This document shows, one piece after another, positions 1 through 64,000 of a stretch of DNA of 64,000 bases. Each line of letters opens with the position of its first letter. Positions within the stretch are counted from its first letter, which is position 1. Both the position numbers and the translations under genes were made by a program. The notes beneath the pieces are model-generated. The model did no database searches, was not told where the DNA came from, and saw nothing but the letters and a program-made list of their open reading frames with translations. Location: contig CAYJVT010000002.1 in the NCBI GenBank assembly GCA_964373695.1, forward strand, positions 1,020 to 65,019. Direction: 5' to 3'. Source of the DNA: an uncultured archaeon. Lineage in GTDB: Archaea > Aenigmatarchaeota > Aenigmatarchaeia > GW2011-AR5.

Positions 1-8158: not shown

Positions 8159-8310
8159 TGCGGGAGGGCGGATTCGAACCGCCGAACGGACTAACCGACA
8201 AGATTGCCCATCTGGACTTGAGTTTCGCAATCATCCTTCCTGATACTTGCGCCTTTTTCTGCAACCCTTTGCTTGCACAAAGGATTTGACCAGACTTGGC
8301 TACCCCCGCT
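8159..8310 (-). tRNA. Intron-containing class-II tRNA (probably Leu; candidate anticodon CAA)
   Basis: Minus-strand acceptor GCGGGGG/CTCCCGC (one G-U); D-loop AAGTCTGGTCAAA like archaeal tRNA-Leu; T-arm GGCGG-TTCGAAT-CCGCC; discriminator A. 152 nt includes a D-arm hairpin insert CCTTTG-TGCAAG-CAAAGG and a helix GATTGC...GCAATC around a CTCAAG loop. Confidence 0.7.
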
Positions 8311-8335
8311 TCAGTAGAAATTGTTCGTCAAAACA

Positions 8336-9337
8336 TTAAATGCCAATTTTATAGCGCAGAAATGCCGCCATTCCGCCCATGGAAAGCAGCCGCTCACCGG
8401 CCTCGTGGTTGGAATATATTATCTTCACTTCGGCGCCCCTCGCTTCCGCCGTCTTCAGCAGGCTGTCTCTTTCCCTCACGACCTTGTCCGACACAAGGAG
8501 GAGCGAGACGGCCCCCATTTCCACGGCATTTTCCACCTCTTTCGGGCCGTACAGGACCTTTCCGTCTGCGGCCAGGTCAGAAAAAAACTTCTCTACGAGC
8601 CGCGTCTGTTCCGCGACGGCCGAAGATTTCACTATCTTCTCGACAGTGCCGCGGCGCAGGAGCTCCTTGACGCCGGACTCCCCTGTATGCGCTATGCCGT
8701 CCGTCACTATCTTCGTCGCCAGGCCGCCGCCGGATTCCTTTATGAGATTCATCAGGTCATCCTTCGCGAATCCAGGGCCGGCCAGTATTATCCTGAAGCA
8801 ATCCTTGTCCTGCATGTACTCCATGAGCTCGTCGTAGTACTTCTCCTTCCTTTCATGGCCGTATGTCTTCCCGGTGACCCCCCTGAACGACGCAAGCGGC
8901 TGGAGCTTCTCCGTGAGAATGAAGAAATCCGCCTCGCTGTCGTCCATGACGCATATGAGAACCTTGGGATGCTTCACCTTCGCGTCCTCGAGCCTCTGGA
9001 GCTCGTACTTCTTCCATTCCCTCTCTATGGAGACGCTCTCGTTGGGCATTATTTCGAAGGCGTGCCAGCCGCGCTCCCCTTCCGAGCATTCCACTATCTT
9101 CCCGGCGGCCCTGAGCTGGTCGCCCTCGAAATCGACCTTCTCCACCGAAACCCGCACGAATATGCTCTTCCTTACCGATGTGTGGGTGTCGCCGCGCTCT
9201 ATCTTTATGGAACGAAGGGTTTTGCCGCCGACTATGTCGCCCTTTCCGAGAATTTCCGACAAAAGCCATAGGTCGTCCGGATTCTCCGGCACCAGGACGA
9301 CGATGTTGTGCCGGAGGTCCTTCTTTAGGAGCTTCAT
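8336..9337 (-). CDS. pelA: Pelota/Dom34 mRNA-surveillance protein
   Basis: 333 aa with eRF1-like three-domain architecture and no GGQ motif. N-terminus MKLLKKDLRHNIVVLVPENPDDLWLLSEIL is typical of archaeal Pelota. Confidence 0.85.
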   Translation of the reverse strand: MKLLKKDLRHNIVVLVPENPDDLWLLSEILGKGDIVGGKTLRSIKIERGDTHTSVRKSIFVRVSVEKVDFEGDQLRAAGKIVECSEGERGWHAFEIMPNESVSIEREWKKYELQRLEDAKVKHPKVLICVMDDSEADFFILTEKLQPLASFRGVTGKTYGHERKEKYYDELMEYMQDKDCFRIILAGPGFAKDDLMNLIKESGGGLATKIVTDGIAHTGESGVKELLRRGTVEKIVKSSAVAEQTRLVEKFFSDLAADGKVLYGPKEVENAVEMGAVSLLLVSDKVVRERDSLLKTAEARGAEVKIIYSNHEAGERLLSMGGMAAFLRYKIGI

Positions 9338-9383
9338 AGATAAACATGGTAAATTAATATTTTAAGTTCCATAATAACATGCA

Positions 9384-10097
9384 ATGGAATCTGTCAGATA
9401 TGCAATCATGCCCGGTGATGAAACTGAACCGTTCTCATTCTTCTTGCTCAATGCATGGCTCCAGTCAAGAATCGGCACAGGCAATGAAACCGACGGCGAC
9501 GAGGACGTTAACATTTACATTTCAGGCGTTCTTGCCAGAGATGCATTCGGCAGATACAATACCGACAATCCTGAAACGGGTCTGAGAAGGAAAGGCATTG
9601 ATGTCGAATTCGCCGCCGAGTCAGCCGAGACACAAAGGAGAAGATTCGAGATTTACGCAAGGAATGCTGACCTCAGGCTGCTGAATGCCGGCATATACCA
9701 AGACCCAGAAATAACAGGCTGCGGGGACGTGTTTTATGAAAATGCGGCATCTGCCCTGGCGGGAACCAGAATACGAAGCATGATGAAATTATTCCTGGAC
9801 AAACTGGCGTCCGGATACGACACTTACGTCGAGGTCCTGCGCCACATGAAAGCCGTGCATCTCGGCCTGATAGAAAGACTGTCCATAGAGGAAATGGCTG
9901 CGTTCCAGAGCGGGGCGCAGGAAGCGGCAATGCCGTACATGAAGAGGCTGGCATATGGATGGTTCGCAGACGCCTACGCCGATGCAAGGAATGCAACAGA
10001 ACCGGCAGCCCGCGCCGAGGCCGAAGGACGCGCCAACTCGATAGCCGCCCAGCTGAGAGCGATAGATCCGGGCTTCAGGTTCGACGGCTTCCAATAA
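9384..10097 (+). CDS. Hypothetical protein
   Basis: 237-aa ORF in coding-like composition. No recognisable motifs. Confidence 0.5.
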   Translation: MESVRYAIMPGDETEPFSFFLLNAWLQSRIGTGNETDGDEDVNIYISGVLARDAFGRYNTDNPETGLRRKGIDVEFAAESAETQRRRFEIYARNADLRLLNAGIYQDPEITGCGDVFYENAASALAGTRIRSMMKLFLDKLASGYDTYVEVLRHMKAVHLGLIERLSIEEMAAFQSGAQEAAMPYMKRLAYGWFADAYADARNATEPAARAEAEGRANSIAAQLRAIDPGFRFDGFQ

Positions 10098-10142
10098 GGC
10101 TTTAAAGCTTTCTGTAATTACTTACTTCTAAGTGACAAATAT

Positions 10143-11282
10143 ATGGCAGATGAATTTCCAACAATGTTTGTAGCCGGCATCACGATACTTGCGGTGCTGC
10201 TCATCATATTCAACGTCAACACGTTCGTCCAGCCGTCGATATCAGGAACTGGATTCCTGACTAAGGAGAGTTTTGACGAGAAGGACCTGAAAGGCGCGTT
10301 CTTCGCCGGGACCAACTTCACGAACCAGTTCGCGGCTTTCAACTTCGACTTTGCCGTGGACAACCTTGCAGGCGCCAAGACGGCAAGCATAGGCCAGAGA
10401 GAAGTGTCCAACGGCATATTGTTCGGCGAGAAGTCAGTCAGATATACACTGGAGAAAGGCGAATCCGTGACGGTAAAGTTCAGGATAGAAAGCACAAACG
10501 CCCTGACACCGCTCATTTTCAGGCTTAACGGCAATGAATACAAGTATGACCTCAAGGAAGGCATCCATGAAGTGACGATAGACGAGCCCTTCGAAGACGG
10601 AAGCGTGCTTGAAATAACTGCTGCAAGCTCCAGCTGGAAAATATGGGCCCCGTCCCTCTACCGCCTGGATGGAATAAGCATAAACGTGAAGGCGTTCAAG
10701 GAGGATGTCGACCAGTACATATTCAACGTAGGCGACGAGTTCGAGACGCTGCAGGGCGGAAGGATGGACCTGTACCTGAAGGAGAACGCAGGCATACTCA
10801 AGATAGAGCTTAACGGCAAGGTTATATTTGACGGAATAGCGAGGGATTTCCAGCCAATACGCTTCTCCAGCAACGACATAATGAAAGGGCAGAACATACT
10901 CACATTCACGGCCACTCCCGAATCGAAGTTCTCAGGTGAGGCCACGATGGTCCTGTTCTACAAGCATGGCGAGCAGAAGGAAGTGAAGGCGATAATCAAC
11001 CTGACCGAGGCCGAGCAGAAGGCCGTAAAGCGCGGAACTGTAAGGTTCAAGATAGTCGACGTCAGCAAAAACGGCGGCGTCGCCATCCGGATAACGCATG
11101 GCGGCGAGACAACGTTCAGCACTTTCGCCCGCGCAGAGACCGGCACATACTCATTCGAGTTCACGAAAGACGAGGTCAGGCAGGGCATAAGCGTCGTCTC
11201 GATAGAGGCGATAGACGGGGCCTCCTTCCTGGTGAAGGGGCTTGACGTCAAGATAGAGAAGGGTCTTTTTATCAGCTTATGA
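10143..11282 (+). CDS. Hypothetical membrane-anchored/secreted beta-rich protein
   Basis: N-terminal hydrophobic anchor FVAGITILAVLLIIF followed by a beta-strand-rich 350-aa ectodomain. Confidence 0.55.
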   Translation: MADEFPTMFVAGITILAVLLIIFNVNTFVQPSISGTGFLTKESFDEKDLKGAFFAGTNFTNQFAAFNFDFAVDNLAGAKTASIGQREVSNGILFGEKSVRYTLEKGESVTVKFRIESTNALTPLIFRLNGNEYKYDLKEGIHEVTIDEPFEDGSVLEITAASSSWKIWAPSLYRLDGISINVKAFKEDVDQYIFNVGDEFETLQGGRMDLYLKENAGILKIELNGKVIFDGIARDFQPIRFSSNDIMKGQNILTFTATPESKFSGEATMVLFYKHGEQKEVKAIINLTEAEQKAVKRGTVRFKIVDVSKNGGVAIRITHGGETTFSTFARAETGTYSFEFTKDEVRQGISVVSIEAIDGASFLVKGLDVKIEKGLFISL

Positions 11283-11653
11283 GTTGAACGAACATGATTG
11301 GCGACACGCACAGAATGCTCAAGAGAATAAGAAGGGAGACACCTTATGAAGTCCGTGAAGGGAGGGATTCTGAAGGAAATTTATTGTGGAATATTCATTC
11401 CCTTAACTATAATCATGATCCAAACGGCGAAGGCAGCGAGCCGCAAAGAGAATATTTGGGTAATGTAACATCAAAAAATCCAAGACCTTTCCTCAGATTA
11501 TGCTTTGGCAGACCCTATTTCTTTGCCAGAGGCAGCGAAGACGATGCCAGCGAGGAAACTAAAAGAGTAACCAAGATAGCTGGAAAAAACTCAGTTTTCT
11601 ACGAGTAATAAGTTTCTGATTTCCTTTTATTTCTGCGATCCTATATATCATCT

Positions 11654-11863
11654 ATGCAGGACATCCTCGGCGAAATCAAGTCTCTTGAAAACGAGATAAA
11701 ACGCATAAAACTTATGCACTCTATTGGCAAAATATCGCTTGCGGAGTCGAAGAAGGAGATACGCATCCTCGACAGCAGGCTCAAATCCCTCATGAACGGC
11801 CTGCCGGAGAAAGACCGCAGTGAAATCCTTTTCAGGAAGGAATACCATTCTGTGCATTACTGA
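11654..11863 (+). CDS. Small hypothetical coiled-coil protein
   Basis: 69 aa. A same-size ORF exists on the opposite strand; the plus-strand product looks more protein-like. Weak call. Confidence 0.3.
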   Translation: MQDILGEIKSLENEIKRIKLMHSIGKISLAESKKEIRILDSRLKSLMNGLPEKDRSEILFRKEYHSVHY

Positions 11864-11949
11864 CGGTTTCTAACCTTTTTACCACCCTTTTTCCAATAAT
11901 ATTCAGAGAAACAGATAGAATTACTTAGATTAATCTAGAGCGTGGAAAA

Positions 11950-14900
11950 ATGGCAGAACAAGATCGTACAATAGAAGATATAAAAAACGATATTTTGAGT
12001 GAAAAAAGAAATATCAAGAGGAGACTACAAAGTGATGAAGACCCTAGACAAATTGCAGAACAACTCATCTCTAGATACGCATTACGCAATCCACATATTA
12101 CCAATAGGGATTGGATTCATGATGGTGTAGTTTCTGCTATTAATGAGATAATAGGAGAAACTACTGGCACTACAATTGGTGGTGGCCACCCAAAATATAA
12201 CCCCTTACAACATCGTGGCCCTCATTATATAGAAGAAAAACACTTTGTGGTAAAGATACTTCAACCGAATCCGCATAATCCTAGGGAAAATAATATAGAA
12301 CTTCATCAAGAGCCTACAACAGGACAGCAGTTTCATGAAAAAATTGTCTTCGATGCAGAGGTTACAGGCGGCAAAGGACCCTTTAGATATAAATGGGAAG
12401 TCCAGGTATCTGGACAGGGATTTACTACTTGGATTCACTTCTGGCCTTACGATAAAAATGGAATTGCTTATGACTGGAGTGATGAAGTTGACAGCAGGGA
12501 TTATAAATTCTTCAAGGGCGGCCTAGATACCATAAGGAACAACTTCCACTATGCCCAGCCGCTTCATGCCACCCATATGGATGACCCGTGGGCAAGCCTG
12601 CCTCCAGGAACTTATAGGGTGCGCGTAACAGTCAGGGATAGCACAAGAAAAGAAGCCCAGGCGGAAACGACTTTCACCGTCGGCGGCCTGATACCGGATA
12701 AAAATTACATAAAAGCCCATATAACAAGCCCTGCGGAATCCGGACACATCAAGGAAATAGAACTGCATACGGACGTGTCAACAGGGGACCGGTGGCACGA
12801 GGCTGTAACATTCAACTGCGAGGTCACGCACGGCATCACGCCCTACACGTATGAATGGAAGATAGACAACCATACCGTATGGCAGGGCACGAACGACATG
12901 TTCAAAACGTTCCAGAGAGGCGGGCAGAAAAATCCTGTCGCAGAGCCCAATAACTCGGATGCAAACCTTGACATACCGGCCGCAAGCCTCACGGAAGGCA
13001 GGCATGAAATCGTGCTGACAGTCACCGACAGAAGGAGAAATACCGCGACAGCAAAATGTTTCCTGATAGTCACATCAAAGCCAAGGGGGAAAATGCGTGC
13101 TGTAATAACACAGCCGAGAGATGAAGACCCAAAAAAAACTTTCGGCAAAGAGCTCAAGGGGGAAAAGGAAGAATCATATCACGAGCCTATAACATTCGAC
13201 TGCGAAGTTTCCGGCGGCTCCGGCAACTACGACTACAAGTGGACTGCCACTTCAATGGATCAGGATCTCAACGAAACTTCGGCTGAAGTCCCGCTAAATT
13301 TCGTGAGCCGGAAAACTTTCACGAGAGGCGGGCAAACGCATCCTGTAAATAATGAAAACGACCCGCAGGCAAGCCTTAGCGAAGGCCTGTACCAGATAAC
13401 ACTCAAGGTCACCGACATAAACAACACGAACGAAACTGCAGAAGCAACAACATGGATACGCATCGGCGAGGAGGAAGGCACTCATGCGCGCTCCCTTTCA
13501 TCGTACGTCGGGATGAGGCCGGCAGCGGCGCGCATAGGGGGCGGCTGGGCGGGCGGGCCCAGGGGTGCTTACACGAGGCGGCAGGCCATGACAGGAATAG
13601 GAGAACGGGCCATGCACAGGGTGCAGCATCCCATGTCGGGCTCGGGCAGAGCCCTCGGTTTCATCAGAAGCGAGAAGAAGGAAGGGACAGGAACATGGGG
13701 CAAAGAGGGCATCCGCGGAGCTATAAGGTCCAATATTGCAGTGCAATCGGCAGTAAACCAGGGAAAGCGCGAGCTCAACAGGTGGGCCAGGCAGATGTTC
13801 AGCCCGGAATTCCAGAGGCTTCAGCGCGAACTAAGAACCCTCACGGATACATGGAGGAGAAGGAGAAGGGAATGGGTTGATGTAAGAAACCAGGCAAGAA
13901 GGCAGTATGGCAGGTGGAGGGATTATCTTAAAGGGCAGGGGGGAGCTGATGCCCTGACAAATTCAGTCACTATCGCCCAGCAGCGCGGACAGGTAAACGA
14001 GGTCCAGGCCAGGCTCCTCATAGACCAGATAAACCAGGCTTACAACAGGTTCACGAAATCCGAGGAGGAGCTGCTGAATTTCAGCCACAGCAAAGCCAGT
14101 GAATTGCAGACAACCATAAATAACAGGATGGAAAAGGTTGCAGAACAGGTTGCAGGCCGCATCATCTACAGGTTCAAGATAAAAGACGGGGCCGCACAGG
14201 ACGATATAAAAAGTGAGCTGAAAGGAGAGGCCCAGAAAATCGCAACAAGCATGGTGGAGAAGGGCAGGGACACCCTATCGGGGCCGCTTGGAATGATAAG
14301 AAGCGCCTCCATGGGAGCAAAAACGGTAGGCGCCTCCTACTACAGCTTCTGGGAATTCTGGAGGGAAATACTGACAGCACCTTTCATATGGGGAACGCTG
14401 TTCGCAGTCGTCCAGTATTTCTTCATACTTACATATGTAGGCTACAATCCGACATACCTTCTGATATATCCGATAATAACGGCTTTATTCACTTTTCTAG
14501 TTTACTTCGGGGACCTTTTCGAGGGCGGGGCGCGGCCTTTTGACCTGTTCAACCATTTAGCATCGGGTGCCATCATCGGGTACACGGCAGTGCTGCTGAT
14601 GCTGGCCTTCGGATTCCAGACTTTTGTCAGCACCGGATGGTTCTGGGGGATATGGATATTCTTCAGCCTTATCGGCATCTTCCAGTTCTACCATTCAGGC
14701 GGATTCAGGATAGTGCTCCAGGGCGGCGTCATAATCCTCCTCTTCGCGTACATAGCGATGGGGCCGTACTCGGGATACTATCAACAGGTCATAGACCAGG
14801 TAAGAGGGCCTGTTGTCGTCGCGTACGATGCGGTGGAGAAGACGGTCGGCGACGTCTACCTGCTGGCAACGAACCCGACGGAGTGGTACGCCAGGCAGCA

Positions 14901-17034
14901 GGTCCAGAATGTAAGGCCGGAGAAGTCAACTGTCGCGGCGCGGGGACTGGAGATCACGCTGTTCGACGCGCTGCCTGCGAGCGTGCCGGCCGGGCAGCAG
15001 TTCGCAGTTACAGCTGTCCTGAAGCACGAAGGCGTGCTGGACAACGTCACCGACATGAAAGTGGCGTTCTCGTGCAATCAGTGGTGCCTAATTGACGGCG
15101 TCACTGCCACTGATAAAGGCGTAAGCAGGACAAGCAAAGGGGCTTTCATGATAAATAATGCCGTGAATGGCCAGAGCATCCTGCTGAAGGGCGAATCAAT
15201 GGTGGCATCGTTCTCCGGCTTCATTTCAAAATCAGTGACCAACAGGGAGAACGAGTACAGGCTGGCAAAGGTCACGATGAACGTTTCGTACAAATACTCA
15301 ACAACAAGCTCGCTCTTCGTCGAGGTGGTAAACAGCGAGGAGCTCAACAAGAGGACCAACGAGGGAAAGAACTTCAGGAACGTGGTCGCGATAGGCAAGA
15401 ACGGCCCGGCGCAGCTTTCGCTGAACGTGGGACCGCAGCCCCTGATTGCCGGGAAGAACGCTCTGCTGCTTGTGTCCGTATCGAATTCGCGCGACGACAG
15501 TTCCGTAATACTGAATGAAGGAAGCGAAATCACGATAAGGATGCCGCGTTCAGTCGGCAGCGGACTGAACTGCGACGGATTTGTCCATGAAGAGACGGAC
15601 GGATATCCGGACATTACCGGCGTGGAGGTCGTGAGGTACAAAGTCTCGCCGAAGACAGCCGACAGGGTGGAGATAAAGGCCTCGGACTTCAATTCCATAT
15701 TCCCGTTCATATGCAGCTTCACGGCAAATGAAGTACGCGGCGCCGGCCCGCTCACGCAGACAGGGCTCGTGACGGCAGAACTGCCTTCATACGAGTTCAC
15801 GGTCATAAAGGAGAAGGAAGTGCCGGTAACAGTGCCGCTAGGCATCCTGTTCGACTCCAATGAAAGGATTTGCCGTGGAGCCTCAGGCCAAGCCGAATGC
15901 ATCTCGCTTGACAAATGCTATTATGAGGATAAGGGAGCCGCAGAAAGCTCCCTGCTCAGCGACTTGTGCCACTCTTGCGCTCAGGAGCCTACATGCGACC
16001 AGTTCATGTCGCAGGAAAGCTGCGAGCAACAGTCAGTATCGCAGTGCGGCCTCTCCAACTGCGGCTGGGATGCCGACGCGAGGAACGAGATAGGCGTGAC
16101 GACAGGCAAGTGCTTCCAGAAGCCCAACCAAATAAACGGTAACGTGAGGAACGCAATACTTTCAGGCACAATAATTGAAAAAATAATACAGGCGTCGAAA
16201 GCCGCCGGATTTGACAGGGAAGATACGAAGAGGGTGCTTGCCGTGGCGGCGCAGGAGAGCGGATTCAGGATGGTCTCCGGAGACGGCGGCGATTCGGCAG
16301 GAGTTTTCCAGCTGAATAAAAGAGCACATCCGACATGGTTCGACCCCCTGCTGTCCGGATGTCCAGACGGCCAAACCGCCTTAGATGAGGACTGCAACAT
16401 CAAGCTTGGCGTTGACTTCATCAAGAGCCTGCACATCCAGTATTTCAACGACAACCCAAGAACTTATGCCTGTGAGAGAGTATACAGCGGTTGGAACGCA
16501 GTTTTCAGATATTATAATGGATGGAACTCGCCATCCACATGCAATGATTTGACAGTAAGTTATGTAGAGAAAGTAAACGGGTGGCTCACATGCAGGGACA
16601 AGGCAAGCTGTGTTGAAAATGCGATAGTCAGGAATATCGATGATGTACGCGGATATGAGAACTTGATGGAAGCCGTATTCGCAGGGAAAGGGAGTGTGGA
16701 TTTCTGCAGGGAAGCCAGAATCGATATAAACAACAAGGCAAACAGCTGGTCATATGGACAGGGATTGTGTATAGAAGGGGAGGGAGGATGCGAAGGGGAC
16801 GGGCAGTGCGGCAAGCTGTTTAAAGACGTCAGAATAGACACCTCAGGCGTCTGCGTGAAGCCTGGCCATGATAATTATGACGATGTTGCGCATCAATTCG
16901 TGAATGCAGGAAAACTCCAGAGCGGCGCCGGCATCTGCTGCTATTCAGATGAAAGCGGCAACATAAATGCAAACAGGTGCAAAGCCGCTTACAGCCAGTG
17001 GTTCGGCTCATCGCCGTTATTCTCCACTGTATAA
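11950..17034 (+). CDS. Giant (1694 aa) multidomain membrane protein: 3 PKD-like repeats, Gly/Arg-rich linker, multi-TM block, beta-rich ectodomain, lytic-transglycosylase (SLT/GH23)-like domain, Cys-rich tail
   Basis: Three ~130-aa repeats with CEV(T/S)GGxGxYxYKW ... G(T/R)YxVxLTVTD (PKD-like). Five or six TM helices around aa 790–930. SLT signature AVAAQESGF...GDSAGVFQLNK...YSGWNAVFRYYNGWNS. Many Cys in CxxC/CxC arrangements C-terminally. Confidence 0.85.
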   Translation: MAEQDRTIEDIKNDILSEKRNIKRRLQSDEDPRQIAEQLISRYALRNPHITNRDWIHDGVVSAINEIIGETTGTTIGGGHPKYNPLQHRGPHYIEEKHFVVKILQPNPHNPRENNIELHQEPTTGQQFHEKIVFDAEVTGGKGPFRYKWEVQVSGQGFTTWIHFWPYDKNGIAYDWSDEVDSRDYKFFKGGLDTIRNNFHYAQPLHATHMDDPWASLPPGTYRVRVTVRDSTRKEAQAETTFTVGGLIPDKNYIKAHITSPAESGHIKEIELHTDVSTGDRWHEAVTFNCEVTHGITPYTYEWKIDNHTVWQGTNDMFKTFQRGGQKNPVAEPNNSDANLDIPAASLTEGRHEIVLTVTDRRRNTATAKCFLIVTSKPRGKMRAVITQPRDEDPKKTFGKELKGEKEESYHEPITFDCEVSGGSGNYDYKWTATSMDQDLNETSAEVPLNFVSRKTFTRGGQTHPVNNENDPQASLSEGLYQITLKVTDINNTNETAEATTWIRIGEEEGTHARSLSSYVGMRPAAARIGGGWAGGPRGAYTRRQAMTGIGERAMHRVQHPMSGSGRALGFIRSEKKEGTGTWGKEGIRGAIRSNIAVQSAVNQGKRELNRWARQMFSPEFQRLQRELRTLTDTWRRRRREWVDVRNQARRQYGRWRDYLKGQGGADALTNSVTIAQQRGQVNEVQARLLIDQINQAYNRFTKSEEELLNFSHSKASELQTTINNRMEKVAEQVAGRIIYRFKIKDGAAQDDIKSELKGEAQKIATSMVEKGRDTLSGPLGMIRSASMGAKTVGASYYSFWEFWREILTAPFIWGTLFAVVQYFFILTYVGYNPTYLLIYPIITALFTFLVYFGDLFEGGARPFDLFNHLASGAIIGYTAVLLMLAFGFQTFVSTGWFWGIWIFFSLIGIFQFYHSGGFRIVLQGGVIILLFAYIAMGPYSGYYQQVIDQVRGPVVVAYDAVEKTVGDVYLLATNPTEWYARQQVQNVRPEKSTVAARGLEITLFDALPASVPAGQQFAVTAVLKHEGVLDNVTDMKVAFSCNQWCLIDGVTATDKGVSRTSKGAFMINNAVNGQSILLKGESMVASFSGFISKSVTNRENEYRLAKVTMNVSYKYSTTSSLFVEVVNSEELNKRTNEGKNFRNVVAIGKNGPAQLSLNVGPQPLIAGKNALLLVSVSNSRDDSSVILNEGSEITIRMPRSVGSGLNCDGFVHEETDGYPDITGVEVVRYKVSPKTADRVEIKASDFNSIFPFICSFTANEVRGAGPLTQTGLVTAELPSYEFTVIKEKEVPVTVPLGILFDSNERICRGASGQAECISLDKCYYEDKGAAESSLLSDLCHSCAQEPTCDQFMSQESCEQQSVSQCGLSNCGWDADARNEIGVTTGKCFQKPNQINGNVRNAILSGTIIEKIIQASKAAGFDREDTKRVLAVAAQESGFRMVSGDGGDSAGVFQLNKRAHPTWFDPLLSGCPDGQTALDEDCNIKLGVDFIKSLHIQYFNDNPRTYACERVYSGWNAVFRYYNGWNSPSTCNDLTVSYVEKVNGWLTCRDKASCVENAIVRNIDDVRGYENLMEAVFAGKGSVDFCREARIDINNKANSWSYGQGLCIEGEGGCEGDGQCGKLFKDVRIDTSGVCVKPGHDNYDDVAHQFVNAGKLQSGAGICCYSDESGNINANRCKAAYSQWFGSSPLFSTV

Positions 17035-17075
17035 CGGGCACAGCCGCCGGATGAAATCATATCCTGTTTATTTGC

Positions 17076-17185
17076 TTGTTTCACTATAAGGGAAGAATAC
17101 ATCTTCGGCCGTGATGCCTTGCTTGTTTCACATATAGTGCCAAAGAAAAGTATATATTGAATCTTTTCTTTGAGCACTATAAGCA
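17076..17185. repeat. ~100-bp palindromic element, copy A
   Basis: GTTTCACATATAGTGCCAAAGAAAAG-TATATATTGAAT-CTTTTCTTTGAGCACTATAAG, with an upstream partial arm GTTTCACTATAAG. Homologous to the copies at 5529 and 52502. Confidence 0.7.
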
Positions 17186-17328
17186 TTGTATGAATTTTTA
17201 TTCAAAGCCACAGTCTTATATCCCTTCAAATTGACAATATAAACAAAAAGAGAGGCGCCATGCGCAAACGCCTCTCTCCGGCCTGCATGAAAGCGCGGCC
17301 TTGCAGCCCTCCGCGAGGAGTTGGAGGA

Positions 17329-19050
17329 CTACTTCCCGATGCCGCGGTCTTTGCGGAACTTCTTCGGGTTCCGCGCGAGGTCAACGATGTCCTTCTGCAC
17401 ATTATCAATCTCGAGGAAGAGCGAGTCGATGCTGCTCTTGACGGACGGCATGTCTCTCACTGCATCATGCAGAGAGGCGATGCGCTCTTCCATCGCCTTG
17501 ATGCTGTCACTGCTGGCCGCCGCGTTGCGCTGCACGGCGCACAGCATATCGCGAAGGTCGCCGACCTGCTGAGCCAGGGTATCGCAGACCGCCTTCTTCC
17601 CGGCTGGCGCAGCAGGCCCGCCGAGACGCTGCCGGATGCGGGCGTCGATGCGGCTCCGGTCGCCGGGCCAGGTGACTTTCCCAGGCTCGAGGAGACCGAC
17701 CGCCGGAGCTGTCGGGAAGCCTTCCCCGCGGAGGACAACCATGTCGTTGAACTTGATGCCTTCGGGCACAGTGACGATGTACGGCTCGCCCCAGTCATCG
17801 TACTGTACGAGCGGGTATTTGGTCGAGATAGAGGTCGTAGACCTGTAGCCTGCTGTGTAGGCCGTCGGCGGCTTCATGTCGAAAGATGCCGGCAGCTCAA
17901 CCACATCCGCGTAGTCGACCAACCAGAAGGTCACCAGGCCTGCCTTCATGTTCTTGAGGAACTCACGCGCCGGAGCTTCCTCCCTCTTCCGTATCTCGAC
18001 GACAACCTGGTTCTTCCCGCCCGAAAACTCCGGCGCGTCGTACTGCACCCGGAGCTTGGTGATGACCTCGCCGGCGCGCAGCGTGGCGATGTCACGCAGC
18101 ACGCTCTGCCAGAGGAAAGGCTGACCGTCCTGCACGATGACCATATCCTGCCGCTTCGGGATGCGGAACGCCGACGTCCGACGCCTCAGCTCCAGCGGCC
18201 CGCCAGGAGTGTACTCGAGCTCGTCGCCCGGGATGAACATTCCAGCGATATTGCGACACTCCTCCTTTGTTCCTGCGAAGCGCAGCTCCTCTCCTTTCGT
18301 TGTTGTGGGGCGGTACTCGGCCGTCCCGTCTGGATTCACTACAACCTTCTCGCTGGCCAGCACGAAGGTCACGACATTGACTTGTGAAGGACCGGGGTAT
18401 ACTGCAGGCGCCTGGACGGCGGCTTCTGGCTCTTCGTCGTTTGGAGTAACTTTTGGAGTAACTTTTGGAGTAAACCACGTGCCCGGGTTCCACCAGTCGG
18501 CGGCGGCGGGGGAGGCGGCGAAGATGACGGCCAGAACCACCATGCCTTTGAGTAACTCTCTGGCATGGATGATGTGTCCTCTGACGCCGTCCCCTTCGTC
18601 GTCATCGGGTGTAACCCTTGAGATTCCGTCCAATTCTAACATAATCTTCCTGATGTTATTCCGACGGCGCCCGCGCTTGCGCATCATGCAGACGGCGAGT
18701 GGGATGCCGCCGACGAAGAAGATGATGTTGAGGAACAGTACCCAGCCTGCCAATGCATTCATCTTGCTCTCCCTCTTGTTGCGCACGTGCACTTCATCAC
18801 GTGAAGTTGTGGGTGAGGACTGCTTGTTGTGAGTGGGTTCGGCTGTGACAGCGGCCTGATTATGGCCTTCAGGACTGCCGGAAATCACGGCCGCGAAAAC
18901 AGAGGCCACTACCACGAGAACCAGTATTGTGACACCGGCCATGATTGCCGCTCCGAACCAGCTGAGGCCGAGTCTCACGCAGATACGAAGCAGGTACAGA
19001 ACTGCCAGTATCAAAGCCAGTACGGCTACTGCATAGGGGATGATGCTCAT
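17329..19050 (-). CDS. Hypothetical membrane protein with PKVTPKVTP repeat, encoded in a high-GC island
   Basis: 573-aa ORF. N-terminal TM helices, a second TM block (~aa 100–125), a Pro-rich tandem repeat, and a C-terminal coiled-coil. A long antisense ORF also exists because of high GC; minus strand chosen for its TM/coiled-coil organisation. Confidence 0.5.
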   Translation of the reverse strand: MSIIPYAVAVLALILAVLYLLRICVRLGLSWFGAAIMAGVTILVLVVVASVFAAVISGSPEGHNQAAVTAEPTHNKQSSPTTSRDEVHVRNKRESKMNALAGWVLFLNIIFFVGGIPLAVCMMRKRGRRRNNIRKIMLELDGISRVTPDDDEGDGVRGHIIHARELLKGMVVLAVIFAASPAAADWWNPGTWFTPKVTPKVTPNDEEPEAAVQAPAVYPGPSQVNVVTFVLASEKVVVNPDGTAEYRPTTTKGEELRFAGTKEECRNIAGMFIPGDELEYTPGGPLELRRRTSAFRIPKRQDMVIVQDGQPFLWQSVLRDIATLRAGEVITKLRVQYDAPEFSGGKNQVVVEIRKREEAPAREFLKNMKAGLVTFWLVDYADVVELPASFDMKPPTAYTAGYRSTTSISTKYPLVQYDDWGEPYIVTVPEGIKFNDMVVLRGEGFPTAPAVGLLEPGKVTWPGDRSRIDARIRQRLGGPAAPAGKKAVCDTLAQQVGDLRDMLCAVQRNAAASSDSIKAMEERIASLHDAVRDMPSVKSSIDSLFLEIDNVQKDIVDLARNPKKFRKDRGIGK

Positions 19051-19821
19051 CTCTTCTCCTTCCCTTGCGCGTTAAGCTGTTGTAATGGGAGTGGGTGGAT
19101 GTGAACGTTAGCCTTTTTTTCATAGTCTCTCCTTCCGGAAATCGAGGCAGGATTCATCAGGGCTAGCTGTTTCCGGCTTTCATCCATGCGGAGACTTTGG
19201 CTTCCACCGCCCTGATTTTCTCTAAGGCAACCTTCAAGTCTTCCGCGTTTTCGATGCCGGCGGACTTCAGAACGAATATGATGATCGGAATCAACTACAA
19301 TCTGCCCTCGCAGATTGTCCTGAATGACGGGCATCCTCAGACCTGCCGTTGGGGTTGACGTATCTATGCGCGACATCTGTTCATGAATCACACAGCTGCT
19401 GGACGATGCCCTCTTTGCTGCTGCCGCATGCTGCGCATATCGCCATCATCTGTCCTTTCTGCTATGATGTCTTCCGACATCCTTAGATAAAATTAAGTCG
19501 TGTAGAATTCTAGGTTTGGCTACTTTTTTCCTGCCGTGTTTTCCCTCGCCCAGACGGGCGGCTGAAGGAATGCTCCCGTCCTTTTCAGGTGGGGAACATT
19601 CCAAAGGCTGACATGACTCGACAGAAGCGTGTTCTGGATCGATGTCAGACCTGATTTTTTTGTGTATTTGGTTTGAAGGCCGTGAAGCGGATTTTCACCA
19701 CTTAACAGCCGTGACATTTATTTAAAAGACTACCGCAGAAAAGTATTTAAAGGTTTTGTTACTTTTGGGTGGTTTTAAAATCGATATGGCAATGCCGATT
19801 AATTAAAATTCGATTCGGGAT

Positions 19822-20634
19822 TTAAACGCCCATAACGAGGCGCGAGAAATTGCGGAGGCCGGGGCCCAGGCCGAGGACGAGGACTACTATCTTCAGGAAA
19901 GTCCTTTTCTGCACCTCGTTGGAGAGCTCCTTGTCAAGGGCGTACAGCACGAGGGGCACGACGACAAGCTTCAGAATGAACATGGAGGCGGGGCCCAAAA
20001 GGCCTATAATAAAGCCAGGCAGGACGTGCTGCTCAAAGTAGTTTGGAAAGAACTGGAGCGCCACGAAGGTCGTGGTGGCGTCGAACATATGCACGGCAAT
20101 TAGGAATGAATTCTCTTCAGAGAGAAAGTTCCTGATTCTTGCGCTGCCAAGCTTTCTTCCTGCAAAAATCGCTGCTGCCCATGCTGCTGTGATGCCTAGC
20201 ATGGCGTACAATGCAAAGGCGCTTTGCAGCGTCATCTGCGATACTGCAATAATGACAAAAATCATGCCGAGCGAAAACCATATCTTGTAATAAGGCGTTT
20301 TTGTCCATCTTTCCATGAGCTTTGAAAAGAGCAAGGCAGCCAGAGCAATGACAAAAATTGAAATATATATCAATGGAGTTATGAGGAATATGTTCTTGGC
20401 AAGGCCGGCGAATTCGCGGTAATCCTCAAGGGCGCGCAGGAAGCCTCCCAGCATCACGAAGGGCACTATGCTGAAAAAGAACTTCCTGTCTATCTCTATT
20501 CGAAGGCGCCGGAGCAATCTGTAGGTTAAAAACGCCGCCGCTATCAGCAAGACAGCGTACACAGCAGTGTTATAAACATTGTATCCGCTGCCGTTCAGTA
20601 TTGGGTCGACAAAATATTCCTTGAAGAAACCCAT
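19822..20634 (-). CDS. DUF63-family polytopic membrane protein
   Basis: 270 aa, about 7 TM helices. N-terminus MGFFKEYFVDPILNGSGYNVYNT and the FEQHVLPGFIIG motif resemble archaeal DUF63 proteins. Confidence 0.65.
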   Translation of the reverse strand: MGFFKEYFVDPILNGSGYNVYNTAVYAVLLIAAAFLTYRLLRRLRIEIDRKFFFSIVPFVMLGGFLRALEDYREFAGLAKNIFLITPLIYISIFVIALAALLFSKLMERWTKTPYYKIWFSLGMIFVIIAVSQMTLQSAFALYAMLGITAAWAAAIFAGRKLGSARIRNFLSEENSFLIAVHMFDATTTFVALQFFPNYFEQHVLPGFIIGLLGPASMFILKLVVVPLVLYALDKELSNEVQKRTFLKIVVLVLGLGPGLRNFSRLVMGV

Positions 20635-20670
20635 ACTAACTTTAATTATGGGAAAACCTAATAAATCAAT

Positions 20671-21729
20671 ATGAAATCGGCGTATATAGCTGTTCTCTTG
20701 CTCGTTTTTACAGCCGGATGCACCGGACTGTCCGGCGTGTTCGGGGGCGACATACTCAACATAAAGCAGAACCTCATCCAGGAGGGGCAGAAGGACATAA
20801 TCGTCATAAAGGATGTCTCGACGATACCCAAATCCCCCATGCTCCCTGAACAGTCGTTCGTGCTTACGATGCTTCTGGAGAACGTCGACAAGACCGAGGA
20901 CGCCACGAATGTCGTGGTGGACCTCTTCAACGCACCGACCGTGAAAAGCGACAAAGAGGAGTCCCGGGGAAGCGTATGCAATGCCGGAAGCGGAAGCGTA
21001 TGCCTCCCGGACAAGTGCAAGAGTAGTGAAAACGGAAAATGCATTGTCGAGACAACAATGCTTCCTGGAGAACAGATTCCGGTCAATTTCTACCTGAAGA
21101 CGCCAACTGAGGATGAAATAGTAGGCATAGAGACCAAGCCGGCCCTCGACTACAGGGTCACATACGACTTCGAGTCGTCATCGTTATATATAATGCCGTC
21201 AGTCAACCTGGACGAGATAATAAAGAACCAGAGGAGCAACGACAAGGTCAATGTCCAGGTGACGAAGTCCTACGGCACCGGCCCTGTCAGGATTGACATG
21301 GACCTCTTCGGCACGCCGTACATACTTTCGGGACAGTCGGCGACATTCATATTCAAGATAACGAATACAGGAGTGGGCAACGTCATAGGCTCCCAGATAG
21401 ACGCCGGAAATTTTGAGGTAAGCATACCGAAGAGCCTGATAGGAAGCGGCAGCCTTATGCTTCCTGGAGGCGGCGTCTTCGAGTCCGGCCAGTATACGCA
21501 GACGACAGAGAGGTTCTCGTGTAGTGGTGATGAAACGTACGTGACATGCACGAACGCCGACGCCATACAGATGTACAAGGACCAGACGCGCGGCTCGCTG
21601 CGCTTCGAGGTGCAGGGAGTGGCCGACATAAACCAGCCCTTCGTATCGTACGACATAAGGGCGTCTGTGAAATACAGGTACGAGTTGCGCGGCACCCAAG
21701 AGATAACTGTAAAGCCGTTTGAAAGCTGA
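20671..21729 (+). CDS. Secreted lipoprotein, paralog 1 of 4
   Basis: Signal peptide plus lipobox LVFTAGC. Beta-rich. C-terminal YRYE...ITVKP strand motif shared with the downstream paralogs. Confidence 0.7.
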   Translation: MKSAYIAVLLLVFTAGCTGLSGVFGGDILNIKQNLIQEGQKDIIVIKDVSTIPKSPMLPEQSFVLTMLLENVDKTEDATNVVVDLFNAPTVKSDKEESRGSVCNAGSGSVCLPDKCKSSENGKCIVETTMLPGEQIPVNFYLKTPTEDEIVGIETKPALDYRVTYDFESSSLYIMPSVNLDEIIKNQRSNDKVNVQVTKSYGTGPVRIDMDLFGTPYILSGQSATFIFKITNTGVGNVIGSQIDAGNFEVSIPKSLIGSGSLMLPGGGVFESGQYTQTTERFSCSGDETYVTCTNADAIQMYKDQTRGSLRFEVQGVADINQPFVSYDIRASVKYRYELRGTQEITVKPFES

Positions 21730-21734
21730 TTTTT

Positions 21735-22604
21735 ATGAGATATGCAATAATCCTTGCATTCCTGATAGCCGCGAGCGGATGCGTCTCCCAGAGCGCCTCC
21801 TATGGCGGGCTGGTTGTCAGCATGTTCGCTGACCCGCCGCAGGTATTCCAGAACCAGGCCACAACGCTTTTCATCGACATAGACAATAGGGACGTGAAGA
21901 AGGTCAACAATGTCGTCTTCGAGGTGTTTGACACAGGCATCATGCGCATCATGGATGGCACAACCGTTTCGGCATGCAGGAAATCCTTCCCCAAGCTAGT
22001 GCCGAAGGAATTCCAGACTTTCTCATGCAGGCTGGCAGCAGGGAGCGTTGGCGAGACCATTGTCAACAGAATAAGCGCCAAAACCACTTTCAGCGCCGAG
22101 CTGAACGCGGTGCAGCTCATAGAAATGATATCCAGGCAGGAATACGAGAGGAGGAAGGCGGCCGGCACCTTCATCACAGCGCCAAGGAAATATACTTATT
22201 CCGACAGCAACGTGGCGCTTGACATAGAATTCAGCGAGGATATGCCGGTGATAGAAAGGAGCGGAAAGAGGTACTTCATACACATGACCGTCAGGAATAC
22301 AGGGAACGGCTACATAAGGGAGCTGGAGCCCGGTGATTTCATAGTCACCCAGAAAACGTCTGAAAGTTTGCAGATACTTCCAGACATAGAAACCGTGAGT
22401 GTTATCAACACCCAAGCCGACAACCTCGTCAGGTGCGACGACTTCGGGGAGAAGCTTTCACCAATAGGCGACAAGTTCCCCAGAGTGACGTGCGAGTTCG
22501 TGCCTCCCAAAAAAATAGGCGTCATAGGCAATTACCCAATGGAAGTGAAGATAAACTACGATTACGAGACGAGGCAGAATCTCAACATAAGAATAATAAA
22601 ATAA
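21735..22604 (+). CDS. Secreted lipoprotein, paralog 2 of 4
   Basis: Lipobox LIAASGC. Shared C-terminal KINYDYETRQNLNIRI motif. Confidence 0.7.
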   Translation: MRYAIILAFLIAASGCVSQSASYGGLVVSMFADPPQVFQNQATTLFIDIDNRDVKKVNNVVFEVFDTGIMRIMDGTTVSACRKSFPKLVPKEFQTFSCRLAAGSVGETIVNRISAKTTFSAELNAVQLIEMISRQEYERRKAAGTFITAPRKYTYSDSNVALDIEFSEDMPVIERSGKRYFIHMTVRNTGNGYIRELEPGDFIVTQKTSESLQILPDIETVSVINTQADNLVRCDDFGEKLSPIGDKFPRVTCEFVPPKKIGVIGNYPMEVKINYDYETRQNLNIRIIK

Positions 22605-22658
22605 AGCCCAAAAAATCTTTTTAAAGAGGTGTAATCATAACTATAAAGAGGTATAAAA

Positions 22659-23633
22659 ATGAAGATTGGACTTTTCGCCGTTCTTGCTCTTATATTTGTG
22701 GTCGGATGCGTCGGCGGCGGCACGAGGCCGACCACTATCAGCGACACAGAAGGCGTCCGCATCTCGTCATTCACGGCAACGCCCTCTGTAACCGATGTTT
22801 TGTCGGGCGACACAGTCATATTCGATGTCGAGGTTGAGAACATCGGCGGGACAACAGCTTCTGATGTCGAGGTCACCCTGTCCGGCATAGAGAACCAGTG
22901 GAGGACGACCGGCGGCGTCCCGGCACCACAGGTCATAGCAAAGTCATTCTCATCATTGAGACCGCCGCAGGCGGAAAGGAACATAGCCGGCGACTTCCGC
23001 ATCGCGCAATGGGAATACATGACGCCAAGAATACCCGAAGGTCTCAGGACGCCGCTGAACATAGAGTCACGCGTCACTTATAAGTATAATACAAATGGCT
23101 TCCTCCAGCTTACCGCTGTGAACGACGAGGAATTCAGGAGGCAGCAGGTCATAGGCTCCTCGATAGACCCACCTGTAGTGCAGAACAGCGCAGGACCGCT
23201 GAAACTGTCGGTGCCGTCGACTGAGAAAAGCAGCTTCGTGATAGTTGACACAGCCTCGACCGAGCCCGAATTCATATACCCGCTCAAGATAGAATTCAGG
23301 AACGTCGGCGCCGGATTCCCCCTGGGAACTGATTCAACCAACCAGGGCAGGCTGACCGGAACCATAAAGCTTCTCGGGCCTGGCGTGGAGTTTTCCAGCT
23401 GCCTCGGTGTTACGAGCGGCCGCGAAGTCGCCCTCCAGGACAGCGGCGTCAATGACGTCATAGTCAAGCTCAGGGACACCCAGAATGTTCCTATCGTCTG
23501 CAACCTGAAATTTACAAAATCGGAATGGCAAAACACGCCCACCGACAAGGTGAGCCTTGTCTTCAACATAGACTACACGTATTTCACCAAGCAGACTGCC
23601 ACAGTGAACGTTCTGGGAAGAAGAACGGAGTAA
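22659..23633 (+). CDS. Secreted lipoprotein with CARDB-like N-domain, paralog 3 of 4
   Basis: Lipobox IFVVGC. FTATPSVTDVLSGDTVIFDVEVENIGGTTASDVEVTL matches the CARDB pattern. C-terminal NIDYTYFTKQTATVNVLG. Confidence 0.7.
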   Translation: MKIGLFAVLALIFVVGCVGGGTRPTTISDTEGVRISSFTATPSVTDVLSGDTVIFDVEVENIGGTTASDVEVTLSGIENQWRTTGGVPAPQVIAKSFSSLRPPQAERNIAGDFRIAQWEYMTPRIPEGLRTPLNIESRVTYKYNTNGFLQLTAVNDEEFRRQQVIGSSIDPPVVQNSAGPLKLSVPSTEKSSFVIVDTASTEPEFIYPLKIEFRNVGAGFPLGTDSTNQGRLTGTIKLLGPGVEFSSCLGVTSGREVALQDSGVNDVIVKLRDTQNVPIVCNLKFTKSEWQNTPTDKVSLVFNIDYTYFTKQTATVNVLGRRTE

Positions 23634-23685
23634 TTTTTTCTTTTGATTAAAGTATTTTATATACAGAAGTTTCTATAATTATTAC

Positions 23686-24945
23686 ATGAAGGTCTATCTT
23701 CTTATGATTCTCGGCCTTGTGCTCGCGGCCGGGTGCGTTTCGCAGGCGAAGAACCCGAACAACGGTATCATTATAAACGAGTTCACGGCCGACCCGAAGA
23801 TTGCGGAATACGGCGACACCGTGAGATTCTTCCTGGACGGCGAGAACATCGGGGGCACTACGGCCCAGTGCGTGACGACAGAGCTTTACGGGCTTGAGGG
23901 AGGATGGACGGACCTTACAGGACAGCTGTTCGCCATTCCGTATGTAGGGCAGACGATAAACGCCGGGCAGCCAGGCATCACAATAGGCTTCGAGTCGTGG
24001 GGATTCAACATACACAGGGTTAACGACCGGTGGGGAGGCTCCATTTTCTACAACGACCTAAGCGTCGAAGGCGGAAGGAGAATAGTCGCGTCCATTGAAG
24101 GCGGCGACTTCTCGGTCAGCGGCGGCTTTTACAGCATAACGACGGCTATAGACACGTCTTTCAGGAGATTCGCAGCAGATTATTGTACTTACATAGGCGG
24201 AAGGTTCCCTGGCAAGATAAAGTTTGAGCCAGTCCTCTCTCCGCCTCTTCCGGAAAGGAACAAGCCTGGGCAATCTTTCACTGCGGACTGGATTCTGAAG
24301 CCCCCTCTGATACCTGAGGGCCTGTCTGTCGACTATCCTGTAACAGCCAGGACGTCATTCTTCTACACGTCGAACGCGCAGGTTAACATACCAGCTTACA
24401 GCAAGGCCGAATACAAGAGAAGGCAGGACATAGGGGAAGCCGTCGACCAGCCGCTCAATGTCGTCAACACCCATGCGGCCCCGATACAGGTCGGTATAAC
24501 CAGGGGCGCAAGTCCCATGGTTGTCAACACCGACACTACATTTTCGGCCCTGCCGGAAGAGACTTTCAATTATCTCATTGAACTGCGGAACGTAGGACAG
24601 GGATATCCCCTGCCTTTCAGCGACGTGCAGACAACCGTAGGGAACGACATAAGCGTCGAGAGCGGATTTGTCATCGCGACGATGAGCATAGCAGGCCCTG
24701 GCGCGCGTTTCGAGGACTGCCTGGGCCAGAGCGGACAGGAAGTTCTGATAGGCCCTGATATAGTCGCGAACCTGGTGAAGCTGCGCTCCGACGGAAAGGC
24801 CCCCTTCGGATGCAAGGTGGCGATAAACAAGGGCGCATGGCAGACGACGCCCGTCGGCACGGTCAGCATAACGTTCAACATAATGTACAGGTATTATGTG
24901 GACAAGCACGCAACAGTGACCGTGATAGGGCCGTCAAGGTCTTAG
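23686..24945 (+). CDS. Secreted lipoprotein with CARDB-like N-domain, paralog 4 of 4
   Basis: Lipobox LVLAAGC. FTADPKIAEYGDTVRFFLDGENIGGTTAQCV. C-terminus NIMYRYYVDKHATVTVIG is near-identical in pattern to paralog 3. Confidence 0.7.
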   Translation: MKVYLLMILGLVLAAGCVSQAKNPNNGIIINEFTADPKIAEYGDTVRFFLDGENIGGTTAQCVTTELYGLEGGWTDLTGQLFAIPYVGQTINAGQPGITIGFESWGFNIHRVNDRWGGSIFYNDLSVEGGRRIVASIEGGDFSVSGGFYSITTAIDTSFRRFAADYCTYIGGRFPGKIKFEPVLSPPLPERNKPGQSFTADWILKPPLIPEGLSVDYPVTARTSFFYTSNAQVNIPAYSKAEYKRRQDIGEAVDQPLNVVNTHAAPIQVGITRGASPMVVNTDTTFSALPEETFNYLIELRNVGQGYPLPFSDVQTTVGNDISVESGFVIATMSIAGPGARFEDCLGQSGQEVLIGPDIVANLVKLRSDGKAPFGCKVAINKGAWQTTPVGTVSITFNIMYRYYVDKHATVTVIGPSRS

Positions 24946-26154
24946 GAAGCGTGCAAGGCTTTCCTTCTCTTCATCTATCCTGCCGTATACGCCGTCATAT
25001 CCCGGCACTATCTTCAACAAGCCTTCACGGTTGCGCATGATAAGGGACGCGAGCTTCTCGTCACAATATTTTGCAACGTCATCGCGTCCTGCATCAAGAA
25101 GTATGGAGAACTCATTTCCAACCCCACCTGTAAGCCTGTTGTAGACGTCCCACACTTTTTTCGTCTCAATACCGGAATTCACGGAATGAGCAATAAGCTC
25201 GTGGAGAGGCAGCAATCGCTTGAATGGTACAGAACCCTTTAGCTCATGACCTTCTGGCCTGTCGGCAAGCTCTTCGATGCGGCTCAGAACTCCTATTGTC
25301 AGCCTCTTGCCGCATTTCGGGCATAATCCGCCAAGTTTTTTTGTCTCTGACGGAGAGCATGAGAAATTGCAGGACCTGTGACCATCTATATGATATTTCC
25401 CGTATTCCGGCGGCGTTTCCACCGTGAACATGAAATTCTTCCGCGTTCTTATAGATTCTATCACATCGCCGTATGAAAAATCATTCTTCATGTCGAAGAC
25501 GTTTGCCTCCCGGCCAAGACGCCACGGGTAGGGGGAATGCGAGTCGCTGTTGCTGACAAGCGTTATGCCGTCAAGCTGCGACAGCCTCCAGTTCATCGAC
25601 GGGTCGGAGCTCATCCCCGTTTCCAGTGCATGTATATATCTTGTCTGGTCGCCAAAGCATTCTTCGAGGGAATCGTATCCGGATATGGAACCGAAAAGGG
25701 AGAACCACGGCGTCCATGCATGAGCCGGTATTACTTCTATATCCTTGCTTATCTGCATCATGGACTCGGCAAATTCCTGGCAGGAGAAGCCGAAGACGGG
25801 CCTGCCGTCGTAGTCACGCCTGCCTTTCCTGTCCAGCCATTCGTTTATCTGGTCAACGACATCAAACGAGGGCGCGTGCAGAAGGAGATGAACCCTCCTT
25901 TGCTTCCCATTATGGGAATATATGAGCGATATTTCCCCCGTGAGCATGAACTTCATGCCGTCGTAATCGTAGATGCCGCTGCCGTCAAGCGTCTCCTTGA
26001 GCGTTTTAAGCCATATTGGATGCGTCATGTCGCCGGTTCCGACAAGGCCAAGCCCTTTCGTTCTGGACCATTTTGATATCTCGCCTATCGTCATGCTCGG
26101 CGAAGTCGCCCTGGAATATTTCGAGTGTATCTGCAGGTCTGCAATGACTCTCAT
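24934..26154 (-). CDS. endQ: Endonuclease Q (PHP-domain DNA-repair nuclease)
   Basis: N-terminal ADLQIHSKYSRATSPSMT...GLGLVGTGDMTHPIW PHP motif. C4 zinc finger CNFSC...CPKCG. About 406 aa as in Thermococcales EndoQ. Confidence 0.75.
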   Translation of the reverse strand: MRVIADLQIHSKYSRATSPSMTIGEISKWSRTKGLGLVGTGDMTHPIWLKTLKETLDGSGIYDYDGMKFMLTGEISLIYSHNGKQRRVHLLLHAPSFDVVDQINEWLDRKGRRDYDGRPVFGFSCQEFAESMMQISKDIEVIPAHAWTPWFSLFGSISGYDSLEECFGDQTRYIHALETGMSSDPSMNWRLSQLDGITLVSNSDSHSPYPWRLGREANVFDMKNDFSYGDVIESIRTRKNFMFTVETPPEYGKYHIDGHRSCNFSCSPSETKKLGGLCPKCGKRLTIGVLSRIEELADRPEGHELKGSVPFKRLLPLHELIAHSVNSGIETKKVWDVYNRLTGGVGNEFSILLDAGRDDVAKYCDEKLASLIMRNREGLLKIVPGYDGVYGRIDEEKESLARFLRP

Positions 26155-26509
26155 GATATTTTAATGTGCAGAAATTATTAATCACTAATGAGGATATCTT
26201 CAGGGAAAAGGACGTTTTCAGTGAAGGATTGCCGCGGCCTGTCATGTATATGGGGCCTCATGTTTGACGATATGAAGAACATTGACGGCGCACTCGTCCG
26301 CGGCGGCAGCATATGGATGCCTTTCGTGAAGCATGAGCTGGAGCTGTTTTTCCTTGACAGAAACATGATAATATCTAAAATTCAAAAGGCCGTGCCAATG
26401 ACACTGAAGCCAAAAACATGGAAATCGTACTCATGCGCCGGCGCAAAATACTGCCTGGAGATGAGGAAAGGCGCGTGCAAAGCAAAATTAGGGATGAAAA
26501 TCAAGATGA

Positions 26510-26595
26510 TGGGCTCGGCAGGAATTGAACCTGCGGCCTCCTGCGTGTGAAGCAGGCGTCATACCAATGTCCGCGATGCTCTAGACTACAAGCCC
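26510..26595 (-). tRNA. tRNA-Val(CAC) with ~13–14-nt D-loop intron
   Basis: Minus-strand GGGCTTG...CGAGCCC acceptor; anticodon arm CCTGC-TTCACAC-GCAGG; T-arm GCAGG-TTCAATT-CCTGC. D-region is 30 nt instead of 17 (GTC-TAG[AGCATCGCGGACAT]TGGTAT-GAC). Confidence 0.8.
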
Positions 26596-26732
26596 TTAAT
26601 ATTTCTGTCGAGAAATGAATAAAAAATAAGGCAAATCACAATTAAAGCGCATATGAATGGCAAAAATCTTCCGTAAAAATGAAAAAAAATCCCGCGTCAT
26701 GTTTTTATAGTTATCAAGACATTTTTTATTCA

Positions 26733-27200
26733 ATGAATCAGGAAATTATTGACAAATACAGGAAGATGCAGGAAGAATTCAGCCTCCCGCAACTCGACGA
26801 ACTGACGGAAAAGTTCAAGATAGACGTCGAGGAAGACGAGAAGATATTCGACCAGATAAGGAACGATATGTCGGAGAAGCTTTTCATGTTCAGCGAGAGG
26901 ATAATAGAACCGGTGATAGGCGGCCTGGACTCATTTTCATGCATGTTCGAGCAGAACATGATCACTGAAGCCGAGAGACGCGACCTTTTCGAGCTTTACA
27001 AAAAGATACAGATGCTCAAATGGGAAAACAACATACTTCTCATATCGCCAGACGACAAAAAGATAGCGGAATGGATAAAAAAGACGTGGGATTTCTGGAA
27101 CTCCGACATGCAGGAAAAGATGCTCAAGTTCTCCGTCAAAATGTCGTCAGCCTGGGGCGATCTGAAATTCAAGAAGGACAGGTCCATTTACCTTGGGTAA
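26733..27200 (+). CDS. Hypothetical protein
   Basis: Start at internal Met MNQEIIDKYRK of a 173-aa ORF. Acidic, helical. No family recognised. Confidence 0.5.
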   Translation: MNQEIIDKYRKMQEEFSLPQLDELTEKFKIDVEEDEKIFDQIRNDMSEKLFMFSERIIEPVIGGLDSFSCMFEQNMITEAERRDLFELYKKIQMLKWENNILLISPDDKKIAEWIKKTWDFWNSDMQEKMLKFSVKMSSAWGDLKFKKDRSIYLG

Positions 27201-27209
27201 ATTATTAAT

Positions 27210-27368
27210 GGGCCGGATGAGATTTGAACTCACGACTTCAGTCGGCGGAACCTTCCGGATGCCGCCGTCTCCTGTTGGCTTAGAGCAATATTTTGTTCTT
27301 GATGCACGCATGTTTTAACAAAATACGTCATATAAGACAGGTGCTCTACCAGCCTAAGCTACCGGCCC
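27210..27368 (-). tRNA. Intron-containing tRNA (tentatively Ile, anticodon UAU), about 159 nt with two inserts
   Basis: Acceptor GGGCCGG/CCGGCCC; D-arm GCTT-AGGCTGGTA-GAGC; anticodon stem CCTGT...ACAGG enclosing 61 nt (loop CTTATA + ~54-nt intron); T-arm GTGAG-TTCAAAT-CTCAT; discriminator A. A further ~32-nt hairpin insert lies between the anticodon stem and T-stem. Confidence 0.7.
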
Positions 27369-27421
27369 CTTTAAGACACTCTGTAGTCAAATCTTATAAA
27401 CCTTGGCGGAGTTAATCAATT

Positions 27422-28300
27422 ATGCTTATTCACAAAGTCGAAAACATCCTGGACAGGAACGGCTACGACTACTGCGAGTACAGGGGATGTTTCGACATAG
27501 CGGCAAGAAAGAAGGGCATGCTTTTACTGAAGGTCTTGAGTAATATAGACTCCTTCCAGGAAATCCAGGCCAAGAACCTCAAGATACTGACGAGAGAAAT
27601 AGACGCCGGCGCAATGATAGTCGGCTCAACCACCAGAAGGGAGGTTCTTTCCGACAATATAGTATATGAGAGATTCGAAATACCGGCGATAAGCATAACG
27701 ACATTTGAAAGCTTTGTAGAAAACGAAGCCCCGGTTTTATACAGAAGAAGGGGCGGGCTTTTCGTCGACATAAATCCGGAGACGATGAGAAAAAGAAGGC
27801 ATGAGAGCGGCATGACCCAGGAAGTCCTGGCTTCCAGAATGGACGTCACAAAAAAAAGCGTATACGAGCACGAAAGGTCCATGATGAAGATGTCCTACGA
27901 GAGCGCCGTGCGGATGGAGGGCATCCTCGGGAAAGGCATAATAGAAAAGGCCAAAATTACCGTAAAAAGCGCCGGCGAGAGAAACTATCCTGAAAGCAGG
28001 TTCGAGTCTTTCGTGTCCAAAAACCTCGAAAAGAAAGGATTCAGGACAGGAATAATAAGGCGGTCGCCTGTCAACATCGTGGCCGAGGAAGGAAAATTCT
28101 CCATAATATCCGAGGCCGACGAGGTCCCTGAGAGAATAGAAAAAAATGCGGCTTCGCTGAAAAAATTCTCCGAGCTTTCGGGCAAGCCGGTGATAGCCAT
28201 AAGCAAAACCGAGATGGAAACAGACATACCTTCAATCGACAAGAAGTCCCTTGCAAGCATGGACGCCAGGGAATTGAAGAGATTTATAAGGAAATGGTAG
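27422..28300 (+). CDS. Archaeal HTH (XRE-type) transcriptional regulator, COG1395-like
   Basis: Central helix-turn-helix MTQEVLASRMDVTKKSVYEHERS. About 290 aa, as in archaeal COG1395 proteins. Confidence 0.6.
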   Translation: MLIHKVENILDRNGYDYCEYRGCFDIAARKKGMLLLKVLSNIDSFQEIQAKNLKILTREIDAGAMIVGSTTRREVLSDNIVYERFEIPAISITTFESFVENEAPVLYRRRGGLFVDINPETMRKRRHESGMTQEVLASRMDVTKKSVYEHERSMMKMSYESAVRMEGILGKGIIEKAKITVKSAGERNYPESRFESFVSKNLEKKGFRTGIIRRSPVNIVAEEGKFSIISEADEVPERIEKNAASLKKFSELSGKPVIAISKTEMETDIPSIDKKSLASMDARELKRFIRKW

Positions 28301-28416
28301 CTTTTCTACTCAAAATCGAAGGCTTTTTAAAGACTTATATTGTATACTTTCATGCACATATAAACCATGTGTATATTTGACCGCTAAAATGCGGTATATT
28401 CGGAGGTAGATTAAAT

Positions 28417-30063
28417 ATGCAAGGACTAAGTGGACAACCTATTTTCATTCTCCCTGAGGGAACTCTCAGGAATACCGGAAGGGATGCGCAATCGCGCAAC
28501 ATAGCTGCGGCCAAAGTAGTCGCTGAAAGCATCAGGACAACGCTGGGCCCGAAGGGTATGGACAAGATGCTGGTGGACAGCATAGGCGATGTCACCATAA
28601 CAAATGACGGAGCCACGATTCTCGGAGAGATGGACATAGAGCATCCTGCCGCAAAGATGATAGTTGAAGTGTCCAAGACCCAGGAGGACGAGGTGGGGGA
28701 CGGAACCACAACGGCCGTTGTCATAACAGGGGAGCTCCTGAAGAAGGCCGAGAACCTGATAGAAGAGGGGATACACCCTACCATGATAATAAGAGGCTTC
28801 AGGATGGCGAAAAACAAGGCGCTTGATGTCCTGAACGCATATGCAGACAACATAACACTGGACAACACAAAAGAGCTCGAGAAAATAGCAATGACGGCCA
28901 TGACAGGAAAGGGAGGCGAATCCGCAAAGGAAAGCCTCGCAAAAATCGCCGTTGACGCAGTGAAAATTGTCGCGGAAAAAATTGGCGGGAAGGTCGTCAT
29001 AGAAAAGGAAAACATAAAAATAGAGAAAAAGCAGGGCGGCAGCATCGAGGATGCGGAACTTATAAGGGGCATAGTCATAGACAAGGAAGTAGTTCATCCA
29101 AACATGCCTAAAACCGTGAAGAACGCCAAGATAGCCCTTATTGACTGCGCTCTGGAGGTCAAGGACACGGAAACCAATGCGGAGATAAGAATAACATCTC
29201 CCGACCAGCTCCAGGCGTTCCTGGACCAGGAGTCCAAGATGCTTAAGGACATGGTCAAGAAAATCGTGGCAAGCGGGTGCAATGTCGTTCTGTGCCAGAA
29301 AGGCATAGATGACCTTGCACAGCATTACCTCGCGAAAGAGGGCATCATGGCCGCGAGGCGCGTGAAGAAGAGCGACATGGAAAAGCTCGCAAGGGCTACG
29401 GGAGGCAAGATAGTCTCCAGCGTAGACGAAGTGTCCAAGGACGACTTCGGCTTCGCCGGAATCGTCGAGGAGAAGAAGATGGCAGGAGAACAGATGATTT
29501 TCGTAAGAGAATGCAAGGATCCGAAGGCAGTCTCCATACTCGTGCGCGGCGGCACGGAGCATGTCGTTGAAGAGGTAAAGAGGGCAATGGACGACGCAGT
29601 CCTCGGAATATCGGCGGCAGTGGAAGTAGGCAAGGTGGTTCCAGGCGGCGGCGCCACTGAAATAGAGGTTTCGCGCCTGCTAAAGGAATATGCCGAGACT
29701 GTCGGAGGCAGGGAACAGCTCGCAATAACCGCCTTTGCAGAAGCGGTGGAAATCATACCAAGGACCCTGGCCGAAAGCACCGGGAAGGACCCGATAGACA
29801 TACTGGTCGCGCTCAGGATGGAGCACGAGAAAGGCATGAAAAACCGCGGTGTTGACGTGTTCAACGGCGGTACCATGGACATGAAGGAGGCCGGCGTCAT
29901 AGAGCCTCTGAAGATAAAGACACAGGCACTGAAGTCGGCGTCGGAAGCGACCGAGATGATACTCAGGATAGACGACGTCATAACGGCGAAGTCCGGCGGA
30001 GGCGGAATGCCACCGGGCGGGCCGCCTGGCGGCGGAATGGGTGACATGGGCGACATGGATTAA
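28417..30063 (+). CDS. ths: Thermosome subunit (group II chaperonin)
   Basis: 548 aa. [25 protein letters not shown] and GGGATE motifs. C-terminal GGM-rich tail [20 protein letters not shown]. Confidence 0.95.
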
Positions 30064-30170
30064 GCCCACAATTTTATTTTTTATATCCAAAATCCTTTTC
30101 TTCTGACAATTCACTCTCATCCAAAAGAGTTCAATAAAACTTTTTATACCGCCTCTTACAGATATTTATC

Positions 30171-30593
30171 ATGCACGAGGAAGAATACGAACTCATACCG
30201 CTCAGCCCTATACGCAAGCTTGAGAAAAGGCTCGACAAGATGGAGAAGGGCGGCGCCGGCGGCGATATGATGAAAGAACTCGTGGATGTGGTCAAAACAA
30301 ATCAGGCGATAGTGGAGGACATTGTAAAAGTTAATTCCGAGATGATGGCCAAGGTTTCGGAACTTTCTAACAACATCACGCAATTGACATCGAGGCTGAA
30401 CGATTTTATGAACAAGATAGAAGTCGTCAGCGAAGAGCCGGAGCAGAAACCTGCCGATGACGAGATGGGGAGGAAGCTGGAGAAGATAGAAAAACGCCTG
30501 AATGCAATAGCACTCTCCAATATCGCCAAGATGCGAATGCAAAAACCTGTAGAGAGAAGGCCTGTGCCGAGCATGGCAAGGCCCGGTATGTGA
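30171..30593 (+). CDS. Hypothetical coiled-coil protein upstream of pilus locus
   Basis: 140 aa, strongly helical and charged. Function unknown. Confidence 0.5.
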   Translation: MHEEEYELIPLSPIRKLEKRLDKMEKGGAGGDMMKELVDVVKTNQAIVEDIVKVNSEMMAKVSELSNNITQLTSRLNDFMNKIEVVSEEPEQKPADDEMGRKLEKIEKRLNAIALSNIAKMRMQKPVERRPVPSMARPGM

Positions 30594-30631
30594 AAACAAA
30601 TTTTTATACTGCCAGTCACCATAATTGTCTT

Positions 30632-31222
30632 ATGAAAGGCCAAACCCAGGTTATATCTCTCGTTCTTATATCCGGAATACTGATAGGCGTCGTGAGTTCC
30701 GTATACTTCTGGGGACTGCCTCTCATACAAAAGAACCAGGATATATCAATATTACAGAACTCCGAACAGTTCATGAAGGCGCTTAACGATAAGATAAAGA
30801 ACGTCGCAAACAACGGAGGGAGGGACAAGCTCACCATAACAGTTTCCGGGATATTCAGGTTCGACCCGGCCGATTCCGGCTTGTTCTCGTATTCAGTAGA
30901 AACCGACGGGACTATATACGCGACGAATGCCGAGATACCGCTTTCCAGAAATCTCTGCAGCGCCCAGAACGGCGAGTGGGGAAAGAAAGACTCAGAGGTC
31001 CTCTGCGTGAAAAGCATAGGAGATGCCAGATACACCACCACGTATACGCTGAGGTACATAAGGCTTGATTCTGGCTCCAGATCGTTCAGAATAAGGCTGG
31101 ATGGTGAAAGGGCGGCGGCCGGCGAAACGCACGACGTGATTATTGAGAACGTTGGAGCCGAGGAAACCAGCGAAGACGGGAGAAACGTCGTGAACACGCT
31201 CATTCAGGTCAGAATCGTCTGA
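30632..31222 (+). CDS. Archaeal type-IV pilin-like protein (class III signal peptide)
   Basis: MKGQTQVISLVLISGILIGVV prepilin-type leader (K-G-Q then a hydrophobic helix). Confidence 0.65.
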   Translation: MKGQTQVISLVLISGILIGVVSSVYFWGLPLIQKNQDISILQNSEQFMKALNDKIKNVANNGGRDKLTITVSGIFRFDPADSGLFSYSVETDGTIYATNAEIPLSRNLCSAQNGEWGKKDSEVLCVKSIGDARYTTTYTLRYIRLDSGSRSFRIRLDGERAAAGETHDVIIENVGAEETSEDGRNVVNTLIQVRIV

Positions 31223-31254
31223 GATATTAATCCAGAAAACGACAAGTTATTACA

Positions 31255-31695
31255 ATGAAGGGCCAGAACCAAATAATAAATGAAGTGCTTCTTTTTGCCA
31301 TAGGAATGTCAATAGCGGCCGCTGTCATAATAAACTTCCAGACGGTCCAGAGAACGTCAAGCGAAACGACAATATACAGCAACTTTGAAAACGTTGCCAA
31401 CACCGTGATAAACGGGATAACCGAGGTCATAAAAAGCGAAAGGGGCAAAGTCGTGGTCGCCATACCAGACACCATAGCCTCGATCCAGTACAAGATAAAG
31501 GTATCGTCCGACTACCTAATAATATCCAGCATAAATGACCCGAAAATTAATATCACGAAGAGGCTATTTAATATATCCAGCAGCCATATTATACAGGGCG
31601 AGGTTCCCAGCGCTTCAAGATACATCGAAATAACGTACGAAACTACGCCATTCACCAAGCTCGTGAGGATAAAAAGGGCGGAAAAATATGTCTAA
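31255..31695 (+). CDS. Archaeal type-IV pilin-like protein
   Basis: MKGQNQIINEVLLFAIGMSIAAAVI class III leader. Confidence 0.65.
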   Translation: MKGQNQIINEVLLFAIGMSIAAAVIINFQTVQRTSSETTIYSNFENVANTVINGITEVIKSERGKVVVAIPDTIASIQYKIKVSSDYLIISSINDPKINITKRLFNISSSHIIQGEVPSASRYIEITYETTPFTKLVRIKRAEKYV

Positions 31696-33670
31696 GACAA
31701 TAACCATAAACGGCAGGAAAGTCAGACTGAATGGCCGCCAAGACAGCAGCTACGGCATGAAGGTTTCTGGCCACAAAGTTGTCATAAAACATAGAATAGA
31801 GAAAGGTCATGAAGAAATAGAAGAACTGAAAAATAAGATAAAGACCCTAGAGAAAAAGATAGAGGAAAAGAACAGAAGATTACCGGTAAGGATAGAGTTG
31901 AGGAAAGAGGAACAGAAGAACGAAATTTCCCCGGACGAAATAAGGAATCTCATAAAAGAAGAACTCTCGTACATGTCGCCGAAGGAGCAGCCCGTTCTAG
32001 CACAGAAAAGGAAAATACGCGTCAGGCTGGCCGGCATGATGCCGTCGGTGACTCCGGCCTCGTCAGCACAAATATCCGGAAAAATATCAGTGGAAACTCC
32101 GTCTACCAGAACAGAAACCGTCGAAGGTATAGAAATACCAGACATCGTCTCAGAAAGATACGACACCGACGAGGCATTCGACCCATCATCCGTGTCCATG
32201 AAATATCCGCTTATCCCGAAGAACCCGAAACAGGGGGGAAGGGTCTATTCCTACGCCGAGATATTCTTCGACAAGATGTCCGGGGAGATGATATACAAAC
32301 TCCACGAGCCGGAGCTCAATGACGGGACTAAAATTTTCCTGAACGATATAAAGGACTACATACAGGAAAAGATAGACGTGAATTTCGGCCATATAAAGAA
32401 GGAAGACGCAGTCGGATATATGATGAATGTCTTTGACAAGGCCATCCGGTTCCTCAGAATAAAGACCGACGAAAGGACGCTGGACGACATAAGATACTAT
32501 ATTGTAAGGGATTTCATAGGACTTGAGAAGATAGAACCCCTTCTCCAGGACTCGCAGATAGAGGACATCTCATGCGACGGCATAGGCATACCTATATTCG
32601 TGTACCATAGGAACAGCAAAATAGGCTCCATAAAAACCAACATCAAGTTTGACGACATGGAATCTCTGGACTCCTTCATCAACAAACTGGCCGAAAGGTG
32701 CGGCAAATCAGTCTCCGTGGCAAAGCCCCTGCTTGACGGATCGCTCCCTGACGGGAGCAGAATCCAGGCCACGCTTGGAAGCGATATCGCCAGGCATGGA
32801 AGCAATTTCACCATAAGGATGTTCACTGAAAAGCCGATAACCCCGATAGACATCATAAAAACCGGGATGTGCGACCCCAAAATCATGGCAGCCATGTGGT
32901 TTGCAGTGGAATACCAATCGTCCATCCTCGTATCCGGCGGGACTGCCACTGGAAAGACCTCCCTCCTGAACGCATTCTCGCTTTTCATAAAACCCCAGAT
33001 GAAAATAGTCAGCATAGAAGACACGGCTGAACTGAGGCTTCCACATTCCCACTGGGTGCCGGAAGTCGCAAGGGTATCCATATCTTCCGGCAGGGAGGTC
33101 GACATGTTCGAGCTCCTCAAGGAATCGCTAAGGCAGAGGCCTGACTACATAATAGTAGGCGAGGTCAGGGGAAAGGAAGCCTACGTCCTTTTCCAGCAAA
33201 TGGCCACGGGACATGCGGGCTTCTCGACAATACACGCGGACAACTTCCAGAAACTTGTGGACAGGCTGACAACGCCCCCGATAGAGCTGCCCCCGAATCT
33301 CCTCGAGAATCTGGACTTCGTGGTGTTCATAAGCAGGTTCAAGCACGGCAACAAATACAAGAGGAGAATCAGCTCAATAACAGAGATCACCGGAATAGAC
33401 AATATCAAGAAAGCGCCTATCGTAAACGAAATCGTAAAATGGAACCCCAGAAACGACCTGTTTGATATAAAAAGCGGTAGCACCGTTCTCAAGAAAATAT
33501 CCGAGAGGTCCAATATGACACCGAAGGATGTGCAGGAAGAAATAAGGAGAAGGGCGCAGATACTCGAATGGATGGCAAAAAAGAACATAAATGATTACAG
33601 GAAAGTATCATCCATCATAAACCTGTACTATCTTTCCCCCGAATTCGTTATGAAGAAAATGGGTGTCTGA
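31688..33670 (+). CDS. Type-IV pilus/archaellum assembly ATPase (FlaI/ArlI–TadA/VirB11 family) with long N-terminal extension
   Basis: Walker A GGTATGKTS; Walker B/Asp box DYIIVGEVRG; His box ATGHAGFSTIHAD. The ~120-aa coiled-coil/charged N-terminus is not found in canonical FlaI. Confidence 0.9.
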   Translation: MSKTITINGRKVRLNGRQDSSYGMKVSGHKVVIKHRIEKGHEEIEELKNKIKTLEKKIEEKNRRLPVRIELRKEEQKNEISPDEIRNLIKEELSYMSPKEQPVLAQKRKIRVRLAGMMPSVTPASSAQISGKISVETPSTRTETVEGIEIPDIVSERYDTDEAFDPSSVSMKYPLIPKNPKQGGRVYSYAEIFFDKMSGEMIYKLHEPELNDGTKIFLNDIKDYIQEKIDVNFGHIKKEDAVGYMMNVFDKAIRFLRIKTDERTLDDIRYYIVRDFIGLEKIEPLLQDSQIEDISCDGIGIPIFVYHRNSKIGSIKTNIKFDDMESLDSFINKLAERCGKSVSVAKPLLDGSLPDGSRIQATLGSDIARHGSNFTIRMFTEKPITPIDIIKTGMCDPKIMAAMWFAVEYQSSILVSGGTATGKTSLLNAFSLFIKPQMKIVSIEDTAELRLPHSHWVPEVARVSISSGREVDMFELLKESLRQRPDYIIVGEVRGKEAYVLFQQMATGHAGFSTIHADNFQKLVDRLTTPPIELPPNLLENLDFVVFISRFKHGNKYKRRISSITEITGIDNIKKAPIVNEIVKWNPRNDLFDIKSGSTVLKKISERSNMTPKDVQEEIRRRAQILEWMAKKNINDYRKVSSIINLYYLSPEFVMKKMGV

Positions 33671-34529
33671 AATGTTCTATTTTGAAATAGCCGGGAAAAT
33701 GTTCGGAGAAACGTCAAAGAAACTGAAGCCGTATTTTCTAGACCTCAGGGACGACCTGCAGAGGGCCGGCATAATGTACACAGTGGAAGAATACATATCA
33801 ACAGCTATTTTTGTGTTCTTTATGACGTTCTTCTTCGAGGCCATCTTCCTGTCTTTCATATTCGCAATATTTTTCGATATATTTATAGCTCTCATGCTTG
33901 GATTCATGATGTCAATGGGAATCTCGAGCTTCATCTTCTTCCTTTTCTATTCGTATCCGGCAACAATCTCCAAATCCAAAGAAAAGAGCATAAAGAAATC
34001 CCTGCCTTTCGCAGTATCATATATGTCTTCAATAGCAAGTTCCAAACAAAACCCTGTAATTATGTTCAAATCGATGAGGGAGTTCAAGGAATACGGAGAG
34101 ATAACCAAGCTATGCTCCAATATAGCCAGGGATATAGAATTCTTCGGCCTAACGGTCTCGTCGGCGCTGAAGAAATGGGCCAAAAGGACGCCGTCGAAGG
34201 ACCTGAGGGACCTCCTGTGGAGCATGAACACGATAATGATATCGGGCGGCGACCTGTCGCTTTTCCTCAAGCAGAAGAGCGACGACCTCATGGCAGACTA
34301 CAGGAGGAGGATAAGAAAGTACTCCCAGGATTTGTCTCTGTATGTGGAGATATACCTCACGCTCATAATAACAGGTTCCATTTTCTTCATAGTGCTGTCG
34401 GCCATAATAGCCACCCTTTCCAGCGACTCGTCGACGACCCTCATACAGAGCTTCGTGGTTTTCGGCCTCCTTCCGGCGCTGTCGTCCGGCTTTATAGTGA
34501 TAATAAAATCCATGTCCCCGCTGGAATAA
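33663..34529 (+). CDS. TadB/TadC/FlaJ-like polytopic membrane platform protein (half 1)
   Basis: T2SS-F-like domain with flanking TM helices. Overlaps the ATPase stop. Confidence 0.75.
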   Translation: MSEMFYFEIAGKMFGETSKKLKPYFLDLRDDLQRAGIMYTVEEYISTAIFVFFMTFFFEAIFLSFIFAIFFDIFIALMLGFMMSMGISSFIFFLFYSYPATISKSKEKSIKKSLPFAVSYMSSIASSKQNPVIMFKSMREFKEYGEITKLCSNIARDIEFFGLTVSSALKKWAKRTPSKDLRDLLWSMNTIMISGGDLSLFLKQKSDDLMADYRRRIRKYSQDLSLYVEIYLTLIITGSIFFIVLSAIIATLSSDSSTTLIQSFVVFGLLPALSSGFIVIIKSMSPLE

Positions 34530-34690
34530 CCTATGAACAAAGATAGTTACACTGCCGTCTTTAGATGGCAATTTCCCTATCTTTGTCATCCCAGAAGCCT
34601 CTTTGTGATATTATCCCATAACTAAAGTTATAGAGTTTATAGAGGCTTCTGCGGATAAACACTAAATACTCGGCCCTGGATTATAATTAT

Positions 34691-35629
34691 ATGGACATTC
34701 AGAACAAAATACTTGCCGCGTCTGGCGCCGGCGGAGCCGTCATCATACTGACGGCCATAATCCTGTCGACAAGCGCTGCCATTTCGCTGAACCTTGTTCT
34801 GGCAGCCATACTCGTCCTTCTCATCCCATATAGCATCTTCAAGTTCGTAGAACTGAAAAGGATAAGGGCTTACGAGAACGAATTCCCGACTTTTCTTAGG
34901 GACATCGCGGAATCCCAGAGAGCCGGCCTAAGTATAATAGAAGCATTGAAATCAGCATCCAAGTCCGAATATGGGTCCCTGACAAATGAGATAAGGAAGA
35001 TGAACAACCAGCTCAGCTGGAACATACCTCTGGAAAAGGTCCTGAAGAAATTTTCCCATAACATGAAAAAAAGCGAGACTGTAGTCAGGGCCATAATAAT
35101 AATAGACCAGGCCAACAAATCCGGGGGAAATATAGAGGAGGTCATGGAATCTCTAGCGTCAAATATGGAATCGATACGGGAAGTCCAGCAGGAAAAATCA
35201 CTCCTCCTCAACCAGCAGGTCATAATGATGTACGCCATATTCTTCATTTTCCTGGGTATAACGCTGGCTCTCATAAAATTCCTTATACCCCTCCTCCAGA
35301 CCCAGAGTCAGGTAGGGGGATTTTCCATTCTTGAGAACTTCAATGCCAACCCATGCGGCTTCTGCCTCCAAAGCACGGATGCGGTCTGCATAGGATGCCA
35401 GACATTCTTCACCGTATCAGACGCTTTCGAGCTCGGTAAAAGGGAGGACGCTGCATCGTACTACAAGTCATTATTTCTGACGATGATAATGATACAGGGG
35501 CTTTTCACCGGCCTCATAGCGGGCCAGATATCTAACGACTCCATAGTGGCCGGGTTCAAGCACAGCCTCGTCATGCTGATATCAGGCTTTTCTATATTTA
35601 TGATAATAACCAGGCTGGGGCTCGTATAG
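34691..35629 (+). CDS. TadB/TadC/FlaJ-like membrane platform protein (half 2)
   Basis: Second T2SS-F-like domain (ESQRAGLSIIEAL..., ...GGNIEEVMESLA). Together with the previous gene this reconstitutes a split FlaJ. Confidence 0.75.
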   Translation: MDIQNKILAASGAGGAVIILTAIILSTSAAISLNLVLAAILVLLIPYSIFKFVELKRIRAYENEFPTFLRDIAESQRAGLSIIEALKSASKSEYGSLTNEIRKMNNQLSWNIPLEKVLKKFSHNMKKSETVVRAIIIIDQANKSGGNIEEVMESLASNMESIREVQQEKSLLLNQQVIMMYAIFFIFLGITLALIKFLIPLLQTQSQVGGFSILENFNANPCGFCLQSTDAVCIGCQTFFTVSDAFELGKREDAASYYKSLFLTMIMIQGLFTGLIAGQISNDSIVAGFKHSLVMLISGFSIFMIITRLGLV

Positions 35630-35630
35630 G

Positions 35631-36119
35631 ATGAAAGGCCAGATAAACTTCGAATTTATAATATCCGTCGTCGTATTCATAAGCATAATGAGCTTCATAA
35701 CTCTACAGATAATAAACAGCGTCTCGGCGATGAGGTCCGATCTAGAAGTGGAGGACATGAAATCATCGGCATACCAGATATCAAATCTCGTCATGTTCGA
35801 CAGAGGATGGCCGGACAACTGGAATCCAGACAACGTACAGAGACTTGGTCTGTCATCGGGATTTTATTCGCTCGACGCCTCAAAAGTTGACAGCCTCAAC
35901 CAGATATGCGAATCTGAAGATGGGTACAGAAAATTCCTATCCCTCGTGGGACTTGAGAGATCAAAGGATATATACCTCAACATTTCCATGACATCCGGGG
36001 AAACGGTCGTTCTATGCTCACCCAATGTAGAAAGCCAGATAAGAAACAGGGTAGAGACGGTAAGAACTTCATCGCTGAGCGGGAACATAGTCAAGGTCAT
36101 CATAAGGGTGGTGCAGTGA
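35631..36119 (+). CDS. Archaeal type-IV pilin-like protein
   Basis: MKGQINFEFIISVVVFISIMSFI class III leader. Confidence 0.65.
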   Translation: MKGQINFEFIISVVVFISIMSFITLQIINSVSAMRSDLEVEDMKSSAYQISNLVMFDRGWPDNWNPDNVQRLGLSSGFYSLDASKVDSLNQICESEDGYRKFLSLVGLERSKDIYLNISMTSGETVVLCSPNVESQIRNRVETVRTSSLSGNIVKVIIRVVQ

Positions 36120-37141
36120 AGGGATTTATCAGAATTCTTGAGTCAATAATAGCGTCCATCATAATACTTTCCTCACTGACGTTTTTCTTCACACCTTCAG
36201 TAGAAAAGCTTGGATGGGAAGACAGCTTCATCCATATGGAAATGCATGATTCTGTTGAGAGCATCTACAAATCCGGCAGACTGACCGACTACGTCAGAAG
36301 AAATGACGCTCATGGGCTGAGTTCCGAAATTTCGTCGCTGATGAAAAGAAACATAGACTTCTCGGTGTCAATAAAAGGCGTACCAAACAGCGACATACTG
36401 GTCAGCTGCCTGTGTTCTGATGACGAAGAGATGGTTCTGGAGGACATCCTTGAGCCAAGAGAATTTTCGTACAATGGGAGGTCTATAAGGATCGGTATCG
36501 AAAAGGCCGAGATTTCGCAGAATACCATACTCATGAGGAGAGAAACAAACGTGCTCTTCATCTTCAATTATATGGATATGACGCCTTTCAGGGACCAGCT
36601 GAAGAACTTCCTTGGCTCCGGAGGGGGCATATTCATGATTGCCAACGTCAACGAAAACCAGGTAAATGACGGCTTCATGAACACGACATTCGGCCTCCGT
36701 TGGATGGATTTCGGAGGGGCATCCGGAAACGGCGTCTTCTACGGAAAAGACTCGCCGTCCAATGCTTCATTCAAGATATACAAATATTTTACGAGGCTTA
36801 ACGGGGACGAAGGTTCTATGGACAAGTTCGATAAGGGACCTGAAATAAACAAGATAGGCGTCAATGACAGCACCATCCTGATAGATACAAACGGCAAATA
36901 TTCCCACGCAAAAGCCGAGAGAACTACAGAGCGTGGGAGAGCCGTATGGTTTGCAGACTACGACAGGGGGGATAGAAATACGAGCCTGGCCGTCAAGTCA
37001 TCCATAATGTGGTTGAGCGGGGAATTCTACAGGCTGGATCCAACAGAGAAGAACATACCACAAGTTACTTCAAAGGCCAGCATAGAGGTTTACGACGGAG
37101 ACCCATACGAATTTGGCGTCGAGTACTGGAATATATTCTAG
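36116..37141 (+). CDS. Pilin-like/pilus-associated protein (GTG start inferred)
   Basis: In-frame GTG overlapping the upstream stop gives (M)KGFIRILESIIASIIILSSL, a class-III-like leader, followed by a 320-aa ectodomain. Start codon uncertain. Confidence 0.5.
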   Translation: MKGFIRILESIIASIIILSSLTFFFTPSVEKLGWEDSFIHMEMHDSVESIYKSGRLTDYVRRNDAHGLSSEISSLMKRNIDFSVSIKGVPNSDILVSCLCSDDEEMVLEDILEPREFSYNGRSIRIGIEKAEISQNTILMRRETNVLFIFNYMDMTPFRDQLKNFLGSGGGIFMIANVNENQVNDGFMNTTFGLRWMDFGGASGNGVFYGKDSPSNASFKIYKYFTRLNGDEGSMDKFDKGPEINKIGVNDSTILIDTNGKYSHAKAERTTERGRAVWFADYDRGDRNTSLAVKSSIMWLSGEFYRLDPTEKNIPQVTSKASIEVYDGDPYEFGVEYWNIF

Positions 37142-37213
37142 GCATACGTGAAACAAGTTTATACACGGCCTTCGCTTGCTCCACTATATAAGGATTGCGC
37201 CAAACTTAATCTC

Positions 37214-37828
37214 ATGTTTTGCATCAAGTGCGGCAAGGAAGCGTCGAAGGGTAATTTCTGCAAAACCTGCTTCCTCGGAATGAACAGCCTGTTCGAGATA
37301 GGCAGCGGAATTCTGTACTCGTGCGAGATGTGCAATTCATACCACATAAAAAAATCCAAGACTTCCATCGAAGGCTTCATAACAAGTCTCATAAAAACCA
37401 AGAATACCCTGAAGAGAGTAAGTATATCCGGAAAAGAAGTTGGAAACAGAATTATAGCGGATGTAGTATGCAGCGGCTATATATCAGGCATCCCAAAAAC
37501 CGAACGAAAAAAAACAACCGTCACAATAAAAAGGCACAAATGCGAGGACTGTATAAAGATATCCGGAAACTATCATGAGGCCGTTATCCAGGCGAGGGGG
37601 GAAAGGAGCGACAGTATCCTCAAGAAAGTAAGCTCTATGGCTGAGCCCCAGATCATAGCAAACATCTCCAGGGCCTCCACAGGATACGACATAAGAATCA
37701 CCAGCAAGAAGAAGACATCGAAGATAATCCAGGCCCTCATGAAAAAATTTGACGTAAAAGCTTCCTACAAGCTGGTTGGTGAAAAGAAGAGTATAAAGCT
37801 TTACAGGAACTATTATGCTGTGAGATGA
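37214..37828 (+). CDS. NMD3-family zinc-ribbon protein (ribosomal-subunit export/assembly-factor homolog)
   Basis: Start at MFCIKCGKE. CxxC-x9-CxxC ... CEMC and later CEDC zinc clusters with about 205 aa, as in archaeal Nmd3-like proteins. Confidence 0.55.
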   Translation: MFCIKCGKEASKGNFCKTCFLGMNSLFEIGSGILYSCEMCNSYHIKKSKTSIEGFITSLIKTKNTLKRVSISGKEVGNRIIADVVCSGYISGIPKTERKKTTVTIKRHKCEDCIKISGNYHEAVIQARGERSDSILKKVSSMAEPQIIANISRASTGYDIRITSKKKTSKIIQALMKKFDVKASYKLVGEKKSIKLYRNYYAVR

Positions 37829-38118
37829 TTTGGATGGAGCAGGAAGATATAAGAGTAAGGAGACCGGGGAGGGGAGAGGTTATGGGAAGGGTTGAAACCC
37901 TCATGGGCTCGAACAAGCTCAAGGTAATGTGTCAGGACAACAAAATAAGACTGTGCAGAATACCCGGCAAAATGAGAAAACGCATATGGATGAGGGAAGG
38001 TGACGCGGTCCTGGTGAAAATATGGGAGATACAGGGCGACACTCACGGAGACATCGTATACAAGTACAACCCGACACAGGCCGGGTGGCTGAGGCGAAAA
38101 GGAATACTTCTGATATAA
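37825..38118 (+). CDS. eif1a: Translation initiation factor 1A (aIF1A)
   Basis: S1-like OB-fold core GEVMGRVETLMGSNKLKVMCQDNKIRLCRIPGKMRKRIWMREGDAVLV. Confidence 0.85.
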   Translation: MIWMEQEDIRVRRPGRGEVMGRVETLMGSNKLKVMCQDNKIRLCRIPGKMRKRIWMREGDAVLVKIWEIQGDTHGDIVYKYNPTQAGWLRRKGILLI

Positions 38119-38159
38119 TCATGTATGACTTAAAAGCATGGTGTTCATACTCTTTGCAG

Positions 38160-38657
38160 ATGATAAAGAAAATCAGAATACCGGATGAAAGGATACCGGT
38201 TCTCATAGGGAAGAATGGAAAAACTAAAGCCATGATACAGAGACTGACGCACACAAAAATCGACATTGGGGAAGAAGCGACAGTGGAAGGCGAGGCTGTG
38301 GATGTCATGACCGCAGAGAGCATCATAAAAGCCATCGGCAGAGGATTCTCACCGGAAGCTTCAGAAATCCTGTGCAGGGAAGACAGCACGCTGGAGATAA
38401 TCCAGCTCCCGAAAGAGAGAAAAGAATTAAATAGGATAAAATCAAGATTAATAGGAACCAAAGGGAAGTGTAGGAGGAACATAGAAAACCTTACCAAAAC
38501 CCGCATATCGGTCTTCGGAAAGACAGTTTCGGTCATAGGTCCGTACGATAACGTGAGGTTTGTGGTAGAGGCGCTTCAAAGACTTATAAAAGGCGACACA
38601 CACAGTTCCGTTTACAGGTTTCTGGAAGAGAACCAGGAAAAAATGAATTTTGAGTAA
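38160..38657 (+). CDS. KH-domain RNA-binding protein (Dim2/Pno1-like)
   Basis: Two KH units with IPVLIGKNGKTK and LIGTKGKCRRNIE GxxG loops. Start set at MIKKIRIPDER; the upstream in-frame part overlaps aIF1A. Confidence 0.7.
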   Translation: MIKKIRIPDERIPVLIGKNGKTKAMIQRLTHTKIDIGEEATVEGEAVDVMTAESIIKAIGRGFSPEASEILCREDSTLEIIQLPKERKELNRIKSRLIGTKGKCRRNIENLTKTRISVFGKTVSVIGPYDNVRFVVEALQRLIKGDTHSSVYRFLEENQEKMNFE

Positions 38658-41600
38658 GCCGGTGATGATCATGTCAAAGAAAACCGCGGAAGACTTCGCG
38701 AAGCAACAGAAGGAAATAAGCATATCAGAATTCTTTGAAAAGAACAAGCATCTTCTTGGCTTTGACAATCCGACAAAAGCCCTTCTCATGGCTGTGAAAG
38801 AAGCTGTCGACAATTCTCTTGATGCATGTGAAGAGGCCGAGATACTTCCTGACATAACCGTGAAAATAAAAAACCTGAAAGAAGATGTATACAAAGTATC
38901 GGTTCAGGACAACGGTCCGGGAATAGTGAAAGAACAGGTTCCGAGGATATTCGGCAAATTGCTCTATGGCTCTAAATTTCACCGATTGCGCCAGTCCAGA
39001 GGTCAGCAAGGAATTGGGATATGCACAACACCAGATACTTTAATACCTCTTGCAGACGGGCGCATAAAAAGGATAGAAGATATCGTAGAGTCGGAATTAG
39101 AAGAGGAAATATTTACACTCGCACCGGACATGAAACTAGTGCCAAACAAAATGAAAAAATTCTGGAAATTACCTGCGCCGGAAAAAATGATAAAAATAAA
39201 AATGCTCGGGGGCGGGAGCCTGACACTAACAAGAGAGAATCCTGTGCTAATAAAGACAGATTTCGGCTTAAACTGGAAACCCGCTGAGCTTGTAGCGCCA
39301 AGAGATTATATTGCTATGGCAAGAAATCTCTCTATAAATCATAATGAAAAAAAGATTCCACTTATCAGTTTGCTGGATGAAAATGTGCGTGTTGACAACT
39401 ACGAATTTCTTAGTGAAGTGCTGAGTATTTTGAAAAAAAGACATGGTACATGGTCTAAATTAGGAAATATATACGGCCTGCAAAAGGATCTTCTGAAGGG
39501 GTGGAAAAAGATGGGCATCAGAAGACGTCCAACACTAAAACAATATATTATGCTAGCTAAAGATGCAGGCTTCTCTGAAGATTATATAACAGAGAGCATA
39601 ATACGGGTTGGCAGGCTTGGGACTTATATAAAAATTTTTCGATATATGACCCCTGAACTAGCACGTCTCGCTGGCTTGGTGGCTGGCGATGGTAATATCC
39701 AGGCAAAGAGAAAAAACAGATGGGGTACAAACATATCTTTCTGGAATAATGATACAAAACTTATAGAAGAGTTCTGCAGCATAGTTTACAATTTTTTTGG
39801 TATAAGACCGAATGTTTATGCCCATACAAAAGGCCGCGGGACAGGGGCACAATTCTCGTCCTCAATAGTTGCTGATATTTTAGAAAAACTCGGTGTCCCA
39901 AGAGGTAGAAAAAGCGAGAAATTTGAAATCCCTGATTTGATACGACAAAACGGAGATCTGTCTGCTGCTTATCTTGGGGGGTTGTTTGATGCAGAAGGCT
40001 CTGTCAGCAGCGACAGAAAATGCATAACTCTTATGCTGAGTAACAAAAATGTAATCAATGTCATACGTCTTATGCTTCTTAGATTTGGCATAGTAAGCAG
40101 GATTAATAAAGCAGGAAAACATACAAGATTAATTATATCATCTGCGAAAAATGTAGAAAAATTCAAGAATATAATAGGCTTTACAATTAAGACAAATAAA
40201 GCAAAATTAGATTCATTAAAATTCTATAATGACAGAAAATGCAATCTTGAAGTCATACCGCATGTTAAGTATGCTGTTAAAAATTCTGTAAAAGAGATCG
40301 GTACCAGTTATTATGCTTTAAGAAGCCCAAATGAAATTTCTTCTATAAGAAGAGGCAGTGCAGTAAGCCATGAAACTCTTAATTCTTTATGTGAAGTGCT
40401 TGTTGAAAATTCCGGGGAAAGACTACCGCTTCCAGTACAAGAACTTGTAGGAATGGCGAATGCTGATGTAACATGGGCAAAGGTAATAGAAACAAAAGAA
40501 ATTGACTCTCCATGTGAATATGTTTATGACATAACTATGGGCATAGGTAATAATTTCGTAGCAAATGGGTTTGTAATACATAATTCAGCCGTTGTCCTGT
40601 ATTCGCAGCTTACCACAGGAAGCCCTACACGAGTTCTTTCAAAGACCGATGAAAAGAAAAAAACCCAGGCGTTTGAACTCATAATAGATACCAAAAAAAA
40701 CGAGCCTGAGATAGTAAAACATGAGGAAAAAGAAGACGGCATACAAGGCACCGGCATAAGGGTTGAGATGGATGTAGTCGGCAGGTACAGGAAGTCACAG
40801 GGAGTGGATGACTATCTTAAGCAGACTTCGATATCGAACCCGTTTGCAAAAATCTCATACAATGCGCCAGACGGGACGAAGATGCTATTTTCGAGGACTG
40901 TCAACGAGCTTCCCGTCCCGCCGAAGGAAATAAAGATACATCCATACGGCGTCGAGTTCGGCATTCTGCAGAGATTCCTCAACCAGACGAATTCGCGCAC
41001 TTTGCAGGCATTCCTCGTGAACGAATTTTCATCCGTTGGCCAGCAGACAGCGAAAGAAATGTGCAATATAGCAAAGCTTGACCCTAATATGAAACCCATT
41101 GACCTGTCAAGAGAGCATATCGAAAAGCTCCTTGGCGCGATGCAAAAAGCAAAGGTGCAGAGGCCGCCTCTCGACTGCCTTTCCCCCATAGGGGAGAAGG
41201 AGCTTGAAAAGAGCCTGAAAAAAGAATATCCGGATGCTGAATTCATAACAACCCTAACCAGGTCGCCTGAAGTCTACAGAGGCAACCCTTTCCAGATAGA
41301 AGTCGGCATAGTCTACGGCGGGCCTGATATAAAATCTGACGGGCCGATAGAAGTTATAAGGCTCGCGAACAGGGTGCCGCTGCTGTATCAGGCCGGTGCA
41401 TGCGCCACGATGGAAGCCATAAAGGAAGTCGACTGGAAGAGATACGGCCTCCAGCAGTCTGGCAATAATTTGCCGATAGGGCCGGTGATACTTGTCGTTC
41501 ACATGTGCTCCGCGTGGGTACCGTTCATATCCGAGAGCAAGGAGGCGATAGCATCCTATCCCGACATAATAAAAGAGATGAAACTCGCTGTACAGGATGC

Positions 41601-41811
41601 CGGCAGGAATCTCTCAAGGTACCTCTCCGGGAAAAGGCGAGCTGGCGATGCCAAGAGGAGAATACAGATATTTGAAAGGTACAGCGCCGAAGTTGCATCT
41701 GCGGTGTCTCTGCTTACAAAAAAATCCGAGAAAGACATAGAGAAAAAACTAAAAAACATGATAGCCCAGAGGACGCATATAAAAGATGAGGAAGAGAAGC
41801 AAGAAATATAG
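38650..41811 (+). CDS. top6B: DNA topoisomerase VI subunit B, interrupted by a 521-aa intein
   Basis: Bergerat-fold ATPase motifs EAVDNSLDA, DNGPGI and GKLLYGSKF...SRGQQGIG|C, then the C-extein with transducer domain. Extein total is about 532 aa. Confidence 0.9.
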   Translation: MSKPVMIMSKKTAEDFAKQQKEISISEFFEKNKHLLGFDNPTKALLMAVKEAVDNSLDACEEAEILPDITVKIKNLKEDVYKVSVQDNGPGIVKEQVPRIFGKLLYGSKFHRLRQSRGQQGIGICTTPDTLIPLADGRIKRIEDIVESELEEEIFTLAPDMKLVPNKMKKFWKLPAPEKMIKIKMLGGGSLTLTRENPVLIKTDFGLNWKPAELVAPRDYIAMARNLSINHNEKKIPLISLLDENVRVDNYEFLSEVLSILKKRHGTWSKLGNIYGLQKDLLKGWKKMGIRRRPTLKQYIMLAKDAGFSEDYITESIIRVGRLGTYIKIFRYMTPELARLAGLVAGDGNIQAKRKNRWGTNISFWNNDTKLIEEFCSIVYNFFGIRPNVYAHTKGRGTGAQFSSSIVADILEKLGVPRGRKSEKFEIPDLIRQNGDLSAAYLGGLFDAEGSVSSDRKCITLMLSNKNVINVIRLMLLRFGIVSRINKAGKHTRLIISSAKNVEKFKNIIGFTIKTNKAKLDSLKFYNDRKCNLEVIPHVKYAVKNSVKEIGTSYYALRSPNEISSIRRGSAVSHETLNSLCEVLVENSGERLPLPVQELVGMANADVTWAKVIETKEIDSPCEYVYDITMGIGNNFVANGFVIHNSAVVLYSQLTTGSPTRVLSKTDEKKKTQAFELIIDTKKNEPEIVKHEEKEDGIQGTGIRVEMDVVGRYRKSQGVDDYLKQTSISNPFAKISYNAPDGTKMLFSRTVNELPVPPKEIKIHPYGVEFGILQRFLNQTNSRTLQAFLVNEFSSVGQQTAKEMCNIAKLDPNMKPIDLSREHIEKLLGAMQKAKVQRPPLDCLSPIGEKELEKSLKKEYPDAEFITTLTRSPEVYRGNPFQIEVGIVYGGPDIKSDGPIEVIRLANRVPLLYQAGACATMEAIKEVDWKRYGLQQSGNNLPIGPVILVVHMCSAWVPFISESKEAIASYPDIIKEMKLAVQDAGRNLSRYLSGKRRAGDAKRRIQIFERYSAEVASAVSLLTKKSEKDIEKKLKNMIAQRTHIKDEEEKQEI
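39022..40584 (+). mobile_element. Intein with LAGLIDADG homing-endonuclease domain in top6B
   Basis: Begins with Cys directly after GIGI. LAGLVAGDGNI and LGGLFDAEGSV dodecapeptides. Ends VANGFVIHN with +1 Ser. About 30% GC against ~45% in the exteins. Confidence 0.85.
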
Positions 41812-41821
41812 GTAGTATATA

Positions 41822-44506
41822 ATGCCGCAAAAAAACGTGGGCGCGGAGCTGAAGAAACTCGGCGAATCCGTGCTAAACCATATAGAGAAAGGCGAGAACC
41901 CGAACATAGACATACCGCTAAGAACATTGTCCAACGTGATATTCGACAAAAAATTAGGGCAGCTTACCCTCGGCGGCAAGAGCGCCAAAAGGTACTTCTT
42001 CAATGTTGCCCACTCAAAAAAGTTCATGCAGACCCTTATGGTGGCAGGATTCTGCAATTCCCTTCTCGAAGAAGGCATACATACCAGCATAAGAGACATG
42101 TACTACAACCTCAAGCGGACGCTTCCGCAGAGCGATGAGAATACTTTCGATGAGCAGAGCGAGAGTATTTGCCCTGATGAGCCCCTGCTTGTCAAAATGG
42201 ACGGAGACCTCAGAATTTTGAGCGGAGAAGACCTCATGAGACATGCGGAAAAATCCGGGAAGGTAATATACGACAAAAACGGCAAGAAAAGAATCGTCGG
42301 GTTAGACCTCTATACCTATGCGTTTGATGAAAACCAGAAAATAAGAGAACAGAAGGTATCAATGGTCATAAAGCATCCCTCAAATAAAATCAAGAAAATA
42401 AAAACCTCCTCCGGAAGGGAAGTAAAAGTAACAAAGTCTCACAGCTTATTTACTCTTAAAGACGGGAAAGTAACTGAAATAAAAACAAATGAACTCAAAG
42501 AGGGCGACATGATAGCCCTTCCGAGAAAAATTTCTATAAAAGAAAACAACAAGCCAATAAATGTCATCGATAGCCTTCTTAGAAATGCTCCAGATGATGT
42601 TGTAAAGCTGTTCTATGTGAAGTCAGACAAAGACACAATAAATGAAGTAATAAAGAGGGTGGGAAAGGAGAGAATACGAATTTTTTCTTCGAATAATTAT
42701 AAAAATATATGGAGCGATGTAAAAGCTAACTGGAAGCATTGGAACACAGTCCCTATAGAGATTTTAAGGGACGTAGATTTGTCCGACATATTATCTAAAT
42801 TAAAAATCGGCGGCAGGGGATCTAGGCACTATTATAATGTACTGATAAACAAGGATTCCAGCTTGGGCTTTGTTCTTGGATTTCTCATTAGCGAGGGCTC
42901 TCATTCTATATTTGAGGGTAGGAATTCAAGATACGTATCCATAAGCAATAAATCAAAGATGCACCTGCAAAATTTCTGGGATGCATTCAAGCACTCGTTT
43001 GGAGAGACAACGGATGGTAATATCATATTGGGCAAAGATGATGTGTATAAGCTAAACATAGGGTATGATACACTTAGCTATATCCTTGAGTATGTTATAG
43101 GCTATAAACCTGTGAGGGCGTGGGAAAAAGAGGTTCCACATGTTATTCTCGATGCACCTCAAGATTGCATAAAGGAATTTCTGAGAAGCTTTAGGCTTGG
43201 AGATGGAAGCGTATTCGAAGGCAAAATGCTTGTAAATGGCTTGGTTTTTCTGCTGCTAAGGCATGGAATATTCCCCAGAATATATCACTATAAAATATCT
43301 GAAAAAAATCCGAACCATAAAGATGCATATGAAATCAGAATTGGCCCGAGGGAATATGTCAAAAATATGGCTCAGATAACACATGATTTCATGGGTATAG
43401 ACATAGAAAAAACAAGAGATTTCTCTTCAGACATGATACCAAACGTAGGGAGCCTTCTTCTAAAGACCAGAAAATCCTGTGACAGGCAAGGCATAGTTTA
43501 CAGAGAAAGAAATATAGGATGGAATTATATCGAGAACAAAAACAGCGTAAGCAGACTTCTTTTAAATAAAATGTCAAAGATATTGGATTCTTACGGCGCT
43601 TCGCAGCATTATTTAGATGAACTAAATGAACATGTAGAAAGCGACATATATTGGGATAGTATAATATCAATAGAAGACGACGAAATGCCGCCTTACACGC
43701 TGGATCTGGCTGTTCCGCCACATGAAAATTTCATAGGCGGGAACGGTCTTCTGATGCTTCACAATTCCGACCCGCTTATAGTCGATCTGGAAGTAGCACT
43801 GGACGTCTTAAGAGAGCAGCTGCACCTGACAACCGACAGGAAGGGAATAGTCGCAGGCAATGTCGTGATAGAGGACAGAGGCGACAGCATAGACTGGTCA
43901 AAGCTCGGGAGCGGCGGATGGTCGATACCGAGCACAGTTGACGAAATCAAACTCAAAAAGGTGGACGCAAAATTTGTTCTTGTTTGTGAAAAAAATGCCG
44001 GCTTCGAGCGCCTGCACGAGGACAAGTTCTGGCAGAAGCAGAAATGCATATTGGTCGGGACAGGAGGCCAGCCGTCAAGAGGCGCCAGACTTCTGATACA
44101 GAGATTGAATTCTGAATATGACCTGCCTGTTTATGTATTTTGCGATAACGACGCCTACGGCTTTTATATTTATTCAGTGATAAAATCCGGCTCGATAAGC
44201 CTTGCGCACGTTTCAGACAGAATATCGACACCGGAAGCTAAATTCATTGGGCTGACAACATCTGACATCTATGATTATAACCTCAAGAAATGCACGATAA
44301 AACTCAAGGAAGTTGACATAAAGCGCGCCAAGGAGCTGCTGGAATATGAATGGTTCAAGAAGAACCCCAAGTGGCAGAAAGAAATAAACCTCATGCTTGA
44401 AAAAGGCGTGAAAGCCGAGATAGAGGCGCTCTCTCACAGGGGTCTTAAATTCATGTCAGAGGAATACCTGCCGGACAAAATCAAGAAAGGCGATTTTCTC
44501 GATTAA
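41822..44506 (+). CDS. top6A: DNA topoisomerase VI subunit A (Spo11 homolog), interrupted by a 532-aa intein
   Basis: N-extein ...MYYNLKRT...FDEQSESI. C-extein carries Toprim (VLVCEKNAGFERL..., DNDAYGFYIY). Extein total is about 362 aa. Confidence 0.9.
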   Translation: MPQKNVGAELKKLGESVLNHIEKGENPNIDIPLRTLSNVIFDKKLGQLTLGGKSAKRYFFNVAHSKKFMQTLMVAGFCNSLLEEGIHTSIRDMYYNLKRTLPQSDENTFDEQSESICPDEPLLVKMDGDLRILSGEDLMRHAEKSGKVIYDKNGKKRIVGLDLYTYAFDENQKIREQKVSMVIKHPSNKIKKIKTSSGREVKVTKSHSLFTLKDGKVTEIKTNELKEGDMIALPRKISIKENNKPINVIDSLLRNAPDDVVKLFYVKSDKDTINEVIKRVGKERIRIFSSNNYKNIWSDVKANWKHWNTVPIEILRDVDLSDILSKLKIGGRGSRHYYNVLINKDSSLGFVLGFLISEGSHSIFEGRNSRYVSISNKSKMHLQNFWDAFKHSFGETTDGNIILGKDDVYKLNIGYDTLSYILEYVIGYKPVRAWEKEVPHVILDAPQDCIKEFLRSFRLGDGSVFEGKMLVNGLVFLLLRHGIFPRIYHYKISEKNPNHKDAYEIRIGPREYVKNMAQITHDFMGIDIEKTRDFSSDMIPNVGSLLLKTRKSCDRQGIVYRERNIGWNYIENKNSVSRLLLNKMSKILDSYGASQHYLDELNEHVESDIYWDSIISIEDDEMPPYTLDLAVPPHENFIGGNGLLMLHNSDPLIVDLEVALDVLREQLHLTTDRKGIVAGNVVIEDRGDSIDWSKLGSGGWSIPSTVDEIKLKKVDAKFVLVCEKNAGFERLHEDKFWQKQKCILVGTGGQPSRGARLLIQRLNSEYDLPVYVFCDNDAYGFYIYSVIKSGSISLAHVSDRISTPEAKFIGLTTSDIYDYNLKKCTIKLKEVDIKRAKELLEYEWFKKNPKWQKEINLMLEKGVKAEIEALSHRGLKFMSEEYLPDKIKKGDFLD
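42170..43765 (+). mobile_element. Intein with LAGLIDADG homing-endonuclease domain in top6A
   Basis: Starts CPDEPLLVKMDG. LAGLIDADG-like LGFLISEGS and FRLGDGSV. Ends GLLMLHN with +1 Ser. Exact N-terminal junction is ±1 residue uncertain. Confidence 0.8.
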
Positions 44507-44527
44507 TTTTATTCTTTTTAAATGTCT

Positions 44528-44565
44528 AAAATTCCACCATCTATCGTATAAATATGGTGGAATTT
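44528..44565 (+). terminator. Perfect 12-bp inverted repeat hairpin followed by T-run
   Basis: AAATTCCACCAT-ctatcgtataaat-ATGGTGGAATTTT immediately after the top6A stop. Confidence 0.5.
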
Positions 44566-44573
44566 TAACATGC

Positions 44574-44601
44574 AAATCCACTGTTTTCAAACAGTGGATT
44601 T
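44574..44601 (+). terminator. Second hairpin (AAATCCACTGTT-ttcaa-AACAGTGGATTTTT)
   Basis: Perfect inverted repeat followed by a T-run, between top6A and tRNA-Asn. Confidence 0.5.
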
Positions 44602-44632
44602 TTAAACATTCCATAAAATGTTATTCTACACT

Positions 44633-44789
44633 GCCTCGGTAGCTCAGTACAAATCCCTTCTTTGTAAAGAAGGTCTTGGTGAACCCCAAGAAACTATTAT
44701 ACAATGGATAGGGAGAAAGGTAAGCAGTCTCTACAAAGAGCATTTGGCTGTTAACCAAAGGGTCGACGGTTCGAGTCCGTCCCGAGGCG
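44633..44789 (+). tRNA. tRNA-Asn(GUU) with ~83-nt intron in the D-loop
   Basis: Acceptor GCCTCGG/CCGAGGC; D-stem GCTC...GAGC separated by ~92 nt; anticodon arm TTTGG-CTGTTAA-CCAAA; V-loop GGGTC; T-arm GACGG-TTCGAGT-CCGTC; discriminator G. Confidence 0.85.
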
Positions 44790-44879
44790 CTTTTTAATTA
44801 ATGAAAATAAGGGGAAAAGAGGTGAATAAAAGATTCAAAAACCGTTTTAATAAAAGAAATGAGTTTTCGTGTCTGGGTT

Positions 44880-45011
44880 GGGAAGGTAATCTTAATTGCT
44901 AATTAATTAAGACCTTAAGTTCAGCCTGGGAGAACACACAGAATATGTAAAGTATTCTGGTTCAAACGGCTGAAGACCGTGACGTCGAGGGTTCAAATCC
45001 CTCCCTTCCCA
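44880..45011 (+). tRNA. tRNA-Phe(GAA) with two ~30-nt introns (acceptor/D junction and anticodon-stem position ~27/28)
   Basis: Acceptor GGGAAGG/CCTTCCC; D-arm GTTC-AGCCTGGGA-GAAC; reconstructed anticodon arm CACGG-CTGAAGA-CCGTG; V-loop ACGTC; T-arm GAGGG-TTCAAAT-CCCTC. 132 nt − 74 nt mature = 58 nt, matching the two inserts. Confidence 0.8.
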
Positions 45012-45141
45012 TACAAGTCAAGCTTTTAAGCATCACGCCAATATTCAACACAGAAGAGGGTATAGAGGAACAGGGAACTGTTTCTCGTCCTGCTTCTTAA
45101 AAGACCCAAGAGCCCTTCTCTTGGACTGAAGAGGTGTTTTC

Positions 45142-45726
45142 ATGTCAAAAGAAGATAAAGAAGAGGCCGCTAGCGAGCTGCCGCCGGAGAAGGTAAAGAA
45201 CATACCCACGACCTTGGAAGAGAGCAAGGTCATATCCACCAAGGACTGGCAACAGGTATACGAGCCCGGATACTACGGAAAGCAGATAGGCGAGCGTCTT
45301 GAGCTTGCTCTGGTGGAAGCCGTGCTCCTGCTTAAAAGAGGCAGGATAGAGGTGTTCAGGGAAGGCAAGAGCATGAGCTTCAAGGAACTCTATGAACATG
45401 CCGCATCTCTTGACAAGAGGTTTGTTGAAAGATACCGCGTATATGAAGACCTGAGGGAAAGGGGGCTCTTGGTCAGGACAGGCTTCAAGTTTGGCTGCGA
45501 TTTCCGCGTGTACGAAAGGGGAGTGCAGCTGAAGAAAGGCCCGAAAAGCGCCAAGGAGCACACCAAATGGATAGTATTCTGCGTGCCGGAGGATTTCACG
45601 ATGTCTTTCCAAGAGCTTTCCAGGTCTGTAAGACTTGCCCATAATATAAGAGCAAGAATGCTCTGGGCAATTGTCGACAATGAAGGGGACTGCACATATT
45701 ACATCATCCAGAGAATGAAGCCCTAG
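45142..45726 (+). CDS. endA: tRNA-splicing endonuclease, catalytic subunit (EndA)
   Basis: C-terminal catalytic domain RTGFKFGCDFRVYE ... HTKWIVFCVPED (Tyr/His/Lys triad context). About 194 aa with an N-terminal domain. Confidence 0.85.
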   Translation: MSKEDKEEAASELPPEKVKNIPTTLEESKVISTKDWQQVYEPGYYGKQIGERLELALVEAVLLLKRGRIEVFREGKSMSFKELYEHAASLDKRFVERYRVYEDLRERGLLVRTGFKFGCDFRVYERGVQLKKGPKSAKEHTKWIVFCVPEDFTMSFQELSRSVRLAHNIRARMLWAIVDNEGDCTYYIIQRMKP

Positions 45727-45817
45727 ACCAAACGTATGGCCTGTTCTTCCCAATAAATCTACTGGATAATTTTCCTTTTTTAATTCTTGAAATACATATG
45801 ATAGGAAGGCATTCCGA

Positions 45818-46933
45818 ATGAAAGTAAGAGATATAATGGTAAAAGATGTAGTTTTTGCGGACTCTGAAGACTTCGTCAGCAGCGCACTGGCCAAGATGAA
45901 GTCCAAAAAGATAAGCCAGATAGTCGTCAACACGAAGGGTATGTTCGCCGGCATCATAGAGCTGAAGAACATCGTGACGAAGGATATAGACATATCAAAA
46001 ACTAAGGTCGGGACCTTGATGAAGAAGTCGGGCTTCGTCAAGCCCGATGACGATGTTCTGGATGCGGCGAAGTCTATCATTTCTAACGGCACAAGAGCCC
46101 TTCCGGTCATGGAAGGCGGAAGAGTTTCCGGCATAATCTCGGAGACAGACATAGTCGGCGTCGCTGATAAGTTCATGAATACAGAATCAGCGATAACCGG
46201 CATAGTTTCCAAATCGGTTTATGCGCGGAAGGACGACAACATTGGCAGAATAAGGCACCTGATGCTGAATGAAAACGTGTCTAGAGTGCCTATAGTCGAA
46301 GGCGGGAGGGTTGTCGGCGTTGTAGGAACCCTCGACCTTGTGAAGGCCGTCGAAGCTAAGAGGGGCTTCGAGGCCAGATCGAAGACGCGGGATACTGGAT
46401 TCAAGGAAAAGACACGGATAGAGGAGATAAAGGCGGCAACCATAATGTCGGAAGCCATGACCGTCAGAGGAGACGAGAAGATAAAAAACGTCATAAAGCT
46501 CCTTCAAAGAAACGAGCAGGTGATAATGGAGAACGGCAAAACGTGCATAATCACCCCGAAAGACATCATAGAACTTTTCCTTTCCGCGCCGACAAAGCGC
46601 GTTTACGTTCAGGTGACCGGGATGCAGGAAGAAGGTATGGAATTCCAGTCAGAGATGGACTCCATAACCACGAAATTCGTGCAGAAAGTCGGAAAAAGTT
46701 TCCGCGACATCCAGGGCTTGATCGTTCATGTCGAGACCTACCATAAACAGGGGCCAAAATCCAAATACTCCATACGAGCTAGATTAATAACCGAGAATGG
46801 TATATTCATTTCTCATTCTCTCGGATGGAATCCGATAGATGCAATACAAGAAGCGTTCAAAAAGCTTGAGAATGAGATAAGACACTATATGGGAAAGAAA
46901 ACCAGAAACTTCAAGAGCAAGACATCGCTATAA
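45818..46933 (+). CDS. CBS-domain protein with C-terminal alpha/beta domain
   Basis: Four CBS repeats (IMVKDVVFADSED..., ...ALPVMEGGRVSGIISETDIV, ...RVPIVEGGRVVGVVGTLDLV, ...). About 120-aa C-terminal domain of unknown family. Confidence 0.8.
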   Translation: MKVRDIMVKDVVFADSEDFVSSALAKMKSKKISQIVVNTKGMFAGIIELKNIVTKDIDISKTKVGTLMKKSGFVKPDDDVLDAAKSIISNGTRALPVMEGGRVSGIISETDIVGVADKFMNTESAITGIVSKSVYARKDDNIGRIRHLMLNENVSRVPIVEGGRVVGVVGTLDLVKAVEAKRGFEARSKTRDTGFKEKTRIEEIKAATIMSEAMTVRGDEKIKNVIKLLQRNEQVIMENGKTCIITPKDIIELFLSAPTKRVYVQVTGMQEEGMEFQSEMDSITTKFVQKVGKSFRDIQGLIVHVETYHKQGPKSKYSIRARLITENGIFISHSLGWNPIDAIQEAFKKLENEIRHYMGKKTRNFKSKTSL

Positions 46934-48442
46934 TTTCTTAACTGGATCCCCGAGGGACTCCACTGGCTCTCCCGATATATACATCCTCATCTTTCCTGGC
47001 AGATCGCTGACCTTTATCCTGACCTGTTTCATGGTATCCCTGTCGCGAAGTGTCACGGTGCCGGATGAAATCGTGTCTGAATCCACCGTTATGCAGGCGG
47101 CGACCCCTATCTCGTCCATTCTTCTGTATCTGCGGCCAATGCTGCCGGAATCATCGTAAAAAACATCCATGCCGGCGGTCACGAGGGTTTTCCTTATTTC
47201 CGTGGCCTTGGCGTCCATCCCGTCCCTTTTTACAAGCGGCAGGACGGCACAATCAAAAGGCGACAAAACCCTCGGCAGCCTGAATATAGTCCTTTCCTCC
47301 TGGCCCACAGTCTCTTCGACGAATCCCATGTCAAGAACGGCATATACGTTCCTGTCGACCCCGAAGGAAAGCTCCAGCACGTGCGGAATGAACTTCTTGC
47401 CGTCGTGAAAAATATCCATGTTGCGGCCCGACACCTTCTGGTGGCCCGCAAGATCGTGGTCGGTCCTGTAGTGTATGCCCCCGACCTCCCTGAACCCTTC
47501 CATGCTCTCGATATCGAGCTCAATGTCCCAGTGGTACTTATTGTAAAAGGCTTTCTCCTCGTCACTGAGCTCCCTGAACCTGAACTTTTCCGGCGCTATT
47601 CCGAGAACTTCGAGATAGAATTTTTGTATCATTGCCATATAGTAAACGTAGAACTTCGGCAGCTTTACAGAGGCATTGCTGCAGGAAATCTCATGGACTA
47701 TGCCCGACTTCCTGGAATCAACCGAAAGAAGCCTTAGATTGTACGAAGAGACTTCATCGAACCTTTCGTGGCCGTTTATCATGTCCGGGTTGAAAAATAT
47801 CTGCAGCTCGGCCTGGTCGAATTCCCTCATACGTATCAACAGATTCCTGGGACTTATCTCGTTCCTGTAGGCACGGCCCAGTATCGCAAGGCCCAACGGG
47901 AGCCGCTTCCTCAAGACCTCAAACTCCCTTGGGAAGCTCACGTAAGCCCCCTGAGCTGTTTCTGGCCTCAGATAACCGAGAGACGAGCCTATCATAACAG
48001 GGAACATCATGTTCAGAATCCCGACCTCTTCCAGCTCCCCTCCGCATTTCGGGCATTTTATCCAGTGTTCCCTAATGAGCTTTGTGAGTCCATTGGCTGA
48101 CAACCCCTCAAAACTTTCTTTAAGGATGGATTCTACAAGGTGGTCCGCCCGCTCCAGACTGCCGCATTTACTGCATTTTGTTATCGGGTCGACGAAGGAA
48201 TCCACATGTCCCGAGGCCTTGAAGACCCTGTCGGGCATCATGTTCCTGCAGTCTATCTCGAAGAAATTCCAGTCCAGCCCAAGGAAATATTTCCTCCATA
48301 AATTCTCCCATTTTCTCTTTATCAGAGTCCCTATATGGCCGTAGTCATAGAGTCCTGAAACGCCTCCGTATATGTCCGAAGAGACCCAGAAAATTCCCCT
48401 GCGCCTTGCTATCTCCTCTATTTTGTTTTCTTTCTTCGCCAT
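46928..48442 (-). CDS. glyS: Glycyl-tRNA synthetase (archaeal/eukaryotic class II type)
   Basis: 504 aa. Class II motifs FRNEISPRNLLIRMREFDQAE (motif 2) and GIHYRTDHDL (motif 3). Confidence 0.9.
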   Translation of the reverse strand: MAKKENKIEEIARRRGIFWVSSDIYGGVSGLYDYGHIGTLIKRKWENLWRKYFLGLDWNFFEIDCRNMMPDRVFKASGHVDSFVDPITKCSKCGSLERADHLVESILKESFEGLSANGLTKLIREHWIKCPKCGGELEEVGILNMMFPVMIGSSLGYLRPETAQGAYVSFPREFEVLRKRLPLGLAILGRAYRNEISPRNLLIRMREFDQAELQIFFNPDMINGHERFDEVSSYNLRLLSVDSRKSGIVHEISCSNASVKLPKFYVYYMAMIQKFYLEVLGIAPEKFRFRELSDEEKAFYNKYHWDIELDIESMEGFREVGGIHYRTDHDLAGHQKVSGRNMDIFHDGKKFIPHVLELSFGVDRNVYAVLDMGFVEETVGQEERTIFRLPRVLSPFDCAVLPLVKRDGMDAKATEIRKTLVTAGMDVFYDDSGSIGRRYRRMDEIGVAACITVDSDTISSGTVTLRDRDTMKQVRIKVSDLPGKMRMYISGEPVESLGDPVKKL

Positions 48443-48495
48443 AGATTAATCTAGCGGCTGAATCATTTATATCTTTAGTCCGTGAATATTCTATC

Positions 48496-49749
48496 ATGGG
48501 GCGATACGTTCTCACCGAGGAGGGCAGAAAATACCTGGAAACCGGCATGCCGGAGATGAACCTTGTAAAGCTCCTGGAATCCGGAAACATTGAAATTAAG
48601 GAAGCACAAAAGCTTGAAAACTTTTCAATAGCATTGCAATGGGCAAAAAAGAACGGCTGGGTCGAGATAAGACAGGACTTTCTGGTTCTTACAAAATGCC
48701 CCGAATCGTACGAAATCGAAACGGCATTGAAAAGCATCGCCTCCAACAAAGAAATCTCAAATAATATGGCTCAAATACTTCTGCAAAGGAACCTGCTGCA
48801 GGAAGAAAAGGAGGATGCATACAAAAGAGCTGAAAAATACAAAGGGACGGAAGTATCAGCTCTCAACGAGGACATAATAAAAACTGGTTATTGGAGTGAA
48901 ACAATAATCAGAGCGTACAATGTAGAAGCTTTGGGGAAGAAAATCTATCCCGGAAAGAAGCAGCCTTATGCCGCGTTTCTGGACTGGGTGAAAAACAAGA
49001 TGATTGGCCTTGGCTTCGAAGAAATGTCAGGGCCCATAGTCGAAACGGAATTCTGGAATATGGACGCATTGTATATGCCGCAGTTCCATGCGGCAAGGGA
49101 CATACATGATGCGTATTTCCTAAAAGAACCAAAATATGCCAGAGCCATTGATAAAAACATCCTAAATGCAGTTAAAAAAACGCATGAAAAAGGCACATCG
49201 GAGTCGAGGGGGTGGGAATACCAGTACGATATCAAGAGAGCCCACAGGCTTGTGTTAAGAACTCATGACACGGCAATTTCTCCCAGAACCCTCTCATCTC
49301 CGGAGCTTAAAGTTCCAGGAAAATACTTTCACGTAGCAAGATGTTTCAGATATGATGTAGTAGACGCCACTCACCTGCCGGATTTTTACCAGCTAGGTGG
49401 TTTTGTAATAGACAAAGACCTTAATTTGAGGCACCTAATAGGCCTGTTGAAACTTTTTTCAAGGGAATTCGCAAACACCGACAAAATAAAGATAATGCCC
49501 AGCTATTTCCCTTTTACAGAACCGAGCGTTCAACTCATGGCAAAGCATCCCAAATTCGGGTGGCTTGAACTTGTAGGTGCTGGGATATTCAGGCATGAGA
49601 TGGCAATACCTCTTGGAATAAAGCATCCTGTCATCGCGTGGGGAGCCGGTCTTGACAGGATATTCATGATGAGTTCCGGGATAAACGACATAAGGGACCT
49701 GTTCAGCTACGACCTTAATTACTTGAGAAAAAGCCCTGTAACATATTGA
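48496..49749 (+). CDS. pheS: Phenylalanyl-tRNA synthetase alpha subunit
   Basis: 417 aa. Class II core FRYD...FYQLGGFVI and GAGLDRI. Confidence 0.9.
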   Translation: MGRYVLTEEGRKYLETGMPEMNLVKLLESGNIEIKEAQKLENFSIALQWAKKNGWVEIRQDFLVLTKCPESYEIETALKSIASNKEISNNMAQILLQRNLLQEEKEDAYKRAEKYKGTEVSALNEDIIKTGYWSETIIRAYNVEALGKKIYPGKKQPYAAFLDWVKNKMIGLGFEEMSGPIVETEFWNMDALYMPQFHAARDIHDAYFLKEPKYARAIDKNILNAVKKTHEKGTSESRGWEYQYDIKRAHRLVLRTHDTAISPRTLSSPELKVPGKYFHVARCFRYDVVDATHLPDFYQLGGFVIDKDLNLRHLIGLLKLFSREFANTDKIKIMPSYFPFTEPSVQLMAKHPKFGWLELVGAGIFRHEMAIPLGIKHPVIAWGAGLDRIFMMSSGINDIRDLFSYDLNYLRKSPVTY

Positions 49750-49759
49750 AGGTGAAAAA

Positions 49760-51418
49760 ATGCCTACTATAGAAGTTTCGATGAAAGCCCTGGAAAAGCT
49801 TGCCGGAAGAAAAGTGAAGGAAAAAGATCTTGAGGCCGTGAAAGGGGAAATAGAAGAAACCGAAGGCGGCAAGGCAAAGATAGAAATAGGCGATACAAAC
49901 AGGCCTGATTTGTGGTGCGTCGAAGGGATAGCAAGGGTTCTCAGGGGAAAACGCTTCCAGAAACTTCCCGTCAAAAACAGCGGGAAAGAAATCATAGTCG
50001 ACAGGAAAATTCTTGGCATAAGACCTTTCATATCGGGCTTTGTCGTTAAAGGCGTGAATGTTGATGAGGAACTGCTTCTGGATATGATACAACTCCAGGA
50101 CAAACTTGATGAAAACTATGGGAAGAAGAGGAAAAAGATATCCATCGGCATATACAATTATGACATGATAAAATTCCCTGCGCATTACAAGGCCGTCAGC
50201 CCATCTCACAAGTTCGTGCCTCTTGGCCTTGACAAGCCTCTCACCATGAGAGATATATTGTCCAAACACCCCAAAGGTAGGGATTATGGATATATTGTTC
50301 GCGAGCACAAATTGTATCCGCTGCTTATCGACATGAAGGAAGATGTCCTCTCATTCCCACCAATAATAAACAGCAACTATCTCGGAAAGGTCAAGTTGGG
50401 AATGCAAAATCTTATGGTAGAAGTCACAGGAACCGACCAGAAATCCGTCCTTCTTGCTGCCAATATCTTTGCATATTCGCTTTATGACAGAGGAGCTAAT
50501 ATAGAGTCGATAACGACCAGATATCCGTCCACAACAAAGTTCGGGAGGTCAGTTACTTGTCCGTATGATTTCTGCCAGAAAATGTCATTCAACAGGAAAA
50601 ATGTGGAGAGTGTCCTTGGGATTGACCTGAAAAGCACGGAAATAAAGTCTCTGCTGGAGAAAATGCAATACGATGCTGAAATCTCCAATGATAAAGTAAT
50701 TGTTGTCATCCCCCCCTACAGAAATGACGTGATGCACTATACAGACGTGATAGAAGATATAGCAATAGCATACGGATACGGGAACTTCAAGGAATCTGGA
50801 ATTGAAAGCTTTACTGTCGGCAATCTAATGAAAGAGACACTTTTCACCGAGAATGTAAGAAGGGTTATGATAGGTATCGGATTTCAGGAAATAATGTCCG
50901 CGATACTTTCCAGCAAATCTGCCCTGTGTGATAAGATGAACACATCCTCAGAGCCACTGAAAATAGAAAATGTCATGTCAGAAAACTATTCGCATGTGAG
51001 GAGCTGGGTTCTACCAAGCATTCTTGCATGCCTGACGAAAAACATGCATAACGAATACCCGCAGAAGGTATTCGAGGTCGGGGAATGTGTGATTCGGGAC
51101 AAGAAATCATATACAGGAACAGTAACAATACAAAAAATAGCTGGCGCGATTTCAAGCGGAATTGCAGGCTATGAAGACATATCCTCGTGCATAGATGCTC
51201 TGCTTTGCGGCATCGGAGCAAAATACGAACTGAAGCTTTCGGTGCATCCCAGCTTTATAGAGGGCAGATGTGCCGACATATTAATCGGAGGGGATAAAGC
51301 CGGCATCGTAGGCGAAATACACCCCAAAGTGCTGAATAACTGGTCCATAGAAAAGCCGGTCGCGGCTTTTGAAGCTGATGTCAACTCCTTACTGAAAGCT
51401 TCCACTTCACGGGACTGA
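49760..51418 (+). CDS. pheT: Phenylalanyl-tRNA synthetase beta subunit (archaeal form)
   Basis: 552 aa immediately downstream of pheS. B3/4 and B5 domain pattern. Length typical for archaeal PheT. Confidence 0.9.
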   Translation: MPTIEVSMKALEKLAGRKVKEKDLEAVKGEIEETEGGKAKIEIGDTNRPDLWCVEGIARVLRGKRFQKLPVKNSGKEIIVDRKILGIRPFISGFVVKGVNVDEELLLDMIQLQDKLDENYGKKRKKISIGIYNYDMIKFPAHYKAVSPSHKFVPLGLDKPLTMRDILSKHPKGRDYGYIVREHKLYPLLIDMKEDVLSFPPIINSNYLGKVKLGMQNLMVEVTGTDQKSVLLAANIFAYSLYDRGANIESITTRYPSTTKFGRSVTCPYDFCQKMSFNRKNVESVLGIDLKSTEIKSLLEKMQYDAEISNDKVIVVIPPYRNDVMHYTDVIEDIAIAYGYGNFKESGIESFTVGNLMKETLFTENVRRVMIGIGFQEIMSAILSSKSALCDKMNTSSEPLKIENVMSENYSHVRSWVLPSILACLTKNMHNEYPQKVFEVGECVIRDKKSYTGTVTIQKIAGAISSGIAGYEDISSCIDALLCGIGAKYELKLSVHPSFIEGRCADILIGGDKAGIVGEIHPKVLNNWSIEKPVAAFEADVNSLLKASTSRD

Positions 51419-51460
51419 TATCGTTCTCGCCGCGCCTTTTCTTCCTTTTCCTTGTAGGTG

Positions 51461-52213
51461 TCATCTTAACACGAACCTATACCAAGGCCTGTTTTCTTTG
51501 TATTCAACGCCGGCAATGCGTCCGGCGAGCCTTCTTATTTCCCTGCTTGCAGGGGATTTCGGCGAGTCCAGAACTACAGGCTTGCGCCTTGCGATGGACT
51601 TCTGGACTTCAATGCGCTCAGGAATCCTTGCCAGTATATCTGTATCTTCCAGCATATTCTTTATGTCTTCCATGCGCATCTCGTGCGGCTTGTTCTTCAC
51701 TCTGTTTACGACCGCACCTGTTATCTTGGTTCCGAGCTGTTCCGCCAGTTTATACGCTTTGAGAGCGTCTGTAACTGACGTCAATTCGGGGTTCGTTATG
51801 AGAACCATTTCGTCTGCTGCCTCCATGCTGGAAAGAGTCTCCTTGCCCAGTCCGGCGGCGGAATCCAGCAGGACTATATCAGCGGTCCCCAGAAGATCCA
51901 AAAGAACATTCGGCAGGTCCCTTGAATCAGTCCCCCTCAGGTCCCTGAGCGAGAGCCCTGCGGGGATTATCCTGACGCCACTGTCGTGGTAATAAATGGC
52001 ATCCTTTATCGGGACGGAGCCCTTCAGAACATCATGGAGTGTGGTAGGATAAAGCGGCATACCGAAATGTATCCCTATGTTGGGCGTCGTCAGGTTGGCA
52101 TCCACGACCACGACGCTCTTTCCCATGGATGACATTGCAACGCCGAGATTCGAAACTAGGGTGGTTTTTCCGACTCCGCCCTTCCCGGAAACGCAAGCTA
52201 TTATTCTTGTCAT
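51461..52213 (-). CDS. minD: MinD/ParA-family cell-division ATPase
   Basis: Deviant Walker A GKGGVGKTT at the N-terminus. 250 aa. Confidence 0.85.
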   Translation of the reverse strand: MTRIIACVSGKGGVGKTTLVSNLGVAMSSMGKSVVVVDANLTTPNIGIHFGMPLYPTTLHDVLKGSVPIKDAIYYHDSGVRIIPAGLSLRDLRGTDSRDLPNVLLDLLGTADIVLLDSAAGLGKETLSSMEAADEMVLITNPELTSVTDALKAYKLAEQLGTKITGAVVNRVKNKPHEMRMEDIKNMLEDTDILARIPERIEVQKSIARRKPVVLDSPKSPASREIRRLAGRIAGVEYKENRPWYRFVLR

Positions 52214-52367
52214 ACCACACCTAGAGATAATTATTGCCTCGGCGGTTTAAAAGCTTGAAAATGCTGCGTTTCAGATTTCACTCTACCTTACAAAAAAACG
52301 TCTCTGGCCGCATTGCGGGACAAGCCGGTCTGTTATTTATCTGTTTTACTGTATAAAACATTTACAA

Positions 52368-52501
52368 GGGCGCGTAGCTCAGCTTGGATAGAGCACCTTT
52401 TATGAAAGGCCTTCTTTCATAAGTGTCGGCCTTCTAAGCAGGGGGTCGCGGGTTCGAAAGCTGAAGCGCTAAGGCGTTGGCCGATTTTCCCGTCGCGCCC
52501 A
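52368..52501 (+). tRNA. Intron-containing tRNA with an insert in the T-loop/T-stem 3' side plus ~30 nt extra in the anticodon region; isotype undetermined (CAU possible)
   Basis: Acceptor GGGCGCG/CGCGCCC; D-arm GCTC-AGCTTGGATA-GAGC; T-stem GCGGG + loop TTCGAAA, then a 29-nt insert GCTGAAGCGCTAAGGCGTTGGCCGATTTT before the 3' T-stem CCCGT; discriminator A. 134 nt total. Confidence 0.75.
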
Positions 52502-52603
52502 TTATAGTGAACCAAATAAATAAACATGATATGACTTATTTAGTTCACATATAGTGCCCAAGAAAACTAATTCTGAATGTTTTCTTGGAGCACTATAAAT
52601 ACA
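52502..52603. repeat. ~100-bp palindromic element, copy B
   Basis: TTATAGTGAACCAAATAAATAAAC...GTTCACATATAGTGCCCAAGAAAAC-TAATTCTGAAT-GTTTTCTTGGAGCACTATAAAT. Starts at the base after the tRNA 3' end. Its right arm supplies a TATA-like box ~30 nt upstream of leuS. Confidence 0.7.
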
Positions 52604-52625
52604 GAAACGTTGAAAAATAAGTCAG

Positions 52626-55448
52626 GTGCCGTCGATGGATTTTGCAAAAATAGAAAGGAAATGGCAGCAGAAATGGAAGAAATCTGGGATATTCAAAACC
52701 AACCCCGAGAAGAAGAAGAAATTCTTCACTTCCATCATCATACCATACGTCAACGGCAGGATGCATATAGGCCACAGCTATACATACACAAGGACCGACG
52801 CTTACGCCAGATTCAAGAGGATGCAGGGGTACAATACGCTTCTTGCCCAGGGCTTTCATGCTACCGGTGAGCCGATAGTAGGTGCAGTCGAAAGGCTGAA
52901 GAACGGCGACAAAAGCCAGGCAGAAACATTCAGGATATTCGGTGCCACCGAAAAAAACATCTCGGACTTCAAAAAGCGCGGTCCAGAATTTGTTGCAAAA
53001 TTCTGGATGAAAAAATTCACGGAAGACTCCGATTCAATGGGATATTCGATAGACTGGAGAAGAAGCTTCGTAACGACGTCCATAAGCCCTCAGTTCTCCA
53101 GGTTCATAGAATGGCAGTACAACACGCTAAGAAAAAAAGGATACGTAGTGCAGGGCACCCATCCAGTGATATGGTGCCCCCACGACCAGTCCCCGACAGG
53201 CGACCACGACAGGCTTGAGGGTGAAGGAGAAAGCCCTGTAGAATATGTAGGGATTAAATTCAGAATGGAAGACGCCTTCCTAGTTTGCGCCACCCTGAGG
53301 CCTGAAACCGTGTACGGGGTGACAAACATATGGGTGAATCCGGACGCCACCTATGTAAAAATAAAGGCCGGCGGCGAGAAGTGGATCGTGAGCAGGGAGT
53401 GCTTCTACAAGCTGAAAGACCAGATAAAACATGTGGAAAAGGTATGTGAAGTCACTCTTGCCGGGAAGAGGTGCACCGACATTGTCGGCAACAGGGAAAT
53501 ACCGATACTGCCGTCGCATTTCATCGACTCCGAGTCAGCGACGGGTATAGTGATGAGCGTTCCTGCCCATGCGCCTTACGACTGGATGGCGCTTAAGGAG
53601 CTCATTGACAAAAACGAGCTCGAAGTTTACGGGCTGTCAAAGTCCGACATCGAACCAATAATAGCAGTAGACTCGGGTTCGGAGAATGCAATGGAGCTGT
53701 GCACCAAGATGAAAATAATAGGCCCGGGCCAGAAGGATCTTCTGGAAGACGCCACAAAGAGCCTGTACAAGAAGGAATTCCATGGCGGCGTGCTCAACGA
53801 CAAGTGCGGGCCTTACACAGGATTGAAGGTGTCCGAAGCGAAGGAAAAAATAATCTCGGACTTCATATCCAAAGGCATCGCGCATCCTATATGGGATTGT
53901 CCGAAGGTTGTGTGCAGATGCACCACACGATGTCATGTCAAAATACTGGAAAACCAGTGGTTCCTGAAATATTCCGACAACGCATGGAAGGACATGGCCA
54001 GAAAATGTCTGGCTGGTATGAGGATAGTCCCGGAGGAATCAAGGCAGAACTTCGAGAATACAATAGACTGGCTGAAGGACAAGGCATGCGCAAGGAAATC
54101 CGGACTCGGCACGCCTCTCCCATGGGACAAGGCCTGGATAGTCGAGACTCTTAGCGACTCCACCATCTACATGGCCTACTATACGATAGCCGACATCATA
54201 AACAAAAACAGAATAAGCGCCAAAAGTCTTACCGACGAAGTCTTTGACTGCATCTTCCTGGGAAAAGGCGACCTGAAAGCCGTGGCAAAAATGAGCAAAA
54301 TACCGGCTAAAACGCTTGCATCAATGAAGGAAGAGTTTGAATACTTCTATCCGCTCGATATAAGGAACAGCGCAAAGGACCTGATACAAAACCACCTGAC
54401 ATTCTACATAATGCATCATGTGGCGTTGTGGAGAAATCGGTACTGGCCTAGGGGCATCTCAACGAACGGATACGTCAGTGTAGAAGGGCAGAAGATGAGC
54501 AAGTCTAGGGGGAACTTTATAGTACTGAAGGATGTCATAAAAAACTTCGGGGCTGACATGGCTAGAATCAATATAGCGTGCTCCAGTGAGGGTCTGGAGG
54601 ACGCAGACTGGAGGGTTGAGAACATAAAAACATACAGGTCCCGGATAGAATTCATATTTGATGCAATAAAGAACATCGAAAAATCCGGCACCATGAAAAA
54701 CAGGAGCATAGACGATTACCTCATCAGCAGGCTGCAAAAGCATAAAAAAGACGCAACAGAGGCGTTCTCTGAGCTCAGACTGAGGTCGGCGTGCCAGAGC
54801 ACCCTTTTTGAAACAACGAACGACCTCAAATGGTACCTGAGAAGGGTTGGCGGCATGAAGCACGCCAACAAGAAGACCATGAAAATTTTCATGTCCGACT
54901 TAATAAGGCTGCTTGCGCCGCTGGTGCCGCACATATCAGAAGAGATGTGGAGGGTGGTGGGCGGCAGAGGATTCGTTTCGCTGTCCTCATGGCCGGCTGA
55001 TGACAAAGGCTTGTCAAACAACAGGGCCGAGCTATGGGAAAATACCATGATGCAGACATTGTCTGACATAGAAGAGATAAAGGGCATCATAGGCAAGGAA
55101 GTGAAGAAATGCACATTATTCGTTGCCGAAGACTGGAAATTCAAGACTCTGAATAAAATAATAAAGAATAAAAGCAGGCCTCTTGACGACATAACACGCG
55201 AAATAATGCAGAGCGATGCCAGGAGATACGGAAAGGCTACGCTTTCCTTCATACAATCTGCCTATTCCAAATCAAATGAAATCTCTGAGGTGATAGGAAG
55301 AGACGACCAATTAAAATTGCTTAACGAATCAAAAGGGTTCCTTAAGAGCGAGACTGGTCTGGAAATATCCATAGAAGACGCCAAAAAAAGCCAGAACCAG
55401 AAAGCCCGCAACTCAACGCCATACAAGTTTGGCATACTTCTTGATTAG
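52626..55448 (+). CDS. leuS: Leucyl-tRNA synthetase (archaeal type)
   Basis: 940 aa. HIGH motif (PYVNGRMHIGHSYTY), KMSKS (QKMSKSRGN), CP1 editing insertion. Confidence 0.92.
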   Translation: MPSMDFAKIERKWQQKWKKSGIFKTNPEKKKKFFTSIIIPYVNGRMHIGHSYTYTRTDAYARFKRMQGYNTLLAQGFHATGEPIVGAVERLKNGDKSQAETFRIFGATEKNISDFKKRGPEFVAKFWMKKFTEDSDSMGYSIDWRRSFVTTSISPQFSRFIEWQYNTLRKKGYVVQGTHPVIWCPHDQSPTGDHDRLEGEGESPVEYVGIKFRMEDAFLVCATLRPETVYGVTNIWVNPDATYVKIKAGGEKWIVSRECFYKLKDQIKHVEKVCEVTLAGKRCTDIVGNREIPILPSHFIDSESATGIVMSVPAHAPYDWMALKELIDKNELEVYGLSKSDIEPIIAVDSGSENAMELCTKMKIIGPGQKDLLEDATKSLYKKEFHGGVLNDKCGPYTGLKVSEAKEKIISDFISKGIAHPIWDCPKVVCRCTTRCHVKILENQWFLKYSDNAWKDMARKCLAGMRIVPEESRQNFENTIDWLKDKACARKSGLGTPLPWDKAWIVETLSDSTIYMAYYTIADIINKNRISAKSLTDEVFDCIFLGKGDLKAVAKMSKIPAKTLASMKEEFEYFYPLDIRNSAKDLIQNHLTFYIMHHVALWRNRYWPRGISTNGYVSVEGQKMSKSRGNFIVLKDVIKNFGADMARINIACSSEGLEDADWRVENIKTYRSRIEFIFDAIKNIEKSGTMKNRSIDDYLISRLQKHKKDATEAFSELRLRSACQSTLFETTNDLKWYLRRVGGMKHANKKTMKIFMSDLIRLLAPLVPHISEEMWRVVGGRGFVSLSSWPADDKGLSNNRAELWENTMMQTLSDIEEIKGIIGKEVKKCTLFVAEDWKFKTLNKIIKNKSRPLDDITREIMQSDARRYGKATLSFIQSAYSKSNEISEVIGRDDQLKLLNESKGFLKSETGLEISIEDAKKSQNQKARNSTPYKFGILLD

Positions 55449-55732
55449 AACCTTTCCAGGCTTTCCACTAGCTCAAGCTTCTCCCTTTCGTGCTTCCTGC
55501 TCTTCTCGAATATGCTGTCAAATATCTCTTCCATCCTGGTCAGGCGCTTCTGGAGAATTATGTTTTCCTTCCTCATCTCCAGAAGGGCGCACCACATCTG
55601 CGCCATCTTGATGTCGTCGGAGTTCTTGTAGGCTCCCTTGTGGCGGGATGCCTTCATGAGAATATTATTGAGGTGCTCCTCGTCCTCAATCCCAAGGTAT
55701 TTCTTCCAGTTATCATCTGCCTTGAAAAGCAT
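55445..55732 (-). CDS. Hypothetical small protein
   Basis: 95-aa ORF convergent with leuS (4-nt overlap). Helical, charged. Confidence 0.4.
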   Translation of the reverse strand: MLFKADDNWKKYLGIEDEEHLNNILMKASRHKGAYKNSDDIKMAQMWCALLEMRKENIILQKRLTRMEEIFDSIFEKSRKHEREKLELVESLERF

Positions 55733-55826
55733 AATTGTAATTCAATTCAATCTTTAAATTCGTTGCACGGGATTTCGGCGTGATTCCAGCGTAATTGCGC
55801 TGCAGTTCGCTCCGCTTAAATAGTTT

Positions 55827-56489
55827 TTGAAAATAGCTTATAGGATGCAAAAAGGGGACTTCATAAGAATCAATTACATCGGAAGGCTGGAAAGCGGCGA
55901 GATATTTGACATTACAGACGAAGGCACGGCAAAGAAGGAAAAAGTCTATAATGACAAAATGAAATACGGCCCTCTGCCGGTGGTTGTAGGCGCCAATTTC
56001 CTGATATCAGGCCTCGATAAGGCTATAGAAGGCATGAACGTCGGCGACAAAAAAGACGTAATGATACAGCCAGAAGATGCGTTCGGCCAGCGCGACCCGA
56101 AGCTTGTGAAGACGGTCAACGCAAGGGTATTCCGGGACAGCAAAACAGATCCGCAGCCTGGCATGATAGTGAATTTCTCTGGTATGAAAGGAAGGATACA
56201 GAGCGTTTCTGGCGGACGCGTCCGCATAGACTTCAACAATCCCCTGTCTGGAAAGACACTTCTTTATCATGTTGAAATTATTGAAAAGATAGATGATAAT
56301 GAGAAGAAAATAGAATCTGTTCTTGAGTTCTTCGGCATCAAAAGTGCCTCGATAAAAATAGATGGCAGCAGTGTCGAGATAAGCGCAAGAATTCCGGACA
56401 AGATGAAGGAAACCATTTCAGATATCATAACCAATAATGTTGAAGGCATCGAGAAGATAAAATTCTCCGAGACATTCGAAAAGAAATAA
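55827..56489 (+). CDS. FKBP-type peptidyl-prolyl cis-trans isomerase (long archaeal type with IF insert)
   Basis: FKBP core ...GRLESGEIFD...GLDKAIEGMNVGDKKDV...DFNNPLSGKTLLYHVEII plus a C-terminal extension. Confidence 0.85.
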   Translation: MKIAYRMQKGDFIRINYIGRLESGEIFDITDEGTAKKEKVYNDKMKYGPLPVVVGANFLISGLDKAIEGMNVGDKKDVMIQPEDAFGQRDPKLVKTVNARVFRDSKTDPQPGMIVNFSGMKGRIQSVSGGRVRIDFNNPLSGKTLLYHVEIIEKIDDNEKKIESVLEFFGIKSASIKIDGSSVEISARIPDKMKETISDIITNNVEGIEKIKFSETFEKK

Positions 56490-56545
56490 CTCCAAACTCC
56501 ATGATGATTGGAATATTTGCTGCAAAAGTGTCCCAGAAGCATTGA

Positions 56546-56668
56546 TTATTTCTTCACTACTATAGGCTTGTGGTAGTAAGTGCTGTACTTACACCTCGGA
56601 CACGCCACAGGTACCCTGTCATTTCTCGTAACCCACAAATGATCGCACTTTGTGCACTGGAGCTTCAT
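56546..56668 (-). CDS. Small zinc-ribbon protein (40 aa), not in supplied ORF track
   Basis: Reverse strand encodes MKLQCTKCDHLWVTRNDRVPVACPRCKYSTYYHKPIVVKK with CxxC-x15-CxxC. Could be an RpoP/Spt4/ribosomal-type zinc-ribbon; family unresolved. Confidence 0.45.
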   Translation of the reverse strand: MKLQCTKCDHLWVTRNDRVPVACPRCKYSTYYHKPIVVKK

Positions 56669-56790
56669 AATTACTACTACAACTACTACTATTTAAATAC
56701 GTATGTAATGCCAAGAAATTACGAATTTTTTGCCGCGATTTTCGTGGAATCTTTAAATATCCTCCAGCATATTTTATAGAAAGTGATACA

Positions 56791-57870
56791 ATGGGCATAC
56801 TGAGTTCTAAGGATATTGGGACAGCGCCGGCTGACGAGGAACTGAGGAAGATTCTAGAAGCGAAAAAGGCTGAGATAAAGGTTTTCGGAGCGGGAGGCGG
56901 AGGCGGAAACACAATCTCAAGGCTGATGCAGATAGGAATAGTCGGGGCTGAGACGATAGCCATAAACACCGATGCGCAGGACCTCCTTTACACTGATGCG
57001 GACACAAAAATACTCATAGGAAAGGAAATAACTGGCGGCCTCGGGGCCGGGGCTGATCCGAAGATAGGCGAGGAATCCGCAAAGGAAAGCAAGAATGAGA
57101 TAAAGAAGTCCCTTGAGGGGGCGGACCTTGTTTTCATCACCTGTGGCCTCGGAGGCGGCACTGGAACAGGCTCATCCCCCGTGGTGGCGGACCTTTCAAA
57201 GAAACAGGGCTCGCTGACGGTAGGAATAGTCACACTGCCTTTCACTATGGAAGGCAAGCAAAGGATGAAAAACGCCAGGGAAGGTCTGGAGAAACTGGAG
57301 AAAAATGTCGATACGCTCATAGTCATACCGAACGACAAGCTTCTTGAAATCGTACCGGATGTATCGCTAAGCACGGCCTTCAAAGTCGCGGATGAAATAC
57401 TAGTGAATGCAGTAAAAGGTATAACAGAGCTTATCACAAGGCCCGGACTTGTTAACCTCGATTTCGCCGACATAAGGGCTGTGATGAGTGGTGGCGGCCT
57501 GGCAATGATAGGCATGGGCGACAGCGATTCCGAAAACAGGGCTGTGGAGGCTGTGGAAAGAGCCCTCAACAATCCGCTTCTTGACATAGAGATCGACGGT
57601 GCCAAAGGAGCCCTCATAAACGTTTCTGGCGGCTCCGACATAACAATAAGGGAATGCCAGAAGATAGTCGAGTCGGTTTCAGTTAGGCTCAGCCAAGATG
57701 CCAAAATAATATGGGGGGCCCAGATAGTGAAGGAACTCGGGGACTCGATAAGGACCATGCTTATAATAACCGGCGTCAACTCTCCCTCCAGGAACGTTGC
57801 CCAATCCCAGGTCAGGGAAAAAAGACGTGATGTCGAGAAGATGTTCGGCATAGACTTTATCGACAAGTAG
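56791..57870 (+). CDS. ftsZ: Cell-division GTPase FtsZ
   Basis: Tubulin signature [24 protein letters not shown]7 loop NVDFADI. Confidence 0.95.
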
Positions 57871-57970
57871 GCATTCCATAATTCCAGCCGATAAATACGG
57901 CATATTCCTCAGGTTTTAAGCCTTTGTATTATAAATTAATGTCTATAAACACTCTTTAGAGCGTGAACCT

Positions 57971-58135
57971 ATGAGAGAAATAATAGAGCGGATAAGAAGG
58001 ATACTGCTCATATCGAGCAAGCCCGACAAGACCGAGTACAGGCAATCGGCCAAGATAACTGGCCTCGGCTTCGTAGTCATAGGTATAATAGGGTTTTCAA
58101 TATTCCTCATATTCAGCCTGATAGGCGGATTATAA
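57971..58135 (+). CDS. secE: Protein translocase subunit SecE/Sec61-gamma (54 aa; below the ORF-track cutoff)
   Basis: Translation MREIIERIRRILLISSKPDKTEYRQSAKITGLGFVVIGIIGFSIFLIFSLIGGL with a single C-terminal TM helix. Conserved position directly upstream of spt5–rpl11. Confidence 0.75.
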   Translation: MREIIERIRRILLISSKPDKTEYRQSAKITGLGFVVIGIIGFSIFLIFSLIGGL

Positions 58136-58575
58136 TGATGCTGACTATAAGAACCACAACCGGGCGGGAGAATGTTGTGATAGATTCGCTGTCGACAAAG
58201 ATAAAGAACCACAACATTCCAATAAAATCCCTGATGCATCCTGAAGACCTGCGGGGATACATATTCGCCGAAGGCGCGCAGGAAGATGTGGAAAATCTCA
58301 TCAAGAATGTCCCTCATATAAGAGGGATAATAAACAAGGAAGTCAATGTAGAAGAAGTCGAAAGGTTCATGATAGCCGAGAAGAGCGAGGTCAAGTTTGA
58401 GGTTGAAGATATTGTGGAAATAGTCGGTTCACCGTTCAAAGGCGAGCTGGCAAAAATAACCAGGGTAGACGAGACAAAAAATGAGATAACTGTAGAGCTT
58501 TTGGAAGCCGCCATACCCATACCGGTGACCATATCGGTAAATTCTGTCAGAATGCACGAGAAGAAAAAGGTGTGA
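58135..58575 (+). CDS. spt5: Transcription elongation factor Spt5 (NusG homolog)
   Basis: NGN domain plus C-terminal KOW (EDIVEIVGSPFKGELAKITRVDE). Start overlaps the secE stop. Confidence 0.85.
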   Translation: MMLTIRTTTGRENVVIDSLSTKIKNHNIPIKSLMHPEDLRGYIFAEGAQEDVENLIKNVPHIRGIINKEVNVEEVERFMIAEKSEVKFEVEDIVEIVGSPFKGELAKITRVDETKNEITVELLEAAIPIPVTISVNSVRMHEKKKV

Positions 58576-59054
58576 TAATTATGCCAAAAGAAACTGTGGA
58601 TGTTCTGGTCGAAGGTGGAAAAGCCACGGCAGCACCGCCCATAGGGCCGACGCTTTCGCAGCTTAAACTTAACGTTTCGGACGTGGTCAAGCAGATAAAC
58701 GACAAGACGAAGGATTTCGGCGGCATGCAGGTTCCGGTCAAGATAGTGGTTGACACTGAAACAAAAAAATTCGAGATATCAATCGGGACGCCGCCCGTGA
58801 GCTCCATGCTTAGAAAAGAGCTCGGTGTCCAGAGGCTGGCAACCGTCAACGAAGACAAAACCCGGAAAATGGCCGGGGATATCAAGATAGACGCCATAGT
58901 AAAGATAGCAAAAAACAAGGACTCCATTTCAGGCGGCATGAAGGAAAAGGTAAAACAGATTCTGGGTACCTGCCTCAGCTGTGGCATTACTGTAGAAGGA
59001 CGCGACCCTCGTGAGGTCATAAAAGACATAAATGAAGGCAAGATAAGCGCCTAA
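58572..59054 (+). CDS. rpl11: Ribosomal protein uL11
   Basis: PPIGPTLSQLKLNV...GGM motifs. 160 aa. Confidence 0.92.
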   Translation: MIIMPKETVDVLVEGGKATAAPPIGPTLSQLKLNVSDVVKQINDKTKDFGGMQVPVKIVVDTETKKFEISIGTPPVSSMLRKELGVQRLATVNEDKTRKMAGDIKIDAIVKIAKNKDSISGGMKEKVKQILGTCLSCGITVEGRDPREVIKDINEGKISA

Positions 59055-59257
59055 ACCTTCACAAGCGTTCCTTCTTCAATCATTTTTTTGAGTCGCTCAA
59101 ATTCCTTTGTCCAATAACAGCCGCGATTACCATTTCTCTCCGATTCGGCCATTGCAAAAACATATCCCATGTTGCGGTAACATACTATACGACTATTTAC
59201 CCTCAGGGCATACCAAGAAGACGTTTTCTCATACAATTCGGGCATCAAACCCTTCAC
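59051..59257 (-). CDS. Hypothetical small protein
   Basis: 68-aa ORF convergent with rpl11 (4-nt overlap). Weak call. Confidence 0.35.
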   Translation of the reverse strand: MKGLMPELYEKTSSWYALRVNSRIVCYRNMGYVFAMAESERNGNRGCYWTKEFERLKKMIEEGTLVKV

Positions 59258-59344
59258 TACTTCTTCCTATAAGAATAAAAAACGCACAGTGCCATGAAAA
59301 TGCGCTTTAAAAGTTTGGCATGTTCATAACTTTATAGTGGTCAT

Positions 59345-59803
59345 ATGGATTTTCATGAGAAGCTCTTATTAGTCCTATATGCAGCAATAACGGTCTTCGT
59401 GGCCGTTGAATTCTTCGACCTATGGAACCTTGCAGTAGTGCTACTCGGCATAGTGGCGGCCATGGTAGTGCAGAAGATATCCTCCGACAAGAAGATAAGG
59501 AGCGTCGAAGGAAGTAGGGGAAGGTTGATAGACGTCATATCACAGAGAATAGACGTCTTTTCAGGCGGTATAGATTCGCTGAAAAGGGATTTTTCCAAGA
59601 ACATAGAGTTCCTTGACAACAAAATAAACGTAGTCAACGACATTTACCAAGGTGAGATGAAAAAGGGATATTCAGAGATTTCAGGCCGAATTTCCATTCT
59701 GGAGCAGAAACTGGAGAGGGTGAGGGAAGCGATTGACAGCTCCTACATGAGCCTTGATTCCAGGCTTGCCGAAGTTGAAAGAAGGCATGATGAAGGTGCT
59801 TAA
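59345..59803 (+). CDS. Hypothetical membrane-anchored coiled-coil protein
   Basis: Two N-terminal TM helices followed by a heptad-rich 100-aa tail. Confidence 0.55.
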   Translation: MDFHEKLLLVLYAAITVFVAVEFFDLWNLAVVLLGIVAAMVVQKISSDKKIRSVEGSRGRLIDVISQRIDVFSGGIDSLKRDFSKNIEFLDNKINVVNDIYQGEMKKGYSEISGRISILEQKLERVREAIDSSYMSLDSRLAEVERRHDEGA

Positions 59804-59844
59804 ATATTTTGCTCCAATACTGTTATGACCCACATTTACTATAG

Positions 59845-60495
59845 GTGGTTCTGCCTATAGGAGGGAGACTAATGGAAACCAGGTCATTCAGAAGTATCGA
59901 AGACTCGATAAAGCATATAAGAGAAAACAACCCGAAGAGGGATTTCGAGCAGACATTCGACCTGGTAGTCAATATAAGGAATATAGACCTCAAAAAGACC
60001 GAGAATAAATTCTCGAAGGATGTCGTACTCCCACACGGACGCGGGAAAGATGTTGAAGTTGGTATAATTTCCGATACGATACAGGAAGCCACCATCAGGA
60101 AGGACGATATAGAGAAACTTGCATCCGACAAGAGGGGCATGAAAAACGTGCTGAGAAAATATGAGTTTTTTGTGTGCGAGGCTCCTCTGATGCCCCTCGT
60201 AGGTAAGACCCTCGGGAAGTTTCTGGGACCGAAGGGGAAGATGCCCAAGCTCCTGCCTCCCGGGCCAAACTACAGAGACATCGTCGAGGAAACCAAGAAA
60301 TCCGTGAGGGTGAAATTAAGGGATTCCCCGACAATCCAGACGTGTGTAGGCTCGGAAAATATGAAGGACTCCGAAATAAAGGAAAACCTGGAAAGGGTAG
60401 TGGAAGAGGTAAAGAAATCCATACCGCCGAAATCCCAGATAAAGAATGTTTACCTGAAACTAACGATGGGGAAGCCGGTAAAATTAGAGGTATGA
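59845..60495 (+). CDS. rpl1: Ribosomal protein uL1
   Basis: QTFDLVVNIRNIDLKK...VLPHGRGKDVEVGII pattern, about 216 aa. Confidence 0.9.
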   Translation: MVLPIGGRLMETRSFRSIEDSIKHIRENNPKRDFEQTFDLVVNIRNIDLKKTENKFSKDVVLPHGRGKDVEVGIISDTIQEATIRKDDIEKLASDKRGMKNVLRKYEFFVCEAPLMPLVGKTLGKFLGPKGKMPKLLPPGPNYRDIVEETKKSVRVKLRDSPTIQTCVGSENMKDSEIKENLERVVEEVKKSIPPKSQIKNVYLKLTMGKPVKLEV

Positions 60496-61334
60496 TTATG
60501 AAAAAGGAAAATGAAGTGAAAGAGCTTGCAGACATCATGAACGGCCATTCTGTGATAGGCATACTGGATATGCACAAAATGCCCGCCAGGCAGCTGCAGA
60601 TGATACGCAACAAGCTGAAAGGAAAGGCTATCATAAGAATGAGCAAGAAGTCCCTTATCAGGCTTGCAATAGAAAATGTGCAGAAGAAAGACATCAAGCC
60701 CCTGCAAGGCATACTTGATACCTGCGGCTTTGAGCCGGCCATACTGGCCACCAATGAAAATCCTTTCAGAATATACAAATTCCTAAAGGACAACAGGAGC
60801 CCGGCTTCGGCCAAGGGAGGGGACAAAGCGACAAAGGACATAGTAATACAAAAAGGCGCCACCAGCCTGCCGCCCGGGCCTGCCATATCAACCCTTCAGA
60901 AAGTCGGCCTCAAGGCATCGGTACAGGGAGGCAAGATAGCGGTTCTCCAGGACAAGGTCGTATGCAAGGAAGGCGATATCATCAGCGACGATTTGGCGGG
61001 AGTTCTTTCACTACTCAAGATAGAACCCATGGAAATAGGCCTCAAGATTTCTCATGTTTACGAGGACGGGACGCTCTACGAGAAGTCAGTCCTCAACATA
61101 GACATGGACGACTACTTAAAAACCCTGCAGAACTGCATTCATGAGGCTATAAACCTTTCCGTCAACATTGGATATCCAACAAAGGAAACAATAAGAATCA
61201 TGATACAGAAGGCTTTCATCGAGAGCAAATCGCTATGCATCGAAGCGAACGCTCTGGAGAAGGATTTCATTGACGAAGTCCTGATGAAGGCAGTGAGGCA
61301 AGCGATGACACTTAATTCGACAATGGAGGTATGA
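60492..61334 (+). CDS. rplP0: Ribosomal stalk protein uL10 (P0)
   Basis: Start ATG overlapping the rpl1 stop. N-terminal L10 domain plus an archaeal P0 insertion. Confidence 0.9.
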   Translation: MIMKKENEVKELADIMNGHSVIGILDMHKMPARQLQMIRNKLKGKAIIRMSKKSLIRLAIENVQKKDIKPLQGILDTCGFEPAILATNENPFRIYKFLKDNRSPASAKGGDKATKDIVIQKGATSLPPGPAISTLQKVGLKASVQGGKIAVLQDKVVCKEGDIISDDLAGVLSLLKIEPMEIGLKISHVYEDGTLYEKSVLNIDMDDYLKTLQNCIHEAINLSVNIGYPTKETIRIMIQKAFIESKSLCIEANALEKDFIDEVLMKAVRQAMTLNSTMEV

Positions 61335-61337
61335 AAA

Positions 61338-61643
61338 ATGAATTACATATACGGAGCTCTGCTGCTCCACAGCGCTGGCAAACCAGTGAACGAGGAAAAC
61401 GTAAAGAAAGTGGTGACAGCGGCCGGGGGAAACGCTGACGAGGCGAAAGTGAAGGCTTTGGTGGCCGCCCTTGAGGGCGTCAACATAGAAGAAGTAATAA
61501 GCAAAGCCGCAATGCCTGTAGCCGCGCCAGTAGCAGCATCTGCATCACCTGCAAAGTCCGAGAAGAACGAGGAAAAGAACGAGGAAGAGCAGGAAAAGAA
61601 AGCAGAGAGCGCCGCAGAGGGACTTTCAGCGCTATTCGGATAA
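61338..61643 (+). CDS. rpl12: Ribosomal stalk protein P1 (aP1/L12e)
   Basis: [16 protein letters not shown]-terminus, Ala/Glu-rich hinge, conserved C-terminal EGLSALFG. Confidence 0.9.
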
Positions 61644-62010
61644 ATTTTATTTTGTTTTTACGGTGTTTCAGGCCGGGGTGTGTTTTTTATCCGTTCTTTG
61701 ATAGATTTTACTATGTTCAAAAAACTTCCTGAAAAATACATAAAAAGAAAATTTGCGGGCCCCCTGGAACTGGTGTCTTCCCGCGGCACAGTAGCCCGTG
61801 TCTCCAAGAATTCGCCCAGGCCGGGTGAGAAAGATGGCTCAACATACACGTAACCGCGTCCGACGAGAATAAAACGGTAAGCGGTCATCTAACAGAAGGG
61901 ACTATATTCACCATGGCAGAAGTTCCTTGGAGAGCTCAGCAAGCAGATAGAGAGATGTCATGATGAATATACAGGCCTGAAAGAGCTTGAATAATGAATC
62001 GGTGTTAAAG

Positions 62011-64000
62011 ATGAAAGATGCCCTTAGGAAAAAATTCTCCGACGACCATGAAAAATACTATAAAGTAAAACTCTTCTCCGACTTAGGTTTCGAAAGGAAG
62101 AAATGCAGATGCGGCTCGCATTTCTGGACGCTGAACACAGAACGCAATACATGCCCCTCTCACGATGACTATGACTTCATAGGAAATTCGCCGATGAAGA
62201 GAATGGATTATATAGAAACGTGGAAGTCCATAGAAAAATTCTTCGTTGAAAACGGCCATGCAAGCATTCCGTCGTATCCTGTCGTATGCAGATGGTTTCC
62301 TGGACTTTACTTTACCATAGCAAGCATAGTTGCATTCCAGAGATCCGTCGGCGGCAAGACGGTTTTTGAGCTGCCGCAGAATCCCCTCATAATACCACAG
62401 AACTGCCTCAGATTCAATGACATACCAAACGTGGGCGTCACTGGTAGGCACGGAACCAACTTTGTCATGATAGGCCAGCATTCGCTGCATAAAGGAAATG
62501 AAGGTTATTGGAAAGATAGATGCATAGAACTCGATTTCAAGCTCCTGACAGATGCATTGAGAATACCGGAAAAGGACGTGACATTTGTAGAGGACATCTG
62601 GCTTGGCCCTAACGCTTTCGGATACTCACTCGAATATTTCGTCCGCGGACTGGAGCTGGGAAATGCTGTATTCACGGAATTTCTCGGAACTCCAGAAAAA
62701 TACACACATATGGCGGATAAAATAGTTGACATGGGCGCCGGCCTGGAGAGGTTTGCATGGCTCTCGCAGGGGACGCCAACATGCTACGACGCCATTTTCG
62801 GTCCCGTGACAGAAAAACTCCTCTCGATGACCGACTATGATAGAGATTTCTACGTAAGATATTCAAAGGTCTCCGGCTCTCTCAACCTTGACGAAGTTCC
62901 GGACATAACAAAGGCGAAGAAGAAAATATCGGACGGGCTTGGGATGTCGGTCAAGGAACTCATTAGGAAAACGTCCCCCGTCGAAGCTGCATATGCAATA
63001 GCAGACCATGCAAAGACTCTCCTGCTTGCCATATCAGACGGCGCGCTTCCAAGCAACATCGGAGGGGGATATAACCTCAGGATACTTCTCAGAAGGGCAA
63101 CAGGCTTTATACAGGAATATGGATTTGACATTGACCTTGCAGACGTCTGCGAATGGCACGCGGATTACCTGAAAAATATAAACCCAAGACTGGCGAACTC
63201 CATTGACGACATAAGAAAAATACTTGACATTGAAAAACAAAGATTCATTTCTACGGAGAAAAAGAACATGGAATTCGCGGAAGCGCTCATCGAAAAAGGA
63301 AGTAAAATCGATACCATCAAGCTTGTGGAGCTTTACGAATCGCGCGGCATAACTCCGGAATTCATGGAAAGCGTCTCGAGGAAGAAGGGAATTGACATGT
63401 ATATGCCCCAGGACTTTTACGAGAAGATATCGTCAAAGCACATGAAGGAACCCAGGATACATGAGGCCGGCATAAATATAGACGGACTAGAGCCTACGGA
63501 GCTCCTGTTTTATAAGAATAGGGAAACCATATTCACGGCAAAGGTCACAAAGATAATAGAAAATAAATATGTAATCCTTGACAGGACTGCATTCTTCGGA
63601 AGGTCCGGCGGACAGGAGCCTGATCGTGGCTTCATAAACAAATGTAGAGTTTACGACGTCGAGAAAATAGGTAACGTCATAGTTCATCACGTCGAGAATC
63701 CGGATTTTGAAGTCGGTGATATGATAGAAGGTGAGATAGATAAGGAAAGGAGACAGCAGCTCACAATGAACCATACAGCTGTCCACATAATAAACGGCGC
63801 CGCTAGGAAAGTTCTAGGAAATCATGTATGGCAGGCCGGCGCCAGCAAGGGCGTCGATAAGGCGCACCTCGACATAACGCATTTCAATTCTCTGACACAG
63901 GAAGAAGCCGACAAAATAGAAAATATTGCCAATGACATCGTAAAAAAGTCTTTGAAAGTAGTCAAAACAAAGGTCCGCAGAGGCGATGCGGAAAAAATGT
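62011..64000 (+). CDS. alaS: Alanyl-tRNA synthetase (archaeal type), 3'-truncated by window end
   Basis: Open frame from ATG 62011 to the window edge (checked codon by codon). N-terminal zinc cluster KCRCGSHFW, class II core, and a partial editing-domain motif HTAVHIINGA; the ORF runs off the window before the full HxxxH. Absent from the ORF track because no stop falls in the window. Confidence 0.85.
   Translation, partial: MKDALRKKFSDDHEKYYKVKLFSDLGFERKKCRCGSHFWTLNTERNTCPSHDDYDFIGNSPMKRMDYIETWKSIEKFFVENGHASIPSYPVVCRWFPGLYFTIASIVAFQRSVGGKTVFELPQNPLIIPQNCLRFNDIPNVGVTGRHGTNFVMIGQHSLHKGNEGYWKDRCIELDFKLLTDALRIPEKDVTFVEDIWLGPNAFGYSLEYFVRGLELGNAVFTEFLGTPEKYTHMADKIVDMGAGLERFAWLSQGTPTCYDAIFGPVTEKLLSMTDYDRDFYVRYSKVSGSLNLDEVPDITKAKKKISDGLGMSVKELIRKTSPVEAAYAIADHAKTLLLAISDGALPSNIGGGYNLRILLRRATGFIQEYGFDIDLADVCEWHADYLKNINPRLANSIDDIRKILDIEKQRFISTEKKNMEFAEALIEKGSKIDTIKLVELYESRGITPEFMESVSRKKGIDMYMPQDFYEKISSKHMKEPRIHEAGINIDGLEPTELLFYKNRETIFTAKVTKIIENKYVILDRTAFFGRSGGQEPDRGFINKCRVYDVEKIGNVIVHHVENPDFEVGDMIEGEIDKERRQQLTMNHTAVHIINGAARKVLGNHVWQAGASKGVDKAHLDITHFNSLTQEEADKIENIANDIVKKSLKVVKTKVRRGDAEKM

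Follow-up and report, generated by a model that had tools for sequence, protein, structure and literature searches.

A family of TA-flanked double-hairpin repeats in Aenigmatarchaeota with the properties of a MITE

The closest analogues of the repeat family described here are the SM MITEs of Sulfolobus, the Correia/NEMIS elements of Neisseria and the RUP elements of Streptococcus pneumoniae. The Sulfolobus MITEs SM1-SM4 were reportedly described by Redder et al. in 2001, and SM1 is said to be linked to ISC1048, a member of the IS630 family. Like the repeats described below, the SM elements are archaeal, intergenic and multi-copy, with lengths of 80-190 bp; they are derived from or mobilised by resident insertion sequences. 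The genomes of DPANN archaea are small and are thought to be streamlined. The Correia/NEMIS termini begin TATAG(T/C)GGATTAA. These elements resemble ours in being non-coding, A+T-rich and about 100-155 bp long (PMC2229807). RUP (with IS630-Spn1) and the MITEs of the IS630/Tc1-mariner group in general, eukaryotic Stowaway among them, resemble ours in inserting at TA and duplicating it; they are short, bear terminal inverted repeats (TIRs) and depend for their movement on a DDE transposase acting in trans (PMC2229807). The combination of TA duplication and a symmetric target is the hallmark of IS630/Tc1-mariner transposases (PMC2229807). A 2024 census of MITEs reports high densities in some DPANN genomes, with Aenigmatarchaeota unmentioned in its text, and a literature search found no published description of the present family.

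The window, that is, the whole 64,000-nt stretch of DNA analysed here, contains three copies (A, B and C) of a palindromic element, and they lie where a sequence-only reading of this DNA had placed them. Their relationship is evident from BLAST within the window, which aligns B with the right part of C (87.5% identity over 56 nt, E=2e-8), the left modules of A and B (90% over 30 nt, E=9e-5) and, on opposite strands, the left modules of B and C (88% over 33 nt). The motif TATAGTG is enriched, with 14 occurrences against 3.9 expected, a count reached by 0 of 100 shuffles. The identity of more than 70% over 100 bp that was first claimed is a little too high, since A and B share 66% across the whole unit. 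The elements are very probably a MITE of the TA-duplicating (IS630/Tc1-mariner-like) type that has spread through Aenigmatarchaeota (DPANN). They are small and non-coding, have TIRs and target-site duplications, and exist as dispersed near-identical copies with insertion polymorphism, and it is by these properties that a MITE is defined.

The unit is 94-97 bp long, below the limit of about 500 bp for MITEs, is non-coding and contains no ORF. It consists, in order, of TA, hairpin 1, ATATA, hairpin 2 and TA, with the sequence TA-TAGTGAAGCAAATAAAT-(loop of 12-13 nt)-ATTTATTTGCTTCAC-ATATA-GTCAGCAAAGAAAG-(13-nt loop)-CTTTCTTTGCATGAC-TA. The two hairpins are adjacent and imperfect, one at each end, and a 1-nt bulge in the 3' arm of hairpin 2 is conserved. 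Within one element the hairpins are alike (GTGAAGCAAATAAAT in one, GTCA-GCAAAGAAAG in the other), and because of the TA-rich junctions the unit resembles two foldback units of about 46 bp joined at TA. The outer ends are inverted (TAGTG.../...CACTA). The resulting TIR (TATAGTG.../...CACTATA) is perfect over 7-8 bp only, and agrees at about 14 of 19 positions (about 74% over 19 bp) when TATAGTGAAGCAAATAAAT is compared with the reverse complement of the right end, TATAGTCATGCAAAGAAAG; the termini can also be written TATAGTGAAGCAAAT and ATTTGCTTCACTATA, with TATAGTGAAGC... as a terminus. The boundaries are sharp, in that conservation among the 14-22 aligned copies runs exactly from TATAG to CTATA and the flanks are unrelated. 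Folded as single-stranded DNA and compared with shuffles, copy B (-23.3 kcal/mol) gives z=-9.1, the right part of copy C z=-7.1 and copy A z=-4.1.

Copy A (5531-5624, plus strand) measures 94 bp including both TAs and scores 83 bits with covariance model R1; it comprises TA (5531-5532), the body TAGTGAAAC...CATGACTA, and TA (5623-5624), and is intact but more degenerate than copy B. Copy B (52503-52597, plus strand; 95 bp, 103 bits) is intact, with hairpin 1 at 52507-52548 and hairpin 2 at 52550-52597. These natural boundaries, with both TAs counted, replace the extents 5529-5629 and 52502-52603 originally assigned to the two copies. Copy C (17054-17181) is not a simple copy but is rearranged. 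Its left fragment (17054-17088, minus strand; inverted repeats I1 and I2, recovered as a minus-strand pattern match) consists of the terminal TA, the 5' arm and the loop of hairpin 1, in inverted orientation. After a 30-nt filler comes the right fragment (17119-17181, plus strand), which has the 3' arm of hairpin 1, ATATA, a complete hairpin 2 and the terminal TA, but in which hairpin 1 has neither its 5' arm nor its loop. A fourth stretch (37144-37191, plus strand; ATACGTGAAACAAG...CTTGCTCCACTATATAA) might, with low confidence, be a decayed and internally deleted copy (14 bits with the covariance model, E about 2); in it, CACTATATAA lies 22 nt before the start codon of NMD3 (ATG, 37214).

Two convergent ORFs (11950-17034 on the plus strand and 17329-19050 on the minus strand) have their stop codons on either side of copy C. 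It adjoins an orphan gene, GC-rich (59-65%) and encoding 573 aa, in the interval 17329-19400. This gene is probably foreign DNA; among 5.8 billion proteins it has just one homologue, a distant one, and with only one such homologue there is no orthologous site from which the history of copy C could be traced.

Direct evidence for insertion comes from comparison of filled and empty sites. The sister species JACPAH01 is fully syntenic with the window, its LeuS and MscS-like proteins being 88% and 95% identical to those of the window. In the first pair the window is filled: copy A (left flank ...gcatccaatatcTA) reads ...aatatcTA[TAGTGAAAC...CATGACTA]TAttcgt, followed directly by the gccagg of tRNA-Ser, and the sister locus upstream of tRNA-Ser (L025) is empty, with ...aatatcTAtctgt before gccagg (also given as ...ttcatttaatatcTAtctgt before gccagg and as ...atatcTAtctgt). 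The orthologous site is empty in L026/JACPJX01 as well. In the second pair, at the convergent junction of a CBS gene and the ProRS gene, the window has an empty target TTAA at 46938-46941 (cgctataatttctTAactgg; ...tttctTAactgg) and the sister species carries a MITE at the central TA (L020, cgctataatttctTA[TAGTG...CACTA]TAaccgc, that is, ...tttctTA[TAGTGCTAC...GGTTTCACTA]TAaccgc). That insertion replaced the last four ProRS codons of the sister species (504 vs 522 aa). The empty site of each pair has one TA, and the filled site has a TA on either side of the element.

Orthologous sites vary in other comparisons too. Upstream of the same tRNA-Ser, at a distance of 1 nt, a contig from another relative (L027, from Logan) carries a copy that faces the opposite way, and this is an insertion independent of copy A. 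The site of copy B is occupied in the sister species (L020:9796-9965), where the element has been remodelled, and is empty or unalignable in L022 and L023, from relatives whose LeuS proteins are 72% and 60% identical. Across the flanks of 27 copies, T occupies position -1 in 20 and A position +1 in 24, with random sequence beyond, so that the target consensus is a palindromic T-TA-A. Insertion occurs at a TA dinucleotide, preferably within TTAA, with duplication of the TA, and both the TA target and the 2-bp TA duplication typical of IS630/Tc1-mariner elements are found here. A TA-duplicating DDE transposase of that type, acting in trans, would be the enzyme that moves the element.

The main rival to a TA-duplicating MITE is a hairpin-dependent single-stranded DNA element, IS200/IS605-derived (PATE-like) or REP/BIME-like, which an HUH (Y1) enzyme would insert 3' of NTTA without duplication. 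The two empty sites formally fit this model too, since an element that itself ends in TA and inserts 3' of ...TA would leave the same junctions. The imperfect hairpin at each end, the conserved bulge and the strong covariation of the arms (see below) also speak for it, as do the likeness of hairpins 1 and 2, which recalls the left-end and right-end hairpins of IS200/IS605-type elements, and the existence of modular arrays of 3-6 hairpin units (L003, L005, L020 and L040). However, IS200/IS605 elements are without terminal inverted repeats and recognise their target on the 5' side only, and the family described here departs from them on both counts. Its termini are inverted, and the palindromic target, with A at +1 in all but three of the 27 copies, fits a symmetric double-strand cut and not a guide-recognised target restricted to the 5' side. 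Nor did annotation of the loci reveal a Y1 transposase. We therefore regard an HUH-type element as improbable.

The sequence-only reading had allowed that the copies might be limited to the three in the window, but the family is far larger. A degenerate 30-nt pattern taken from the left module of the element found 17 loci in about 11 Aenigmatarchaeota MAGs, some of them labelled unclassified archaeon, with G+C contents of 40-50%. The window can on this basis be placed in the same DPANN phylum, and the homologues of LeuS point the same way. A covariance model built from 12 copies and run on these loci and on loci fetched for synteny revealed more copies in both sets, bringing the family to about 30 dispersed copies in about 15 genomes or assemblies. 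At unrelated loci within one genome the copies are 98-99% identical (L009, L011 and L012), and between genomes or subfamilies they are 66-91% identical, the subfamilies being 10-35% apart. This is a MITE family that extends across Aenigmatarchaeota, has been recently active in some genomes and has diversified into subfamilies. Among the variants are copies in which two additional mini-hairpins stand between the main ones (L003, L005, L020 and L013), an array of three units (L040) and copies in which hairpin 2 is deleted (L016). Independent short-read contigs (L001, L002 and L021) terminate within the element or at its edge and carry an identical or sister leuS, as happens where a dispersed repeat disrupts assembly. 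With the dispersed near-identical copies, these assembly breaks, the TIRs and the TA duplication in the two filled/empty pairs, the MITE-like interpretation that had been offered as one of three is the one sustained.

Searches outside these genomes yielded little. In viral contigs there was one chance match and the element was not found, and a metagenome scan with a TIR pattern returned 120 loci, of which 100 were searched with the model and 2 hold true copies. Most matches of this pattern belonged to an unrelated repeat, ..ttttgcaatactgtaa..TTATAGTCATGCAAATAAAgcttgttgttgtt, present in dozens of copies and then followed by a GTT microsatellite; this repeat and the microsatellite (L031-L148, sample Ga0126336) are probably from a eukaryote. 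Mini-hairpins with a stem of 7-9 bp and a 3-nt loop (GAA, TTC, AAA or TTT) occur both within MITE copies and in other intergenic DNA of related genomes, sometimes in tandem (L003:6556-6615, L005, L020:9865-9915, L013:1095-1260, L012:3380-3450 and L009:7010-7035), and may be a separate class of proliferating palindromes. One locus has two inverted MITE copies (L015:1278-1375 on the plus strand and 2773-2871 on the minus strand) with the same unusual variant of hairpin 2 (GTTCGCAAGGAAAC). They flank 1.4 kb encoding a secreted-looking protein of 275 aa and a 76-aa ORF, and may represent either a composite arrangement or gene conversion.

The search for an autonomous partner gave negative results. 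Neither the window nor about 250 kb of related loci nor the 120 metagenome loci yielded a transposase gene with the same termini, and Pfam detected neither a transposase nor an integrase among 30 ORFs of the window. Long-range pairs of TIRs that might bound a transposase yielded a sole candidate (L007), a chance match enclosing PheRS genes, and the 1.4 kb between the inverted copies of L015 contains no transposase-like ORF. Since no partner was found, the type of the transposase is inferred, and the likely assignment to IS630 is based on the TA duplication and the palindromic target.

Both hairpins covary strongly. In 22 copies 93.5% of stem cells are paired, compared with 80.6% in shuffles, and in 17 of the 33 base pairs both partners have changed. 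Covariation scores 0.33, vs 0.11 in shuffles and 0.09 or less with slid partners, and none of 500 shuffles attains the observed value. Compensatory change on this scale is what one might expect of a family of structured ncRNA genes, with two stem-loops under selection as RNA. Selection on a transcript from one strand should favor G.T over A.C mismatches, but the non-Watson-Crick stem cells number 17 G.T and 12 A.C, without strand asymmetry, and the element is palindromic and is scored by the covariance model on both strands. Strong covariation with no strand bias implies maintenance of the palindromes as DNA, or on both strands alike. The variable presence of the element at orthologous sites, with TA duplication, and its occurrence in both orientations relative to neighbouring genes likewise argue against an RNA gene. 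Rfam, run at gathering and lenient thresholds on the window, the elements and 17 related loci, found tRNAs and SRP RNA only and left the element unmatched (best score 20 bits vs a gathering threshold of 87). An ncRNA family is thus highly unlikely. A reading of the loops as C/D-box or H/ACA RNAs was also considered, and inspection by eye showed the conserved boxes to be absent.

One feature of the covariation is only partly explained. The arms covary within each hairpin, and variants of hairpin 1 and hairpin 2 assort independently between genomes, a pattern that the simple descent of a transposon with TIRs does not account for. One might conjecture that a transposase recognising foldbacks or cruciforms, and not a fixed TIR sequence, needs both hairpins, and that the element prefers TTAA within TATA boxes and the immediate flanks of tRNA genes, where the TATA would be rebuilt at each junction and insertions would be promoter-neutral or promoter-donating; as a whole this conjecture is unlikely. 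If it held, the independent covariation of the arms of each hairpin would be accounted for, and the family, with hot spots close to tRNA genes, would be an archaeal analogue of eukaryotic elements that target Pol III genes.

The relationship of the element to promoters is best seen at leuS (52635-55448, plus strand; Pfam tRNA-synt_1 and Anticodon_1, with homologues named leucine--tRNA ligase), which lies downstream of copy B. The sequence TATAAATA (52594-52601, plus strand) is composed of the element-end TA, the duplicated target TA and the flanking AATA; it ends 24 nt short of a GTG at 52626 and 33 nt short of the ATG at 52635, and judged by its sequence and position is likely to be the leuS TATA box. 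Boxes of the forms TATAAA, TTTATA or TTTAAA typically precede the starts of other genes of the window by 23-36 nt. TTTAAA and TTAAAT boxes contain the preferred target of the MITE, and insertion into such a box would leave ...TTTA-TAG at the left junction and CTA-TAAA... at the right one, thereby rebuilding a TATA-like box. Because the element ends in ...CTA-TA and can rebuild the box at its junction, insertions into promoters may be tolerated, and copy B would in this way carry part of the leuS TATA box. The original proposal that copy B supplies this box is therefore plausible in part, but the box is a chimera of element and flank, and the sequence upstream of leuS before insertion (...CATTAAATAC) was already TATA-like.

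These observations raise the question of whether the element is itself a cis-regulatory cassette, either a bidirectional promoter/operator or a terminator-promoter module to which a clade-specific factor binds. Its ends present (C/G)ACTATAA facing outward, its loops contain TATA-like runs, and copies lie 24-36 nt from the start codon at leuS, L017, L013 and L012. A promoter module should keep a constant position and orientation and be retained at orthologous promoters, but the element is missing from the orthologous promoters of the sister species, and distances to start codons range from 3 to more than 700 nt. The intergenic regions that harbour copies include tandem, divergent and convergent ones, and the copy at ProRS clips a coding 3' end. 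The proportions of these contexts are roughly those expected for unselective intergenic insertion, which argues against a dedicated regulatory role. Moreover, the stem sequences vary while pairing is kept, a poor fit to a sequence-specific operator. A shared operator or promoter function, the second of the early proposals, is accordingly very improbable as the reason for the existence of the element.

The third early proposal was a recombination site used by elements that target tRNA genes. Copies A and B do adjoin tRNA genes. Copy A ends 5 nt before the first base (5630) of an intron-rich tRNA of 224 nt (5630-5853, plus strand), read as tRNA-Ser(UGA) from its acceptor arms GCCAGGA/TCCTGGC and anticodon loop CTTGAGA; its 3' part matches the Rfam tRNA family below threshold, and orthologues are present in L025, L026 and L027. 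The TA of copy B begins 2 nt past the discriminator base of tRNA-Arg(UCU) (52368-52501, plus strand), which has two introns and which ARAGORN calls as a 75-nt tRNA-Arg(tct) after intron removal. Both of these tRNAs are missed by ARAGORN and Rfam because they carry introns. An attachment site of tRNA-targeting integrative elements would account for the contact of A and B with tRNA genes and for the GC-rich orphan gene next to copy C. But the tRNA sequence lies outside the repeat, without overlap, there is no integrase, cargo or second att copy bounding an island, and a search within 400 nt of 30 other copies left 24 of them without a tRNA T-loop motif. Such a role is extremely improbable. The same count means that a general preference of the MITE for tRNA genes is not established. 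A local hot spot is nevertheless hinted at by the two independent insertions no more than 4 nt apart, 5 nt and 1 nt upstream of tRNA-Ser. Copy A lies between tRNA-Ser and an upstream TTTTATC box that is present in the sister species. With this box displaced, tRNA-Ser may be transcribed by read-through across the element; alternatively, its transcription may depend on the TTAAATTAT run in the hairpin 2 loop of copy A (5592-5600), about 30 nt upstream of the tRNA.

The tRNA genes of these genomes differ in other ways. The tRNA-Arg(UCU) gene has two introns in the window and in L022, and the T-loop intron is absent from the sister species (L020:9693-9796), so that an intron has been gained or lost between close relatives. 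At window positions 5013-5510, where L025 and L026 have an upstream tRNA, lies a DUF7557/ParE toxin-antitoxin pair, and of the tRNA a 3' remnant (..ttgccgccggcgc) alone remains in the window. A second repeat family, AATCCCTTyCTT..AAGAARGGTCTTGGTGAACCCCAA(A)GAAC, is found inside tRNA genes as non-canonical introns (window 6787-6864 and 44650-44738; L026:3100-3180, 3376-3450 and 3530-3600; L027:3022-3100). Its positions differ, and its presence varies among orthologous tRNAs. At 6787 it follows a tRNA-Gly whose 3' end (aaatccNggcaggcgca) recurs past the repeat. The family looks like a mobile tRNA-intron-like element. Finally, both topoisomerase VI subunit genes of the window (38650-41811 and 41822-44506) contain LAGLIDADG inteins, and the Topo VI A of the sister species (359 aa) is intein-free.

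With about one MITE copy per 20 kb and recent activity in several Aenigmatarchaeota, the family points to ongoing transposition in DPANN. It accounts for breaks in short-read assemblies of Aenigmatarchaeota MAGs, and its insertion polymorphisms can serve as markers for the comparison of strains and lineages. Where TATA-like ends and loops have landed directly upstream of tRNA and protein genes, they would amount to natural promoter perturbations for the study of archaeal transcription initiation. In annotation, these loci should be labelled as repeats and not as regulatory sites or RNA genes.

The family is in most respects ordinary selfish DNA, unusual only in its local double-hairpin structure, its modular architecture and the independent covariation of each hairpin. 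Correia/NEMIS elements share with it TIRs with 5'-TA-3' at the termini, a target-site duplication shown by filled/empty alignments, strong stem-loop potential and putative outward promoters, and their cognate transposase has likewise not been identified (PMC2229807). They differ in having a bacterial host, an IHF site and TIRs of 24 bp that pair end to end, whereas the Aenigmatarchaeota MITE forms two local hairpins; past the first few bases the sequences are unrelated. RUP differs in that a partner insertion sequence with matching TIRs is known, and none was found for the Aenigmatarchaeota MITE. A partner is also known for the SM MITEs of Sulfolobus, which belong to Crenarchaeota and are unrelated in sequence. 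We know of no report of a double-hairpin architecture with arm covariation in the SM elements. REP/BIME sequences with their RAYT proteins and the IS200/IS605-derived PATEs of haloarchaea are also small extragenic imperfect palindromes, with mosaics of hairpin units and compensatory changes that preserve the stems. These, however, need a Y1 HUH enzyme and are without TIRs or target duplication, whereas the Aenigmatarchaeota MITE has inverted termini and a palindromic TTAA target.
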